Shown: in pieces, positions 1-45,259 of the stretch
How the letters are laid out: every line of letters starts with the position of its first letter
How positions within the stretch are numbered: position 1 is the first letter of the stretch
Virus record (IMG/VR): IMGVR_UViG_2734482549_000013
Direction: 5' to 3' (one strand)
DNA from: a virus
Taxonomy: Duplodnaviria > Heunggongvirae > Uroviricota > Caudoviricetes
Length of the DNA: 45,259 nt
Notes under the pieces: generated by a model
What the model saw: only the letters and a program-made list of their open reading frames with translations
Databases searched by the model: none
Told to the model about the DNA's origin: nothing
Program-made: the position numbers and the translations under genes

Positions 1-1236
1 CTACGATAACCGCGCATTCAACATGGCTACCTGTTCGTCGTTCATGTCATCAATCCACATACCGTAAATTTCATACACCATCTGCGCAGTTTCATGCCCC
101 ATCTGGCTGGCTATAAACGCCGGGTTCGCTCCTGCCGTCAACAGCCAGCAGGCAAAAGTATGCCGCGTATGGTACGGATTACGGCGGCGAATACCAGCAC
201 GTTTTACTGCTGCATTCCATCTCGCACCCAAACTGCTTACCGAGTAATAAGGTTTCTGTTTTCCGTTACACACTCTGGGCATGAAAACAAAATGCAGTTT
301 TTGCTTTTCGGTTCTGCCGTACTCCCGATGATAAAAAGTGATTTCGCTTTTGCGATGATGCCCGGTCAGTTTGTATTGCTCCTTCAGTGCTTCAAGAGCA
401 GGCTGCAGTAGTGTTACCGTCCGGATCCCCGCATTTGTTTTTGGGGGACCGAACATATCCAGTATCGTCAGGTTTCTTCTGACATTCACAACTCCCTTCT
501 CGAAATCCACATCCTCCCACGCCAGAGCAGCCAGTTCCCCGTGACGAAGCCCGGAGTATACGGCAAATTTCCACAAGTTCTGGCTCTGTCCTTTTTCACT
601 TTCCATTAATGCATTGAATTCTGTTTTAGATAACGGGTCAGGCTTTATTCTGTTTCTCTGTAATTTCTTTACTCCTTCAAATGGTTTGGTTGATATAAAT
701 CCCGACTGATACGCAAAACGTAACAACGAACAGAGCAGGGCGATATAGTTATCAACTGTGCGCACGGTTCTTCCTTTTTTGTTGGATCTTGGATTATCCA
801 GGTAAAGCGTTTCTCCATGCAGCAGTTCATTCCGGTAGTTTAAGATATCGCTATAACGAATATGCGATATCGGAGTACTCTCACAAATTATTATCCTGAG
901 TGTTTTTAATTGTGATTTCGTTTTCTTCATTGTGTTTGTTGTTAACTCTGTTTCTTTAATTTTTGTCCAGATATCACAAAGCTCCCCGAACGTTTTTATG
1001 ACCCTCGTTGTCACCATTTTTGCCCCAGTGCTGGACTGGGGAAAACGTCTTAAATACTCAAACTCACCGGAATTGATTTCATGAACTATCAACGCTCTTA
1101 AATTCCCGGCTTTTTTAATGTTACTGTTAGTAACCTCCCAGCCTTTCAATGTTTCCCGACATCGTTTTCCTCGAAACATGAACCAGATGCGAATGTATTT
1201 ACCTCGAATCTCGACACCTGTTGGTAATTTAGACAT
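1..1236 (-). CDS. intR: Tyrosine-type site-specific integrase, 411 aa, complete; window begins at its stop codon
   Basis: Full-length minus-strand ORF; N-terminus MSKLPTGVEIRGKYIRIWF and C-terminal catalytic region (HTRHTFACWLL ... YEIYGMW) recalled as Rac IntR-like; followed by xis-like and recET genes. Confidence 0.9.
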   Translation of the reverse strand: MSKLPTGVEIRGKYIRIWFMFRGKRCRETLKGWEVTNSNIKKAGNLRALIVHEINSGEFEYLRRFPQSSTGAKMVTTRVIKTFGELCDIWTKIKETELTTNTMKKTKSQLKTLRIIICESTPISHIRYSDILNYRNELLHGETLYLDNPRSNKKGRTVRTVDNYIALLCSLLRFAYQSGFISTKPFEGVKKLQRNRIKPDPLSKTEFNALMESEKGQSQNLWKFAVYSGLRHGELAALAWEDVDFEKGVVNVRRNLTILDMFGPPKTNAGIRTVTLLQPALEALKEQYKLTGHHRKSEITFYHREYGRTEKQKLHFVFMPRVCNGKQKPYYSVSSLGARWNAAVKRAGIRRRNPYHTRHTFACWLLTAGANPAFIASQMGHETAQMVYEIYGMWIDDMNDEQVAMLNARLS

Positions 1237-1237
1237 A

Positions 1238-1453
1238 TCATGAGTCTTTGATAAACTGATTTATCTTTGGATAGTTATACCAGATAATCCCTCGCTTACT
1301 GTCTGGCTTCCCTAAAGGAGATACTCGTTTGAAGTGGAAGCCTTCCACCCAACAGTTCTGGCGGTATGCTTCAATTTGTCTGGCCCCCAGACCAGTGCGA
1401 AGCATCAGGCCGTATTCAACCATCCACTCTTCATTAAAGATTACTTGTGCCAT
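1238..1453 (-). CDS. xisR: Excisionase-like small protein, 71 aa from [10 protein letters not shown]
   Basis: Small ORF immediately upstream of int on the same strand; sequence recalled as Rac YdaQ/XisR; start chosen at internal Met of the 79-aa track ORF. Confidence 0.7.
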
Positions 1454-1552
1454 CGCATCACCTCTGGCAGGCGCCAATGTTAGACTTAAATTGACGCCCG
1501 ATGTTGATTATTAATAATCAGCTATGAAGTTTTAATTTGAATACAATGCAAT

Positions 1553-1741
1553 TCACGAGGACTGAAGTTTCTCGCAATTAAAATTTATCAGTTTTACTTT
1601 CTGCTCTCTGGAAACGCCTGCTTCTTTTTTACCTGAGAGCATTTTTTCGCATTCTGATTTCGTTAGTTTAGATTTTGAATATCTTGTCCAGTTAGTAGGA
1701 GTGCCACCTTCCTTTTCAATAGTGGCGGTAATTTTATACAT
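1553..1741 (-). CDS. ydaC: Rac prophage small protein YdaC-like (start MYKITATIEKEGG; upstream in-frame starts at 1753 or 1813 possible)
   Basis: Track ORF 1553..1813; GGAGG Shine-Dalgarno 5 nt upstream of ATG at 1741; position between xis and ralR. Confidence 0.55.
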   Translation of the reverse strand: MYKITATIEKEGGTPTNWTRYSKSKLTKSECEKMLSGKKEAGVSREQKVKLINFNCEKLQSS

Positions 1742-1778
1742 GAACACCTCCATTATTATTTCCAGTGGTTCGTTTATT

Positions 1779-1928
1779 TCATCGTTCGAGTGCTTCTTTT
1801 TCACTTCCACCATAACCGGTTCGGGATTCGCATCCGTTACACTTCGCTCGGTAATATCCTGAAATGGCTTTCACCGTTACTGATGGACAACCACAAAATG
1901 GACATGGTTTAACATTGTCATATCTCAT
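1779..1928 (-). CDS. ralR: Restriction alleviation protein RalR/Lar, truncated to 49 aa by an in-frame TGA; the frame then continues 14 sense codons to TAA at 1734-1736
   Basis: Manual minus-strand translation: MRYDNVKPCPFCGCPSVTVKAISGYYRAKCNGCESRTGYGGSEKEALER*NKRTTGNNNGGVHV*; Cys-rich zinc-ribbon-like motif; not in ORF track because under 60 aa. Confidence 0.6.
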   Translation of the reverse strand: MRYDNVKPCPFCGCPSVTVKAISGYYRAKCNGCESRTGYGGSEKEALER

Positions 1929-1983
1929 AATTTTTCTCATAAAAATATTTCAAGTTGGCGGTGCATTACACCGCCAGGCTGAA

Positions 1984-2793
1984 TTATTCCTCTGAATTAT
2001 CGATTACACTGTATTCCCCGGTTAATACAGAGGAATCTGCAGGATCGATTGTCAGTGGTTCCTTTTCATCCATTGATACTGCACGCTGGATCTCAATTGA
2101 TACGGGCAGATATTTGAACAGGCGACGAATAGCCGTTTTCTTTGCCATTTCTTCCCAGTGAGTTACCCACGGCCCGTTATTACCAGCTTTACTCTGGCTG
2201 CGCACCAGCTCAATCTGTTTGCGCGTCATAACTTCAAACTGAGTACCTCCGTCTTTCAGTCTTGCGACAGCATAGACGTGGGTAACAGGGGCATCTTCGT
2301 TTTCTCCTGGGCGGTGTATTAACTTTTCATCAAGGCCAAATTCGAAATTAAACTCGTCACCTTCACGGACAACACGGGCTGACAGGCTGGCGATTTGACC
2401 TGAACGGCGAGCCAGATCAATCATGCCGCGATAGCCAATGATTAGCTGAACGTTTTTTTTACCGCTCTTTTCGTTTTTATTACCAAAAGGCAGTAAATAT
2501 GCATGACCGAGGGCGCTACCGGGCTCAAGTCCGAGCTGTGAACACTGTACGATTGCACTGACAAAACTCATAGTGTCACAGTTTCCTAACGCCGGAACTT
2601 TACGAATTTCTGTGGTGGCGATACGGATCATACGTTCAGCCGTCATATGGCGTGGAAGAGCTGCTGCCAGTTGCTCTTTCATTGATGGCTGGTTAATAAA
2701 ACTAATCACGTCGTTATTTTTAATTGCTGCTGGTGCACGGTTTCCCTGAGTTTTTTGCAGATCGGCTTTTGCGATTGGTGGTTGCTTAGTCAT
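1984..2793 (-). CDS. recT: RecT single-strand annealing recombinase, 269 aa from MTKQPPIAK
   Basis: ORF sequence recalled as E. coli RecT; start overlaps recE stop as in the recET operon. Confidence 0.9.
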
Positions 2794-5386
2794 TTGCATA
2801 TTCCTTAGCCCAGCGGGGCAGTGATAACGTCTTAATAGCTGGCCATTCATCGGTATTGAGGCAGTCAGCCAGGGTTCGCAGATTGCGGTGATATTCCAGC
2901 TGACCTGCCAGTTTTGCTTCTTCGCCCATCATGAAAATTTCAACCGGATAACGTCCGCATTCAATAGTTGTGCTGGCAACCAGAAAAACGAAAGTTGGCT
3001 GCACTCCAAACTGTGCTTCATAACCGTCACTGTAGAATGCATCCTGAACGTGATAGCGGTAGTCGTAATAAGCGGTTTTGAATCGTTGAATATCCGCCGT
3101 AGTTTTCACGTCCATGATCCAGTGAAATTCAGGGATAATTTTGTCCGGACGGCACCGACACAAAATTGCTGTTTCAGGATCTTCCCAGTAAATTGATGAT
3201 TCAGCGTGTCCGGCGCTTTCAACAAGCCATTGCCCCAGCGGCAAAGCCATAACGCTCTGATACATGAGTTCAATTTTCCGGCCTTCTTCGGCAGTGATAA
3301 CCGTTTTTCCTGTGCTTGCGCATTCCCTCAGAAACGCTTTCTCTTCTTCTTTTCCGGAGTTTGTCCGGCGGTTAAATTCAGGTGCTACGATAAAGCGGTT
3401 ACTGAATTCTTCCGGCTCAAGTACCCGGCAGTGGAAAGCGGTTCCTAAATCGAGCGTTTTTGTCTTTGTGGTGTCCACGGGGGCATTTTTACGCCACAAA
3501 TACAGTGCCGGAGTATCAGCAATGTCATCGAGCTGAGACTTACTGACACCGGGACCCGCGTGGTAATTCTCATTCGAAATTCCGTAATAAATACCTGGCT
3601 CTATGTCTTCTACGATTACGGGATCTGCGACTTCGCCAGTTTCATCACTGCAATCGCGATGCGGATCGCTGCCAGCATTCTCATTGTGCGGATGTTCAGC
3701 GCCTTCCATTTCCTCCGGATCATTTTCCTTAGCTTCAACCTGACTCTCTTCATCGAATGTTTCCTGGTATGTTGCGTCGCCCATCACCGCACCACAGTCA
3801 GGGCAGTTATCCCCGCCAGTCTGGCCGCAGGCATTGCAGGCTATTTCCGGTTCCTGTTGCACTACTGGCTCAGGTTGATTCATATCCGGGCTGGTTTTTT
3901 CCGTTTCTGGCTGGTTCTGGTACACACAATCGCGAGTCTGGATCCCCTTTACCCATTTCGGATCGTTCGGGTCGCTAATTCCGTCAACAAATTCACCACG
4001 TGATGCAGCAAGCAATTTATCGGCATCGACAGGATTTTTTGATGGAATGTTTTTCCGGGCTTCATGGAGTTCTGCCCGCAGTTCCTGATATTTCGCATCA
4101 ACAGAATTTACCTGTGACTGAGCATCCAGCGGCTGCGTGTCCTGATGATGTTCAGTTGCGTCCGGTTCCATTGTTTCAGCCTCTCCCTGTTCAACTGCCG
4201 TTGTTCCAGATGGTTGCGGTTTTTCTTCATCATCCTGTTTTCCTTCTTCTGTTACTCGCTGCGGCATCGGGGCAGAGGAGCGACCGCAGGCAATATCCAC
4301 GATTTCCGGATCAGGGTTGGCATGATCGGTTTCAGTCAGTACTTTGTTCAGATATTCAGTGACGTGCGCGGGGATGACCTCGATCCCAATTGGTGCTTCT
4401 TTTACGGACGCAACCACGATGGCGCGGGAATAATCCAGCCCGCCAGGCATGGTGATGAATTTGTCGCGGAAAACAGAAAAGGGCGGTTTATTTTCAGCGA
4501 TAATTTCCTCAATGCGTTTAGCGTGTGCCGGATGAAGGTTATAGATGTCCAGATCCATTGAACGGGCCAGTACGCCAGTGGCTACGTCCCGCGCCAGTGA
4601 CGTCAGATCGTGTACGAAACCTTCGCCGCGATCGGTGAGGTTTCCGCCGCCAGCATTAGCACCGGAAGCCGTGCGAGTGATGTGTGAAACACGATTACCC
4701 TTCATCCACTCTTTTGTCAGCAGTCCTCGATCGGTGTAGTCAGCGTTCAGGTATGCTTCGAAAAAAGCAGTTATCAGTCCCAGGTTTGAATTACCAGGAT
4801 TAGGGAAAACTTTGTCAGTGTCACGAACCAGTTTGTGGAGTTCGCGAATTTCCAGCGGGTCGAGCAGGCTGGTTTTGTGGGAAACAGCCAGGGCAGTAAC
4901 AGCCGGTAGTTCTTCAGCCCGAGCAATGTGTAATGCCTGGAGTCCGTCGCGTGAAACGTGCGTTACCGGTTTTTCGCTGCCGTGTTGAGCAAGCCAACGA
5001 ATGGGCAGTTCCTGGCCAGAAATTGGGAGTAGCATATTCTCCTCAATCTCAGTCATGTCTTCGCCGTTGACGTTGGTATTGCCTTGATAGTGAGCGTTGT
5101 CTGGTGCTGCTCCCGGTTTTAGTTCCCATGTCATGGAGTCTTTGCTGAGTTGATAGCGTTCACTCCAGGTAAAATCGATCTCACCTTCAGCGGGCAGGTC
5201 ATTAACGACAGGAAAATTCGTGGCAACAGCTTTAAAATAGCTGCTCAGTTTTTTACCTGACTTAACGATCAGGTAGTCCAGAGTGGCACAGGTCGATTCA
5301 AAATCGTTGCTTGCCCACAGGACGACGTCAGGTTCACCGGATGATTTTTTCGCTTTCCGTAACAGGAAGAGTGGTTTTGTGCTCAT
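2786..5386 (-). CDS. recE: RecE exonuclease VIII, 866 aa
   Basis: 866-aa minus-strand ORF; N-terminus [30 protein letters not shown] recalled as RecE; directly upstream of recT. Confidence 0.9.
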
Positions 5387-5487
5387 TGTTTTTTAACCTC
5401 AACTCAGATTAAAATTCGTTTTGTTCAGTGAATGATCTTGCCGGATACACACTGTTCATAGCCTGCGCCATACGCAGGCTATTTCTT

Positions 5488-5763
5488 TCAGATTTCACCT
5501 TTTAATTTCATTGCAATTAGAGTTGCCAGAAATTCGGCTTTTTTTTCTGCGGGCAGATTCTTTCCGATATGCACCAGGCACATTTTTTTGACACCTTCAT
5601 CAAGTGTTTTTACGTTGCCTGATGGACCATCGATATCAACCACAGTGAATGGGGTTTCTTTATTTTCTGTTTTAATTACGTAGCCAATGCGCTTTCCTTC
5701 CAGATTCACCTCGTGAACAATGTCATCGGTAGTTACAACAGTGGCTTCATAATTGGTAATCAT
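5488..5763 (-). CDS. racC: RacC, small Rac prophage protein, 91 aa from MITNYEATVV
   Basis: Sequence recalled as RacC; position upstream of recE. Confidence 0.75.
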   Translation of the reverse strand: MITNYEATVVTTDDIVHEVNLEGKRIGYVIKTENKETPFTVVDIDGPSGNVKTLDEGVKKMCLVHIGKNLPAEKKAEFLATLIAMKLKGEI

Positions 5764-5837
5764 GTTTTTCTCCTTAATTAAGGTTGAGCGAATACCTGCC
5801 ATTTCTGGCATAAATTCAGTTTCGAATAGTCAATTAA

Positions 5838-6014
5838 TTAAAGTTCATGTGCCATCTGGTCTTTTTCGGCACAAGCTTCACTGCAATATTTTCTCGGTTC
5901 GTCTTTTGATAAAATCCCGTGCATGAAGTGAAGCATTCTTTCAATAGCTTTGCTTTCTTCAACGTCTTTTTTGCAAAGGTGGTAAGCACATTTTATTTTC
6001 TTAGTCATCACCAT
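5838..6014 (-). CDS. ydaE: YdaE-like small Cys-rich protein, 58 aa ([58 protein letters not shown])
   Basis: Manual translation; start overlaps kilR stop (ATGGTGATGA); not in ORF track because under 60 aa. Confidence 0.55.
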
Positions 6015-6229
6015 GACTCCGCCTTTACAGGTAAACCATCACGACCGAGGAAGACTTTAATCATGCGGTCAGTAATGCATGTTTTTGTGGTCAGGTTACG
6101 AATATATAGTTTTCGCTTTTTAATATTGTTTGCCGAGGCAATATATGTCCGGCCTTCATGAAGAACATAATCGCCAGGAGTCACACACTGACGTGGTATT
6201 TCATCAGTTCCGAAGTGATGTGCAATCAT
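6008..6229 (-). CDS. kilR: KilR, FtsZ-targeting cell-division inhibitor, 73 aa from [10 protein letters not shown]
   Basis: Sequence recalled as KilR; position between sieB and ydaE. Confidence 0.8.
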
Positions 6230-6670
6230 AATTATCTCCATTTTTACAAATGAACTTTGTTGATGCGGTGCCTGGTGCCTCCAGGTGACTGCAACCAGTT
6301 AACAATTACAGTCGGCTTTCCCACCCAAACCAATAAGGACTAACATGACTTTTAACTGTGCCACGTGCGCTTAGCCGCATTCACCGCATCACAAAATTCA
6401 CTTTAAAAAGGGCGGACATCAGCCGAACTTCAAGAAAAAAACTGATGCCGCCAGGACTACACACAGCAATGTCGTTATTTACAACCGGAGGCGCACTCCC
6501 ACCATTTAAATTTAACAGACAAGACCGACTCTTTATGGATATCGGAAATGCGCCTTCGTGTTGTGCCCGGTTTTATTTCACCACCTCCGGGCTTCGGTGG
6601 TCTCGGCTATACCCCTACAGCGAGAGCTTGTGTTAACATTTCAATACCCTTACAGTTGAGAGTTATTGAT

Positions 6671-7159
6671 ATGTTGGATGTATTTACTCCATTGTTGAAA
6701 CTTTTTGCTAACGAGCCACTCGAAATACTTATGTATACGATTATCATTTTTGGTCTCACTCTCTGGCTGATACCGAAAGAGTTTACTGTCGCATTCAATG
6801 CTTATACTGAAATACCTTGGCTCTTTCAGATTATCGTTTTTGCCTTTTCTTTCGTGGTCGCCATTTCCTTCTCAAGATTGCGAGCACATATTCAAAAGCA
6901 TTATTCATTACTACCAGAGCAACGAGTATTGCTTCGTTTATCTGAGAAAGAAATCGCTGTATTTAAAGATTTCCTTAAAACAGGAAATCTTATTATCACT
7001 TCTCCTTGCCGTAACCCGGTTATGAAAAAATTAGAACGGAAGGGCATCATTCAACATCAGAGTGATAGCGCAAACTGTTCTTATTATCTCGTCACCGAAA
7101 AATACTCCCATTTTATGAAGTTATTCTGGAACAGCAGGAGTAGACGTTTTAATCGTTAG
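6671..7159 (+). CDS. sieB: Superinfection exclusion protein B, 162 aa from MLDVFTPLLK, membrane protein
   Basis: Internal start of track ORF 6548..7159; hydrophobic N-terminal segments; sequence recalled as SieB. Confidence 0.85.
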   Translation: MLDVFTPLLKLFANEPLEILMYTIIIFGLTLWLIPKEFTVAFNAYTEIPWLFQIIVFAFSFVVAISFSRLRAHIQKHYSLLPEQRVLLRLSEKEIAVFKDFLKTGNLIITSPCRNPVMKKLERKGIIQHQSDSANCSYYLVTEKYSHFMKLFWNSRSRRFNR

Positions 7160-7311
7160 CTTACTGTGTGCTTCTCCAACCATCGGCGCGCACCAGTTTC
7201 GGTTTTAAATGTTTTGCTTTTGGTATACGTCATGGCAGTGAACGTTCCATCCTGGTTGGGGAACACGCCGCACACCAGGGATTCGTTGTTGCCGAGGTCG
7301 ATTTTTTGCAT
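7156..7311 (-). CDS. ydaG: YdaG-like small protein, 51 aa (MQKIDLGNNESLVCGVFPNQDGTFTAMTYTKSKTFKTETGARRWLEKHTVS)
   Basis: Manual minus-strand translation; stop overlaps the sieB stop region; not in ORF track. Confidence 0.5.
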   Translation of the reverse strand: MQKIDLGNNESLVCGVFPNQDGTFTAMTYTKSKTFKTETGARRWLEKHTVS

Positions 7312-7321
7312 TTTGCGAATC

Positions 7322-7504
7322 TCACATCTTGTTGCTGTGTATAGCGACTTCTGCCTGCCAGAGATCCCAGTCGTTGCTGCGTAAAGCCTGCACAGCCTGG
7401 TTGTAAGTGATACCGCAACAATCCATCAAATACTGAACTACTTCGTAATGCACCATCTTATCTCTCCCCTTAACGCCGGGTGGCGGAACTGAAACCTGCT
7501 GCAC
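7322..7504 (-). CDS. ydaF: YdaF-like small protein (start uncertain; internal Met at 7456 gives MVHYEVVQYLMDCCGITYNQ...)
   Basis: Track ORF; first gene of the leftward early operon downstream of the racR-distal promoter region. Confidence 0.5.
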   Translation of the reverse strand: MQQVSVPPPGVKGRDKMVHYEVVQYLMDCCGITYNQAVQALRSNDWDLWQAEVAIHSNKM

Positions 7505-7620
7505 TGCAAAATCTGAACCCTGCCGTCATGTTCATACGCCTCGGGCTGGCTACTTAACCCCTGACCACTGCCTGGTAACTCGAAGTATTGCCCTGCGTTC
7601 TGTGGGGCGGGGTGGGTTGG

Positions 7621-7680
7621 TAGGTATATAATGTACTTTGTGTTCATTGATGTAAAGTACTATAAGTACATTTTGTGTGT
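7621..7680. promoter_or_regulatory. Candidate operator/promoter region upstream of ydaF with repeated ATGTACT / AAGTACT / AAGTACA motifs and a TATATAAT stretch
   Basis: Direct reading: ATGTACT at 7631-7637, AAGTACT at 7655-7661, AAGTACA at 7664-7670; same heptamer recurs in the racR-ydaS intergenic region. Confidence 0.35.
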
Positions 7681-7746
7681 AAAAAAATGAGATGGGATAA
7701 AGTGAAGCACAAACCCGGAGGGGGACGCTACCGGATTTATGCTGGT

Positions 7747-8184
7747 TTAAGAGGCTTTTTGTTTTTTCTTTCGTGCTAGCTCTTCGTAAATTGCATTGTA
7801 CTTCTGTTTTTTCTCCTCAAGAGTTTTTAAAAGTTCATCTGTCTCACTGTCAGGGAGCTCGTCCAGAAGGTCAATGATGATTTTTTGTCTTGGATTTAAC
7901 TCCTGATAGAAACGTACCTGTCCACTTTCTTCTGTATCCTCTCCCAAAAGATAGGTTGGTGTTGTTCCAATGAGTGTTGCTAATTCCCTTAATTTCTCTC
8001 GGCGAGGAATTGTTTCGCCATTAAACCATTTGCTAACCGCTTTTGGTGTTAATTTCATTCGACGGGCAATTTCTGCCTGCCTTCCATGTTGTTCATAACC
8101 AGCGTTTTCACAGGCTAGCGCAAGCCTACTGGCGAACTCTTTACGCGCTTTATCTTCATGAACCATAAGTTCAATGATATTCAC
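7747..8184 (-). CDS. racR: Prophage repressor, XRE/cI-like helix-turn-helix protein
   Basis: HTH-like segment GRQAEIARRMKLTPKAVSKWFNG; divergent from ydaS; start could lie further upstream at a non-ATG codon. Confidence 0.8.
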   Translation of the reverse strand: MNIIELMVHEDKARKEFASRLALACENAGYEQHGRQAEIARRMKLTPKAVSKWFNGETIPRREKLRELATLIGTTPTYLLGEDTEESGQVRFYQELNPRQKIIIDLLDELPDSETDELLKTLEEKKQKYNAIYEELARKKKQKAS

Positions 8185-8245
8185 TCTTGAATGTACTGTC
8201 AGTTCTGTTATAGCATGTACTCAAAGTTCACATTGTGAGGGTGAT
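8185..8245. promoter_or_regulatory. racR/ydaS divergent control region with direct repeats and palindromes (candidate operators)
   Basis: ATGTACT at 8191-8197 and 8215-8221; palindrome ACTGTCAGT at 8195-8203; perfect palindrome TCACA-T-TGTGA at 8228-8238. Confidence 0.45.
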
Positions 8246-8500
8246 ATGAACCAGAAAACACTTGAAGATGTAATCAAAACTGTTCGCGTTTCTGTTGTGG
8301 CCGACGTTTGTGGTGTCAGCCAAAGAGCAATCTACAAATGGATGGATAACGGAAAATTGCCTCGCACAGAATATACCGGCGAAACAAATTACGCTGAAAA
8401 AATCGCTCATGCATCAAACGGATTATTTTCTGCTGATGTAATTTTAACTATTGGCAGAAATAAAACTACTACGAAAAAGCTGATGGGAGTTGATTCATGA
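8246..8500 (+). CDS. ydaS: Cro-like HTH protein YdaS (start may be further upstream)
   Basis: HTH-like segment VADVCGVSQRAIYKWMDNGKLP; divergent from repressor; stop overlaps ydaT start (ATGA). Confidence 0.7.
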   Translation: MNQKTLEDVIKTVRVSVVADVCGVSQRAIYKWMDNGKLPRTEYTGETNYAEKIAHASNGLFSADVILTIGRNKTTTKKLMGVDS

Positions 8501-8919
8501 AAATCAAGCATGAGCACATCGAGTCAGTGTTGTTAGCCCTGGCAGCCGAAAAAGGGCAGGCATGGGTAGCCAATGCCATTACTGAAGAATATCTGCGCCA
8601 GGGGGGCGGCGAATTGCCCCTGGTACCAGGCAAGGACTGGAATAATCAGCAGAATATCTATCACCGTTGGTTGAAAGGTGAAACGAAAACGCAAAGAGAA
8701 AAAATTCAGAAGCTGATCCCAGCAATTCTGGCAATCCTTCCGCGCGAGCTGCGTCACCGACTCTGCATCTTCGATACCCTGGAACGCCGTGCATTACTGG
8801 CGGCGCAGGAAGCGTTAAGTACGGCAATTGATGCGCATGATGATGCAGTCCAAGCCGTTTACCGGAAAGCGCATTTCAGCGGCGGCGGGTCTTCCGACGA
8901 TTCTGTCATTGTTCATTAA
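8497..8919 (+). CDS. ydaT: YdaT, 140 aa, co-transcribed with ydaS
   Basis: Sequence recalled as YdaT; overlapping start with ydaS stop. Confidence 0.8.
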   Translation: MKIKHEHIESVLLALAAEKGQAWVANAITEEYLRQGGGELPLVPGKDWNNQQNIYHRWLKGETKTQREKIQKLIPAILAILPRELRHRLCIFDTLERRALLAAQEALSTAIDAHDDAVQAVYRKAHFSGGGSSDDSVIVH

Positions 8920-8931
8920 GCAAAAGTTTCC

Positions 8932-9789
8932 ATGCTGTTTGTGCTTATTCTAAGCCACCGGGCAGCATCATACGGGGCAATTATGGCCGCATTACCATAC
9001 ATGCAACTGTACATAGCTGATTACCTGGCTGACACCATGCATTTGTCAGCAGAGGAGCATGGTGCGTATTTGTTGCTGATGTTCAATTACTGGCAAACAG
9101 GAAAGCCAATACCTAAAAACAGGCTGGCAAAAATTGCCCGTCTGACTAACGAGCGATGGGCTGATGTTGAACCATCCTTGCAGGAGTTTTTTTGCGATAA
9201 CGGCGAGGAATGGGTGCATCTTCGGATTGAGGAAGATCTGGCATCAGTCAGGGAAAAATTAACCAAAAAATCAGCCGCAGGAAAAGCATCTGTTCAGGCC
9301 AGAAGAAGCAGAAAGGAAGCAGATGTTCAAACAAAACAAGAGAGAAATTTAACAGGTGTTCAAACAGATGTTGAAGTGGTGTTTGAACATGATGTCAACA
9401 CAAAGGCAACTAATAAAGATACAGATAAAGATCTAAAAACAGATCCCCCCCTAAATCCCCCCCGGGGGAATCGAGGTGTCAAAAAGTTTGACCCTCTGGA
9501 TATTGCTTTGCCGAACTGGATTTCTGTCTCGCTTTGGCGTGAGTGGGTTGAATTTCGCCAGGCATTGCGAAAACCGATTCGAACGGAGCAGGGCGCTAAC
9601 GGGGCGATACGGGAGCTGGAAAAATTCCGCCAGCAGGGTTTTTCACCTGAGCAGGTGATTCGACACAGCATCGCCAATGAATACCAGGGCTTGTTCGCGC
9701 CGAAAGGTGTTCGACCTGAGACGTTACTCCGACAGGTTAACACCGTCTCGTTACCGGATAGTGCGATCCCGCCAGGCTTCAGGGGGTAA
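8932..9789 (+). CDS. ydaU: Replication initiation-like protein YdaU, 285 aa
   Basis: Position (O-like slot upstream of DnaC-like helicase loader); sequence recalled as YdaU. Confidence 0.75.
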   Translation: MLFVLILSHRAASYGAIMAALPYMQLYIADYLADTMHLSAEEHGAYLLLMFNYWQTGKPIPKNRLAKIARLTNERWADVEPSLQEFFCDNGEEWVHLRIEEDLASVREKLTKKSAAGKASVQARRSRKEADVQTKQERNLTGVQTDVEVVFEHDVNTKATNKDTDKDLKTDPPLNPPRGNRGVKKFDPLDIALPNWISVSLWREWVEFRQALRKPIRTEQGANGAIRELEKFRQQGFSPEQVIRHSIANEYQGLFAPKGVRPETLLRQVNTVSLPDSAIPPGFRG

Positions 9790-9795
9790 CTGACC

Positions 9796-10542
9796 ATGAA
9801 AAATATTGCGACAGGCGACGTTCTTGAACGTATCCGCAGACTGGCCCCGTCACATGTAACCGCGCCATTCAAGACGGTAGCGGAGTGGCGCGAGTGGCAA
9901 CTTTCCGAAGGCCAGAAACGTTGTGAGGAGATCAACCGTCAGAATCGTCAGTTGCGGGTGGAAAAAATTCTGAATCGCTCTGGCATCCAGCCATTGCACC
10001 GCAAATGCTCGTTTTCGAATTACCAGGTGCAGAACGAAGCGCAGCGATACGCGTTGAGTCAGGCGAAATCCATCGCTGATGAACTGATGACCGGGTGTAC
10101 AAATTTTGCGTTCAGCGGAAAACCTGGTACCGGGAAGAACCACTTAGCGGCAGCTATCGGGAATCGCCTGCTGAAAGACGGTCAGACAGTGATTGTGGTT
10201 ACCGTGGCTGATGTTATGAGTGCCCTGCACGCCAGCTATGACGATGGGCAGTCAGGCGAAAAATTTTTGCGGGAACTATGCGAAGTGGATCTGCTGGTTC
10301 TTGATGAAATTGGCATTCAGCGCGAGACGAAAAACGAGCAGGTGGTGCTGCACCAGATTGTTGATCGCCGGACAGCGTCGATGCGCAGCGTGGGGATGCT
10401 GACAAACCTGAACTATGAGGCCATGAAAACATTGCTCGGCGAGCGGATTATGGATCGCATGACCATGAACGGCGGGCGATGGGTGAATTTTAACTGGGAG
10501 AGCTGGCGTCCGAATGTCGTCCAGCCAGGAATTGAGAAGTAA
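9796..10542 (+). CDS. ydaV: DnaC/IstB-like AAA+ helicase loader, 248 aa
   Basis: Walker [11 protein letters not shown] and Walker [10 protein letters not shown] read directly from the ORF. Confidence 0.85.
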
Positions 10543-10564
10543 TTTTTACCGGGAGGAAATTTTT

Positions 10565-11326
10565 ATGGAGACTGTTTTTGACGCACTGAAAGCAATGGGA
10601 AAAGCCACATCCATAGAACTTGCTGCGCGACTTGATATCAGTCGTGAAGAAGTGCTGAACGAACTATGGGAACTGAAAAAAGCTGGTTTCGTTGATAAAA
10701 GCGCGTACACCTGGCGTGTGGCTGATAACAACGTTCAGCAGGAACAGCCAATGCAGGCAGAACTGCCGGAAGAAACCACCACGGCAACTGTAGTGAAAAT
10801 CTCAGAGTGCGATTTAACCGCGACGATTGAACAACGCGGACCACAAACGGCGGATGAACTGGCTACGCTGTTCGGTACAACATCCCGCAAAGTTGCTTCA
10901 ACGCTGGCAATGGCAATCAGCAAAGGACGCCTGATTCGCGTAAACCAGAACAGTAAATTTCGTTACTGCATGCCGGGCGATAATTTACCAGCAGAGCCGA
11001 AAGCTGCATCGGTAGCGGAAACTGATGGTAAAGCCTTTCCTCAGCCAGCCGGTGTTGCGTTACCAGTACAGGAAGCGGCAACACAGGAAGATATTAAAAC
11101 AGAAACTGTGGCGGACATTGTGCAGTCGCTGCCATCGTTTACTGAAACGCAAGCGGATGACCTAGTTTTACCATCGCTGCATATGGCAAACCGCGAACTG
11201 CGTCGGGCGAAAAATCATGTCCAGAAGTGGGAGCGAGTCTGCGCCGCGCTGCGGGAGCTGAACAAGCACCGGGATATTGTCCGACAGATTGTCGATTCCT
11301 CCAGTCGTATTGTGTCGGAAAAGTGA
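10565..11326 (+). CDS. ydaW: Full-length YdaW-like protein, 253 aa from [10 protein letters not shown]
   Basis: GGGAGGAAA Shine-Dalgarno upstream of ATG at 10565; N-terminal region recalled as YdaW-like (recalled as truncated in the K-12 Rac remnant). Confidence 0.6.
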
Positions 11327-11341
11327 TTGCCGGAGGCGCTT

Positions 11342-11758
11342 ATGGCAAAAGTTTTTACACAGGAAGAGCGTGAAAAAATTAAGGAGCAGGTTGTTGAGTT
11401 GGTACGCCAGAGTGGGCGCGAGACGTTAAGGCAACTGGAGGCCAAGACAGGTGCGACAAGATATCTGATGAGCATTCTTGCCAGAGAGTTGGTTGCCAGT
11501 GGCGATGTATACAACTCTGGCTATGGGTTATTCCCGTCTGAACAGGCTCGTAAGGATTGGAAAAACGCCCGCAAAAAACTATCCAGGGCAAAGGTGAAAA
11601 AAACGGTTGTGGTTGATCCTGACCTTATCTGGTCATTACCAGACGGAGAAATACGCCGCTATGACAGGCGTCAGAACATAATCTGTCGCGAGTGCCGGAA
11701 GAGTGAAGTTATGAAACGTGTACTGGCATTTTATCAAGGAAATCTTCGGTATTTATAG
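11342..11758 (+). CDS. Hypothetical basic phage protein, 138 aa from MAKVFTQEER
   Basis: ORF with GGAGG Shine-Dalgarno at 11333-11337; no family recognised by eye. Confidence 0.5.
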   Translation: MAKVFTQEEREKIKEQVVELVRQSGRETLRQLEAKTGATRYLMSILARELVASGDVYNSGYGLFPSEQARKDWKNARKKLSRAKVKKTVVVDPDLIWSLPDGEIRRYDRRQNIICRECRKSEVMKRVLAFYQGNLRYL

Positions 11759-11896
11759 ACGTTACTAGATCAAAGAGCATTAGTTCATATGTAAATTGAC
11801 ATTTTTCTGGCACAGGGGAGAGCTAGCGTGGTTGTCCGCTTTGTGCCAATAGCGGACATTGCTGGCTCATGGTATGTTAGTTTAAGGAGGCAGGTT

Positions 11897-12919
11897 ATGC
11901 CCTGTATTTCGCTGTGGTATAATAGTTGCGCAATTGATACAAGGGAGCGTTACATCGTGAAAATTGTTTTCGAGGTTAATGGAAAGAAAGTTCCACTAAA
12001 ATCTTTAAAATACATAAGCAAAAAAGATCAACTCGAAGTAATGAAAAACTGGTTCTTTGAAAACTTTGAAGATCCGGCAAATGCTTGTCCGTATGAAAGT
12101 AGAGAAGGTGGCTATGCTTACATATATGGCGGGCCGTATGATGCGAGCGAAGAACTACAATCCATCTTCGGTCAATATGTTAAATCTGAGTATATTGAGG
12201 AATTAGTAGATGAATTACAAACACAATGTTTTGACTGGTCTGGAAACTCAAATAATATAGATGATTGGTACGATGATGATATCTACGACGCTGTAACGTC
12301 TTCCGGTAATCCGTATTTAAAATTCATTGATAATATCGATAAAATAAAAAAACTTGCAAAAGATAAAACTGAACAACAGCAAAAAAACCACTTGCTTAGT
12401 TTGCTCTACACGAATGTTATTACAGCTTTGGAAACGCTTTATGTTGAGCTATTCATTAATTCTATAGAGAAAGATGATGTCTACATAGCCAATTGTATAG
12501 AAAAAGGTAAGACTGAATTTAAAGTAAGCAAAGATATTGCTGCGTTGCCTTTCAAGGGTGAACCCATCGAGAAAATTAGGGGAGAGCTAATCAGGTCAAT
12601 CAAGGAACACTTGATCAGTGCAAGCTGGCATAGCACTAAAAAGGTAATCGACCGCTATGAAGCTACATTCGATATAAAAGTACAAAAAGACTGTCCGATA
12701 GAAGCTATTGAATTGGCAACCCTCAATCGAAATCACTTAGTGCATCGTGGTGGAAAGGATAAAGAAGGGAACCTCGTAGTGATTACAGACCAGGATCTTG
12801 AAACGCTGATTGAAAATGCATCGAACCTGGCAATTATGCTCTACAACAGTTTAAATGTAGCAACGAATAAAACCACCATTTTGCAACCAGATGACAAACC
12901 GTTCATTCATGAATTTTAA
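11897..12919 (+). CDS. Cargo gene A, 340 aa, AT-rich; C-terminal HEPN-like RNxxxH motif (LNRNHLVHRGG); candidate defense/abortive-infection effector
   Basis: AAGGAGG Shine-Dalgarno at 11884-11890, ATG at 11897; codon usage visibly AT-rich compared with flanking phage genes; motif at 12728-12745. Confidence 0.7.
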   Translation: MPCISLWYNSCAIDTRERYIVKIVFEVNGKKVPLKSLKYISKKDQLEVMKNWFFENFEDPANACPYESREGGYAYIYGGPYDASEELQSIFGQYVKSEYIEELVDELQTQCFDWSGNSNNIDDWYDDDIYDAVTSSGNPYLKFIDNIDKIKKLAKDKTEQQQKNHLLSLLYTNVITALETLYVELFINSIEKDDVYIANCIEKGKTEFKVSKDIAALPFKGEPIEKIRGELIRSIKEHLISASWHSTKKVIDRYEATFDIKVQKDCPIEAIELATLNRNHLVHRGGKDKEGNLVVITDQDLETLIENASNLAIMLYNSLNVATNKTTILQPDDKPFIHEF

Positions 12920-12934
12920 TAGCGCAGGTCATAC

Positions 12935-13936
12935 ATGGATATTCGCACACGAAAGACAAAATTTTTAGAGTCGTTAGATTCAACTGAAGTGATACGCAAA
13001 GCAGTAAGTCTCGCTATAGATTGCATTATTGATAATCATAATAGTAATGAAGATACCCCCTTAGTTATTACCAGCTATGATGATCTCTGTAGAATCCAGG
13101 TGCTAAATTATGTACAGGAGTTTTGCGAAGCTGCATTCCCTGATATGGATGAATATTACTTTAGTCCTAACATACTTCGCATCAACGGCAAGACTAGTGA
13201 AGAAGCTTGTATTAACTTAATTAAACTCTTAAGAAGTACAAAAGGCATGCTATTCTGGTCCGATGCCCCATCGTGGTTCGCTAGCCTCCCCGACGGATTA
13301 TTCCATGTTGTTAACATTGATCAAAAAATCGTTACTCGCGGCCTTAATAAGAAAAACTCTAAGCCGACAATAATCAATAAAGATTACAGTGTAGATACAC
13401 TACTATCAGAGCTATTTTTGAATGGCGCACACATGGAGCAACCCAACGTACACAACGTTTCTGAGGGAAACATGAAGTTCTATGATGAATGCCATGCTGG
13501 ATTAATCAGACCAATACCCGCTCCAATAGGCGCGTCATACGATGAAGAGATCACAATTAATTCTCCAGATTGGCAAAAGCTCGCGTGTGTAGCTTTACGC
13601 CGCTATCAGTCGAAGGAATGTCATGACGGAATGCAATGGGATACAACCGATCATGGTTGGACTGATGTAATCGCGTATCCATTCGTCGAAGAAATACAAT
13701 CAATGGATAATAGTGGTTATCGACAATGTTTAGTTGGGCTGGTCACAATAAACAATTCAAATGCAAATTCTCCGTACCTATCTACCGTTTGGATACATCC
13801 ATTTTATCGCAGGAGAGGGTTATTAAGTAAGTTATGGCCAAAATTACAAGAGTTATATGGAAGTAACTTCGAAATTGAGCGACCTAATGAAAATATGAAA
13901 GCATTTCTGAAAAGTGCGAAACACGCAGATTACTAA
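12935..13936 (+). CDS. Cargo gene B, 333 aa, AT-rich; C-terminal GNAT-like acetyltransferase motif (VWIHPFYRRRGLLSKL)
   Basis: Starts 15 nt after gene A stop (operon-like); motif A-like V-x-P-x-Y-R-x-x-G at about 13786-13826. Confidence 0.7.
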   Translation: MDIRTRKTKFLESLDSTEVIRKAVSLAIDCIIDNHNSNEDTPLVITSYDDLCRIQVLNYVQEFCEAAFPDMDEYYFSPNILRINGKTSEEACINLIKLLRSTKGMLFWSDAPSWFASLPDGLFHVVNIDQKIVTRGLNKKNSKPTIINKDYSVDTLLSELFLNGAHMEQPNVHNVSEGNMKFYDECHAGLIRPIPAPIGASYDEEITINSPDWQKLACVALRRYQSKECHDGMQWDTTDHGWTDVIAYPFVEEIQSMDNSGYRQCLVGLVTINNSNANSPYLSTVWIHPFYRRRGLLSKLWPKLQELYGSNFEIERPNENMKAFLKSAKHADY

Positions 13937-14113
13937 TTTATGAATCAGTCTGTGGAGTTAGGGTTGGTGTGAACAAGTAGGGTAAGAGCCTCAACGTGAT
14001 GCTATGCCGACCTGCTCCCTGAGAATTCACACAGAAGGCTGCTAGCAATGTCTGCAGATCGCTCAAAGCGGACTAAAATGTTGGCTTGTTTCTGACTTAG
14101 AGCATTTAAGGAA

Positions 14114-14338
14114 GTGCTGGTGGTGACTGGTTGTTGTGTTCCATTTCTACAGAATAAAATCACAGAAACTATACCCAATAGTTGTATTGAATCACTGACG
14201 AGACAGCCTCATATTTATCAGGACTGGTGTGCGTCTAATACAGGGGGTTGTCGTGCTGGTTCTCAAATGTGCGCTGGCTATTGCGGCTGTAATGGCAATT
14301 TATTGTCTTGCTGTTGTTCTTATGGAGCGGCTTTCTGA
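14114..14338 (+). CDS. Possible small Cys-rich peptide (11 Cys in 74 aa; GTG start); may be non-coding
   Basis: Track ORF; CRAGSQMCAGYCGCNGNLLSCCCSYG; weak start context. Confidence 0.2.
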   Translation: MLVVTGCCVPFLQNKITETIPNSCIESLTRQPHIYQDWCASNTGGCRAGSQMCAGYCGCNGNLLSCCCSYGAAF

Positions 14339-14497
14339 TTGATTACATACTGGCTAGAAAAAAGGTGTTACCTTGGTTTATCTTTGTCCGGCAAGGTGCG
14401 CTCATTAATCTTAAGTAAATTTATTGCTCAAGTATTCAGATTACTTCTTATGGTTGAAGTCTCCTGTCAATGTAGAACCAATATATTTACAAAAATG

Positions 14498-14545
14498 AGA
14501 CCCGTCGGGGATAGCCCTGCCGGGTCTGACTGTTAAAGCATTTTT
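14498..14545. terminator. Hairpin AGACCCG...CGGGTCT with flanking T/A runs between the cargo genes and the convergent yeaR-like gene
   Basis: Inverted repeat 14498-14504 / 14521-14527 read directly; T-run on the minus strand just beyond the stem. Confidence 0.45.
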
Positions 14546-14556
14546 AATATGATCAT

Positions 14557-14895
14557 CTATTTTTTGGTGCTATAGACTTTTTCGCCCGAAAAGTCTGGAG
14601 CGACCCAAAAGTTAATATTAAACTGAGCATCATCGCTTAGTTCAACACGGTGCCAGTATTGTGGTGGGCTTGTTGCAAAAGCGCCAGCATTAATGACTAC
14701 TTTTATCTCCGGTTCAGTAGCATTCTCATCAGTAAAACCATAATATGTTACAGTGCCTTCCATTACGCACAACTGCCCAAAAACACCTGCTGCTGTATTA
14801 TGATGTGTTAATAACGCTGAAGGTACGTTCTCTTTTGTGAAGAACGGAGTTGAGCGTTTGATTACCCAATCTTTAGGAATTCTCTTGTGTGTCAT
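14557..14895 (-). CDS. YeaR-like DUF1971 protein, 112 aa from MTHKRIPKDW
   Basis: Conserved pattern RSTPFF ... VMEG.V.Y.G..DE...EP ... AG.FA..PP..WH ... DD..FNI.F.VAP matches recalled E. coli YeaR. Confidence 0.65.
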   Translation of the reverse strand: MTHKRIPKDWVIKRSTPFFTKENVPSALLTHHNTAAGVFGQLCVMEGTVTYYGFTDENATEPEIKVVINAGAFATSPPQYWHRVELSDDAQFNINFWVAPDFSGEKVYSTKK

Positions 14896-15708
14896 AACCA
14901 CCTCCTCCAAAACATGCATTAAAAATGCATCTTTTGGAGGGTTATGTCAAGCTGTTATGAAACACATAATTGATATGTTGATTAGAGGAGAAGATAGAAT
15001 AAATATGGTTGTTTTTCGTATAACTATTTGTTTTACTTTTAGTTTATGCATTCTGTGTGTTAGGAATAAGTTATTAAAGTTTAATCAAAAAATCTCGATG
15101 TAGTCCACATAGATTACTGTTACTGAACCTTATTGTGTGTATTAGTTGTGTTCTGAAATTTCAGCTTAATTATTTATGATGTATTTTTTAACGATAAATA
15201 TTTTCCCAGGATACCTTTACTGTGTATATAAATAAATTATATACGCATAAATAATGTAAAGGCGTCCTTTTAGATATATCTTATCAAATGTTAATGACTT
15301 GAGTGGGAAATATGATTCCAGCAACTTATCATGTGGCTACTTTATAAAAATAATGCCCATATAAAACAACAAGCGAAAAGGATTACGGATAAAAAAGGAG
15401 CGAGATGTGCGAACTTGTTATTTTCCATGTTTAACCACCTTAAATAATTGATGATGACGGGATGATTGCATCTGTAATGCTTTTATTGAAATGTTATGAT
15501 AAAAAAGAACTTTTGCATAACATTAAAATGTAATTTATCTAATCGTTTTTAATAATAAGTGTCGTATTTCTATCCTTGTACCAGCTATTTGATATGTAGT
15601 GTTTGTTCATGCTATGTGGGGCTTTACACCATAGCCAGTTTATTTATACTTTATTCGTCAGCCTGAACAACTGGCATCTGCTGCGCTGCGCCATCGAGAG
15701 ATTGAGAA

Positions 15709-16308
15709 ATGGCGCATATACAACTGGTCAAACAAACCTCTTCTGGTTTACTTCTCCCGGCGACGCCGGAGAGTTGCGATTTTCTGCATCAAATCAAAAT
15801 AGGTGAGTGGATACACGCAGACTTTAAGCGTGTGCGTAACTACGCATTCCACAAGCGTTTTTTCAAACTCCTGCAACTGGGATTCGATTACTGGACTCCG
15901 GTCGGTGGGGCGATCACGCCTCGCGAACGAGAACTGCTGTCTGGTTTCGTTGATTACCTGTGCGAATCAGTTGGTCGGGAACACACGCCAGCCCTGAGTG
16001 ATGCCGCAGAGCAATACCTTAACACCGTTGCGACTCGTAGAACCCGGGATACGGCGTTGCTAAAGTCGTTTGAGGCTTTCCGCGAGTGGGTAACCATTCA
16101 GGCCGGATTTTACACCGAGCATATTTATCCGGACGGTAGCCGTGGGCGTCGGGCAAAATCCATCGCTTTTGCGAATATGGACGAAGTCGAGTTTCAGCAG
16201 GTTTATAAATCTGTACTGAATGTGCTGTGGAACTGGATTCTGTTCCGTAAATTCTCCTCTCAGGAGGAAGTTGAAAATGTGGCCGCACAACTACTGGAGT
16301 TTGCGTAA
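15709..16308 (+). CDS. nin-region phage protein, 199 aa (DUF1367-like by recollection)
   Basis: ORF immediately upstream of and overlapping the ybcO-like gene (ATGA overlap at 16305-16310). Confidence 0.5.
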   Translation: MAHIQLVKQTSSGLLLPATPESCDFLHQIKIGEWIHADFKRVRNYAFHKRFFKLLQLGFDYWTPVGGAITPRERELLSGFVDYLCESVGREHTPALSDAAEQYLNTVATRRTRDTALLKSFEAFREWVTIQAGFYTEHIYPDGSRGRRAKSIAFANMDEVEFQQVYKSVLNVLWNWILFRKFSSQEEVENVAAQLLEFA

Positions 16309-16598
16309 TGGTGAATTTACGTAAAGCGGCTAAAGGCCAGATGTGCCAGATCAGAATCCCTGGCTACTGCAATCACAATCCCGAAACCTCTGTGCTGGCG
16401 CATTACAGGCTGGCGGGGACGTGCGGAACAGCGACAAAACCACATGATATGCAGGCGGCGATAGCCTGTAGCTCATGCCACGATCTAATCGACGGGCGGG
16501 TAAAAACCAGCGATTACACCAAAGAAGAATTGCGCCTGATGCATGCTGAAGGGGTTTTTCGCACACAAGAAATCTGGAGAAAGAAAGGTCATTTATGA
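16308..16598 (+). CDS. YbcO-like (DUF1364) Cys-rich putative zinc-binding nuclease, 96 aa
   Basis: Length and Cys pattern (CQIRIPGYCN ... CSSCHDLID) resemble recalled DLP12 YbcO. Confidence 0.65.
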   Translation: MVNLRKAAKGQMCQIRIPGYCNHNPETSVLAHYRLAGTCGTATKPHDMQAAIACSSCHDLIDGRVKTSDYTKEELRLMHAEGVFRTQEIWRKKGHL

Positions 16599-17137
16599 TT
16601 TACCCAACGAATACAGGAAAAAGCGGAGAACACCTTCGCCTCACCACGCTGGAAAGTGTCTGGATTCAGGGAAAACTACGTATGTGGGGGCGCTGGTCGT
16701 ATATTGGCGGTGGCAGGTCAGGGAATATGTTCAATCAGTTGTTGGCATCCAAAAAACTGACGAAAACAGCCATTAATGAAGCCCTGCGCAGAATGAAAAA
16801 AGCGGGAATAGAGAAAGCTGAGCTGGAAGCGTTTTTGCGAGAGATGATCAACGGCAAGCAAAAGAGCTGGCTGGCGCATTGTACTGATGCAGAGGCGTTA
16901 TGTATTGATCGAGTCATAAGTGAGGTGCTGGCAGAGCATCCAGGATTGATTTGCATTCTCCGGCAACGCTATGAAGGGCGGGGGATGACTAAGCGCAAAA
17001 TGGCTGAATTGCTAAATGATGCACACCCAGAGTGGTGTTTTAGCACATGCGAAAAACGGATTGCTAATTGGTTAGCTGTTGCTGAGTATGCCCTATATAT
17101 TCCCATGCGTGAATCATTTGCTGAGAAAATGGCTTGA
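16595..17137 (+). CDS. Candidate late-gene antiterminator Q, 180 aa
   Basis: Last gene of the nin-like block, directly upstream of a strong intrinsic terminator and the lysis cassette; Cys pairs (HCTDAEALC, CFSTC); no sequence-level family match verified. Confidence 0.45.
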   Translation: MIYPTNTGKSGEHLRLTTLESVWIQGKLRMWGRWSYIGGGRSGNMFNQLLASKKLTKTAINEALRRMKKAGIEKAELEAFLREMINGKQKSWLAHCTDAEALCIDRVISEVLAEHPGLICILRQRYEGRGMTKRKMAELLNDAHPEWCFSTCEKRIANWLAVAEYALYIPMRESFAEKMA

Positions 17138-17216
17138 TTTCTTACGTATAAACTGCTTCAATTTTGCTATGCTTCGCAAAGCTGTATCGCGAGGCGGATT
17201 GCAGACATGGACATCG

Positions 17217-17244
17217 TAAAAAAACCGCTTAATGCGGTTTTTTT
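17217..17244 (+). terminator. Intrinsic terminator (tR'-like): AAAAAAACCGC-TTAAT-GCGGTTTTTTT
   Basis: Perfect stem with A-tract and T-tract read directly, about 80 nt downstream of the Q-like gene. Confidence 0.7.
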
Positions 17245-17563
17245 ACGTCAGGAAAGCAGGGGAGAATGCTGCTAGTTGGGCAACTGGTCTTTCTGCTCCA
17301 AATTATAACAGAGACCAGTTATAGTTTCGGTGCTGTGTTTTTTTTACAATATTGTGATAACACATTGCTGGCGGGAGTTTTGATATTTCTTGGCAGGGGC
17401 TGATGATGCGTTATCCTGATGTCGTCAACTCATATAAAATGAGATGAGAGATCATTGCAGGGTGGTTTGTAATTCGCTGTTTAGCGGGACAATATGTTGT
17501 CTGATACAAGACACCCGACGCCTCAGATTACTATAATAAAGACGAAGCATCCTTTGTATTGAC

Positions 17564-17590
17564 CAACCGCCTGTTTAGGCGGTTCTTTTT
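17564..17590 (+). terminator. Second intrinsic terminator-like hairpin: AACCGCC-TGTTTA-GGCGGTT followed by CTTTTTG
   Basis: 7-bp perfect stem plus T-run read directly. Confidence 0.5.
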
Positions 17591-18181
17591 GGGCTGGTTT
17601 ATTGTATGCCAAATGATTATTAAAAAGGTTGTGTTAATAACAAGATCCGAAATAATATGCCTGCATATTTTTATCTTGCTTATATTCTGCATATTGTGCA
17701 TAGCAGGCTCATCCCTGCAATCAAAACTGTATGATGAGTATTTTTTGTTTTCCTTTTTTCCAGTCATCTGATGATGACCTGCTTCTTTTTAATCCGGATC
17801 GACATCAGTTTTTTAAGATAATTCCTGCGAGTTATATGCATAAATGCCACAAACTCCGCATTTTATGTGGTTGGGAGTTGCCGGGCGCGCAGTGAGTTTG
17901 CTAAGAAAACTCCTGCATGGTGAATCCCCCTGTGCGGTGGGGTGATACCATTAACCTTTTCTGTCGCCGACAGGTATCACGAACATTTTGTTCACCGGGA
18001 GGCACCCGGCACCATGCACTTCAATAGATTCTCTCCACATTATGGATATTCTTTCAGAATATCCCACGCAGACTTTGTGTAAATGTTAACAAATGTGCGT
18101 TTTATTTGATCTGATTCGCTGTTTGAGCGTCCAAAACAACGGTATATATAATCCTTTACTATATGACATATGTGAGGAAAA

Positions 18182-18610
18182 ATGGGTTTTCGTAGCGCAT
18201 CAATTCTTACGTTGATTATTAGTGGGATTATTATCGGGTGCACTGATGCTGTATCGACAAATTATCATGACCGTACATCATATTACTCCGATAAAGCAAT
18301 AGAGACACAGTATGTGAGTTCATCTGAACGTACTTCTGATGTTAGTGAGGATATCCGTCTGTATGCCCATCAAATCAAGAGCGCCATCGAAAAACAGTTC
18401 GGGGATGCGAGTAAGTATTCAGGAAAAGAGTGTACACTGAGAATGCATATGGCCCCGAATGGCCTTCTACTGGAGGTTAAAAGAGAAAGTGGAGACCTCG
18501 ATTTATGTCGTGAAGCGATGAATGCGATAAAGAATGCTGATATACCTGCCCCCCCTTCGCCGGAAGTATATAAAGTATTTCAAAATGGGGTGCTGGATTT
18601 TAAACCCTGA
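18182..18610 (+). CDS. Lipoprotein with TolA C-terminal domain III-like domain, 142 aa
   Basis: Lipobox IIGC; C-terminal YAHQIKSAIEKQFGDASKYSGKECTLRMHMAPNGLLLEVKRESGDLDLCREAMNAIKNADIPAPPSPEVYKVFQNGVLDFKP aligns by eye with the recalled E. coli TolA C-terminus (... YAGQIKSAIESKF ... CTLRIKLAPDG ... VYEVFKNAPLDFKP). Confidence 0.7.
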   Translation: MGFRSASILTLIISGIIIGCTDAVSTNYHDRTSYYSDKAIETQYVSSSERTSDVSEDIRLYAHQIKSAIEKQFGDASKYSGKECTLRMHMAPNGLLLEVKRESGDLDLCREAMNAIKNADIPAPPSPEVYKVFQNGVLDFKP

Positions 18611-18760
18611 TATTTATTGTTTTGTAATAAACGGTTTCGGCTTAGGTTTGTTCTGACACAGCTACGGCACTGAGCTAAATTTAGCGGATAGTCAGCTCTG
18701 AGCCAGTGGCGGACGTAACAACTACTATTGCTGAGATTTTAATGGATTGAGGAGCAAGAA

Positions 18761-19156
18761 GTGGGATTAAAGAAAATCGTTATGTTGACTTTTTGGGTCG
18801 GTTTTGTTGCGGGATGCACACCTTTACACCCTTCAGATTGCCACAAAACTACTGCTACAGGTAGTTGCAGTTCAGGACGCTGGGATGATCAGGATGAATG
18901 GGGGGCGCAAGCGCGGGGAATCAGAGCTGCAATTAATGCCAAACTTGATGAGCCGCATAACTGGAAAGGGAAAAAATGCAGGTTGCATATGGAATTCTCT
19001 CAGGATGGCACGGCGTTAAAAATATCTACCAGTAACGGTGATAAAGCCTATTGCGAAGCGATAAAGTCCGCAGCTCATAAAGCCAAATTTCCGGCCTTCA
19101 ACAATCCGGAAGTCTACAGAGATTTTCAGAAATCTGGCTTTGACATGCGAGGTTAG
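18761..19156 (+). CDS. Second, more divergent TolA-III-like lipoprotein, 131 aa, GTG start
   Basis: Lipobox VAGC; shared pattern K.C.L.M ... G..L ... C ... A..KA.FPA...PEVY..FQ with the upstream gene; GAGGAG Shine-Dalgarno. Confidence 0.65.
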   Translation: MGLKKIVMLTFWVGFVAGCTPLHPSDCHKTTATGSCSSGRWDDQDEWGAQARGIRAAINAKLDEPHNWKGKKCRLHMEFSQDGTALKISTSNGDKAYCEAIKSAAHKAKFPAFNNPEVYRDFQKSGFDMRG

Positions 19157-19407
19157 CTCTTCAATTACTATATCTCATTCATAGCAAACTGACAGATTTG
19201 ATGATGTTCTATATACGAAACCTGTGATGTCAAGTCTGAGCTAATACAAATAAACATAATATCAGAGAAATACATTTTATTAGCTCGCTACGGCGAGCTT
19301 TTTATATTGCATCGTCTCCAGCATATATATCAATTAAGGCTCTGATTGATGTGTCTGAAAGCCTACACATAATAACTATGCCATCCGTTCCGTGCGGAGG
19401 TGAGGCT

Positions 19408-19623
19408 ATGAAATCCATGGACAAAATTTCAACAGGCATTGCCTACGGCACCTCCGCAGGCAGTGCTGGCTACTGGTTTTTACAGTTGCTCGATAGAGTA
19501 ACTCCGTCACAGTGGGCTGCAATCGGTGTGCTGGGTAGTCTGGTATTTGGCCTGCTGACGTACCTGACAAACCTTTATTTCAAGATTAAAGAAGATAAGC
19601 GCAAGGCTGCGAGAGGTGAATAA
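19408..19623 (+). CDS. Class II holin / pinholin, phage-21 S-like, 71 aa with dual-start MKSM motif
   Basis: Sequence [26 protein letters not shown] ... [36 protein letters not shown] recalled as S21-like; two transmembrane segments; GGAGGTGAGG Shine-Dalgarno. Confidence 0.8.
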
Positions 19624-20123
19624 TGCCTCCATCATTACGAAAAGTCGTTGCTGCTGCTATTGGTGGCGGAGCAATTGCTATAGCATCAGTGTTAATCACT
19701 GGCCCAAGTGGTAACGATGGTCTGGAAGGTGTCAGCTACATACCATACAAAGATATTGTTGGTGTATGGACTGTATGTCACGGGCATACAGGAAAAGACA
19801 TCATGCTCGGTAAAACGTATACCAAAGCAGAATGCAAAACACTCTTGAATAAAGACCTTGCCACTGTCGCCAGACAAATTAACCCGTACATCAAAGTCGA
19901 TATACCGGAAACAACGCGCGGCGCTCTTTACTCATTCGTTTACAACGTGGGTGCTGGCAATTTCAGAACATCGACGCTTCTTCGCAAAATAAACCAGGGC
20001 GATATCAAAGGCGCATGTGATCAGCTACGTCGCTGGACATATGCTGGCGGTAAGCAATGGAAAGGTCTCATGACTCGTCGTNGTGAGATTGAGCGTGAAA
20101 TCTGTTTGTGGGGTCAGCAATGA
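19623..20123 (+). CDS. SAR endolysin (lysozyme with N-terminal signal-anchor-release domain), 166 aa; contains one ambiguous base (n at 20082)
   Basis: Gly/Ala-rich weakly hydrophobic N-terminus ([20 protein letters not shown]) followed by lysozyme-like domain; start overlaps holin stop (TAATG). Confidence 0.8.
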
Positions 20124-20584
20124 ACAGAGTAACCGCGATTATCTCCGCTCTGGTTATCTGCATCATCGTCTGCCTGTCATGGGCTGTTAATCATTACCGT
20201 GATAACGCCATTACCTACAAAGCCCAGCGCGACAAAAATGCCAGAGAACTGAAGCTGGCGAACGCGGCAATTACTGACATGCAGATGCGTCAGCGTGATG
20301 TTAATGCACTCGATGCTAAATACACGAAGGAGTTAGCTGATGCGAAAGCTGAAAATGATGCTCTGCGTGATGATGTTGCCGCTGGTCGTCGTCGGTTGCA
20401 CATCAAAGCAGTCTGTCAGTCAGTGCGTGAAGCCACCACCGCCTCCGGCGTGGATAATGCAGCCTCCCCCCGACTGGCAGACACCGCTGAACGGGATTAT
20501 TTCACCCTCCGGGAACGACTGGTAATGATGCAGGCCCAACTTGAAGGTGCTCAGCAATACATAACCGAGCAGTGTTTAAAGTAA
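20120..20584 (+). CDS. rzpR: Rz i-spanin, 154 aa from [10 protein letters not shown]
   Basis: N-terminal transmembrane segment, coiled-coil region; start overlaps endolysin stop (ATGA). Confidence 0.8.
20340..20525 (+). CDS. rzoR: Rz1 o-spanin lipoprotein embedded in the +1 frame of Rz, 61 aa
   Basis: Lipobox VVGC, proline-rich ([19 protein letters not shown]); entirely inside Rz. Confidence 0.8.
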
Positions 20585-20721
20585 AATCTTAACTACAATA
20601 TGATTCATTTTGATGATTGTTTCATAAGGAACAGTGAAGTAAGATCTAAGAGGAGTTAAATTTTATACAGTATAATCATAATATTGCAGCAAGGTGGTTA
20701 TAATTGAAAGAATATTTAGAT

Positions 20722-22179
20722 ATGAATACATCTCATGTAAGAGTTGTTACTCATATGTGTGGGTTCCTGGTTTGGCTCTATAGTCTTTCAATGTTGCCAC
20801 CAATGGTTGTAGCATTGTTTTATAAAGAAAAAAGCCTGTTCGTTTTCTTTATAACTTTCGTTATATTTTTTTGCATTGGTGGCGGAGCGTGGTATACAAC
20901 TAAGAAATCTGGCATTCAATTACGTACCCGTGATGGGTTTATTATAATTGTAATGTTTTGGATTTTGTTTTCTGTTATTAGTGCATTCCCTTTATGGATT
21001 GACTCAGAACTTAATTTAACGTTCATTGATGCTCTGTTTGAAGGGGTTTCTGGAATAACAACAACAGGAGCAACTGTAATTGATGATGTTAGTTCATTAC
21101 CTCGGGCATATTTGTACTATCGGTCACAGTTAAATTTTATAGGTGGTTTAGGAGTTATTGTTCTGGCGGTTGCAGTATTGCCATTATTGGGTATTGGTGG
21201 TGCAAAGCTTTATCAGTCAGAAATGCCGGGGCCATTTAAGGATGACAAACTCACTCCCCGCCTGGCCGATACGTCACGGACACTGTGGATAACTTATTCT
21301 TTATTAGGTATTGCTTGTATTGTCTGTTATAGACTTGCAGGAATGCCTTTGTTTGATGCTATTTGTCACGGGATTTCCACAGTTTCGCTTGGTGGTTTCT
21401 CAACTCATAGCGAGAGTATCGGATATTTTAATAACTATTTGGTTGAGCTGGTGGCTGGTTCTTTTTCCCTGCTATCGGCTTTCAACTTCACTCTTTGGTA
21501 TATTGTTATTAGCAGAAAAACGATAAAACCTTTAATCAGAGATATTGAACTTCGTTTCTTTCTGTTAATAGCCTTAGGGGTGATCATTGTTACCTCTTTC
21601 CAGGTCTGGCATATAGGTATGTATGACTTGCATGGAAGTTTTATTCATTCGTTTTTTCTTGCCAGCTCCATGCTCACTGATAATGGTTTAGCTACGCAGG
21701 ATTATGCAAACTGGCCCACGCACACGATAGTGTTTTTGCTGTTGTCAAGTTTCTTTGGGGGATGTATAGGTTCAACCTGTGGTGGAATTAAGTCACTTCG
21801 ATTTCTTATACTTTTCAAACAAAGCAAACACGAGATAAATCAGCTTTCTCATCCCAGAGCGTTGTTGAGTGTAAATGTAGGAGGGAAGATAGTTACAGAT
21901 CGTGTAATGAGGTCTGTATGGAGTTTCTTTTTTCTTTATACTCTCTTCACGGTGTTTTTTATACTGGTGTTAAATGGTATGGGATATGATTTTCTTACAT
22001 CATTTGCAACAGTGGCTGCATGTATTAATAATATGGGATTAGGTTTTGGGGCTACTGCATCGTCATTCGGAGTGCTTAATGACATTGCAAAATATTTAAT
22101 GTGCATAGCTATGATTCTTGGTCGCCTTGAAATTTATCCTGTTATTATATTGTTTTCAGGTTTTTTTTGGCGCTCCTAA
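20722..22179 (+). CDS. trkG: TrkG potassium uptake protein, 485 aa from MNTSHVRVVT; AT-rich cargo gene
   Basis: Multi-pass membrane protein; N-terminus recalled as TrkG; visibly AT-rich relative to phage structural genes. Confidence 0.9.
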   Translation: MNTSHVRVVTHMCGFLVWLYSLSMLPPMVVALFYKEKSLFVFFITFVIFFCIGGGAWYTTKKSGIQLRTRDGFIIIVMFWILFSVISAFPLWIDSELNLTFIDALFEGVSGITTTGATVIDDVSSLPRAYLYYRSQLNFIGGLGVIVLAVAVLPLLGIGGAKLYQSEMPGPFKDDKLTPRLADTSRTLWITYSLLGIACIVCYRLAGMPLFDAICHGISTVSLGGFSTHSESIGYFNNYLVELVAGSFSLLSAFNFTLWYIVISRKTIKPLIRDIELRFFLLIALGVIIVTSFQVWHIGMYDLHGSFIHSFFLASSMLTDNGLATQDYANWPTHTIVFLLLSSFFGGCIGSTCGGIKSLRFLILFKQSKHEINQLSHPRALLSVNVGGKIVTDRVMRSVWSFFFLYTLFTVFFILVLNGMGYDFLTSFATVAACINNMGLGFGATASSFGVLNDIAKYLMCIAMILGRLEIYPVIILFSGFFWRS

Positions 22180-22316
22180 TATATGGCTGATTTATAATTG
22201 TGAGTTTAATATTATGTTGACTCACTCATTGATCCAATACCTAACTTTACCAGCAACACCTCCGCCCCCAGTAGCACTGGCTGCTGGGGTGCGTTTTATT
22301 CATAAAGCAAGGCTGT

Positions 22317-23105
22317 ATGAGCGAGAAATTAAAGATAGTCTATCGCCCATTACAAGAATTGTCACCGTATGCGCACAACGCCAGGACGCACAGTACTGAG
22401 CAGGTGGCACAACTGGTAGAAAGTATTAAGCAATTCGGCTGGACTAATCCGGTGCTGATTGACGAAAAGGGCGAAATTATTGCGGGTCACGGTCGTGTTA
22501 TGGCGGCTGAAATGCTCAAAATGGATTCTGTTCCGGTCATTGTTCTGTCTGGCCTGACGGATGAGCAGAAAAAGGCGTACCGCCTGGCAGATAATCGCCT
22601 GCCGATGAATGCTGGCTGGGATGAAGATCTGTTGCGGATGGAGCTGTCGGACCTAATCAATGCTGATTTTGATGTCTCCCTGACAGGCTTCATCCCGGCA
22701 GAAATTGATGAACTGTTGACGGATGTTTTGCCCGGTACAGGAAATGAGGAGGAGCCGTATACGACGAAAATTGATACGCCTGTTTATGAGCCGTCAGGCG
22801 GTAAACCGGATATCAGTGAACTGTACGACGATACGAAAACTCAGGAGCTGATCAGCCGGATACGTTCGGCGTCCCTTGATCCTGATATTGAGAAATTCCT
22901 CCTGTGTGCAGCAGAACGTCACACGGTGTTTAATTTCAGCAGAATTGCGGACTATTACGCTCATGCCCCCGCTGAAATTCAGTGCCTTTTCGAGGAGTCG
23001 GCGCTGGTGATCATTGATTATCAGCAGGCTATTGAAAATGGATTTGTCCGAATGACGCAGCGCATGGTGGAGATCATGCATGGCGGGGAGGAGGAATATG
23101 CGTGA
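22317..23105 (+). CDS. ParB-like nuclease domain protein, 262 aa
   Basis: ParB/Srx-like motif IIAGHGRVMAA; located at the start of the packaging module. Confidence 0.65.
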   Translation: MSEKLKIVYRPLQELSPYAHNARTHSTEQVAQLVESIKQFGWTNPVLIDEKGEIIAGHGRVMAAEMLKMDSVPVIVLSGLTDEQKKAYRLADNRLPMNAGWDEDLLRMELSDLINADFDVSLTGFIPAEIDELLTDVLPGTGNEEEPYTTKIDTPVYEPSGGKPDISELYDDTKTQELISRIRSASLDPDIEKFLLCAAERHTVFNFSRIADYYAHAPAEIQCLFEESALVIIDYQQAIENGFVRMTQRMVEIMHGGEEEYA

Positions 23106-24030
23106 TGATTTTTGCGCCTTTATTCTGACTCACGGGCGACCGGACAAAGTTCTGACTTACCGGACGTTGCGTCGTGCTGGCTATACCGGGAAAATTTTTA
23201 TCGTTGTTGATGATGAAGATAAGACACGGCATCAGTACATGGCTGAATTTGGTGAACAGGTGCTGGTATTTTCCAAAGCCGATATTGCTAGTCGTTTTGA
23301 CGAAGCCGATAATTTTAGTGACCGCCGCTCAATTTTTTACGCCCGTAATGCCTGTTTCGACCAGGCAAAACTGGTCGGGTGTAAATACTTCATTCAGCTC
23401 GATGATGATTATCACGAGTTCCAGTTTCGGGTGGATCGCAACTATGACCAGGCCTATTTCCCGATAAGGAAACTGGATGAGATCCTTTCTGAAATGCTTG
23501 CGTACTACGAATCAATACCTGCTCTTTCCATCGCTATGTCGCAGGGCGGGGATTTTCTTGGTGACAATGGCGGCCATGCTTCGTGGGTGAAACGCAAGGC
23601 AATGAACAGCTTTATCTGTTCGGTTGATCGACCGTTCTCATTCATGGGGCGCATTAACGAGGATGTGAATACGTACACGAATCTCGGTCGCTGTGGTGAA
23701 TTGTTTATGACGATCGGTGCTGTCCAGTTAGGGCAGAAACAGACGCAGAAAAACAGCGGCGGAATGACCGAGCTGTATCTGGATTCCGGAACCTACGTTA
23801 AAAGTTTTTACTCCGTCATGTATGCGCCGTCGTGCGTAAAAATCTCACTTATGGGTGCCAGTCATAAACGCATTCACCATCAGGTCACCTGGAACAACGC
23901 TGCAGTAAAAATCCTTCACGAAAAATACAGGAAGAAGACACCCTGCATATCAATGGGGGTGACAAATGATTCCGTATTCGAAAGTCGAGTCTCTGGCAGC
24001 GTGCCGGATGACTGCACAACAAATCGCTGA
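23098..24030 (+). CDS. Hypothetical protein, 310 aa, possible GT-A-like nucleotide-sugar transferase fold (DDD motif in FIQLDDDYHEF)
   Basis: GGAGGAGGAA Shine-Dalgarno upstream of ATG at 23098; N-terminal beta-alpha pattern AFILTHGRPDKV ... IFIVVDDED; fold assignment is inference only. Confidence 0.5.
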   Translation: MRDDFCAFILTHGRPDKVLTYRTLRRAGYTGKIFIVVDDEDKTRHQYMAEFGEQVLVFSKADIASRFDEADNFSDRRSIFYARNACFDQAKLVGCKYFIQLDDDYHEFQFRVDRNYDQAYFPIRKLDEILSEMLAYYESIPALSIAMSQGGDFLGDNGGHASWVKRKAMNSFICSVDRPFSFMGRINEDVNTYTNLGRCGELFMTIGAVQLGQKQTQKNSGGMTELYLDSGTYVKSFYSVMYAPSCVKISLMGASHKRIHHQVTWNNAAVKILHEKYRKKTPCISMGVTNDSVFESRVSGSVPDDCTTNR

Positions 24031-24217
24031 CGTTCTGGATGTTGATCTGAACCGACTGAAAGAAAATCGGGAAGCAATGACAGATTTTTATGCGGCCATC
24101 CGTAAGGGCAGAGCGAAAGGTGAAGCCGAGTTACGAGCGGCATTGTTTAAGCTTGCCAGAAAAGGGGATGCCTTTGCTCTGCGCGAACTACTCAGGGTGG
24201 ATAAAAATCAGGACTAA
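24008..24217 (+). CDS. Possible small helical protein (start uncertain, overlaps upstream gene)
   Basis: Track ORF 23966..24217; ends 4 nt before the terminase small subunit candidate. Confidence 0.3.
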   Translation: MTAQQIADVLDVDLNRLKENREAMTDFYAAIRKGRAKGEAELRAALFKLARKGDAFALRELLRVDKNQD

Positions 24218-24220
24218 CTG

Positions 24221-25315
24221 ATGAGCAGACCGGACTGGGGGGCGTTGCAGCAGGAGTATATTGCTGAATACACCCGCTCCGGTATATCTCCGGTGGCATG
24301 GTGTGAAGCAAGGGGACTGAATTACGCAACAGCCCGTCGTTACATCAAAAAAACTCCGAAAAATGCGCAGACAGAAATGTGCAAAACTGCGCAAAAAAGT
24401 GCGCAGAAAAAATCTGCGCAGACTGCACAAAAGCGGAACGAAAAATCTCAGGAAAAAAAGCCAGTATTCGATGCGGGCCTGAATGAGGGCGACGCGGAGG
24501 AATTTTCGTTCTGTCCCGATGAATTCGGCATTTCTGACCAGCAGGCTAAGTTTGCGATGCTTGTTGCTCAGGGTAAAAAGCCGACAGAGGCGTACCGACT
24601 AGCCGGTTATGAGGGGCAAGGTGCGACAGCTAACAGCAACGCCAGTCGTATGCTTAGAAATGCCAGGGTTTTTCGCGCTATCAGCTACTTCCGCAATCAG
24701 TACCAGAAACGCTATACCGCAGACCTGGATTTACTAGTGAGTCAGTTGATGGCTATTGTCCTGGCCGACCCCAATCAGCTTGCACAATTTCGCCGTGTTA
24801 ACTGCCGTTATTGCTGGGGCGAGAATCATCTCTACCAGTGGCGCGATATAGCAGAATTCGACAAGGCAGCGGCGCAGGCTTCCAGAGATGGCAAACCCGA
24901 ACCGGAATATGGAGGCCTCGGCTTTGTTGATAACGCCATACCCAATCCGGACTGCCCGAAGTGCTGCGGTGAGGGAACGGGACAGCTTTATATGGCTGAT
25001 ACCACTCTGCTTGATGGGGATGCGCGGCAATTATATGCAGGGGCAAAATTCGGAAAATTCGGCGTTGAGATCCTGCTGGAGGATAAGGCTGCCGCCCGGC
25101 GTGAATTGTTGCGTTTGTTTTCTGCTGGCGGGGCTTTATGTGCAGATAAGCGGCTACGGGAACTGGAAATTGAACGGCGCAGAATGGAAAACCAGAAGCT
25201 GCGCAAAGAGATCGAAACGGTGGAAGATAATGAACATCCCCAGCCTGTGGCGATCAATATTAATGTGGTTGATGCCAGAGTAAGGAGTGATGAAGATGAT
25301 CTCTCCGACGCTTAA
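24221..25315 (+). CDS. Candidate terminase small subunit, 364 aa
   Basis: Position immediately upstream of and overlapping the terminase large subunit; N-terminal HTH-like region; acidic C-terminus. Confidence 0.55.
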   Translation: MSRPDWGALQQEYIAEYTRSGISPVAWCEARGLNYATARRYIKKTPKNAQTEMCKTAQKSAQKKSAQTAQKRNEKSQEKKPVFDAGLNEGDAEEFSFCPDEFGISDQQAKFAMLVAQGKKPTEAYRLAGYEGQGATANSNASRMLRNARVFRAISYFRNQYQKRYTADLDLLVSQLMAIVLADPNQLAQFRRVNCRYCWGENHLYQWRDIAEFDKAAAQASRDGKPEPEYGGLGFVDNAIPNPDCPKCCGEGTGQLYMADTTLLDGDARQLYAGAKFGKFGVEILLEDKAAARRELLRLFSAGGALCADKRLRELEIERRRMENQKLRKEIETVEDNEHPQPVAININVVDARVRSDEDDLSDA

Positions 25316-26597
25316 TGTGCCTCAGGCGCGATTTCTTTCAATGCCCCATAAATTTAAAGCCTATATTGCTGGTTTTGGCTCGGGCAAAACATGGGTTGGG
25401 TGTGGCGGCATATGCAAGGGGATTTGGGAGCATCCAGGTATAAATCAGGGATATTTTGCGCCAACGTATCCCCAAATTCGCGATATTTTTTACCCTACAG
25501 TGGAAGAAGTTGCTGCTGACTGGGGATTGAACGTAAAAATTAATGAGGGAAATAAAGAGGTTCACTTTTATTACGGACGCCAGTATCGGGGAACCACTAT
25601 CTGCAGATCGATGGAGAAGCCACAAACGATCGTCGGTTTCAAAATTGGTAATGCGTTGGTGGATGAACTGGACATTTTGCCGAAGGAAAAAGCCAGAACG
25701 GCGTGGCGCAAGATAATTGCACGTATGCGTTATAAGATTGATGGACTTCGCAACGGTATTGACGTTACAACCACGCCGGAAGGATTCAAATTTGTCTACG
25801 AGCAGTTTGTTAAAGCCGTGCGTGAAAAAACAGAGCTGGCCTCACTGTATGGTCTGGTGCAGGCATCTACTTTCGATAATGAAAAGAACCTGCCAGCAGA
25901 TTACATTCCTTCGCTTCTTGAATCATACCCTCCAGAGCTGATTAAAGCCTATCTTCGAGGACAGTTTACTAACCTGACAAGTGGTACTGTTTACCATCAG
26001 TTTGACCGGAAACTGAATAATTGCGAAGAAGTGGAGCAGCCAGGGGAGCCGATTTATATTGGGATGGATTTTAACGTTGGAAAGATGGCGGGAATCGTCC
26101 ATGTGCTGCGTTTGGGGCTTCCATGTGCGGTAACTGAAATCATCAATGCCTACGATACGCCGGATATGATCCGCATCATTAAAGAACGCTTCTGGCTGTA
26201 TGATGGGAATGATTACCGGAAAGTGAGGGAAATTTATATTTATCCAGATGCTTCCGGGGATTCCAGAAAATCAAGTAACGCAAGTACGACGGATATAGCC
26301 CAGCTTAAGCAGGCTGGTTTTAACGTTGTGGTGAACAGCTCGAACCCGCCAGTAAAAGATCGCGTTAACTCAATGAATGCAATGTTCTGCAATGCCAATG
26401 GTGAGCGTCGCTATAAAGTTAATGTGAAGCGTTGCCCGTTATATGCCGAATCTCTGGAGCAACAGGTCTGGGATGAGAAGGGGGAGCCTGATAAAAAATC
26501 TGGCAATGATCACCCGAATGATGCCGGAGGTTATTTCATCGTTAAGCAATTCCCTATTGTCAAACCGACCGGAAGAGTCACATCACTTCGGATTTAA
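25287..26597 (+). CDS. Terminase large subunit, 436 aa
   Basis: Walker A AGFGSGKTW and Walker B-like LVDELD; followed by portal gene. Confidence 0.8.
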   Translation: MMKMISPTLNVPQARFLSMPHKFKAYIAGFGSGKTWVGCGGICKGIWEHPGINQGYFAPTYPQIRDIFYPTVEEVAADWGLNVKINEGNKEVHFYYGRQYRGTTICRSMEKPQTIVGFKIGNALVDELDILPKEKARTAWRKIIARMRYKIDGLRNGIDVTTTPEGFKFVYEQFVKAVREKTELASLYGLVQASTFDNEKNLPADYIPSLLESYPPELIKAYLRGQFTNLTSGTVYHQFDRKLNNCEEVEQPGEPIYIGMDFNVGKMAGIVHVLRLGLPCAVTEIINAYDTPDMIRIIKERFWLYDGNDYRKVREIYIYPDASGDSRKSSNASTTDIAQLKQAGFNVVVNSSNPPVKDRVNSMNAMFCNANGERRYKVNVKRCPLYAESLEQQVWDEKGEPDKKSGNDHPNDAGGYFIVKQFPIVKPTGRVTSLRI

Positions 26598-26599
26598 TT

Positions 26600-28006
26600 A
26601 TGGCTGATATATCAACACCCAACCTCGACTATAACGATATGCTGGAGGCGTGGGATATTAACGACGCACTGATGGGCGGTACGCTTGAAATGCGCAGGCA
26701 GGGGGAAAATTATCTCCCAAAATGGCCTAACGAAGATGAAGACGCTTATAAAAAACGCCTGTCTGTGGCTACGCTACTTCCTGTGTATGAAGAAAGCATC
26801 AAGCAAAATATTGGGCGCATATTTGCAGAGCCGACAGTATTGAGTGAGGAAACGCCGGCAAAAATCAGGGAATATGCAGAAAATATCGACATGGAGGGGA
26901 GCCGACTGGATGTGTGGGCGCAGCAATTTTTCAGCCTCGCATTTCAGTATGGTGTGGCACATGCGCTGGTGGACTATCCACGAACGGATATGAAAGAGAT
27001 TCGGACAAAAGCCGATGAAAACGCGACCGGTGGTCGTCCGTACGTTACGATGCTGAATCCACGCCAGGTTATTGGATGGAAATCGAAAGTTGAAAAAGGG
27101 AAAGTTGTTCTCACTGATTTGCGTATAAAAGAGGTCATCATTATTGATGGTGATGATTTCGGGCAGAAGAAGGTGGAGCAGATCCGCCATATTATGCCCC
27201 GTCGAGTTGAAATTTATCGACGTAGCGAAGGCACTAATGGCGAATCTGTCTGGACGCTTCATGAGTCATGGAATACCAGCCGTGATGATATTCCTCTGGT
27301 AACACTGTACACGAAGAAAACAGGATTTATGCGTGGTACACCGCCATTGCTTAATCTTGGCTTGCTGAATATCAAGCACTGGCAAAGCCAGAGCGAGCAG
27401 GACAATATTCTTCATGTTGCCCGCGTTCCATTGCTGGTGGCCTACGGGCTGGACAGGAATGAAGAACTGACGGTTGGTGCATCCACCGCTACGATTTTTG
27501 AGGACAGAACAAAAAATGGCCTCGAATATGTTGAACATAGTGGCGCAGCGATAGAATCTGGCGAAACATCACTTGAGAAGCTGGAAAATCAGATGCGTCA
27601 TGCCGGCGCTAAACTTCTGCGTGCTGAAAATACATCCACCAAATCTGTTGATCAGACTAATGAAGAGCGAATGCAGGAAAACTCGCCGCTTTATACAATG
27701 GCGAACTCCCTCGAAGATGCCCTCGATAATATTCTCCAGATAATGGCGGAATGGATCGGAGAGAGTTGCGGTGGCAATGTGGATGTGCGCACTGAACTGG
27801 ATGTATCTGCCCAGGTGTTTGACTCATCCTCCGCGCTGGCTGTTCAGTCATTGCGTCAGGGCGGTGATATACGTCAGATTGATGCGGTTCGGGTGTTGCA
27901 GGCGTTGAAATTTATCGATCAGGATTCCCGTCCAGAGGAAGTGATCGATGAATTAAAAAATCAGAGTGTAATGCTGATGGAAATCAATGATGCAAACCGT
28001 GAATGA
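26600..28006 (+). CDS. Portal protein, 468 aa
   Basis: Size and position directly after the terminase large subunit. Confidence 0.7.
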   Translation: MADISTPNLDYNDMLEAWDINDALMGGTLEMRRQGENYLPKWPNEDEDAYKKRLSVATLLPVYEESIKQNIGRIFAEPTVLSEETPAKIREYAENIDMEGSRLDVWAQQFFSLAFQYGVAHALVDYPRTDMKEIRTKADENATGGRPYVTMLNPRQVIGWKSKVEKGKVVLTDLRIKEVIIIDGDDFGQKKVEQIRHIMPRRVEIYRRSEGTNGESVWTLHESWNTSRDDIPLVTLYTKKTGFMRGTPPLLNLGLLNIKHWQSQSEQDNILHVARVPLLVAYGLDRNEELTVGASTATIFEDRTKNGLEYVEHSGAAIESGETSLEKLENQMRHAGAKLLRAENTSTKSVDQTNEERMQENSPLYTMANSLEDALDNILQIMAEWIGESCGGNVDVRTELDVSAQVFDSSSALAVQSLRQGGDIRQIDAVRVLQALKFIDQDSRPEEVIDELKNQSVMLMEINDANRE

Positions 28007-29102
28007 ACGGCTGCGTGATGAATCAATTGCTCATGCAGTCTGGATATCCCGCTATAGCACTGGCGTGGCTGCCAGAATGGTGAAAATACTGAATGACAGC
28101 GATGCGGAACTTACTGCTCGCCTGCTGATAGCACTGGACAGCCTCGATCCAGGTAGTTTTACCGTTAAGCGCCTGGAGTCACTTCTGGCGAGCGTCAGAG
28201 AGGTTAACCGCACTGCTATTAACAGCATGTTTACCAGTCTCTCCGGAGAGCTGAACGAGCTGGCAATTTATGAGGCTGGTTATCAGTTAAGTCTGTTTGA
28301 TTCTATGCTACCTGATTTTGTTGCTGATGTTCACCCTCTGGTTGGTATCTCTCCTGATGCACTTTATGCCGCTGCAATGGCGCGACCATTCCAGGGACGA
28401 CTGCTCAGTGAGTGGGCCTCAGATCTTGAGGCGGATCGGCTCAGACGCATAACAAATACAGTGCGTCAGGGTTTTTTGCTGGGGGATACCAATGAGCAGA
28501 TCGCAAGAAAAATTCGGGGACATGTCAGTAAGGGATTTCAGGATGGTGCATTGCAGATGAGCCGGGCTAATGCGGCCAGCATTGCAAAAACAGCGGTTGG
28601 ACATCTTGCTGCTACTGCCCGTGAGAGTTTTGCCAGCGCGAATAATGATTTGATTAAGGGTAAGCAATGGTTATCAACGCTTGATAATCGTACTACGCCA
28701 CAATGTCGAATCAGGGATCGCCTCAAATATACGCTGAATAATAAACCTGTAGGTCACAGCGTGCCTTATTTGCAGGGGCCGGGAAAAATTCATTTCTGCT
28801 GCCGCTCAACGGAAACGTTCATTCTGAAATCAGCGAAGGAACTGGGTATTGATGTTCGCGATATTTCCCCGGCTGAGCGGGCCAGCATGGATGGCGTGGT
28901 GGCCGGAGATACAACCTACAGGGAATGGTTTTTGCGTCAGCCTTACACCAGACAAAAACAGATTGTGGGGGAAAGCCGAGCAAAGCTGATTCGGGATGGT
29001 GGTATGTCGCCAGATGAATTTTACACCGATAAAGGCGAATGGCTGACGCTGAAGCAGCTCCGTGAGCGTGATGCACAGGTATTCAGAAAAGCAGGGATTT
29101 AA
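27987..29102 (+). CDS. Head morphogenesis protein (minor head protein), 371 aa
   Basis: Position after portal with overlapping start; size typical of Mu-F/SPP1 gp7-like proteins. Confidence 0.6.
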   Translation: MMQTVNERLRDESIAHAVWISRYSTGVAARMVKILNDSDAELTARLLIALDSLDPGSFTVKRLESLLASVREVNRTAINSMFTSLSGELNELAIYEAGYQLSLFDSMLPDFVADVHPLVGISPDALYAAAMARPFQGRLLSEWASDLEADRLRRITNTVRQGFLLGDTNEQIARKIRGHVSKGFQDGALQMSRANAASIAKTAVGHLAATARESFASANNDLIKGKQWLSTLDNRTTPQCRIRDRLKYTLNNKPVGHSVPYLQGPGKIHFCCRSTETFILKSAKELGIDVRDISPAERASMDGVVAGDTTYREWFLRQPYTRQKQIVGESRAKLIRDGGMSPDEFYTDKGEWLTLKQLRERDAQVFRKAGI

Positions 29103-29206
29103 ATAAATCATTTATTACAACAGGCTACCTTCGGGTGGCCTTTTTTATTGCTGCGATCCGGATGGTGAGCAGCGTAACTGTCGGAAGACTTAAACCAGGT
29201 ACTAAT

Positions 29207-29971
29207 ATGAAACTGAAAACGGTCGAGATTAACGGAAAACAATACGCAGAAATTGATACTGCTGGCCTGCCAGTTTATGTGCACGACGATGGTAAAGAAA
29301 TTGGCTTCGATGCACCGCTGGCGACAAAAAAAATTACAGAGCTTAATGGCGAGGCAAAAAATCATCGCCTGGCTAAAGAAGCTGCAGAGGAAAAACTGGC
29401 TAAGTTTGCCGCTATCGAAGACCCGAAGAAGGCGATCGAGGCACTGGAAATGCTGTCAAAAATCGACCAGAAAAAGCTGCTCGATGCGGGACAGGTTGAC
29501 CAGGTTAAGGCAGAAATTACGAAAAATTTTCAGCAGCAATTAGATGAAGAAAAGCAACGCTCTCAGATGCTGGAGAAGCAGCTTTACGATTCTATGATTG
29601 GCGGTAGTTTTGCGGGTTCAAAATATATTGCCGATAAAATTGCGATCCCGGCAGATTTATTACAAGCCCGCTTCGGGCAGGCATTCAAAGTGGAAGAAGG
29701 GAGGATCGTTGCTTATGACGCTTCCGGCAACAAAATTTATTCCCGCGCGAAGCCTGGCGAACTGGCGCAGTTTGATGAGGCGCTGGAGTTCCTTGTCGAA
29801 AATTACCCTCAGAAAGACTACATCCTGAAAGCCAGTGGCAACAATGGCGGCGGCTCCCGTCCGACACAGCATGATATTGGTCAGAAAACGATGAAACGCT
29901 CTGCTTTTGATGCACTGGATGTTGCAGGTAAGCAAAACGCATTGAAAGACGGTATCACAATCGTTGATTAA
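29207..29971 (+). CDS. Candidate scaffolding protein, 254 aa from MKLKTVEING
   Basis: Charged, helix-rich ORF between head morphogenesis and major capsid genes. Confidence 0.5.
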   Translation: MKLKTVEINGKQYAEIDTAGLPVYVHDDGKEIGFDAPLATKKITELNGEAKNHRLAKEAAEEKLAKFAAIEDPKKAIEALEMLSKIDQKKLLDAGQVDQVKAEITKNFQQQLDEEKQRSQMLEKQLYDSMIGGSFAGSKYIADKIAIPADLLQARFGQAFKVEEGRIVAYDASGNKIYSRAKPGELAQFDEALEFLVENYPQKDYILKASGNNGGGSRPTQHDIGQKTMKRSAFDALDVAGKQNALKDGITIVD

Positions 29972-30069
29972 CACATTTGTCAGCTTCCGGATGGGAGCTG
30001 GTGTCAGGGCTGGATAGCTCATTACTCCATCTATTCACAATTACGCAAATTTTTAAGGAATATTTAATT

Positions 30070-31209
30070 ATGGCTGGAAATACCCTGACCGGGTTGATCC
30101 CGACTATTTATACCGCCCTGGATGTTGTATCCCGTGAGCAGGTAGGTTTTATCCCTGCGGTAGCAAAAAACGCAAAAGCTGACGCCGCAGCAAAAGATCA
30201 GACGGTAACCGCGCCAGTTGCGCCTGAGGCGAAAACCGAAGATATCGTACCGGGGCCGTCAGCTCCGAATACCGGTGATCAAAATATTGGCACTGTTGAT
30301 GTAAAAATTACTAAATCCAAAATGGCACCGGTTAAATGGAATGGTGAAGAACAACTGGCTCTTGGCCCTTCAGGGACTTACAACACCATTCTGGCTGATC
30401 AGTTCAAGCAGGCTTTTCGCGCCCTTGCAAACGAGGTTGAGGCTGATCTTGGTGCGTTGTATTTCGGTGCTTCCCGCGCCGTGGGAACCGCAGGGACAAC
30501 GCCGTTTGGTGTTAAAGATGATCTTTCTGATGCTGCTCTGGCTCGTCAGGTTCTGGAGGATAACGGCGCACCGACAACCGATCTGCAGATGGTGCTTGGC
30601 TCCACTGCCATTGCTAATTTGCGCGGAAAACAGTCTGTATTGTTTAAAGTGAATGAATCCGGCACTGAACAGCTACTGCGTGAGGGCGTGTTGGGGCGTC
30701 TGGAGGGATTCAATATTCACAGTTCGGCAGGTGTGAAACGAGCGCCAAAGGTTGCTGCAACTGGTTATCTCGTGAATGGAGAGAAAAAAGAAGGCGATGT
30801 TCTTATTTCCATTGATACTGGTTCGGGGAGTATTTCTGCAGGTCAGATTGTTACGTTCGCTGGTGATCCGAATCAGTATGTTGTGGCAGCAGCGACCAGC
30901 AATCTGATTACTCTTGCAGCGCCCGGACTGCGTCAGGATCTGGCCGATGATACTGCCATCACAGTTGTTGGGGCCTTTACTGCAAATATGGCGTTTGATC
31001 GCAACGCGTTTCTGCTGGCATCCCGTACTCCGGCAATGCCGGAAGGTGGCGATAATGCTGATGATGTAATGAATGTTACGGACCCGATTTCAGGGATTAC
31101 GTTCCAGATTGCACTGTATCGTCAGTATCGCCAGGTGCGCTATGAAGTTGGACTGGCATGGGGTGTTTCATCAGTGAAGCCGGCACATGGTTGTCTGATT
31201 CTTGGTTAA
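30070..31209 (+). CDS. Major capsid protein, 379 aa from MAGNTLTGLI
   Basis: Position, size, and a strong terminator hairpin immediately downstream. Confidence 0.7.
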   Translation: MAGNTLTGLIPTIYTALDVVSREQVGFIPAVAKNAKADAAAKDQTVTAPVAPEAKTEDIVPGPSAPNTGDQNIGTVDVKITKSKMAPVKWNGEEQLALGPSGTYNTILADQFKQAFRALANEVEADLGALYFGASRAVGTAGTTPFGVKDDLSDAALARQVLEDNGAPTTDLQMVLGSTAIANLRGKQSVLFKVNESGTEQLLREGVLGRLEGFNIHSSAGVKRAPKVAATGYLVNGEKKEGDVLISIDTGSGSISAGQIVTFAGDPNQYVVAAATSNLITLAAPGLRQDLADDTAITVVGAFTANMAFDRNAFLLASRTPAMPEGGDNADDVMNVTDPISGITFQIALYRQYRQVRYEVGLAWGVSSVKPAHGCLILG

Positions 31210-31219
31210 ACATTCAAAC

Positions 31220-31240
31220 GGGGCTTCGGCCCCATTTTTA
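31220..31240 (+). terminator. Hairpin GGGGC-TTCG-GCCCC followed by ATTTTTA, after the capsid gene
   Basis: Perfect 5-bp GC stem with UUCG tetraloop and T-run read directly. Confidence 0.6.
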
Positions 31241-31251
31241 ATGGGGGGCAT

Positions 31252-31428
31252 ATGGCCGGATTAACTAAAGAGCAAAGAGCACAGCGTGAAGCCGCACAAA
31301 AAACGCAAATTGAGTTAGTGGTTATGGTGACCGATTATCAGATGTTTCCCGGCGCACCAACTATCGCTAATGTTCATCCTGATGAAGTTGACAACTGGAA
31401 GGCTATGGGCTGGAAAACTCAGGAGTAA
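31252..31428 (+). CDS. Possible small head-associated protein, 58 aa (MAGLTKEQRAQREAAQKTQIELVVMVTDYQMFPGAPTIANVHPDEVDNWKAMGWKTQE)
   Basis: Manual translation; fills the gap between capsid and head-tail genes; under the 60-aa track cutoff. Confidence 0.35.
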   Translation: MAGLTKEQRAQREAAQKTQIELVVMVTDYQMFPGAPTIANVHPDEVDNWKAMGWKTQE

Positions 31429-31431
31429 CAC

Positions 31432-31827
31432 ATGATCACTTACGTGACCTGTGATGACGTTGATAATGCGTTTGGGAACGCCTGGACGAGTGAGAACGCT
31501 AAAAATAAAGCTGTTTTAATGGCTAATGCCTGGCTTAATGGCTTCAACCTGAAAATTAACCCATCCCGTATTCCGGAAGAGGTAAAACTTGCGGGAGCAT
31601 ATGCAGCCAGAATTGCCTCATTCGGTAAGTTGTTTCAGCAGAAAAATGATTCTGGCGTTGTTATCAGTAAAGCCGTGTCGGCTGACGGGGTCAGTGTATC
31701 GAAATCATTTTCTGAGTTGCCAGCAAACAGCACTGCATTGCTTGAACCCGATTTACAGCTTGCGATAGCACTGCTGAAACCGTACGGACTTAGTCGCTCA
31801 CAAGTCAGGGTTGTGAGGGGGGGATAA
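31432..31827 (+). CDS. Head-tail connector / head completion protein, 131 aa
   Basis: Tightly packed series of four approximately 130-aa ORFs between capsid and major tail genes. Confidence 0.5.
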   Translation: MITYVTCDDVDNAFGNAWTSENAKNKAVLMANAWLNGFNLKINPSRIPEEVKLAGAYAARIASFGKLFQQKNDSGVVISKAVSADGVSVSKSFSELPANSTALLEPDLQLAIALLKPYGLSRSQVRVVRGG

Positions 31828-32210
31828 TGGGGCTTCGTGAAGAGATTCAGTCAGAGGTTGCCGCTGCTTTTGATGAGGATTTAGCGGACGCCGTGAGTGA
31901 TTTTTCTGGTTCTTACGTTACGCACCGGCACTGGGATCCTGTGACGGAAACTGGCGGCGAATCCACCGCAATCTATACCGGGCGAGGCGTGTTGACACGT
32001 TATAAGCTGGGCAGAATTGATGGGATTAATATTTTGCATGGTGACCTTAAATTAACCGCTCTGGTATGCGAGGTTACGGATAAACCAGCTGTCGACCATA
32101 TTATTGAGATTTATGATCCTGTATCAAGGCAGTTACAACGATACGAGGTAATTACAGCAAGTGTAGATCCTTCCGCATCAGTTTACTCTATCCAGTTAAG
32201 GAGAGCGTAA
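31827..32210 (+). CDS. Head-tail joining protein, 127 aa
   Basis: Start overlaps upstream stop (ATAATGG); position. Confidence 0.5.
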   Translation: MGLREEIQSEVAAAFDEDLADAVSDFSGSYVTHRHWDPVTETGGESTAIYTGRGVLTRYKLGRIDGINILHGDLKLTALVCEVTDKPAVDHIIEIYDPVSRQLQRYEVITASVDPSASVYSIQLRRA

Positions 32211-32591
32211 ATGGCAAAGGCATGGGATATAGAACCGTCAATATTTGCCGGGATGATTGAGGAAGATGTAGGGCTGAAGATTCGCTACATCGCTATGCAG
32301 ATTCTTACTGCTATTGATATTGCTGCTCCGGTTGATACCGGACGTTTCAGAAATAACAACCTGGTGTCGTTACAGCATCCCGATTTTGGTATATCTGATA
32401 ACGTGGATCCGAACGGTACGATTGCTGTTCAGCGTGGGATCGGGGTTATTTCGAAAGCTGCAAATTACGGGGTTATTTATATCCAGAATAACCTTCCTTA
32501 TGCAGAGGCTCTTGAAAACGGTCATTCACAACAAGCGCCAACTGGCGTGTATGCCAACGCTTTTCATGGTGTTTTACAGGCTTACAAATGA
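32211..32591 (+). CDS. Head-tail joining / tail completion protein, 126 aa
   Basis: Position in the connector block. Confidence 0.5.
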   Translation: MAKAWDIEPSIFAGMIEEDVGLKIRYIAMQILTAIDIAAPVDTGRFRNNNLVSLQHPDFGISDNVDPNGTIAVQRGIGVISKAANYGVIYIQNNLPYAEALENGHSQQAPTGVYANAFHGVLQAYK

Positions 32592-32980
32592 AGTTTACTG
32601 AAATCAGAAATACGGTTATTTCCAGAATGACGGCACAGACGATTATTGATGGAAAAGACGTATTGTATCCGAACGGGCCAACGTTCGATCCTTCCGGTAA
32701 GTTAATCTGGGCGCGGTTAAGTAATATTCCCGGGCAGGCTGGAGTTAATGAAATTGGCGCGGGGCCGGTTGTTTATCGCACGGGGATAATCATTATTCAG
32801 TTATTTGTCCCCGCAGGTTCTGGTTCAAAACTCATTACTGAGACAGCCGATAAATTGCGGGAACTGTTTGAGTTTCAGGATGACGATCGTCTCAGTTACC
32901 AGGCTGTTTCCTCAATAGCCGTTGGCGAAAAGAATGGCTGGTTCCAGCTTAATCTTCAAATTCCATATCGCGCGCTCTAG
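32588..32980 (+). CDS. Tail completion / tail terminator-like protein, 130 aa
   Basis: Start overlaps upstream stop (ATGA); directly upstream of the major tail protein. Confidence 0.5.
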   Translation: MKFTEIRNTVISRMTAQTIIDGKDVLYPNGPTFDPSGKLIWARLSNIPGQAGVNEIGAGPVVYRTGIIIIQLFVPAGSGSKLITETADKLRELFEFQDDDRLSYQAVSSIAVGEKNGWFQLNLQIPYRAL

Positions 32981-33006
32981 CGCAATTAATGACATAGGAG
33001 GCTCCT

Positions 33007-33969
33007 GTGAGTTCAGGTGCAAAGGTTATCTCGGCATTTATCCGGGAGACGGTTGCAGGCACTACGCCAGCAAGTGGTGACTGGAGTTTATTAAAACGCA
33101 CAAGCTGGGGAGTAAAACCCACCCAGAATAAAGGCGAAAATAATGAGATTGGTGGCTCCCGGATGGCTCAGGGGGCGACGCCTGGCACTGTGGATGTCGG
33201 CGGTGATGTTGGTACCAAATTTCGCTGGGGTCAACATGATGATTTTCTTGCATCCTGTTTCGGCGCGGAATGGTCAGGCGATTCTCTGACAATGGGGAAT
33301 GAGCGAATAACATTTTCTCTGGCGACCTATGCGTCCGATGTCGGAATTGCCTCTGTCGTCAGAGGAGCGCAGGTTGGCTCATGGAAAATGCAGATCCCTA
33401 ACGACGGCGATATTACAGCGACCGTAACCTTTGCCGGACTGGACTGGGAATCAAAGGCCGATGATACGAATTTTATCAAAGGCGAACCTGTGGATAGTGC
33501 AGGAAAGCTACGTTATTCGTTTAAGGAGGTTTCAGCAGTAAGCCTGAATGGTGTTGCCGGAGGTAACGGTTTTTGTATCGACAGTTTTGATATTCAGTTC
33601 GATAACAAACTCCAGACACAGCGTTGTATCGGGACTGGCTCGCCTTATGCAGGAGCAAATATTCCGACTACTTTTACACCGTCCGGTACGGTGACGCTTT
33701 CATGGTCTAAAGCCGCGTGGGAAATCTGGAGTAAAACACTGACTGGAGAAACAGTTCCGTTCAGCTTCACGCTTTCGAATGGAGAGGGGGCATACACTTT
33801 CAGTTTCCCGAAGGTTCAGGTGTCAGGTGAATGGCCTGATGGGGGTAATAGCGACATTATCCAGGTTCAATTGAGCATTACCGCAGCAGATGAAGCACCT
33901 ACGATAACCAGAAAAAAAAATTCCCCGGCTGCCGTGATCGCAAAAGCCAGTGCTGAGGCGATTAGTTGA
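33007..33969 (+). CDS. Major tail tube protein, 320 aa, GTG start
   Basis: AGGAGG Shine-Dalgarno at 32994-32999; position upstream of the G/GT chaperone pair. Confidence 0.65.
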   Translation: MSSGAKVISAFIRETVAGTTPASGDWSLLKRTSWGVKPTQNKGENNEIGGSRMAQGATPGTVDVGGDVGTKFRWGQHDDFLASCFGAEWSGDSLTMGNERITFSLATYASDVGIASVVRGAQVGSWKMQIPNDGDITATVTFAGLDWESKADDTNFIKGEPVDSAGKLRYSFKEVSAVSLNGVAGGNGFCIDSFDIQFDNKLQTQRCIGTGSPYAGANIPTTFTPSGTVTLSWSKAAWEIWSKTLTGETVPFSFTLSNGEGAYTFSFPKVQVSGEWPDGGNSDIIQVQLSITAADEAPTITRKKNSPAAVIAKASAEAIS

Positions 33970-34017
33970 TTTTCCGTTATTCCTCCTGTGGTACTGCCCT
34001 ACAGGGGGACGCATTGA

Positions 34018-34479
34018 ATGAGGTTATGGATGTTTATTCTTAATCAGAAAATTATCATTGGTGGAGAACGCTGGTTTACGCCAATGAAGGACTTAAAACC
34101 TGTAGACGGGTTAAAACTGTTGGTGGCAAGCAGCGATAACGATCAGTATCGCTCCCGTAATGCATTAATCCGTCGCCACATTGAGAAAATGGATGCCAGT
34201 TTGCACGTCGGAACGAAGGAGTTTGATATTTCAAAGGTTTCCGAGGTGGATTCTGTTGATGATTTACTCATTGATAATGCCGCTCGTTATCTGCTGAAAG
34301 ACTGGAAAGGGGTTGGTGAACTGGTTAATGGTGTTGAGGTTGCACTGGAATATACGGCAGAACGAGGGATCGCGCTGCTTAAGCAGAATCCAGAGTTGTA
34401 CTGGCAGATCCTTGCAGAAGCAGCCAGCATCGCCCAGGGTAAAGAGCAGCAGAAGCAGGATACGATAAAAAAGCCATAG
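34018..34479 (+). CDS. Tail assembly chaperone G, 153 aa
   Basis: Position between major tail and tape measure genes; ends with slippery site A-AAA-AAG then CCA TAG. Confidence 0.7.
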   Translation: MRLWMFILNQKIIIGGERWFTPMKDLKPVDGLKLLVASSDNDQYRSRNALIRRHIEKMDASLHVGTKEFDISKVSEVDSVDDLLIDNAARYLLKDWKGVGELVNGVEVALEYTAERGIALLKQNPELYWQILAEAASIAQGKEQQKQDTIKKP

Positions 34480-34787
34480 CTGCCCAGCGGTGGTTATCGG
34501 AGTTCGGGGGAGAAAGGGGGGAAAAGGCAAGATGGAAGCGAGAAAAACTCAGGTTGCCACCGATACCGGAACCAGAAATAGACCCGGTGCTTAAGGAGTT
34601 GTTGTACGCCTATTCGGTAATATCCCGTGCCCGACGTTATGCTGGAATGGCTGGGGTGCCTTTGCCTTTATCTCTGACAGAGATAAATGAATATTTAGCC
34701 ACTCATCCGGTATTGATTGAGCGCGATGAATTTGAAGCAGTGATCTTTGCACTGGATGACCAGTATTTTCAGGAGCAGTGTGTGTAG
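34473..34787 (+). CDS. T-portion of the GT fusion made by programmed -1 ribosomal frameshift at A-AAA-AAG (34467-34473)
   Basis: The -1 frame is open from the slippery heptamer through 34787 with no stop; the downstream frame has no good independent ATG (track start at 34554 is TTG). Confidence 0.65.
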   Translation, partial: AIAAQRWLSEFGGERGEKARWKREKLRLPPIPEPEIDPVLKELLYAYSVISRARRYAGMAGVPLPLSLTEINEYLATHPVLIERDEFEAVIFALDDQYFQEQCV

Positions 34788-34952
34788 TTGTTAATTACGT
34801 ACACTCTGTTACAGAGATGTGATGGTGTCTTTAATTAAATCGATGATGCTCCTGGAGAAAAGCATTGCGTGGCCTCGTAATCGCTATATCTACTATTATG
34901 TCGCCTGAAACCCACTTCGCGGTGGGTTTTTTGTTGTCAGGAGTTTTAATAA

Positions 34953-37900
34953 ATGGCAGAGCAAACCTCGCGTCTCGCAATAATTATTGATAGCACTGGA
35001 GCGAAAAATAATGCTGACAATCTGACCTCCTCATTAGTCAAAATGACGCAGGCTGGGGAAACTGCTGCAAATAGCGCAGGGAAAGTGACTAAGGCAACAG
35101 AAGATGAGAAGAACGCGCTCGCAAAATTAAAAGCAGCTATTGATCCAGTTGGTGCCGCAATTGATACTGTCGGTCGACGCTATTCTGAATTAAAGAAATT
35201 TTTCGATAAAGGGCTTATTGATAAAGAAGAATATGAATTTCTTGTCCGTAAACTTAATGAAACCACAGAGGAATTGAGCGGGGTTGCGCAAGCGCAGAGA
35301 GAAGCCGAGAAGGCCGGAAAACTTGCTGCCGCCCAGCAGGAAGCGCAGGCTCAGGCCTTTCAAAGAATGCTGGACAAGATCGACCCTCTGGCTGCGGCGC
35401 TAAGAAATCTTGAACAACAGCATGATGAACTTAATGCTGCGTTTGCATCCGGGAAAATAAATGGTTCTCAGTTTGAGAATTATAGCCGAAAAATACAGGA
35501 AACACGGCGAGAGCTTACCGGAGAGGCTCAGGCAGAGCGAGAAGCAGCAAAAGCGCATGATGAACAGGTTGTTGCTTTGCAACGTCTGATTGCTCAACTT
35601 GATCCTGTCGGAACTGCTTTTAATCGTCTGGTAGAACAACAGAAACAGCTCAATGAAGCAAAAGCTAAGGGGATGCTTTCTCCTGAAATGTATGAGGAGC
35701 TTTCTGGAAAACTTCGTGCTATGCGGAGTGAGCTTGAGGTTACTCAATCACAATTAAGCAAAACCGGAATGTCGGCAAAACAAACGGCTTTTGCTATGCG
35801 CATGTTGCCTGTACAAATGACGGATATTGTTGTTGGGTTGTCCACTGGTCAGTCGCCATTTATGGTGTTAATGCAGCAGGGCGGCCAGCTAAAAGATATG
35901 TTCGGTGGGATTGGCCCGGCGATCAAAGGTGTAGGTTCTTATGTGCTGGGATTAATTAATCCTTTTACCCTGGCCGCAGCAGCCGTTGGGGTCTTAGGAC
36001 TGGCTTACTATAAAGGCTCTCAGGAGCAGGACGAATTTAATAAATCTCTTATTCTTACCGGAAATCAGTTGGGGACAACCAGCGGGCAATTGGGCGATAT
36101 AGCTCAACGTGCCGGGAATGCGGCTGATTCGACAACTGGTGCTGCGGCGGCAGTATTAAATCAGCTTGTGCGTTCGGGAAAGGTAGCGAGCAGTTCGCTG
36201 GAGCAAGTGACGACAGCGATAGTAAAAACGAGCGAAGTAACAGGAATATCAACCGAACAACTGGTTAATGACTTCAATGAAATTGCAAAGGATCCTGTCA
36301 GTGCCATATCAAAACTTAATGATCAGTACCATTTTCTGACACTTGCGACTTATAACCAGATTAAGGCGCTACAGGATGAAGGGAACCAGCAGGAGGCCGC
36401 CCGCATTGCGACAGAAGAATACTCATCCTCAATGATCCAGCGCACCAACCAGATTAAAGAAAATCTTGGTTATCTTGAGACTGCATGGAAAGCTGTCGCA
36501 GACTCCGCAAAATGGGCATGGGATTCCATGCTGGATATTGGCCGTGAGGCCTCCCTTGATCAAAAAATCTCAGATGTTCTCCGTCAAATTGATGAAATAG
36601 AAAAAAATACCCGACCCGGAGTTTTCGGGTTAGGTGGCATTGGAGATGGCGGAGCTCAAAATAAAAGGCTGGCACGATTAAAGCAGCAATTGGGCGTACT
36701 TCAAGCAGAAAAAATTGCTCAGGACGTACTAAATTCATCAATAAACGATTACAACAAGCGACAACAGGAAGGAATTGAACTCAGACAGAGAGCAGATGCC
36801 TTTTCAAAACAATATCAGACCCGGGAGCAGCAGAGAGCTAGTGAACTTGCAAAACTGGAAAAGCTAAAGAATCAGTATTCAAAGGAAGAATATAATAATC
36901 TTATCGCTCAAATAAATGAGCGTTATAAAGATCCAAAGCAACCAAAGGCGAAAGGTTATTCTGATGATGCAGCCCAACGAATGATTGATCATCTGAATCA
37001 ACAGAATGCGTTACTAAGTTCACAAGCTGAGTTGACCGTTAAATTAAGTTCCTCTGAACAGGAACTGGTTAAGTGGCGTCAGCGGATTGCCGACCTAGAG
37101 TCACGACCATCATCGAAATTAACCCAGGATCAGAAATCGCTTCTCTTACACCGGGAAGAAATAACCACGTTGATGGAGAAAAATGTTGCGATTGAAAAAA
37201 ATAACAGGCTAATCAAGGAATCCGCCGAAATAACAGCATGGCGTGATTCATTGCAGGCTTCGATTGATAATCGTCAGCAGGGGTATGATATTCAGATTGC
37301 TGGTTATGGGGTTGGCGATAAAAATCAGCAACGCCAGCAGGAATTACTGCGGATTGAACATGGATATAACAATCAGCGTCTGCAACTTGAACGTGACTAT
37401 GCAGATAAATCCCGTGGAATGTCAGATCATGTTTTTCAAGAGAAAATGCAGGCTCTGAATGATGCTCTGGAACGGGAAAAAGAAATTGTCAGACAGAAAA
37501 ACGAGCAGCTCGATATTCAGGCAGGAGACTGGGTTAGTGGTGCCTCCCAGGGATTCAATAACTGGCTGGATGACACTAAGGATATCAGTGAGCAGATAAA
37601 ATCAACCACGACTCAGATGTTTGATGGGATGACCGATGCGCTGGGTGATTTTGTCACGACAGGCAAGGCAAATTTTCGTTCTTTCGCTACTTCCGTGATT
37701 TCGGATCTTAGTCGAATAGCATTAAAGGCTTCAATTACTGGGATTTTCGACAGCATTAGTAACAGTTCTTCTGGGGGGATTTTAGGAACTATCGGGAGTG
37801 CTATTAGTAAATTTATTCCGAATGCAAAGGGCGGTGTTTATGAGTCTCCGTCATTGAGCACGTATTCGAACGGTATTTATGATTCCCCGCAATTTTTTGC

Positions 37901-38186
37901 TTTTGCAAAAGGGGCTGGTGTTTTTGGTGAGGCTGGACCGGAAGCCATTATGCCATTAACACGAACTTCCGATGGTTCTCTTGGTGTCAGAGCTATTAAT
38001 AGTAAAAGTGGTAATGGAGGCGGAGATATTACCTATGCCCCTGTATACCAAATCACTATTCAAAATGACGGCCAGAATGGAGAGATTGGCCCTCAGGCAA
38101 TAAAAGCACTTATGGGGATGGTTGATCAGCGGGTGCAGGGCAATCTGTTAAATATGCGACGTGATGGGGGAATGTTAAGTGGCTAA
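34953..38186 (+). CDS. Tail tape measure protein, 1077 aa
   Basis: Very long coiled-coil-rich ORF between the GT chaperone and gpM-like gene. Confidence 0.85.
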
Positions 38187-38517
38187 TACGGAAGAATTTC
38201 ACTGGTTACCAGAGGATGGAATGAAAACAGAAAATAAACCATCGATAAAAACTGTAAGATTTGGTGATGGTTATGAGCAACGAAGTCCAAATGGACTTAA
38301 TCATTCTCTGCGCGTTTTCACCTGTGATTTCAAAGTTGAGGCGAATGAACGTGATTCATTTGAAAAATTTTTAGCCCGGCATGAAGGCTATAAATCTTTT
38401 TTTTGGCGCCCGCCGGGTATTAACAGAAAAATCAGAGTGGTGTGTCGAACGTGGTCAGCGACAGAACATATCACCTATACCGATTTTTCGTGTCAGTTTG
38501 ACGAAGTGGTGATCTGA
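38179..38517 (+). CDS. Minor tail protein M (lambda gpM-like), 112 aa, GTG start
   Basis: Motif [12 protein letters not shown] ... KSFFWRPP resembles recalled lambda gpM (VRFGDGYSQRAP ... KSFLWTPP). Confidence 0.8.
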
Positions 38518-39215
38518 TGCAGGACATACAACAGGAAACGCTGAATGAATGCATTCGTGCGGAGCAGTCGGCCAGCGTGGTGCTCTGGGAAATCGACCTG
38601 ACCGAGGTAGGCGGGGATCGCTACTTTTTCTGCAATGAGCAGAACGAGAAAGGAGAGTCTGTCACCTGGCAGAGTCGGCAGTATCAGGCCTATCCCATTC
38701 AGGGGAGTGGATTTGAGATGAACGGCAAAGGTGCCAGTGCAAGGCCAACGCTGAAAGTCTCTAATCTGCACGGCATGGTCACCGGGATGGCGGAAGACCT
38801 GCAGAGTCTGGTCGGCGGAACGGTGGTCAGGCGTAAGGTTTACGCCCGTTTTCTGGATGCGGTGAACTTCGTCAACGGAAACAGTGACGCCGATCCGGAG
38901 CAGGAGGTGATCAGCCGCTGGCGTATTGAGCAGTGCAGCGAACTGAGCGCGGTCAGTGCCTCCTTTGTACTGTCCACGCCGACGGAAACGGACGGCGCTG
39001 TTTTTCCGGGGCGCATCATGCTTGCTAATACCTGCACCTGGACCTATCGCGGTGATGAGTGCGGTTATCACGGTCCGGCTGTCGCGGATGAATATGACCA
39101 GCCAACGTCCGATATCACGAAGGATAAATGCAGCAAATGCCTGAGCGGTTGTAAGTTCCGCAATAACGTCGGCAACTTTGGCGGCTTCCTTTCCATTAAC
39201 AAACTTTCGCAGTAA
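38517..39215 (+). CDS. Minor tail protein L (lambda gpL-like), 232 aa
   Basis: Same length as lambda gpL; Cys cluster near C-terminus; start overlaps M stop (TGATG). Confidence 0.8.
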   Translation: MQDIQQETLNECIRAEQSASVVLWEIDLTEVGGDRYFFCNEQNEKGESVTWQSRQYQAYPIQGSGFEMNGKGASARPTLKVSNLHGMVTGMAEDLQSLVGGTVVRRKVYARFLDAVNFVNGNSDADPEQEVISRWRIEQCSELSAVSASFVLSTPTETDGAVFPGRIMLANTCTWTYRGDECGYHGPAVADEYDQPTSDITKDKCSKCLSGCKFRNNVGNFGGFLSINKLSQ

Positions 39216-39220
39216 ATCCC

Positions 39221-39964
39221 ATGACACAGACAGAATCAGCGATTCTGGCGCACGCCCGGCGATGTGCGCCAGCGGAGTCGTGCGGCTTCGTGGTGAGAAC
39301 ACCGGAGGGGGAAAGATATTTTCCCTGCGTGAATATTTCCGGTGAGCCGGAGGAGTATTTCCGGATGGCTCCGGAGGACTGGCTGCAGGCAGAGATGCAG
39401 GGTGAGATTGTGGCGCTGGTCCACAGCCACCCCGGTGGTCTGCCCTGGCTGAGTGAGGCCGACCGGCGGCTGCAGGTGCAGAGTGATTTGTCGTGGTGGC
39501 TGGTCTGCCGCGGGGCGATTCACAAGTTCCGCTGTGTGCCGCATCTCACCGGGCGGCGCTTTGAGCACGGGGTGACGGACTGTTACACGCTGTTCCGGGA
39601 CGCTTACCATCTGGCGGGAATTGAGATGCCAGATTTTCATCGTGAGGACGACTGGTGGCGTAATGGTCAGAATCTCTATCTGGATAATCTGGAGGCTACA
39701 GGGCTGTATCAGGTGCCGTTGTCAACGGCGCAGCCGGGCGATGTGCTGCTGTGCTGTTTTGGTTCATCGGTGCCGAATCATGCCGCCATTTACTGTGGTG
39801 ACGGCGAGCTGCTGCACCATATTCCTGAACAACTGAGTAAACGAGAGAGGTACACCGACAAATGGCAGCGACGCACACACTCCCTCTGGCGTCACCGGGC
39901 ATGGCACGCATCTGCCTTTACGGGGATTTGCAGCGATTTGGCCGCCGCATCGACCTTCGTGTGA
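39221..39964 (+). CDS. Tail tip assembly protein K (JAB/MPN plus NlpC/P60-like), 247 aa (alternative start at 39365 gives the 199-aa lambda-annotated form)
   Basis: JAMM-like motif HSHPGGLPWLSEAD (H-x-H-x7-S-x2-D) with upstream E in APAESCGFVV, which argues for the longer start; NlpC/P60-like Cys/His region downstream. Confidence 0.75.
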   Translation: MTQTESAILAHARRCAPAESCGFVVRTPEGERYFPCVNISGEPEEYFRMAPEDWLQAEMQGEIVALVHSHPGGLPWLSEADRRLQVQSDLSWWLVCRGAIHKFRCVPHLTGRRFEHGVTDCYTLFRDAYHLAGIEMPDFHREDDWWRNGQNLYLDNLEATGLYQVPLSTAQPGDVLLCCFGSSVPNHAAIYCGDGELLHHIPEQLSKRERYTDKWQRRTHSLWRHRAWHASAFTGICSDLAAASTFV

Positions 39965-40509
39965 AAACGGGGGCCGAAGCCATCCGGGCACTGGCCACAC
40001 AGCTCCCGGCATTTCGTCAGAAACTGAGCGACGGCTGGTATCAGGTGCGCATTGCCGGGCGTGATGCAGGCGAAAATGAATTATCTGCCCGTCTTAATGA
40101 ACCGCTGGCAAATGGTGCCGTGATCCACATCGTTCCGCGTCTGGCGGGTGCCAAAAGTGGCGGTGTGTTTCAGGCGGTGCTGGGTGCGGCGCTGATTGCG
40201 GTGGCATGGTGGAACCCTGTGGGCTGGCTGGGGGCCGCGGCTGTATCGGGTATGTATGCAGCAGGGGCCAGTATGATCCTGGGTGGTGTGGCGCAGATGC
40301 TGGCACCGAAAGCCAGGACGCCCACGGCAGCCAGTACAGATAACGGCAAACAGAACACGTATTTCTCGTCACTGGATAACATGGTTGCCCAGGGTAATGT
40401 TCTGCCTGTTCTGTACGGGGAAATGCGCGTGGGGTCACGTGTGGTTTCTCAGGAGATCAGCACGGCAGACGAAGGGGATGGTGGTCAGGTTGTGGTGATT
40501 GGTCGCTGA
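39862..40509 (+). CDS. Tail assembly protein I (lambda gpI-like), 215 aa
   Basis: N-terminus MAATHTLPLASPGMARICLYGDLQRFGRRIDLRVKTGAEAIRALATQLPAFRQK and C-terminus recalled as lambda gpI; 103-nt overlap with K as in lambda. Confidence 0.8.
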   Translation: MAATHTLPLASPGMARICLYGDLQRFGRRIDLRVKTGAEAIRALATQLPAFRQKLSDGWYQVRIAGRDAGENELSARLNEPLANGAVIHIVPRLAGAKSGGVFQAVLGAALIAVAWWNPVGWLGAAAVSGMYAAGASMILGGVAQMLAPKARTPTAASTDNGKQNTYFSSLDNMVAQGNVLPVLYGEMRVGSRVVSQEISTADEGDGGQVVVIGR

Positions 40510-40527
40510 TGCAAAATGTTTTATGAG

Positions 40528-40556
40528 AAACCGCCTGCGGGCGGTTTTGTCGTTTA
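40528..40556 (+). terminator. Hairpin AAACCGCC-TGCG-GGCGGTTT followed by TGTCGTTT between I and J
   Basis: Perfect 8-bp stem with T-rich tail read directly. Confidence 0.5.
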
Positions 40557-40569
40557 TGGAGCGTGAGGA

Positions 40570-43500
40570 ATGGGTAAAGGCAGCAGTAAGGGGCATACCC
40601 CGCGCGAAGCGAAGGACAACCTGAAGTCCACGCAGCTGCTGAGTGTGATCGATGCCATCAGCGAAGGGCCGGTTGAAGGTCCGGTGGATGGATTAAAAAG
40701 CGTGCTGCTGAACAGTACGCCGGTGCTGGACAGTGAGGGGAATACCAACATCTCCGGCGTCACGGTGGTGTTCCGGGCAGGTGAGCAGGAGCAGTCACCG
40801 CCGGAGGGGTTTGAATCCTCCGGCTCCGAGACGGTGCTGGGTACGGAAGTGAAATATGACACGCCGATCACCCGGACCATCACGTCGGCAAACATTGACC
40901 GACTGCGTTTTACCTTCGGTGTACNNNNNNNNNNNNNNNNNNNNNNNNNNNNNNNNNNNNNNNNNNNNNNNNNNNNNNNNNNNNNNNNNNNNNNNNNNNN
41001 NNNNNNNNNNNNNNNNNNNNNNNNNNNNNNNNNNNNNNNNNNNNNNNNNNNNNNNNNNNNNNNNNNNNNNNNNNNNNNNNNNNNNNNNNNNNNNNNNNNN
41101 NNNNNNNNNNNNNNNNNNNNNNNNNNNNNNNNNNNNNNNNNNNNNNNNNNNNNNNNNNNNNNNNNNNNNNNNNNTCATCGATGTGAAACAGTGCTACCCG
41201 AACACGGCACTGGTCGGCGTACAGGTGGATTCGGAGCAGTTCGGCAGCCAGCAGGTGAGCCGTAATTATCATCTTCGCGGGCGCATTCTGCAGGTGCCGT
41301 CGAACTATAATCCGCAGACGCGGCAATACAGCGGTATCTGGGACGGAACGTTAAAACCGGCATACAGCAACAACATGGCCTGGTGTCTGTGGGATATGCT
41401 GACCCATCCGCGCTATGGCATGGGGAAACGTCTTGGTGCGGCAGATGTGGATAAATGGGCGCTGTATGTCATCGGCCAGTACTGTGACCAGTCGGTGCCG
41501 GACGGCTTTGGCAGCACGGAGCCGCGCATCACCTGTAATGCCTGGCTGACCACACAGCGCAAGGCGTGGGATGTGCTCAGTGATTTCTGCTCGGCGATGC
41601 GCTGTATGCCGGTATGGAACGGGCAGACGCTGACGTTCGTGCAGGACCGACAGTCGGATAAGGTGTGGGCCTATAACCGCAGTAATGTGGTGATGCCGGA
41701 TGATGGCGCGCCGTTCCGCTACAGTTTCAGCGCCCTGAAAGACCGCCATAATGCCGTTGAGGTGAACTGGATTGACCCGGATAACGGCTGGGAGACGGCG
41801 ACAGAGCTTGTGGAGGATACGCAGGCCATTGTCCGTTACGGTCGTAACGTCACGAAGATGGATGCCTTTGGCTGTACCAGCCGGGGGCAGGCACACCGCG
41901 CCGGGCTGTGGCTGATTAAAACGGAACTGCTGGAGACGCAGACCGTGGATTTCAGCGTGGGTGCTGAAGGGCTTCGTCATGTACCGGGCGATGTCATTGA
42001 AATCTGCGATGATGACTATGCCGGTATCCGCACCGGCGGGCGCGTGCTGGCGGTGAACAGCCAGACCCGGACGCTGACGCTCGACCGTGAAATCACGCTG
42101 CCATCCTCCGGCACCACGCTGATAAGCCTGGTTGACGGGCAGGGGAATCCGGTCAGCGTGGAGGTCCAGTCCGTCACCGACGGCGTGAAGGTAAAAGTGA
42201 GCCGTGTTCCTGACGGTGTTGCTGAATACAGCGTGTGGGGGCTGAAGCTGCCGACGCTGCACCAGCGATTGTTCCGCTGCGTGAGTANNNNNNNNNNNNN
42301 NNNNNNNNNNNNNNNNNNNNNNNNNNNNNNNNNNNNNNNNNNNNNNNNNNNNNNNNNNNNNNNNNNNNNNNNNNNNNNNNNNNNNNNNNNNNNNNNNNNN
42401 NNNNNNNNNNNNNNNNNNNNNNNNNNNNNNNNNNNNNNNNNNNNNNNNNNNNNNNNNNNNNNNNNNNNNNNNNNNNNNNNNNNNNNNNNNNNNNNNNNNN
42501 NNNNNNTTCAGATACAGCGTAACGGTGGCTGGGTGACGGAAAAAGACATCACCATTAAGGGCAAAACCACCTCGCAGTATCTGGTCTCGGTGGTGGTGGA
42601 TAACCTGCCTCCGCGCCCGTTCAGTATCCGGATGCGCAGGATGACACCGGACAGCACCACAGACCAGCTGCAGAACAAAACGCTCTGGTCGTCATACACC
42701 GAAATCATCGATGTGAAACAGTGCTACCCGAACACTGCACTGGTCGGCGTACAGGTGGACTCGGAGCAGTTCGGCAGCCAGCAGGTGAGTCGTAATTATC
42801 ATCTTCGCGGGCGCATTCTGCAGGTGCCGTCGAACTATAACCCGCAGACGCGACAATACAGCGGTATCTGGGACGGAACGTTAAAACCAGCATACAGCAA
42901 CAACATGGCCTGGTGTCTGTGGGATATGCTGACCCACCCGCGCTACGGCATGGGGAAACGTCTTGGTGCGGCGGATGTGGACAAATGGGCGCTGTATGTC
43001 ATCGGCCAGTACTGCGACCAGTCAGNNNNNNNNNNNNNNNNNNNNNNNNNNNNNNNNNNNNNNNNNNNNNNNNNNNNNNNNNNNNNNNNNNNNNNNNNNN
43101 NNNNNNNNNNNNNNNNNNNNNNNNNNNNNNNNNNNNNNNNNNNNNNNNNNNNNNNNNNNNNNNNNNNNNNNNNNNNNNNNNNNNNNNNNNNNNNNNNNNN
43201 NNNNNNNNNNNNNNNNNNNNNNNNNNNNNNNNNNNNNNNNNNNNNNNNNNNNNNNNNNNNNNNNNNNNNNNNNNNNNNNNNNNNNNNNNNNNNNNNNNNN
43301 NNNNNNNNNNNNNTTGACCCGGATAACGGCTGGGAGACGGCGACAGAGCTTGTGGAGGATACGCAGGCCATTGCCCGTTACGGTCGTAACGTCACGAAGA
43401 TGGATGCTTTTGGCTGTACCAGCCGGGGGCAGGCACACCGCGCCGGGCTGTGGCTGATTAAAACAGAACTGCTGGAAACGCAGACCGTGGACTTCAGCGT

Positions 43501-45259
43501 GGGCGCAGAAGGGCTTCGCCATGTGCCGGGCGATGTCATTGAAATCTGTGATGATGACTATGCGGGTATCAGCATCGGCGGGCGCGTGCTGGCGGTAAAC
43601 AGCCAGACCCGGACGCTGACGCTCGACCGTGAAATCACGCTGCCATCCTCCGGTACCATGCTGATAAGCCTGGTTGACGGAAGTGGCAATCCGGTCAGCG
43701 TGGAGGTTCAGTCCGTCACCGACGGCGTGAAGGTGAAAGTGAGCCGTGTTCCTGACGGCGTTGCTGAATACAGCGTGTGGGGGCTGAAGCTGCCGACGTT
43801 GCGCCAGCGCCTGTTCCGCTGTGTGAGTATCCGTGAGAACGATGACGGCACGTATGCCATCACTGCCGTGCAGCATGTACCGGAAAAAGAAGCCATCGTG
43901 GATAACGGGGCGCACTTTGACGGCGACCAGAGCGGCACGGTGAATGGTGTCACGCCGCCAGCGGTGCAGCACCTGACTGCCGAAGTCACCGCAGACAGCG
44001 GGGAATATCAGGTGCTGGCGCGCTGGGACACGCCGAAGGTGGTGAAGGGGGTGAGCTTTATGCTTCGCCTGACCGTGGCAGCGGATGACGGCAGTGAGCG
44101 GCTGGTCAGCACGGCCCGGACGACGGAAACCACATACCGCTTCACGCAACTGGCGCTGGGACGGTACACGCTGACAGTCCGGGCGGTAAATGCCTGGGGA
44201 CAGCAGGGCGATCCGGCGTCGGTATCGTTCAGGATTGCCGCACCGGTAGCACCGTCGCGGATTGAGCTGACGCCGGGCTATTTTCAGATAACTGCCACGC
44301 CGCATCTTGCGGTTTATGATCCGACGGTACAGTTTGAGTTCTGGTTCTCGGAAACGCGGATTACCGATATCAGGCAGGTTGAAACCACAGCCCGCTACCT
44401 TGGCGCGGGGCTGTACTGGATAGCCGCCAGTATCAATATCAAACCGGGCCATGATTATTACTTTTATATCCGCAGTGTGAACACCGTTGGCAAATCGGCA
44501 TTCGTGGAGGCCGTCGGTCGGGCGAGCGATGATGCGGAAGGTTACCTGGATTTTTTCAAAGGCAAGATAACCGAATCCCATCTCGGTAAAGAGCTGCTGG
44601 AAAAAGTTGATCTGACGGAGGATAACGCCAGCAGACTGGATGAGTTTTCGAAAGAGTGGAAGGACGCTAACGATAAATGGAATGCGATGTGGGGCGTCAA
44701 AATTGAGCAGACCAAAGACGGCAAACATTATGTCGCGGGTATTGGCCTCAGCATGGAGGACACGGAGGAAGGCAAGCTGAGCCAGTTTCTGGTTGCCGCC
44801 AATCGTATCGCGTTTATTGACCCGGCAAACGGGAATGAAACGCCGATGTTTGTGGCGCAGGGCAACCAGATATTCATGAACGACGTGTTCCTGAAGCGCC
44901 TGACAGCCCCCGCCATTACCAGCGGTGGCAGTCCTCCGGTATTTTCCCTGACATCAGACGGAAAGCTGACCGCTAAAAATGCGGATATCAGTGGTAGTGT
45001 GAATGCGAACTCAGGAACGCTCAACAATGTCACGATTAACCAGAACTGTACGATTAAGGGCATGCTGGAGGCGACCCAGGTCAGAGGGGATTTCGTTAAA
45101 GCTGTATCAAAAGCCTTCCCGAAAAAAGTCGGTACGTGGGGTAACACGGAAACACCAGACGGTACGGTTACAGTCACCATCAGCGATGATCATAACTTTG
45201 ACCGCCAGATTATTATTCCGCCCATTATTTTTAACGGTATAGCGTATGACGATCCGGGG
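40570..45259 (+). CDS. Tail tip / central tail fiber protein J (lambda gpJ-like), partial at 3' end; interrupted by three N-gaps and a duplicated internal segment
   Basis: N-terminus [34 protein letters not shown] recalled as lambda gpJ; downstream segments continue gpJ-like sequence in the same orientation. Confidence 0.85.
40925..41174. other. Assembly gap (250 N)
   Basis: Run of n characters. Confidence 1.
41175..42287 (+). repeat. J-gene segment, copy 1; near-identical to 42706-43024 plus 43314-43829
   Basis: Direct comparison: same sequence with scattered single-base differences (e.g. acacggcac vs acactgcac; ggattcg vs ggactcg). Confidence 0.85.
42288..42506. other. Assembly gap (219 N)
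   Basis: Run of n characters. Confidence 1.
43025..43313. other. Assembly gap (289 N)
   Basis: Run of n characters. Confidence 1.

Follow-up and report, generated by a model that had tools for sequence, protein, structure and literature searches.

Sugar-modified DNA is a main counter-defense of phages, and the enzymes that make it are used as tools for mapping 5hmC. To our knowledge, all routes of DNA glycosylation described so far first need a hydroxymethylated pyrimidine; in unmodified DNA, hydroxyls are present only at the termini. The TET-associated glycosyltransferases (TAGT) were reportedly defined as a family by Iyer et al. in 2013, and that work may already describe a linkage to ParB.

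Among TAGT-type enzymes with biochemistry, Ggt of phages T2 and T6 acts on DNA (PMC13216743), as do phage GT-A enzymes associated with 5mYOX (TET) (PMC8256090; 10.1101/2023.12.21.572611). T6 Ggt is GT-A and GT2-like and adds a second glucose onto alpha-glucosyl-5hmC; its gene adjoins that of dCMP hydroxymethylase, with the alpha-GT gene nearby. For the 5mYOX-associated enzymes, the hydroxyl acceptor has to be created by a C5-methyltransferase together with TET, or by a T-dioxygenase (Burke 2021, PMC8256090; Pyle, 10.1101/2023.12.21.572611). About 65% of the GT contigs have neither a 5mYOX nor a ThyS neighbor and were left unexplained (Pyle et al., 10.1101/2023.12.21.572611), and "solitary" unexplained TAGT/GT-A genes are found in 288 of 753 phage genomes (PMC13216743). 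According to the literature (PMC7968844), kinetoplastid JGT and animal GREB1 also have a TAGT/GT-A domain.

ParB-like proteins have been linked to DNA modification and to packaging. Phage thymine dioxygenases are activated on dsDNA by ParB-like proteins, with cognate pairing and often with a terminase gene near (O'Toole et al. 2026, PMC13229309), and modification of DNA at the packaging step has been predicted for ParB-terminase loci (PMC4738411). In a 2025 survey of ParB-CTPase fusions, glycosyltransferases go unmentioned (PMC12704722).

We analyzed a window of 45,259 nucleotides (the whole stretch of viral DNA) and found that it contains, in a Rac-like E. coli prophage, an intact TAGT gene that is paired with a ParB-type gene (Table 1). 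The preliminary description had picked out a 310-residue reading frame with three sequence strings, and the translation agrees: AFILTHGRPDKV is at residues 7-18, KIFIVVDDED at 32-41, and FIQLDDDYHEF at 98-108. RefSeq annotates the same coordinates, in a 100%-identical E. coli chromosome, as WP_001614535.1, a "GREB1-related protein". The protein matched Pfam PF20691 (TET-associated glycosyltransferase) with an E-value of 3.7e-34 (118.9 bits, cut-off 27.5) over residues 8-222 (profile positions 4-205 of 205), and it matched phrog_842 with an E-value of 7.5e-104. Compared with E. coli alleles, dN/dS was 0.06-0.07, indicating strong purifying selection. We conclude that this is a real gene and that a chance open reading frame is ruled out.

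The gene is widespread. Its homologs form at least 8000 clusters at 90% identity; a scan of genome contigs with the single TAGT protein gave only 7 loci. A query across the ParB and TAGT genes had matches in 1580 of 5426 complete E. coli genomes, covering at least 80% of the query in 867. Only the E. coli version extends ~22 residues further at its C-terminus; homologs stop near residue 288. There was no match to the TAGT protein in a sequence search of the PDB and no matching model in NCBIfam.

Table 1. Features of the TAGT locus (positions in the window).
Feature	Position	Strand	Basis
Terminator-like hairpin closing the trkG moron	22266..22289	+	28 nt ahead of the ParB-like start
Partner gene of the ParB/Srx family (262 aa; "ynaK" in its full-length form)	22317..23105	+	Pfam ParB_N E=8.7e-07; phrog_620 E=1.7e-90
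ParB-CTPase-fold N-terminal domain of partner, ~residues 1-108	22317..22640	+	PDB profile matches at profile positions 1-108
Acidic domain of partner, ~residues 147-255, ~110 aa	22755..23081	+	Most conserved part of the partner protein
Coupling junction: Shine-Dalgarno-like GGGGAGGAGGAA (23085-23096), TAGT ATG (23098), ParB TGA (23103-23105)	23085..23105	+	Read from sequence
Gene of the TAGT-family GT-A glycosyltransferase (catalytic subunit; 310 aa)	23098..24030	+	Pfam, PHROG, RefSeq, AF2 model, GT-A fold matches, dN/dS
Codon of Arg14, R of the R...DDD...ED GT-A motif	23137..23139	+	Invariant in alignments A1 and A2
Codons of D38-D39-E40-D41 (VVDDED)	23209..23220	+	D38 and D41 invariant in A1; D41 invariant in A2
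Codons of D102-D103-D104-Y105, DxD-type metal/NDP-sugar motif	23401..23412	+	Invariant in A1; at least 90% conserved in A2
Codons of N187-E188-D189-V190 (NEDVN, ED element)	23656..23667	+	N187 and D189 invariant in A1 and A2
83-aa ORF between TAGT and TerS	23966..24217	+	phrog_309 (terminase small subunit, partial) E=8.3e-23
Terminase small subunit gene (TerS)	24221-25315	+	Pfam Terminase_2, Terminase_6N, Terminase_6C (both terminase genes)
Terminase large subunit gene (TerL)	25287-26597	+	Pfam Terminase_2, Terminase_6N, Terminase_6C (both terminase genes)

The TAGT protein has the predicted fold and the active-site residues of a GT-A enzyme. An AlphaFold model built on a 58-sequence alignment (a single-sequence run gave a pLDDT of 36) had a GT-A (nucleotide-diphospho-sugar transferase) fold and matched GT-A structures; its structural neighbors include SunS/ThuS, glycogenin, ColGalT1, POMGNT1, and GalNAc-Ts. 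The loops at residues 69-74, 150-170, and 220-232 were modeled with low confidence. A GT-A-like transferase, to be checked by structure prediction, had been proposed in the preliminary description, and the model, the above-threshold match to PF20691, and the retention of the active-site residues bear this out. The R...DDD...ED motif described for phage GT-A DNA glycosyltransferases (10.1101/2023.12.21.572611) is present: R14, D102-D104, and E188-D189 are invariant or nearly so across 58 and 47 homologs. Based on general GT-A architecture, D38-D41 is probably the nucleotide-binding acidic patch after strand 2. The D102-Y105 motif comes after strand 97-102 of the model, and the ED element is a candidate for the catalytic base of an inverting GT2-like enzyme. 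We also observed that the ED element is followed by V, compared with Y or F in the ED(Y/F) motif of phage GT-A DNA glycosyltransferases and JGT.

The TAGT gene is, as judged from the sequence of the junction, translationally coupled to the upstream ParB/Srx gene. The start codon of the first and the stop codon of the second overlap as ATGCGTGA; an alternative in-frame ATG at 23080 is without a comparable ribosome-binding site. This arrangement is conserved. Among 77 loci that we collected by means of the partner domain, TAGT abuts in 74, with a junction of -10 to +8 nt. In a set of 49 diverse loci, the TAGT cluster was present in 48 and a ParB-like cluster in 45, and the next commonest cluster was present in 17.

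The constant partner of TAGT is the C-terminal domain of the ParB/Srx protein. An HMM of this domain matched all of 101 loci carrying the TAGT subfamily and nothing beside T6 ggt, and the domain is encoded immediately before TAGT in essentially every locus examined. It is either joined to a ParB-CTPase domain, as in most phages, or encoded as a stand-alone protein of 133-142 residues that overlaps the TAGT start; where it stands alone, the pair sits among replication genes. The pair is found in E. coli, in phages of Lactobacillus, Nocardia, Porphyromonas, and Vibrio, and in one haloarchaeal virus, and across these hosts the TAGT enzymes are 27-47% identical with an invariant active site. ParB-TAGT fusion proteins, sought as Rosetta-stone evidence, were not found. 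TAGT does occur fused to domains of a sugar-tailoring type: a class I methyltransferase, a sulfotransferase, a second GT, and a P-loop kinase-like segment (the last read from its sequence motif only). The second GT, the methyltransferase, and the kinase-like segment are N-terminal extensions of long homologs. In one locus, a gene for a His-phosphatase/cytidylyltransferase separates partner and TAGT. We take these fusions and this insertion as evidence on the sugar donor.

The partner protein is not a canonical ParB. A profile of 31 homologs matched the N-domains of Noc, ParB, and Spo0J in the PDB (E-values of 1e-11 to 1e-8), and these matches end at about position 108-138; in the GHGR arginine motif (residues 57-60), G57 is invariant and R60 is at least 90% conserved. 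The TIGR00180 model scored 38.1 bits (cut-off 58.45), from the N-domain only, and no ParA is annotated in the prophage, which speaks against a canonical ParABS partition system. The C-terminal domain contains the motifs Y-[ST]-x-K-[IV]-x-x-P-x-Y-E-P, FL..AA.RH.VF, IADYYAH, and SALVIIDF.KAIE.GF. In the first of these, which looks like an extended peptide, the tyrosines Y148 and Y157 do not vary, and only Ser or Thr occurs at position 149. The median pI of the domain is 4.6, and the TAGT enzyme is mildly basic. The isolated domain from five phages gave only noise against Pfam at E-values up to 10, and the 31-homolog profile found no PDB relative of it. The partner gene is also under selection (dN/dS of 0.10-0.14 compared with E. 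coli alleles). We found nothing relevant in the literature on "ynaK", or on HHTV-2 (the archaeal virus with the pair) in combination with glycosyltransferase.

This protein resembles the ParB-like proteins of the described systems in part. Like the protein of O'Toole et al. (PMC13229309), it combines a predicted nucleotide-binding domain at the N-terminus with a C-terminal domain, with no HTH or other obvious DNA-binding domain, and it is paired with a putative DNA-modifying enzyme. In contrast to that system, the enzyme is a glycosyltransferase, and the constant partner is the C-domain alone, whether or not it carries a ParB N-domain. The closest match of the N-domain is the one found in fusions with phage DNA methyltransferases (phrog_498, E=6e-51; PADLOC MTase_II, E=1.5e-38). 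The pair occupies the same site directly upstream of terminase as these fusions and the ParB-terminase loci do (PMC4738411; Kaljevic 2025, PMC12704722), but here the effector is a separate glycosyltransferase, apparently translationally coupled.

The pair is part of the packaging region of the prophage. As had been noted, the TAGT gene has a ParB-like gene on one side and the terminase genes on the other, with an 83-residue ORF intervening before TerS. The order of ParB_N gene, TAGT, TerS, and TerL on one strand is the architecture of a ParB-terminase (ParB-Tls) locus. ParB/TAGT are also on the strand of the lysis genes, and their GC content is that of the packaging genes (0.47-0.50), compared with 0.36-0.40 for trkG. 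Because of this composition and the operon position, we rejected the idea that TAGT is a lysogenic-conversion moron like trkG. No promoter-like site was found on the + strand after the trkG terminator. The order of pair and then terminase recurs in Lactobacillus phage phi jlb1, in NTR1, in a P. gingivalis phage, and in phage c5, where the gene order after the cos site starts with the pair, and the terminases that follow the pair are of at least four unrelated Pfam families. In HHTV-2 the pair is conserved and the large terminase gene is ~3 kb downstream.

The pair is independent of any gene that produces 5hmC or 5hmU. The window (RefSeq annotation of the identical prophage, plus Pfam on unannotated ORFs) has no TET/JBP dioxygenase (PF12851), thymidylate-synthase-like hydroxymethylase, alpha- or beta-glucosyltransferase, or C5-methylase, and none of these is encoded in the complete genome of phi jlb1. 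Among 150 neighbor representatives, no such precursor family is among the matches listed (the 25 commonest Pfam families, each with at least two matches). Because the precursor enzymes are absent from the prophage and phi jlb1, the known TAGT acceptors 5hmC, 5hmU, and glucosyl-5hmC cannot be made by them.

The prophage locus thus differs from those of the characterized relatives. It has the GT-A fold, the R...DDD...ED motif, and the ParB and terminase neighbors of the 5mYOX-associated enzymes, and would share their post-replicative action, but it has neither a C5-methyltransferase plus TET nor a T-dioxygenase, and it falls in the unexplained majority of Pyle et al. JGT requires 5hmU made by JBP, unlike the prophage context. 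GREB1, to which the E. coli protein is linked by its RefSeq/UniRef name and by the literature, is a multidomain protein of ~1950 residues with a C-terminal TAGT domain that O-GlcNAcylates ER-alpha (PMC7968844), whereas the phage protein is a stand-alone domain of 310 residues. T6 Ggt is in the same Pfam family (35.8 bits on PF20691), but neither dCMP hydroxymethylase (gp42) nor alpha-GT homologs are annotated in the prophage (RefSeq), so that this is not a T-even ggt locus; in addition, T6 Ggt is without the partner domain, and an hhalign comparison of the subfamily profile with T6 Ggt was not significant (probability 0.1). T2/T6 Ggt is the source of the PHROG/pharokka label on homologs of the prophage TAGT. 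Because of these differences, we consider that label, "beta-glucosyl-HMC-alpha-glucosyltransferase", to be an over-annotation. Other automatic labels on homologs, "partition protein" and "ynaK pseudogene", are also misleading.

Our preferred reading, which we hold tentatively and at slightly less than an even chance, is that TAGT and its partner are a self-contained two-protein glycosyltransferase module that is expressed late and acts on phage DNA around packaging. TAGT would be an active, GT2-like, probably inverting GT-A enzyme that uses a host nucleotide-sugar and a divalent metal. The second half of the module would be the acidic ~110-residue domain, which would be translated from the shared message through coupling and is most likely in complex with TAGT. 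The ParB-CTPase domain, as a putative clamp of the NTP-gated type, would bring the module to replicated phage DNA. Because the partner is fused to this domain and the pair heads the packaging operon, we infer late expression from the Q-antiterminated transcript; the shared strand, the lack of a promoter-like site after the trkG terminator, and the packaging-like GC content are consistent with such timing. DNA, or a DNA-bound target, would be glycosylated before or during packaging, and the injected DNA would thereby be marked or protected in the next host. The preliminary description had likewise suggested DNA or protein glycosylation with an anti-restriction function, and this interpretation is supported in part. 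The glycosyltransferase family and fold are shown; association of the two proteins, the late timing, a DNA target, and an anti-restriction benefit are inferred.

Several observations fit a DNA target less well. The acceptors known for the family cannot be made here; the partner is strongly acidic, unlike a DNA-binding domain, and the enzyme is mildly basic; GREB1, the eukaryotic family member, glycosylates a protein (PMC7968844); and the TAGT subfamily is too far from T6 Ggt for profile alignment. The main rival reading is O-glycosylation of a protein by TAGT, the simplest substrate being its own partner at the conserved Y-[S/T]-x-K...P-x-Y-E-P peptide. In that case the ParB-like protein with its sugar, or else a different protein of packaging or of the virion, would be the functional product of a reaction comparable to the self-glucosylation of glycogenin or the O-GlcNAcylation by GREB1. 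The cassette would then need nothing further from any host, in keeping with its occurrence in viruses of Gram-negative bacteria, Gram-positive bacteria, and archaea without a precursor pathway, and the constant Ser/Thr and invariant tyrosines of the extended-looking peptide would provide a site. The neighbors of the model include GT-A enzymes that glycosylate proteins or peptides, although GT-A similarity at this level is uninformative about the acceptor. However, the characterized phage and kinetoplastid members of the family act on DNA, the ParB-CTPase fusion and the packaging and replication neighbors point to nucleic acid, and such a glycoprotein has no evident role. We regard protein glycosylation as a serious rival, although on balance rather unlikely. 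A joint reading, that the pair is a complete precursor-independent system, seems to us doubtful to a similar degree. It has two versions: a sugar might be placed on canonical DNA, either an unmodified base or a DNA terminus made by packaging, with the ParB-CTPase domain as the DNA-loading device; or a glycan might be placed on the Y-[S/T] peptide, so that a ParB-type clamp bearing this glycan would act in packaging.

Two other explanations have less in their favor. TAGT might act in trans on DNA with 5hmC, 5hmU, or sugar-bearing bases made elsewhere, either as a prophage defense that over-glycosylates the DNA of superinfecting hydroxymethyl-pyrimidine phages or as a leftover of an ancestral TET-linked pathway. 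No other chemistry has been demonstrated for the family (PMC13216743, PMC8256090), and an anti-phage role of prophage GTs has been proposed (10.1101/2023.12.21.572611). Nonetheless, TAGT should be silent in a lysogen because it is in a late operon, behind a terminator, and without a promoter-like site of its own; the same pair is present in virulent phages (c5 and Vibrio 191-kb phages); no PADLOC defense-system model matched TAGT; and strong purifying selection and an obligate partner speak against a relic. Action in trans is improbable. Glycosylation of the envelope or a small molecule (lysogenic conversion, for example of O-antigen or teichoic acid), or modification of a nucleotide-derived metabolite, we consider very improbable. 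No one envelope acceptor is common to enterobacteria, lactobacilli, actinomycetes, Bacteroidota, and haloarchaea, yet their enzymes are 27-47% identical; the obligate partner is a ParB-type protein; GC content and operon position group TAGT with the packaging genes, apart from trkG; and no membrane-associated gene was noted adjoining the pair (without prediction of transmembrane segments).

At least one large, highly conserved subfamily of solitary TAGT genes thus comes with a specific, previously undescribed partner domain, usually on a ParB-CTPase protein near packaging genes. A DNA target would imply a novel modification chemistry, and this would bear on evasion of restriction, BREX, and type IV systems and on sequencing of prophage DNA; with canonical DNA as the acceptor, it would also be the first case of DNA glycosylation without a hydroxymethyl-pyrimidine. 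A protein target would put the ParB fold to a new use. If either precursor-independent version is true, the ~110-residue domain would be the defining feature of a class of "solitary" phage glycosyltransferases that is widespread in both bacteria and archaea. Because hundreds of sequenced strains carry the intact pair and the cassette consists of two genes, E. coli offers a direct test of the question.

We rejected K-12 ydaY as a remnant of TAGT: it is located elsewhere, among tail genes. The 83-residue ORF overlaps the final 65 nt of TAGT, is conserved in enterobacterial relatives, and has an 85-residue cluster in 11 diverse loci; its RefSeq annotation is shorter. It is probably part of the packaging module rather than of the glycosyltransferase pair.

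The transferase gene encodes a predicted active GT-A glycosyltransferase that is obligately paired with a novel partner domain and is independent of hydroxymethyl-pyrimidine pathways, a conclusion that is well supported. The 310-aa protein quoted in the preliminary description is the exact product of the ORF, and residues 8-222 matched Pfam PF20691 (TET-associated glycosyltransferase, TAGT) with 118.9 bits, against a cut-off of 27.5. The protein also matched phrog_842 in PHROGs (E=7.5e-104), and no match was found in NCBIfam, PADLOC or the PDB sequence library. An AlphaFold model built from a 58-sequence alignment had a pLDDT of 75 (above 90 for the N-terminal 150 residues) and a pTM of 0.75. 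The family and the GT-A fold were confirmed; the core idea of the preliminary description, a GT-A-type glycosyltransferase, was correct but not new, as family, fold and RefSeq name are already known.

Residues that are invariant or nearly so in homologues down to 40% identity (R14, D41, R83, D102-D104/Y105, Q149/G151/D152, R166/K167, N187/D189, T216/Q217, G221-G222 and H260/H261) reproduce the R...DDD...ED motif that is found in phage GT-A DNA glycosyltransferases and the base-J glucosyltransferase (10.1101/2023.12.21.572611). The "DxD" and "Rossmann-like start" noticed earlier are thus genuine and belong to an intact active site. TAGTs are reported to form a sister group of GT2 (PMC13216743); this placement and the ED element suggest that the mechanism is inverting. 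The transferase gene is kept by selection, with a dN/dS of 0.06-0.07 (0.10-0.14 in the ParB-like gene) in comparisons with E. coli alleles whose synonymous sites differed by 23-35% (in the most divergent allele by as much as 84%). This is a large family, with at least 8000 clusters at 90% identity and 1323 at 50% identity (E<=1e-3) matching TAGT, and sequences from very different hosts retained 40-65% identity.

The window represents a lambdoid prophage of E. coli of the Rac-like type. A 1.9-kb segment around the TAGT gene is 100% identical to several complete E. coli chromosomes; among 5426 complete E. coli genomes, 1580 gave a match, and at least 80% of the segment was present in 867 of those. 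RefSeq gives the gene order of the identical region as recT/recE, immunity and replication, Q-like, lysis, trkG, "ynaK" (ParB/Srx), "GREB1-related protein", small and large terminase, portal, head and tail. The ATG of the TAGT gene is preceded by GGGGAGGAGGAA, and the start overlaps the stop of the ParB-like ORF as ATGCGTGA, a classic layout for translational coupling. No promoter-like site was found on the + strand downstream of the hairpin closing the trkG moron, and the GC content of the pair is that of the packaging genes. We infer that the pair is expressed from the Q-antiterminated late transcript. RefSeq labels "ynaK" in the identical genome an incomplete pseudogene of the first 258 nt only; despite this label, the ORF is intact and under purifying selection. 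The annotation may have been templated on a short ynaK form such as that of K-12.

Features of the window and of compared viral loci (L) and TAGT homologues (P)
Feature	Source	Position	Remarks
Two adjacent early-region genes of unknown function	Window	11828-12919 and 12935-13936	
Two small ORFs	Window	18182-18610 and 18761-19156	Just upstream of lysis cassette
Lysozyme gene	Window	19623-20123	Ambiguous base N at 20082; X in translation
trkG (K+ transporter)	Window	20704-22289	Low-GC (0.36-0.40) moron between lysis genes and packaging module
Terminator-like hairpin	Window	22266-22289	trkG's own; closes the moron
ParB-like gene ("ynaK")	Window	22317-23105 (+)	262 aa
TAGT gene	Window	23098-24030 (+)	310 aa
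83-aa ORF	Window	23966-24217	Overlaps last 65 nt of TAGT gene
TAGT fusion	L084	10001-11719	
TAGT fusion proteins	P0128, P0132, P0161, P0170, P0146, P0148, P0150, P0184, P0195		
Histidine-phosphatase (His_Phos_1) + cytidylyltransferase-like fusion gene	L176	2942-3895	Inserted between ParB-partner and TAGT genes
Short C5 DNA_methylase gene	L097	4868-5614	One or two genes from stand-alone partner/TAGT pair
N6_N4_Mtase gene	L100	7298-8020	One or two genes from stand-alone partner/TAGT pair

The constant unit is the partner domain plus TAGT, and a ParB-CTPase domain is often added at the N-terminus of the partner, as co-occurrence in both search directions and stand-alone partners indicate. We gathered loci from metagenomes, IMG/VR, genomes and GenBank phages. 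Only two gene clusters were near-universal among 49 diverse loci, the transferase (48/49) and the upstream ParB-like protein (45/49), the misses being due to ORF calling or incomplete contigs; the next commonest, the small terminase, was present in 17. In an alignment of 31 ParB-like partners, the best conserved part was not the ParB domain but the C-terminal ~110 residues (about 147-255 of the window protein), with the motifs Y-[ST]-x-K-[IV]-x-x-P-x-Y-E-P, FL..AA.RH.VF, IADYYAH and SALVIIDF.KAIE.GF. With E-values of 1e-11 to 1e-8, the N-terminal ~108 residues matched the CTP-binding domain of Noc, ParB and Spo0J; for the C-terminal domain there was no match in the PDB, or in Pfam at E up to 10. 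When the C-terminal domain alone was the query, a database search retrieved ~420 proteins, including many stand-alone ones (130-142 aa). In all three contexts examined, the stand-alone gene overlapped the TAGT start by 11-14 nt or lay ~50 nt upstream, and the neighbours of the pair were replication rather than packaging genes. In 191-kb Vibrio phages, the TAGT gene is preceded by a 139-aa ORF that is also this domain (E=1e-45).

A partner-domain HMM matched 101 of 101 loci with the solitary TAGT subfamily and nothing in the T6 ggt region, and in the IMG/VR search from the partner side TAGT started -10 to +8 nt from the partner stop in 74 of 77 loci; about 50 of the 80 loci per scan were near-identical E. 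coli prophages, so independent observations are fewer than the raw counts. The exceptions were two deleted prophage remnants, with the partner followed by a coat-protein gene, and one locus with an inserted gene. The loci span phages of Escherichia, Salmonella, Klebsiella, Pantoea, Yersinia, Lactobacillus, Nocardia, Vibrio and Porphyromonas and the haloarchaeal virus HHTV-2; the transferase of the Porphyromonas phage shares only 27% identity, yet the partner domain was still detected there (E=3e-12). In the IMG/VR E. coli prophages L123 and L124, natural deletions have removed TAGT, terminase and portal, and a P22-type coat protein gene comes directly after the intact ParB-like gene; these prophages are thus defective remnants.

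Its strong acidity (median pI 4.6, net charge about -11) makes the partner domain an unlikely DNA-binding element, and a role as regulatory or adaptor subunit, or as acceptor, looks more plausible. The transferases, by contrast, have a mildly basic median pI of 8.6.

The ParB-fused form of the pair is immediately upstream of terminase genes. These belong to unrelated families (Terminase_6, GpA, TerL_ATPase and Terminase_3), so the pair travels as a cassette and arrives at the same functional position each time. In c5, a cos phage, it forms the first two genes past the cos site. The position in the prophage matches the "ParB-terminase locus" predicted by the Aravind group to modify phage DNA during packaging (PMC4738411). 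The pair also parallels phage thymine dioxygenases, which ParB-like proteins lacking a DNA-binding domain were shown in 2026 to switch on, on dsDNA (PMC13229309). The closest relative of the prophage protein's N-domain is a domain fused to phage DNA methyltransferases, and glycosyltransferases receive no mention in a 2025 survey of ParB-CTPase fusions.

To our knowledge, the acceptor of all biochemically characterised phage and kinetoplastid relatives is a hydroxyl placed on DNA by another enzyme. The acceptor for JGT is 5hmU. For TET-linked phage enzymes it is 5hmC, which a C5-methyltransferase and TET produce (PMC8256090), and T2/T6 ggt extends alpha-glucosyl-5hmC (PMC13216743). The T6 ggt gene adjoins a dCMP hydroxymethylase gene and has an alpha-GT nearby, whereas the prophage has neither kind: RefSeq annotation of the identical prophage and Pfam scans of its unnamed ORFs gave no dioxygenase, hydroxymethylase, DNA methylase or second glycosyltransferase. 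Lactobacillus phage phi jlb1 has the same pair, and its complete 38-kb genome has no acceptor-making gene of these kinds and no DNA polymerase of its own; its unassigned early genes all encode fewer than 120 aa. TET_JBP was not among families matched at least twice in 150 neighbour-gene representatives from the 49 diverse loci. T6 ggt scored 35.8 bits on PF20691, a marginal member, and did not align to the profile of the solitary subfamily; the label "beta-glucosyl-HMC-alpha-glucosyltransferase" on homologues in phage records is thus an over-annotation.

Longer family members contain a second TAGT-like domain, a class I SAM methyltransferase, a carbohydrate-type sulfotransferase (Sulfotransfer_2) or an N-terminal P-loop kinase-like domain. 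These, like the nucleotidyltransferase inserted in L176, are the kinds of enzyme used to build or decorate a glycan, and suggest decorated or extended glycans in some phages; the L176 gene may be a source of an unusual activated donor. Methylase genes lie close to the pair in L097 and L100, and no dioxygenase is annotated in either.

We tentatively favor a late-expressed module that would be delivered by the ParB domain and, around the time of packaging, would add a sugar to phage DNA or to a DNA-bound target, serving to counter restriction or to mark the DNA. The main rival, which we consider less probable, is protein glycosylation, in the simplest case of the partner's conserved Y-[S/T] peptide. 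A protein target would explain the self-sufficiency of the cassette from enterobacteria to haloarchaea, and would have a parallel in GREB1, which belongs to the family in animals and O-GlcNAcylates a protein (PMC7968844). Action in trans on other phages' hydroxymethylated DNA, envelope modification and a relic gene are less likely still; arguing against them are the operon position, the occurrence of the pair in virulent phages, the breadth of hosts and the evidence of selection.

The TAGT family was reportedly defined by Iyer et al. 2013, who may already note the ParB linkage. Neither the strict tie of the solitary subfamily to a specific undescribed ~110-aa domain, nor this domain rather than the ParB fold as the constant partner, was found in the accessible literature. 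Recent papers explicitly left "solitary" TAGT/GT-A genes unexplained (PMC13216743; 10.1101/2023.12.21.572611). The module is readily testable, because the intact two-gene cassette is present in hundreds of E. coli strains.

The 83-aa ORF matches the middle of the small-terminase PHROG phrog_309, and 11 diverse enterobacterial loci have a conserved ~85-aa version between TAGT and TerS; this ORF may supply the small terminase with a separate DNA-recognition piece. The TAGT gene of relatives ends just before the ~85-aa gene, so the 22-aa E. coli tail seems to have arisen by read-through when a stop codon was lost. One of the two early-region genes had a weak sub-threshold HEPN/RES N-terminal match and the other a weak GNAT match, and PADLOC found nothing in either. 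The EC2 genome, otherwise identical, has a frameshift in the second gene; the two might form a defence or toxin-type moron. The first of the small ORFs near the lysis cassette encodes a TolA C-terminal domain (Pfam TolA, 2.4e-23), and RefSeq annotates TolA C-terminal-domain genes, one as partial tolA, in the same stretch of the identical genome. The two ORFs might interfere with Tol-dependent colicins or filamentous phages.

Follow-up and report, generated by a model that had tools for sequence, protein, structure and literature searches.

A probable G/GT tail chaperone pair with a conserved -1 slippery site at the ydaY locus of a Rac-like Escherichia coli prophage

The G/GT genes of phage lambda are reportedly expressed through a programmed -1 frameshift, the work being attributed to Levin, Hendrix and Casjens in 1993 and to Xu, Hendrix and Duda in 2004, 2013 and 2014, and the G/GT frameshift class of phage tail assembly chaperones is likewise said to go back to the 2004 study of Xu, Hendrix and Duda. 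The tail assembly chaperone of HK97, whose structure is available (PDB 2OB9), is also among the closest known systems. The dnaX and IS3-family sites of E. coli use the heptamer A_AAA_AAG with lysyl-tRNA slippage and depend on a Shine-Dalgarno-like element upstream, a hairpin or pseudoknot downstream, or both, with frameshifting of tens of percent; frameshifting in dnaX shortens the product instead of extending it. G/GT frameshifting is widely conserved in long-tailed dsDNA phages, and the lambda system has been reviewed in the same context (PMC5009743). In addition, the frameshift in ECs1801 of prophage Sp9 in E. coli O157:H7 Sakai, which forms cluster A_AAA_AAG_25, was judged safely inferred by Sharma et al. 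2014 (PMC4066793). In this study, we analyzed a 45,259-nucleotide stretch of DNA (the window; IMG/VR record IMGVR_UViG_2734482549_000013), which is a Rac-like E. coli prophage, and compared the region between its tail tube and tape measure genes with these systems. Judged on its sequence, this region very likely encodes a G/GT tail chaperone pair with a -1 ribosomal frameshift at A_AAA_AAG that works like lambda G/GT.

First, we found that the gene order around the pair was that of lambda-like phages. All features discussed here lie on the plus strand. The tail tube (major tail) protein gene is located directly upstream of the pair (33007-33969; PF18906 Phage_tube_2, E 9.4e-32), and the tape measure protein gene is located downstream (34953-38186; PF06791 TMP_2, E 3.9e-81, and PF09718 Tape_meas_lam_C, E 3.9e-26), followed by lambda-type M and L genes. 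The position of the ORF pair between tube and tape measure genes was common to the relatives. As in lambda, the predicted -1 shift would take place on a lysine AAG codon close to the 3' end of G and would add an extension of approximately 100 aa; moreover, family members from Raoultella, Pantoea and Acinetobacter phages carry the exact lambda heptamer, G_GGA_AAG. On the other hand, the heptamer of the window is A_AAA_AAG, T and the tape measure gene are separated by 165 nt of non-coding sequence that contains a terminator-like hairpin, and neither G nor T showed detectable similarity to the lambda gpG/gpT families in the Pfam scan. Thus, the likeness to lambda is one of arrangement and working of the site, not of membership in the lambda G and T families. 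The sequence-only reading had claimed that this locus reproduces the G/GT arrangement of lambda-like phages, and the gene context, the second ORF in the -1 frame, the in-register heptamer, the phrog_313 match and the switch in coding phase described below all bear it out.

The first ORF of the pair, G, belongs to the ydaY (Pfam Phage_YdaY) family and extends from 34030 to 34479 in the 0 frame, encoding 149 aa. An alternative upstream start at ATG 34018 would give 153 aa; however, homologues of G in other genera all start at the equivalent of 34030, with M[FLI]I[LI], and a Shine-Dalgarno-like GAGG can be read at 34020-34023, 6 nt 5' of this conserved ATG. G is a protein of the tail assembly chaperone type, matching PHROG phrog_313 (tail assembly chaperone) with an E-value of 4e-46 over profile positions 13-149 of 258. 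Homologues of G carry PF27119 Phage_YdaY; a scan of the 256-aa fusion against a local copy of Pfam gave no match to the G part at E <= 0.01, and in NCBIfam none of G, T and GT was matched even at E <= 1. In the records of close relatives that we inspected, G is named 'protein YdaY' or 'hypothetical protein', T is named 'hypothetical protein', and slippage is recorded in none. The RefSeq version of G in the one full-length copy inspected with coordinates starts at TTG 34120 and has 119 aa, which appears to have been copied from the truncated K-12 gene.

The anatomy of the two frames leaves little room for a shift elsewhere. It had been claimed from the sequence that G ends in ATA AAA AAG CCA TAG, with A-AAA-AAG at 34467-34473 as a canonical -1 slippery site; we read GAT ACG ATA AAA AAG CCA TAG, with the TAG at 34477-34479, and both the position and the register of the heptamer (A_AAA_AAG; 0-frame codons ATA AAA AAG) checked out. 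The A run at the site comprises six bases (34467-34472). The -1 frame had also been described as open to 34787. Indeed, a TAA at 34440-34442 closes it on the 5' side, after which it is open from 34443 to the TAG at 34785-34787; a check for -1-frame stops between 34473 and 34554 found none, and the frame was also stop-free in 13 of 13 relatives. Because of this upstream TAA in the -1 frame and the TAG at 34477-34479 in the 0 frame, a shift into the -1 frame is confined to 34443-34479, the sole stretch in which both frames are open (12 codons), and no X_XXY_YYZ motif other than the heptamer occurs within it. The predicted G-T fusion has 252 aa from ATG 34030 (256 aa from ATG 34018), of which 148 residues (from ATG 34030) are from G and 104 from T. 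The chance that a -1 frame stays open over approximately 105 codons of random sequence is approximately 0.0065, calculated as (61/64)^105. AAAAAAG occurs 22 times in the window versus 13.3 +/- 3.8 times in shuffled sequences, and the heptamer alone is not beyond chance. For the predicted site the decisive evidence is comparative, namely the conserved motif, its register and the -1-frame peptide from the motif onward.

We then turned to GTDB genomes, IMG/VR and Logan/JGI contigs, which yielded 98 related loci with 52 distinct sequences, covering E. coli, Shigella, E. ruysiae, Citrobacter, Raoultella, Siccibacter, Pantoea and Scandinavium, with identities of G ranging from 100% down to 55%. A slip motif was present at the homologous codon in all 98 loci, and in nearly all of them it was AAAAAAG, so that an in-register slippery sequence within the overlap is conserved among relatives. 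A_AAA_AAG was found in E. coli, Shigella, E. ruysiae, Citrobacter, Siccibacter and Scandinavium; G_GGA_AAG, the heptamer of lambda, was found in Raoultella and Pantoea (loci L012 and L014); and one metagenomic contig (L096) had C_GCA_AAG followed directly by TAA. The 0-frame stop lay 7, 10, 28, 82 or 112 nt past the start of the motif, whereas the position of the motif itself was constant across the 98 loci. Among 13 diverged representatives, heptamer positions 4-7 (AAAG) were invariant.

The same 13 representatives were used for an analysis of coding phase; these are kin sequences, and binomial p-values are therefore approximate. Over the 150 nt that precede the heptamer, variability peaked at position 3 of the 0 frame in 39 of 47 codons, whereas over the 90 nt that follow it, before the annotated TTG, the peak was at position 3 of the -1 frame in 23 of 28 codons. 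In sliding windows of 30 nt, the phase switch was centred on the heptamer. The linker between the heptamer and the annotated TTG (34473-34553; AIAAQRWLSEFGGERGEKARWKREKLR), which is coding in the -1 frame and lacks its own start codon, showed a mean aa identity of 73% over its 28 codons and no stops in 13 of 13 relatives, whereas the other two frames showed 36-37% identity and one to three stops in nearly every sequence. Hence protein-coding constraint acts on the -1 frame from the slip site onward, and the alignment shows that, across the relatives, this frame has behaved as coding sequence in evolution from the heptamer on. A short ORF in the third frame from ATG 34532 (21 codons, preceded by AAGG) was considered and dropped, as this frame has stops in relatives.

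The core T domain occupies 34554-34787 in the -1 frame, ends at TAG 34785-34787 and matches phrog_1189 (E 1.4e-36), a family labelled 'unknown function'. It also weakly matches the C-terminal part of phrog_313 (E 0.0097, profile positions 173-246), and in the Pfam scan of the fusion the T part matched PF23812 Phage_TAC_18 with an E-value of 0.0032 and 18 bits, under the cut-off of 27. In RefSeq and GenBank, T is annotated on its own, as a 'hypothetical protein' of 77 aa with TTG 34554 as its start. This raises the alternative that T is an independent small gene and the heptamer incidental, for which speak the gene callers, which put a coding sequence there, and the presence of the TTG in the E. 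coli lineage. However, the TTG, which lies at +87, is restricted to that lineage; Citrobacter, Raoultella, Siccibacter, Scandinavium and others have no TTG at the homologous position. The -1 frame contains no ATG, GTG or TTG from the heptamer up to +87, and L015 and L083 offer no possible start before an ATG at +180, which is 60 codons into the conserved frame and well within the conserved T sequence. Furthermore, an abutting AGG and a GGAAG approximately 14 nt upstream are the only purine-rich stretches near the TTG, neither at the usual Shine-Dalgarno spacing. T is thus a second ORF in a -1 overlap without a conserved start codon. Given the lack of a start before +87, the lineage-limited TTG and the conservation of the 28 preceding codons as -1-frame protein, independent initiation cannot explain the conserved -1 coding sequence, and we consider an independent T gene very unlikely. 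The predicted entry from the G frame at the heptamer, by comparison, does account for it.

To extend the comparison, we searched deposited phage genomes with the fusion by tblastn and found relatives down to approximately 32% protein identity. Acinetobacter phages TRS1 and TCUAN1 had G_GGA_AAG; the isolated Erwinia phage Gungnir39 had C_GCA_AAG followed by TAA; and Pseudomonas phages phiPSA1 and Aurca01 had G_GAA_AAG in the context ACG CTG GAA AAG CCA, where their -1 peptide GKAIARFQWESEW aligns with KKAIAAQRWLSEF of the window. These substitutions indicate that the family-wide invariant is the A_AAG lysine slip, with a variable P-site codon. Among the motifs of the family, full re-pairing of two tRNAs is possible only with A_AAA_AAG and G_GGA_AAG; because the P-site codon of C_GCA_AAG and of G_GAA_AAG cannot re-pair, a two-tRNA slip is not universal in this chaperone family. 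In Acinetobacter phage vB_AbaS_TRS1 (NC_031098), TRS1_18 and TRS1_19 are recorded as a joined two-piece 'tail assembly chaperone' coding sequence, and therefore the frameshift is already annotated in a distant family member. The T part of TRS1 shares 38.8% identity over 80 aa with that of the window (tblastn E 4e-6), its relative TCUAN1 aligns over residues 56-249, and TRS1 has its slip motif in register and a -1 peptide starting with GKV..., which can be compared with KKA... in the window. TRS1 differs in its G_GGA_AAG, which lies 85 nt before the G stop versus 10 nt in the window, and in its host and the remainder of its genome. ECs1801 of Sakai resembles the window in having A_AAA_AAG directly before the 0-frame stop of a chaperone encoded between major tail and tape measure genes, but has 124 aa versus the 149 aa of G; membership of G in the ECs1801 cluster was rejected, as BLASTP between them gave no alignment at E <= 100.

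The variant motifs also bear on a second alternative, transcriptional slippage, by which RNA polymerase would add one A in the A6 run and thereby yield the identical protein. The site does contain a homopolymeric A6 run, and an extra A in the mRNA would be expected to give the same I-K-K-A junction. Nevertheless, efficient slippage by E. coli RNA polymerase needs A/T runs of approximately 8-9, which counts against this mechanism here, and the G_GGA_AAG, C_GCA_AAG and G_GAA_AAG motifs of relatives contain just three or four consecutive A while the architecture is kept. Since these variants lack a homopolymer run, transcriptional slippage is unlikely as a general mechanism, and we regard it as a highly improbable source of the product in the window. 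The weakest alternative is a decayed arrangement, in which the tail module is that of a cryptic prophage and the frame relationship a leftover without current expression: the Rac-like nature of the element (RalA sRNA at 1557-1735, Rfam), the truncated remnant that is all E. coli K-12 retains and the disrupted T ORF in some IMG/VR copies (L036, L038 and L053) would fit it, but it appears extremely unlikely given that the head-tail module is complete in the window, that 33900-35000 (G, T and the start of the tape measure gene) is 100% identical to Salmonella phage SPF_0923, a deposited phage genome, and that cross-genus changes fall mostly in third codon positions with the above aa identity in the -1 frame, the pattern expected of purifying selection on both frames.

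We therefore favor a G/GT pair expressed by ribosomal slippage, a mechanism that we infer together with the existence and abundance of the fusion protein and its binding partners. Most ribosomes translating G would stop at TAG 34477, giving the 149-aa G protein, whereas a minority would slip one base back on A_AAA_AAG. In such a slip, the lysyl-tRNA on AAG would re-pair with AAA, and the P-site tRNA on AAA would also re-pair with AAA. After the slip, G34473 would be read a second time, now opening the codon GCC, and translation would proceed in the -1 frame until TAG 34785-34787, which would yield the 252-aa G-T fusion. If the pair behaves as gpG/gpGT do in lambda, the tape measure protein would be coated by G and by the G portion of GT, the tail tube protein would be brought in by the T portion, and slippage would fix the low G:GT ratio needed for tail assembly.

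How often the ribosome may slip at this site can be gauged from reporter data. In E. coli, A_AAA_AAG gave 0.29% frameshifting with no stimulator, 4.3% with the IS911 stimulators and 39% with the IS3 pseudoknot, and the corresponding values for G_GGA_AAG were 0.28%, 3.8% and 43% (PMC4066793 Table S3); the two heptamers found in the family are thus functionally equivalent. The best tetramer by far in the same study (Sharma et al.; PMC4066793) was A_AA.G. In contrast with the dnaX and IS3-family sites, which share the A_AAA_AAG heptamer and the lysyl-tRNA slippage predicted here, a conserved hairpin or pseudoknot 5-9 nt past the heptamer was not found in the window and the 13 relatives. The single-sequence fold of 34440-34580 was no better than that of shuffled sequences (z = -0.7), and the RNAalifold consensus of the 13 relatives was a 5-pair hairpin of -1.5 kcal/mol with no covarying pair or compensatory change; on both grounds, a conserved downstream stimulatory RNA structure was rejected. 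Upstream, AGGA is present at 34457-34460, 6 nt before the heptamer, and AGGA or AGGAG occurs in several relatives (Citrobacter, L012 and L015). This element might act as a Shine-Dalgarno-like stimulator, but its conservation does not extend to all relatives: it is replaced by AAGA in L013, L096 and L097, and the same bases encode a conserved Q-[ED]-T. Based on the stimulator-free reporter value for A_AAA_AAG, the yield of slippage in the window could be very low, and we estimate that its efficiency probably lies between a few tenths of a percent and a few percent.

A literature search on ydaY and frameshifting found no paper describing the site in the window. The site is an ordinary, conserved and previously unannotated member of a textbook frameshift class, and it leaves the current understanding of frameshifting and tail assembly unchanged. 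Its main value is for annotation: ydaY and its neighbour can be annotated as G/GT, E. coli K-12 included, which gives the Pfam Phage_YdaY family and PHROG 1189 a function and corrects the start of T. It also provides a clean comparative case in which A_AAA_AAG, G_GGA_AAG and tetramer-type A_AAG sites interchange at one homologous codon. In the Rac remnant of K-12, window positions 34128-34800 are retained base for base, comprising an N-terminally truncated ydaY along with the heptamer and the entire T ORF. It is conceivable, but at present rather doubtful, that K-12 has here a previously unlisted programmed -1 frameshift gene beside dnaX and the IS elements, and that Gungnir39 (C_GCA_AAG TAA) and phiPSA1 (G_GAA_AAG) produce GT through slippage of a single tRNA instead of the canonical two-tRNA slip, perhaps with stimulation from the adjacent stop codon.

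Finally, the 33900-35000 region was matched in 1075 of 5426 complete E. coli genomes, in 693 of which at least 80% of it was spanned. The cassette was also found in deposited phage genomes.

At the codon homologous to the slip site proposed here (A_AAA_AAG, 34467-34473), several relatives carried motifs of a non-canonical type. C_GCA_AAG followed directly by TAA was found in Erwinia phage Gungnir39 (L101 1986-1995) and in a metagenomic contig (L096 2325-2334), and G_GAA_AAG was found in Pseudomonas phages phiPSA1 and Aurca01 (L104 434-440 and L100 1887-1893). In both motifs, re-pairing is possible for the A-site lysine codon only, which suggests that these relatives might use single-tRNA (tetramer-type) slippage, possibly with the help of the adjacent stop codon.

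A natural in-frame fusion of G and its -1-frame extension T was observed in an E. coli protein of 240 aa (NB16F79_39920, P0001), whose sequence switches from ...ILAEA to the -1 frame (GYDKKAIAAQ...) at a site corresponding to approximately 34414-34458 in the window. Two direct repeats, GCAGAAGCAG, are located at 34414-34423 and 34449-34458 (coordinates read by eye), and loss of the 35 nt from one repeat to the other could account for the fusion; such a copy would make only the GT product and no free G. Among otherwise near-identical prophages from IMG/VR, the T ORF was truncated or frame-disrupted in three copies (71, 60 and 49 codons in L036, L038 and L053, respectively), as might be expected if single copies had decayed or been misassembled. 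In several Logan-derived proteins (P0002, P0004 and P0010), the frame changed close to the A run and again at points beyond it; these changes resemble errors of sequencing or assembly.

In E. coli K-12 MG1655, the Rac remnant was identical to the window over 34128-34800 (L003 2501-3173), a segment that contained the heptamer together with the complete T ORF and was flanked by a truncated ydaY (the G gene) on one side and a truncated tape measure pseudogene, ynaA, on the other. The T ORF had no annotation in this record. K-12 ydaY was cut short where a deletion joined it to ynaK. Among full-length RefSeq prophages, coordinates were inspected for one, and its ydaY model (L002 1721-2080; 119 aa, TTG start at 34120, window 34120-34479) appears to be a copy of this truncated gene. 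This model lacked approximately 30 N-terminal residues that were conserved across genera, and homologues across genera indicated ATG 34030 as the conserved ydaY start.

The T stop and the tape measure start were separated by a non-coding gap of 165 nt (34788-34952); the corresponding gap in two relatives, L097 and L098, was only about a dozen bases. The 165-nt gap, inside a late tail operon, contained a hairpin at 34907-34930 that resembles a terminator, GAAACCCACTTCGCGGTGGGTTTT, with a T-rich tail after it. A short third-frame ORF of 21 codons (34532-34597; ATG at 34532, with AAGG upstream) was also considered. It lies in a G-rich stretch, GGGGGAGAAAGGGGGGAAAAGG, and probably occurs by chance, since relatives had stops in that frame. 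Finally, two sRNAs matched Rfam above the gathering score: STnc100 at 17885-18071 (86.6 bits) and RalA at 1557-1735 (225 bits), the latter marking the element as Rac-like.

Follow-up and report, generated by a model that had tools for sequence, protein, structure and literature searches.

The apparent duplication within the J gene at the end of the window, by which we mean the whole 45,259-nt stretch of viral DNA analysed here (IMG/VR record IMGVR_UViG_2734482549_000013), very probably arose as an artefact of assembly and scaffolding. The draft genome concerned, built from short reads, is most probably that of a Shigella sonnei isolate with several lambdoid prophages. Judging by the related genomes compared below, the real locus is best described as a single 3,414-nt J gene made up, in this order, of the N-terminal piece present in the window, 60 nt, copy 2a, 276 nt, copy 2b and 258 nt, and the apparent duplication is without biological meaning or novelty. 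The initial annotation had suspected a scaffolding artefact from the letters of the sequence alone, and this suspicion is now supported by the sister genomes, by the identity of the first copy, and by the mismatch between the gap lengths and the true distances.

Three runs of N interrupt J, at the places where the initial annotation had described gaps; a lone N is also present at position 20082 of the window. The sequenced pieces were placed by gap-free blastn alignment against the J gene of phage lambda (L001:1506-4904), and they are listed in Table 1 together with the N-runs. Aligning the copies to lambda J had been proposed as a check; all pieces aligned without gaps, and their positions on J overlap as had been claimed. 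The coordinates given previously are off by no more than 1 nt (the start of the repeat is 42705 instead of 42706), and the assignment of copy 1 to about J residues 205-575 agrees with the alignment.

Table 1. Sequenced pieces and N-runs of the J gene in the window (J nt and aa, positions in the J gene and its protein)
Feature	Position in window	Strand	Description
N-terminal piece	40570-40924	+	J nt 1-355; 3' end of the large contig; mixed haplotype
First N-run	40925-41174	.	250 nt; scaffold gap placeholder
Copy 1	41175-42287	+	J nt 614-1726, aa 205-575; 1,113-nt A-type contig, very probably misplaced
Middle N-run	42288-42506	.	219 nt; joins J nt 1726 back to nt 416
Copy 2a	42507-43025	+	Native J nt 416-934
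Third N-run	43026-43313	.	288 nt; covers J nt 935-1210
Copy 2b	43314-45259	+	Native J nt 1211-3156; runs off the window end

Each sequenced piece is open in exactly one reading frame. The part of copy 2b that can be aligned with lambda J by blastn is 43314-45073, which corresponds to J nt 1211-2970. The same J segment is indeed present twice with a divergence of a few percent, the copies being 94-97% identical: copy 1 shares 308 of 319 positions with copy 2a (96.6%) and 487 of 516 with copy 2b (94.4%). On the strength of the sequences themselves, a repeat of such length and similarity cannot reasonably be put down to chance.

The DNA of the window is that of a full-length lambdoid prophage of the Rac-like type, collinear with the Rac-like prophage adjoining ttcA in E. 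coli NCTC9082, to which it is 98.1% identical over positions 1-11736 and 99.3% identical over 15341-40924. To collect sister genomes, the 1077-aa sequence of the tape-measure protein (34953-38186) was searched for in its exact form, which retrieved CP022457.1, identified in a published table as Shigella sonnei 2015C-3566 (PMC6456863), and draft assemblies, most of them with CW.. or CX.. prefixes. Six genomes were used for comparison, the finished CP022457.1 (L277) and the drafts L279, L280, L282, L283 and L285, all of which match the window without a difference over the 2,570 nt that precede J. In these genomes, the N-terminal piece, copy 2a and copy 2b are separated by 60 and 276 nt. Copy 2a is identical at 519 of 519 positions in the six genomes, and a perfect match to it is present in E. 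coli 181.1 and SW071611 as well. Copy 2b is identical at 1946 of 1946 positions in five of them and at 1940 of 1940 in L285, whose contig stops inside J. In every contig that extends to the gene's end, the sister J is one intact ORF of 1137 aa, which in the finished genome is completed by 258 nt past the window end, and E. coli NCTC9082 has the same single collinear J layout. Copy 1 is absent from the J gene of all six sister genomes, including the finished one, and is only 95.8% identical to the native 1137-aa J of this lineage. Thus, the view that the remaining pieces are collinear with a single J gene once copy 1 is left out is confirmed by the single J of six genomes belonging to this lineage. 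Records of the native 1137-aa protein, which is named as that of S. sonnei, cover 519 contigs.

Copy 1 belongs to a different allele, which we refer to as A-type. It is identical at 1113 of 1113 positions to eight IMG/VR loci (L006-L008, L022 and L026-L029), and also to L295 and L296, and in L008 the A-type J is an intact 1165-aa ORF without duplication, in agreement with the idea that copy 1 derives from a paralogous J gene of another lambdoid prophage. The copy 1 sequence lies exactly 258 nt after the N-terminal sequence in the S. sonnei drafts CXBK01000052.1 and CXFJ01000182.1 and in seven of the eight IMG/VR loci, and the N-terminal sequence of these A-type genes differs from that of the window by one base. 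The L, K and I genes of the A-type loci are only ~90-96% identical to those of the window, which indicates that these loci belong to a different prophage; we infer that this A-type prophage resides elsewhere in the same isolate. Copies 1 and 2 are not each other's closest relatives, since each has its perfect match in a different J allele from elsewhere. Compared over 277 codons, they differ at 39, 33 of which are synonymous differences, and this preponderance of synonymous changes points to an old divergence of two functional alleles and not to a recent duplication. The longest stretch that is identical in both alleles is J nt 985-1270 (up to 286 nt), and it overlaps the third N-run. A 1165-aa S. 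sonnei J found on finished chromosomes (P0124) was considered as the source of copy 1 and rejected, being only 96.0% identical and therefore a further allele.

The lengths of the N-runs do not agree with the distances in intact genes. The first N-run holds 250 N, whereas in intact genes the N-terminal piece is followed after 60 nt by native copy 2a or, in the A-type gene, after 258 nt by the copy 1 sequence; taken literally, the 250 nt produce a frameshift. Copies 2a and 2b are in truth separated by 276 nt, where the scaffold has 288 N. N-runs of exactly 250 are also present at joins unrelated to this one in the sister drafts L281, L284 and L286, so that this figure looks like a pipeline value and not a measurement, and more generally N-runs of 139-513 nt, three of them of exactly 250, are found at other positions in independent sister drafts. 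The join from J nt 1726 back to nt 416 has no matching real sequence in any related genome, and the length of the N-run that bridges it is explained by no true distance. Altogether, the stretch from 40924 to 43314 measures 2,389 nt in the scaffold versus 855 nt in the genome, an excess of 1,534 nt. From these sequence comparisons, the N-run lengths are best regarded as values set by the scaffolder and not as real distances.

Not only copy 1 but also the end of the large contig departs from the native lineage. The window follows this lineage at informative sites up to position 40567, but the N-terminal piece of J carries A-type bases at J nt 93, 164, 327, 333 and 339 and a native base only at J nt 240, that is, foreign variants at five of six informative sites in the last ~260 nt before the first gap. 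These five sites are exactly the ones at which CP022457.1 and the window disagree. The sister draft L278 contains an inverted A-like K-I-J(1-239) module in which J nt 1-239 are identical to the window's N-terminal piece (239/239), and the single-N joins in this draft coincide precisely with J nt 240 and 327. We infer from this pattern that, at the contig end, the assembler merged the N-termini of paralogous J genes or passed from one to another. The near agreement of 250 with 258 and the A-like bases also hinted that the N-terminal piece might truly continue into copy 1, copies 2a and 2b being the intruders. This arrangement was ruled out by the 100% identity of copies 2a and 2b in six genomes with the same tape-measure protein, none of which has copy 1 there, and it is also undercut by the exact 250-N runs at unrelated joins. 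Deriving the k-mer size of the assembler from the distances between contig ends and SNPs was likewise tried and abandoned, as values of 31 and 61 each fit only one end, the presence of three or four J alleles being the probable reason.

Similar disorder is seen in other drafts. In L010, a native-type fragment (J nt 445-2225) is followed by one N and then by an A-type fragment (J nt 1109-2020), an allele order opposite to that in the window, and in L003 and L079 fragments of both alleles alternate. A different J duplication is present in L281, where nt 614-914 and 250 N precede a segment that starts at nt 626 and comprises all the rest of the gene, and in L295 the M-L-K-I genes are present twice. 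Across the sister drafts, fragments of J, K and I are strung together in mutually inconsistent orders. In addition, a protein search returned thousands of stand-alone partial J proteins on contigs of ~1 kb from public drafts.

It could be argued that the duplication is real, i.e., that illegitimate or unequal recombination between two prophage J genes generated a partial tandem duplication of ~1.5 kb, which would make J ~510 residues longer or would disrupt it. In favour of this possibility, copies 1, 2a and 2b are mutually in frame if the N-run lengths are taken as written (offsets of 1332 and 807 nt), and gap-free duplications of J fragments, whose own reality is uncertain, are present in protein P0001 and in E. 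coli FY26. We regard the in-frame arrangement as coincidental, given that the remaining gap lengths can be shown to be inexact, and the first gap in any case breaks the frame. The presence of a single J gene in the finished genome and in five drafts of this lineage argues against a real duplication, as do the perfect identity of copy 1 to an allele elsewhere, compared with 94-97% to its neighbour, and the inconsistent fragment orders among the sister drafts. Moreover, no junction between copies 1 and 2 has been sequenced, as it would fall wholly inside the 219-nt N-run. We therefore consider a genuine tandem duplication very unlikely, and the same low probability is assigned to its structural corollary, an in-frame duplication of ~510 codons that would yield an elongated tail-tip protein with its central Phage-tail_3/Ig-like region doubled.

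A scaffold that is wrong, but for another reason, is expected if copy 1 came from a second strain in the sample through contamination or a mixed culture. Several observations argue against this explanation. In 5,426 complete E. coli genomes, the best full-length match to the copy 1 allele reached 97.2%, and the exact copy 1 protein is named only as that of S. sonnei, under the public name "host specificity protein [Shigella sonnei]". The A-type J is encoded on CXBK01000052.1 and CXFJ01000182.1, the latter identical to L008, and both accessions have the same prefix series as most drafts containing the window's tape-measure protein. Furthermore, A-like K-I-J modules adjoin the same Rac-like prophage in sister S. 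sonnei drafts, and both alleles occur within each of the drafts L010 and L003. In view of this evidence, a contaminant would have to be another S. sonnei, and on the whole we consider a second strain very unlikely as the source of copy 1. When the translation of copy 1 was used as a protein query, all cluster representatives retrieved were below 99% identity to both alleles.

The view that the N-runs are masks over real contiguous sequence, so that the layout is real, can practically be dismissed: one public collection is described as having a few stretches masked with N, but masking preserves length, and the distance from J nt 355 to 614 in every intact allele, as well as that from J nt 934 to 1211, does not fit the N-runs (258 nt against 250 N, with a frameshift, and 276 nt against 288 N), while N-runs of similarly variable length, with the recurring 250, lie elsewhere in independent sister drafts.

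The assembly artefact that we favour probably arose as follows. The isolate would contain resident prophages with J genes that are ~95% identical and have identical stretches of up to 286 nt in common, and it is there that the assembler would have cut J up into small contigs. The large prophage contig would, at its end, have drifted to the other allele within the first 355 nt of J. The scaffolder, faced with two alternative continuations, the 1,113-nt A-type contig on the one hand and the two native contigs on the other, would then have laid them in series instead of picking one, filling the joins with N-runs.

The value of this analysis lies in quality control. Gene calls, the prophage length, and J or host-range typing taken from this scaffold will be wrong, as J is split into fragments, the locus is 1,534 nt too long and two alleles are mixed before the first gap. 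Mis-joins of this type are met with again in many public drafts of Shigella and E. coli, as well as in the viral-contig collections built from such drafts. A "duplicated" or "mosaic" J in such data should thus be compared with finished genomes before it is interpreted.

With respect to known systems, the features of the window are those of the breaks and mis-joins that repeats induce in short-read assemblies: alleles of ~95% identity with long identical stretches, small contigs, implausible N-runs and a fragment order that varies among sister assemblies, nothing in the window being distinctive in this regard. The gene itself is a relative of phage lambda gpJ, the central tail fiber or host specificity protein of the TipJ family. 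The four pieces align to lambda J without gaps at 93-96% nucleotide identity, and J follows M-L-K-I in the window as it does in lambda. The intact sister J contains the domains FNIII-A_GpJ, Phage-tail_3, Ig_J, Ig_J_second, Phage_Tail_Tip and Ig_GpJ_C. The C-terminal receptor-binding end, however, diverges from that of lambda after J nt ~2970, and the apparent duplication is no property of the gene. Finally, the window is collinear, at 98-99% identity, with the Rac-type prophage at ttcA of NCTC9082 (intR-xisR-recET-kilR-sieB-ydaSTUV...trkG-lysis-head-tail-J), which has iteA/iteS where positions 11737-15340 of the window hold other cargo, and its tail region is 100% identical to that of the Rac-type prophage of S. 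sonnei CP022457.1. Compared with these Rac-type prophages, the J region is disordered only in the scaffold of the window.

Across the assembly series comprising the S. sonnei drafts L278 (CXFX01000005.1), L295 (CXBK01000052.1; a draft carrying the allele of copy 1, the 1,113-nt J segment at window 41175-42287), L281 and L284, the prophage tail-gene region is systematically mis-scaffolded. The M-L-K-I-J modules, which comprise the tail-tip gene J and the tail genes that precede it, are inverted or doubled in these drafts, and the module joins consist of single Ns or N-runs of 250-513 nt. Some contigs of this series are also stored in IMG/VR as viral contigs, and CXFJ01000182.1 is identical to L008, an IMG/VR locus with the copy 1 allele.

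The window stops at 45259, 258 nt short of the J stop codon. The contig of the sister draft L285 ends 6 nt before this endpoint, and those of L283 and L284 end shortly past it. Because these three contigs stop at almost the same point, the window end is probably a scaffold end, located at another repeat-induced break. The window also contains one N at 20082, within the lysozyme (rrrD-like) gene, where sequence comparison gives CGTCGTNGTGAG in the window and CGTCGTGAG in the collinear, ttcA-adjacent Rac-like prophage of E. coli NCTC9082, such that the N-bearing triplet is an in-frame addition relative to NCTC9082. Since single Ns mark contig joins in the sister drafts, this N could be the scar of a contig join or of gap closure, in which case the additional codon would not be genuine.

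An additional 1165-aa J allele is present at loci L289-L294 (e.g. CP055967.1 3168975-3192472), and shares 96.0% identity with copy 1. The prophage bearing it is lambda-like, with head genes of the lambda type, and genes for an AraC-type regulator and of the xanthine-dehydrogenase family are also present in the flanking locus. With this allele included, genomes named S. sonnei have no fewer than three or four versions of J.

Apparent J duplications also occur in other public records. In E. coli FY26 (NZ_CP101741.1 4150405-4163752), a genome labelled complete, three sets of K-I-J(N-terminal) fragments lie in series and are followed by two partial J genes, which reflects either real decay or rearrangement, or else misassembly. 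P0001, a gap-free E. coli partial protein of 457 aa from a 7,408-nt contig of a public draft, likewise shows an apparent duplication within J: a J region ending ...VQSVTDG runs directly into sequence from further upstream in J (AYSNNMAW...), after which the region is repeated.

Window segment 11737-15340 has no counterpart in the NCTC9082 prophage. Its ORFs are listed in the table, and PADLOC returned no match on the segment.

ORFs in the variable segment of the window
Feature	Position	Strand	Match
ORF, 363 aa	11828-12919		HEPN_RES_NTD1, weak, below cutoff
ORF, 333 aa	12935-13936		GNAT, weak, below cutoff
DUF1971 ORF	within 11737-15340	minus	

The segment possibly represents a hotspot for variable cargo or for defence genes; at the same position, the NCTC9082 prophage instead carries the anti-phage genes iteA/iteS.
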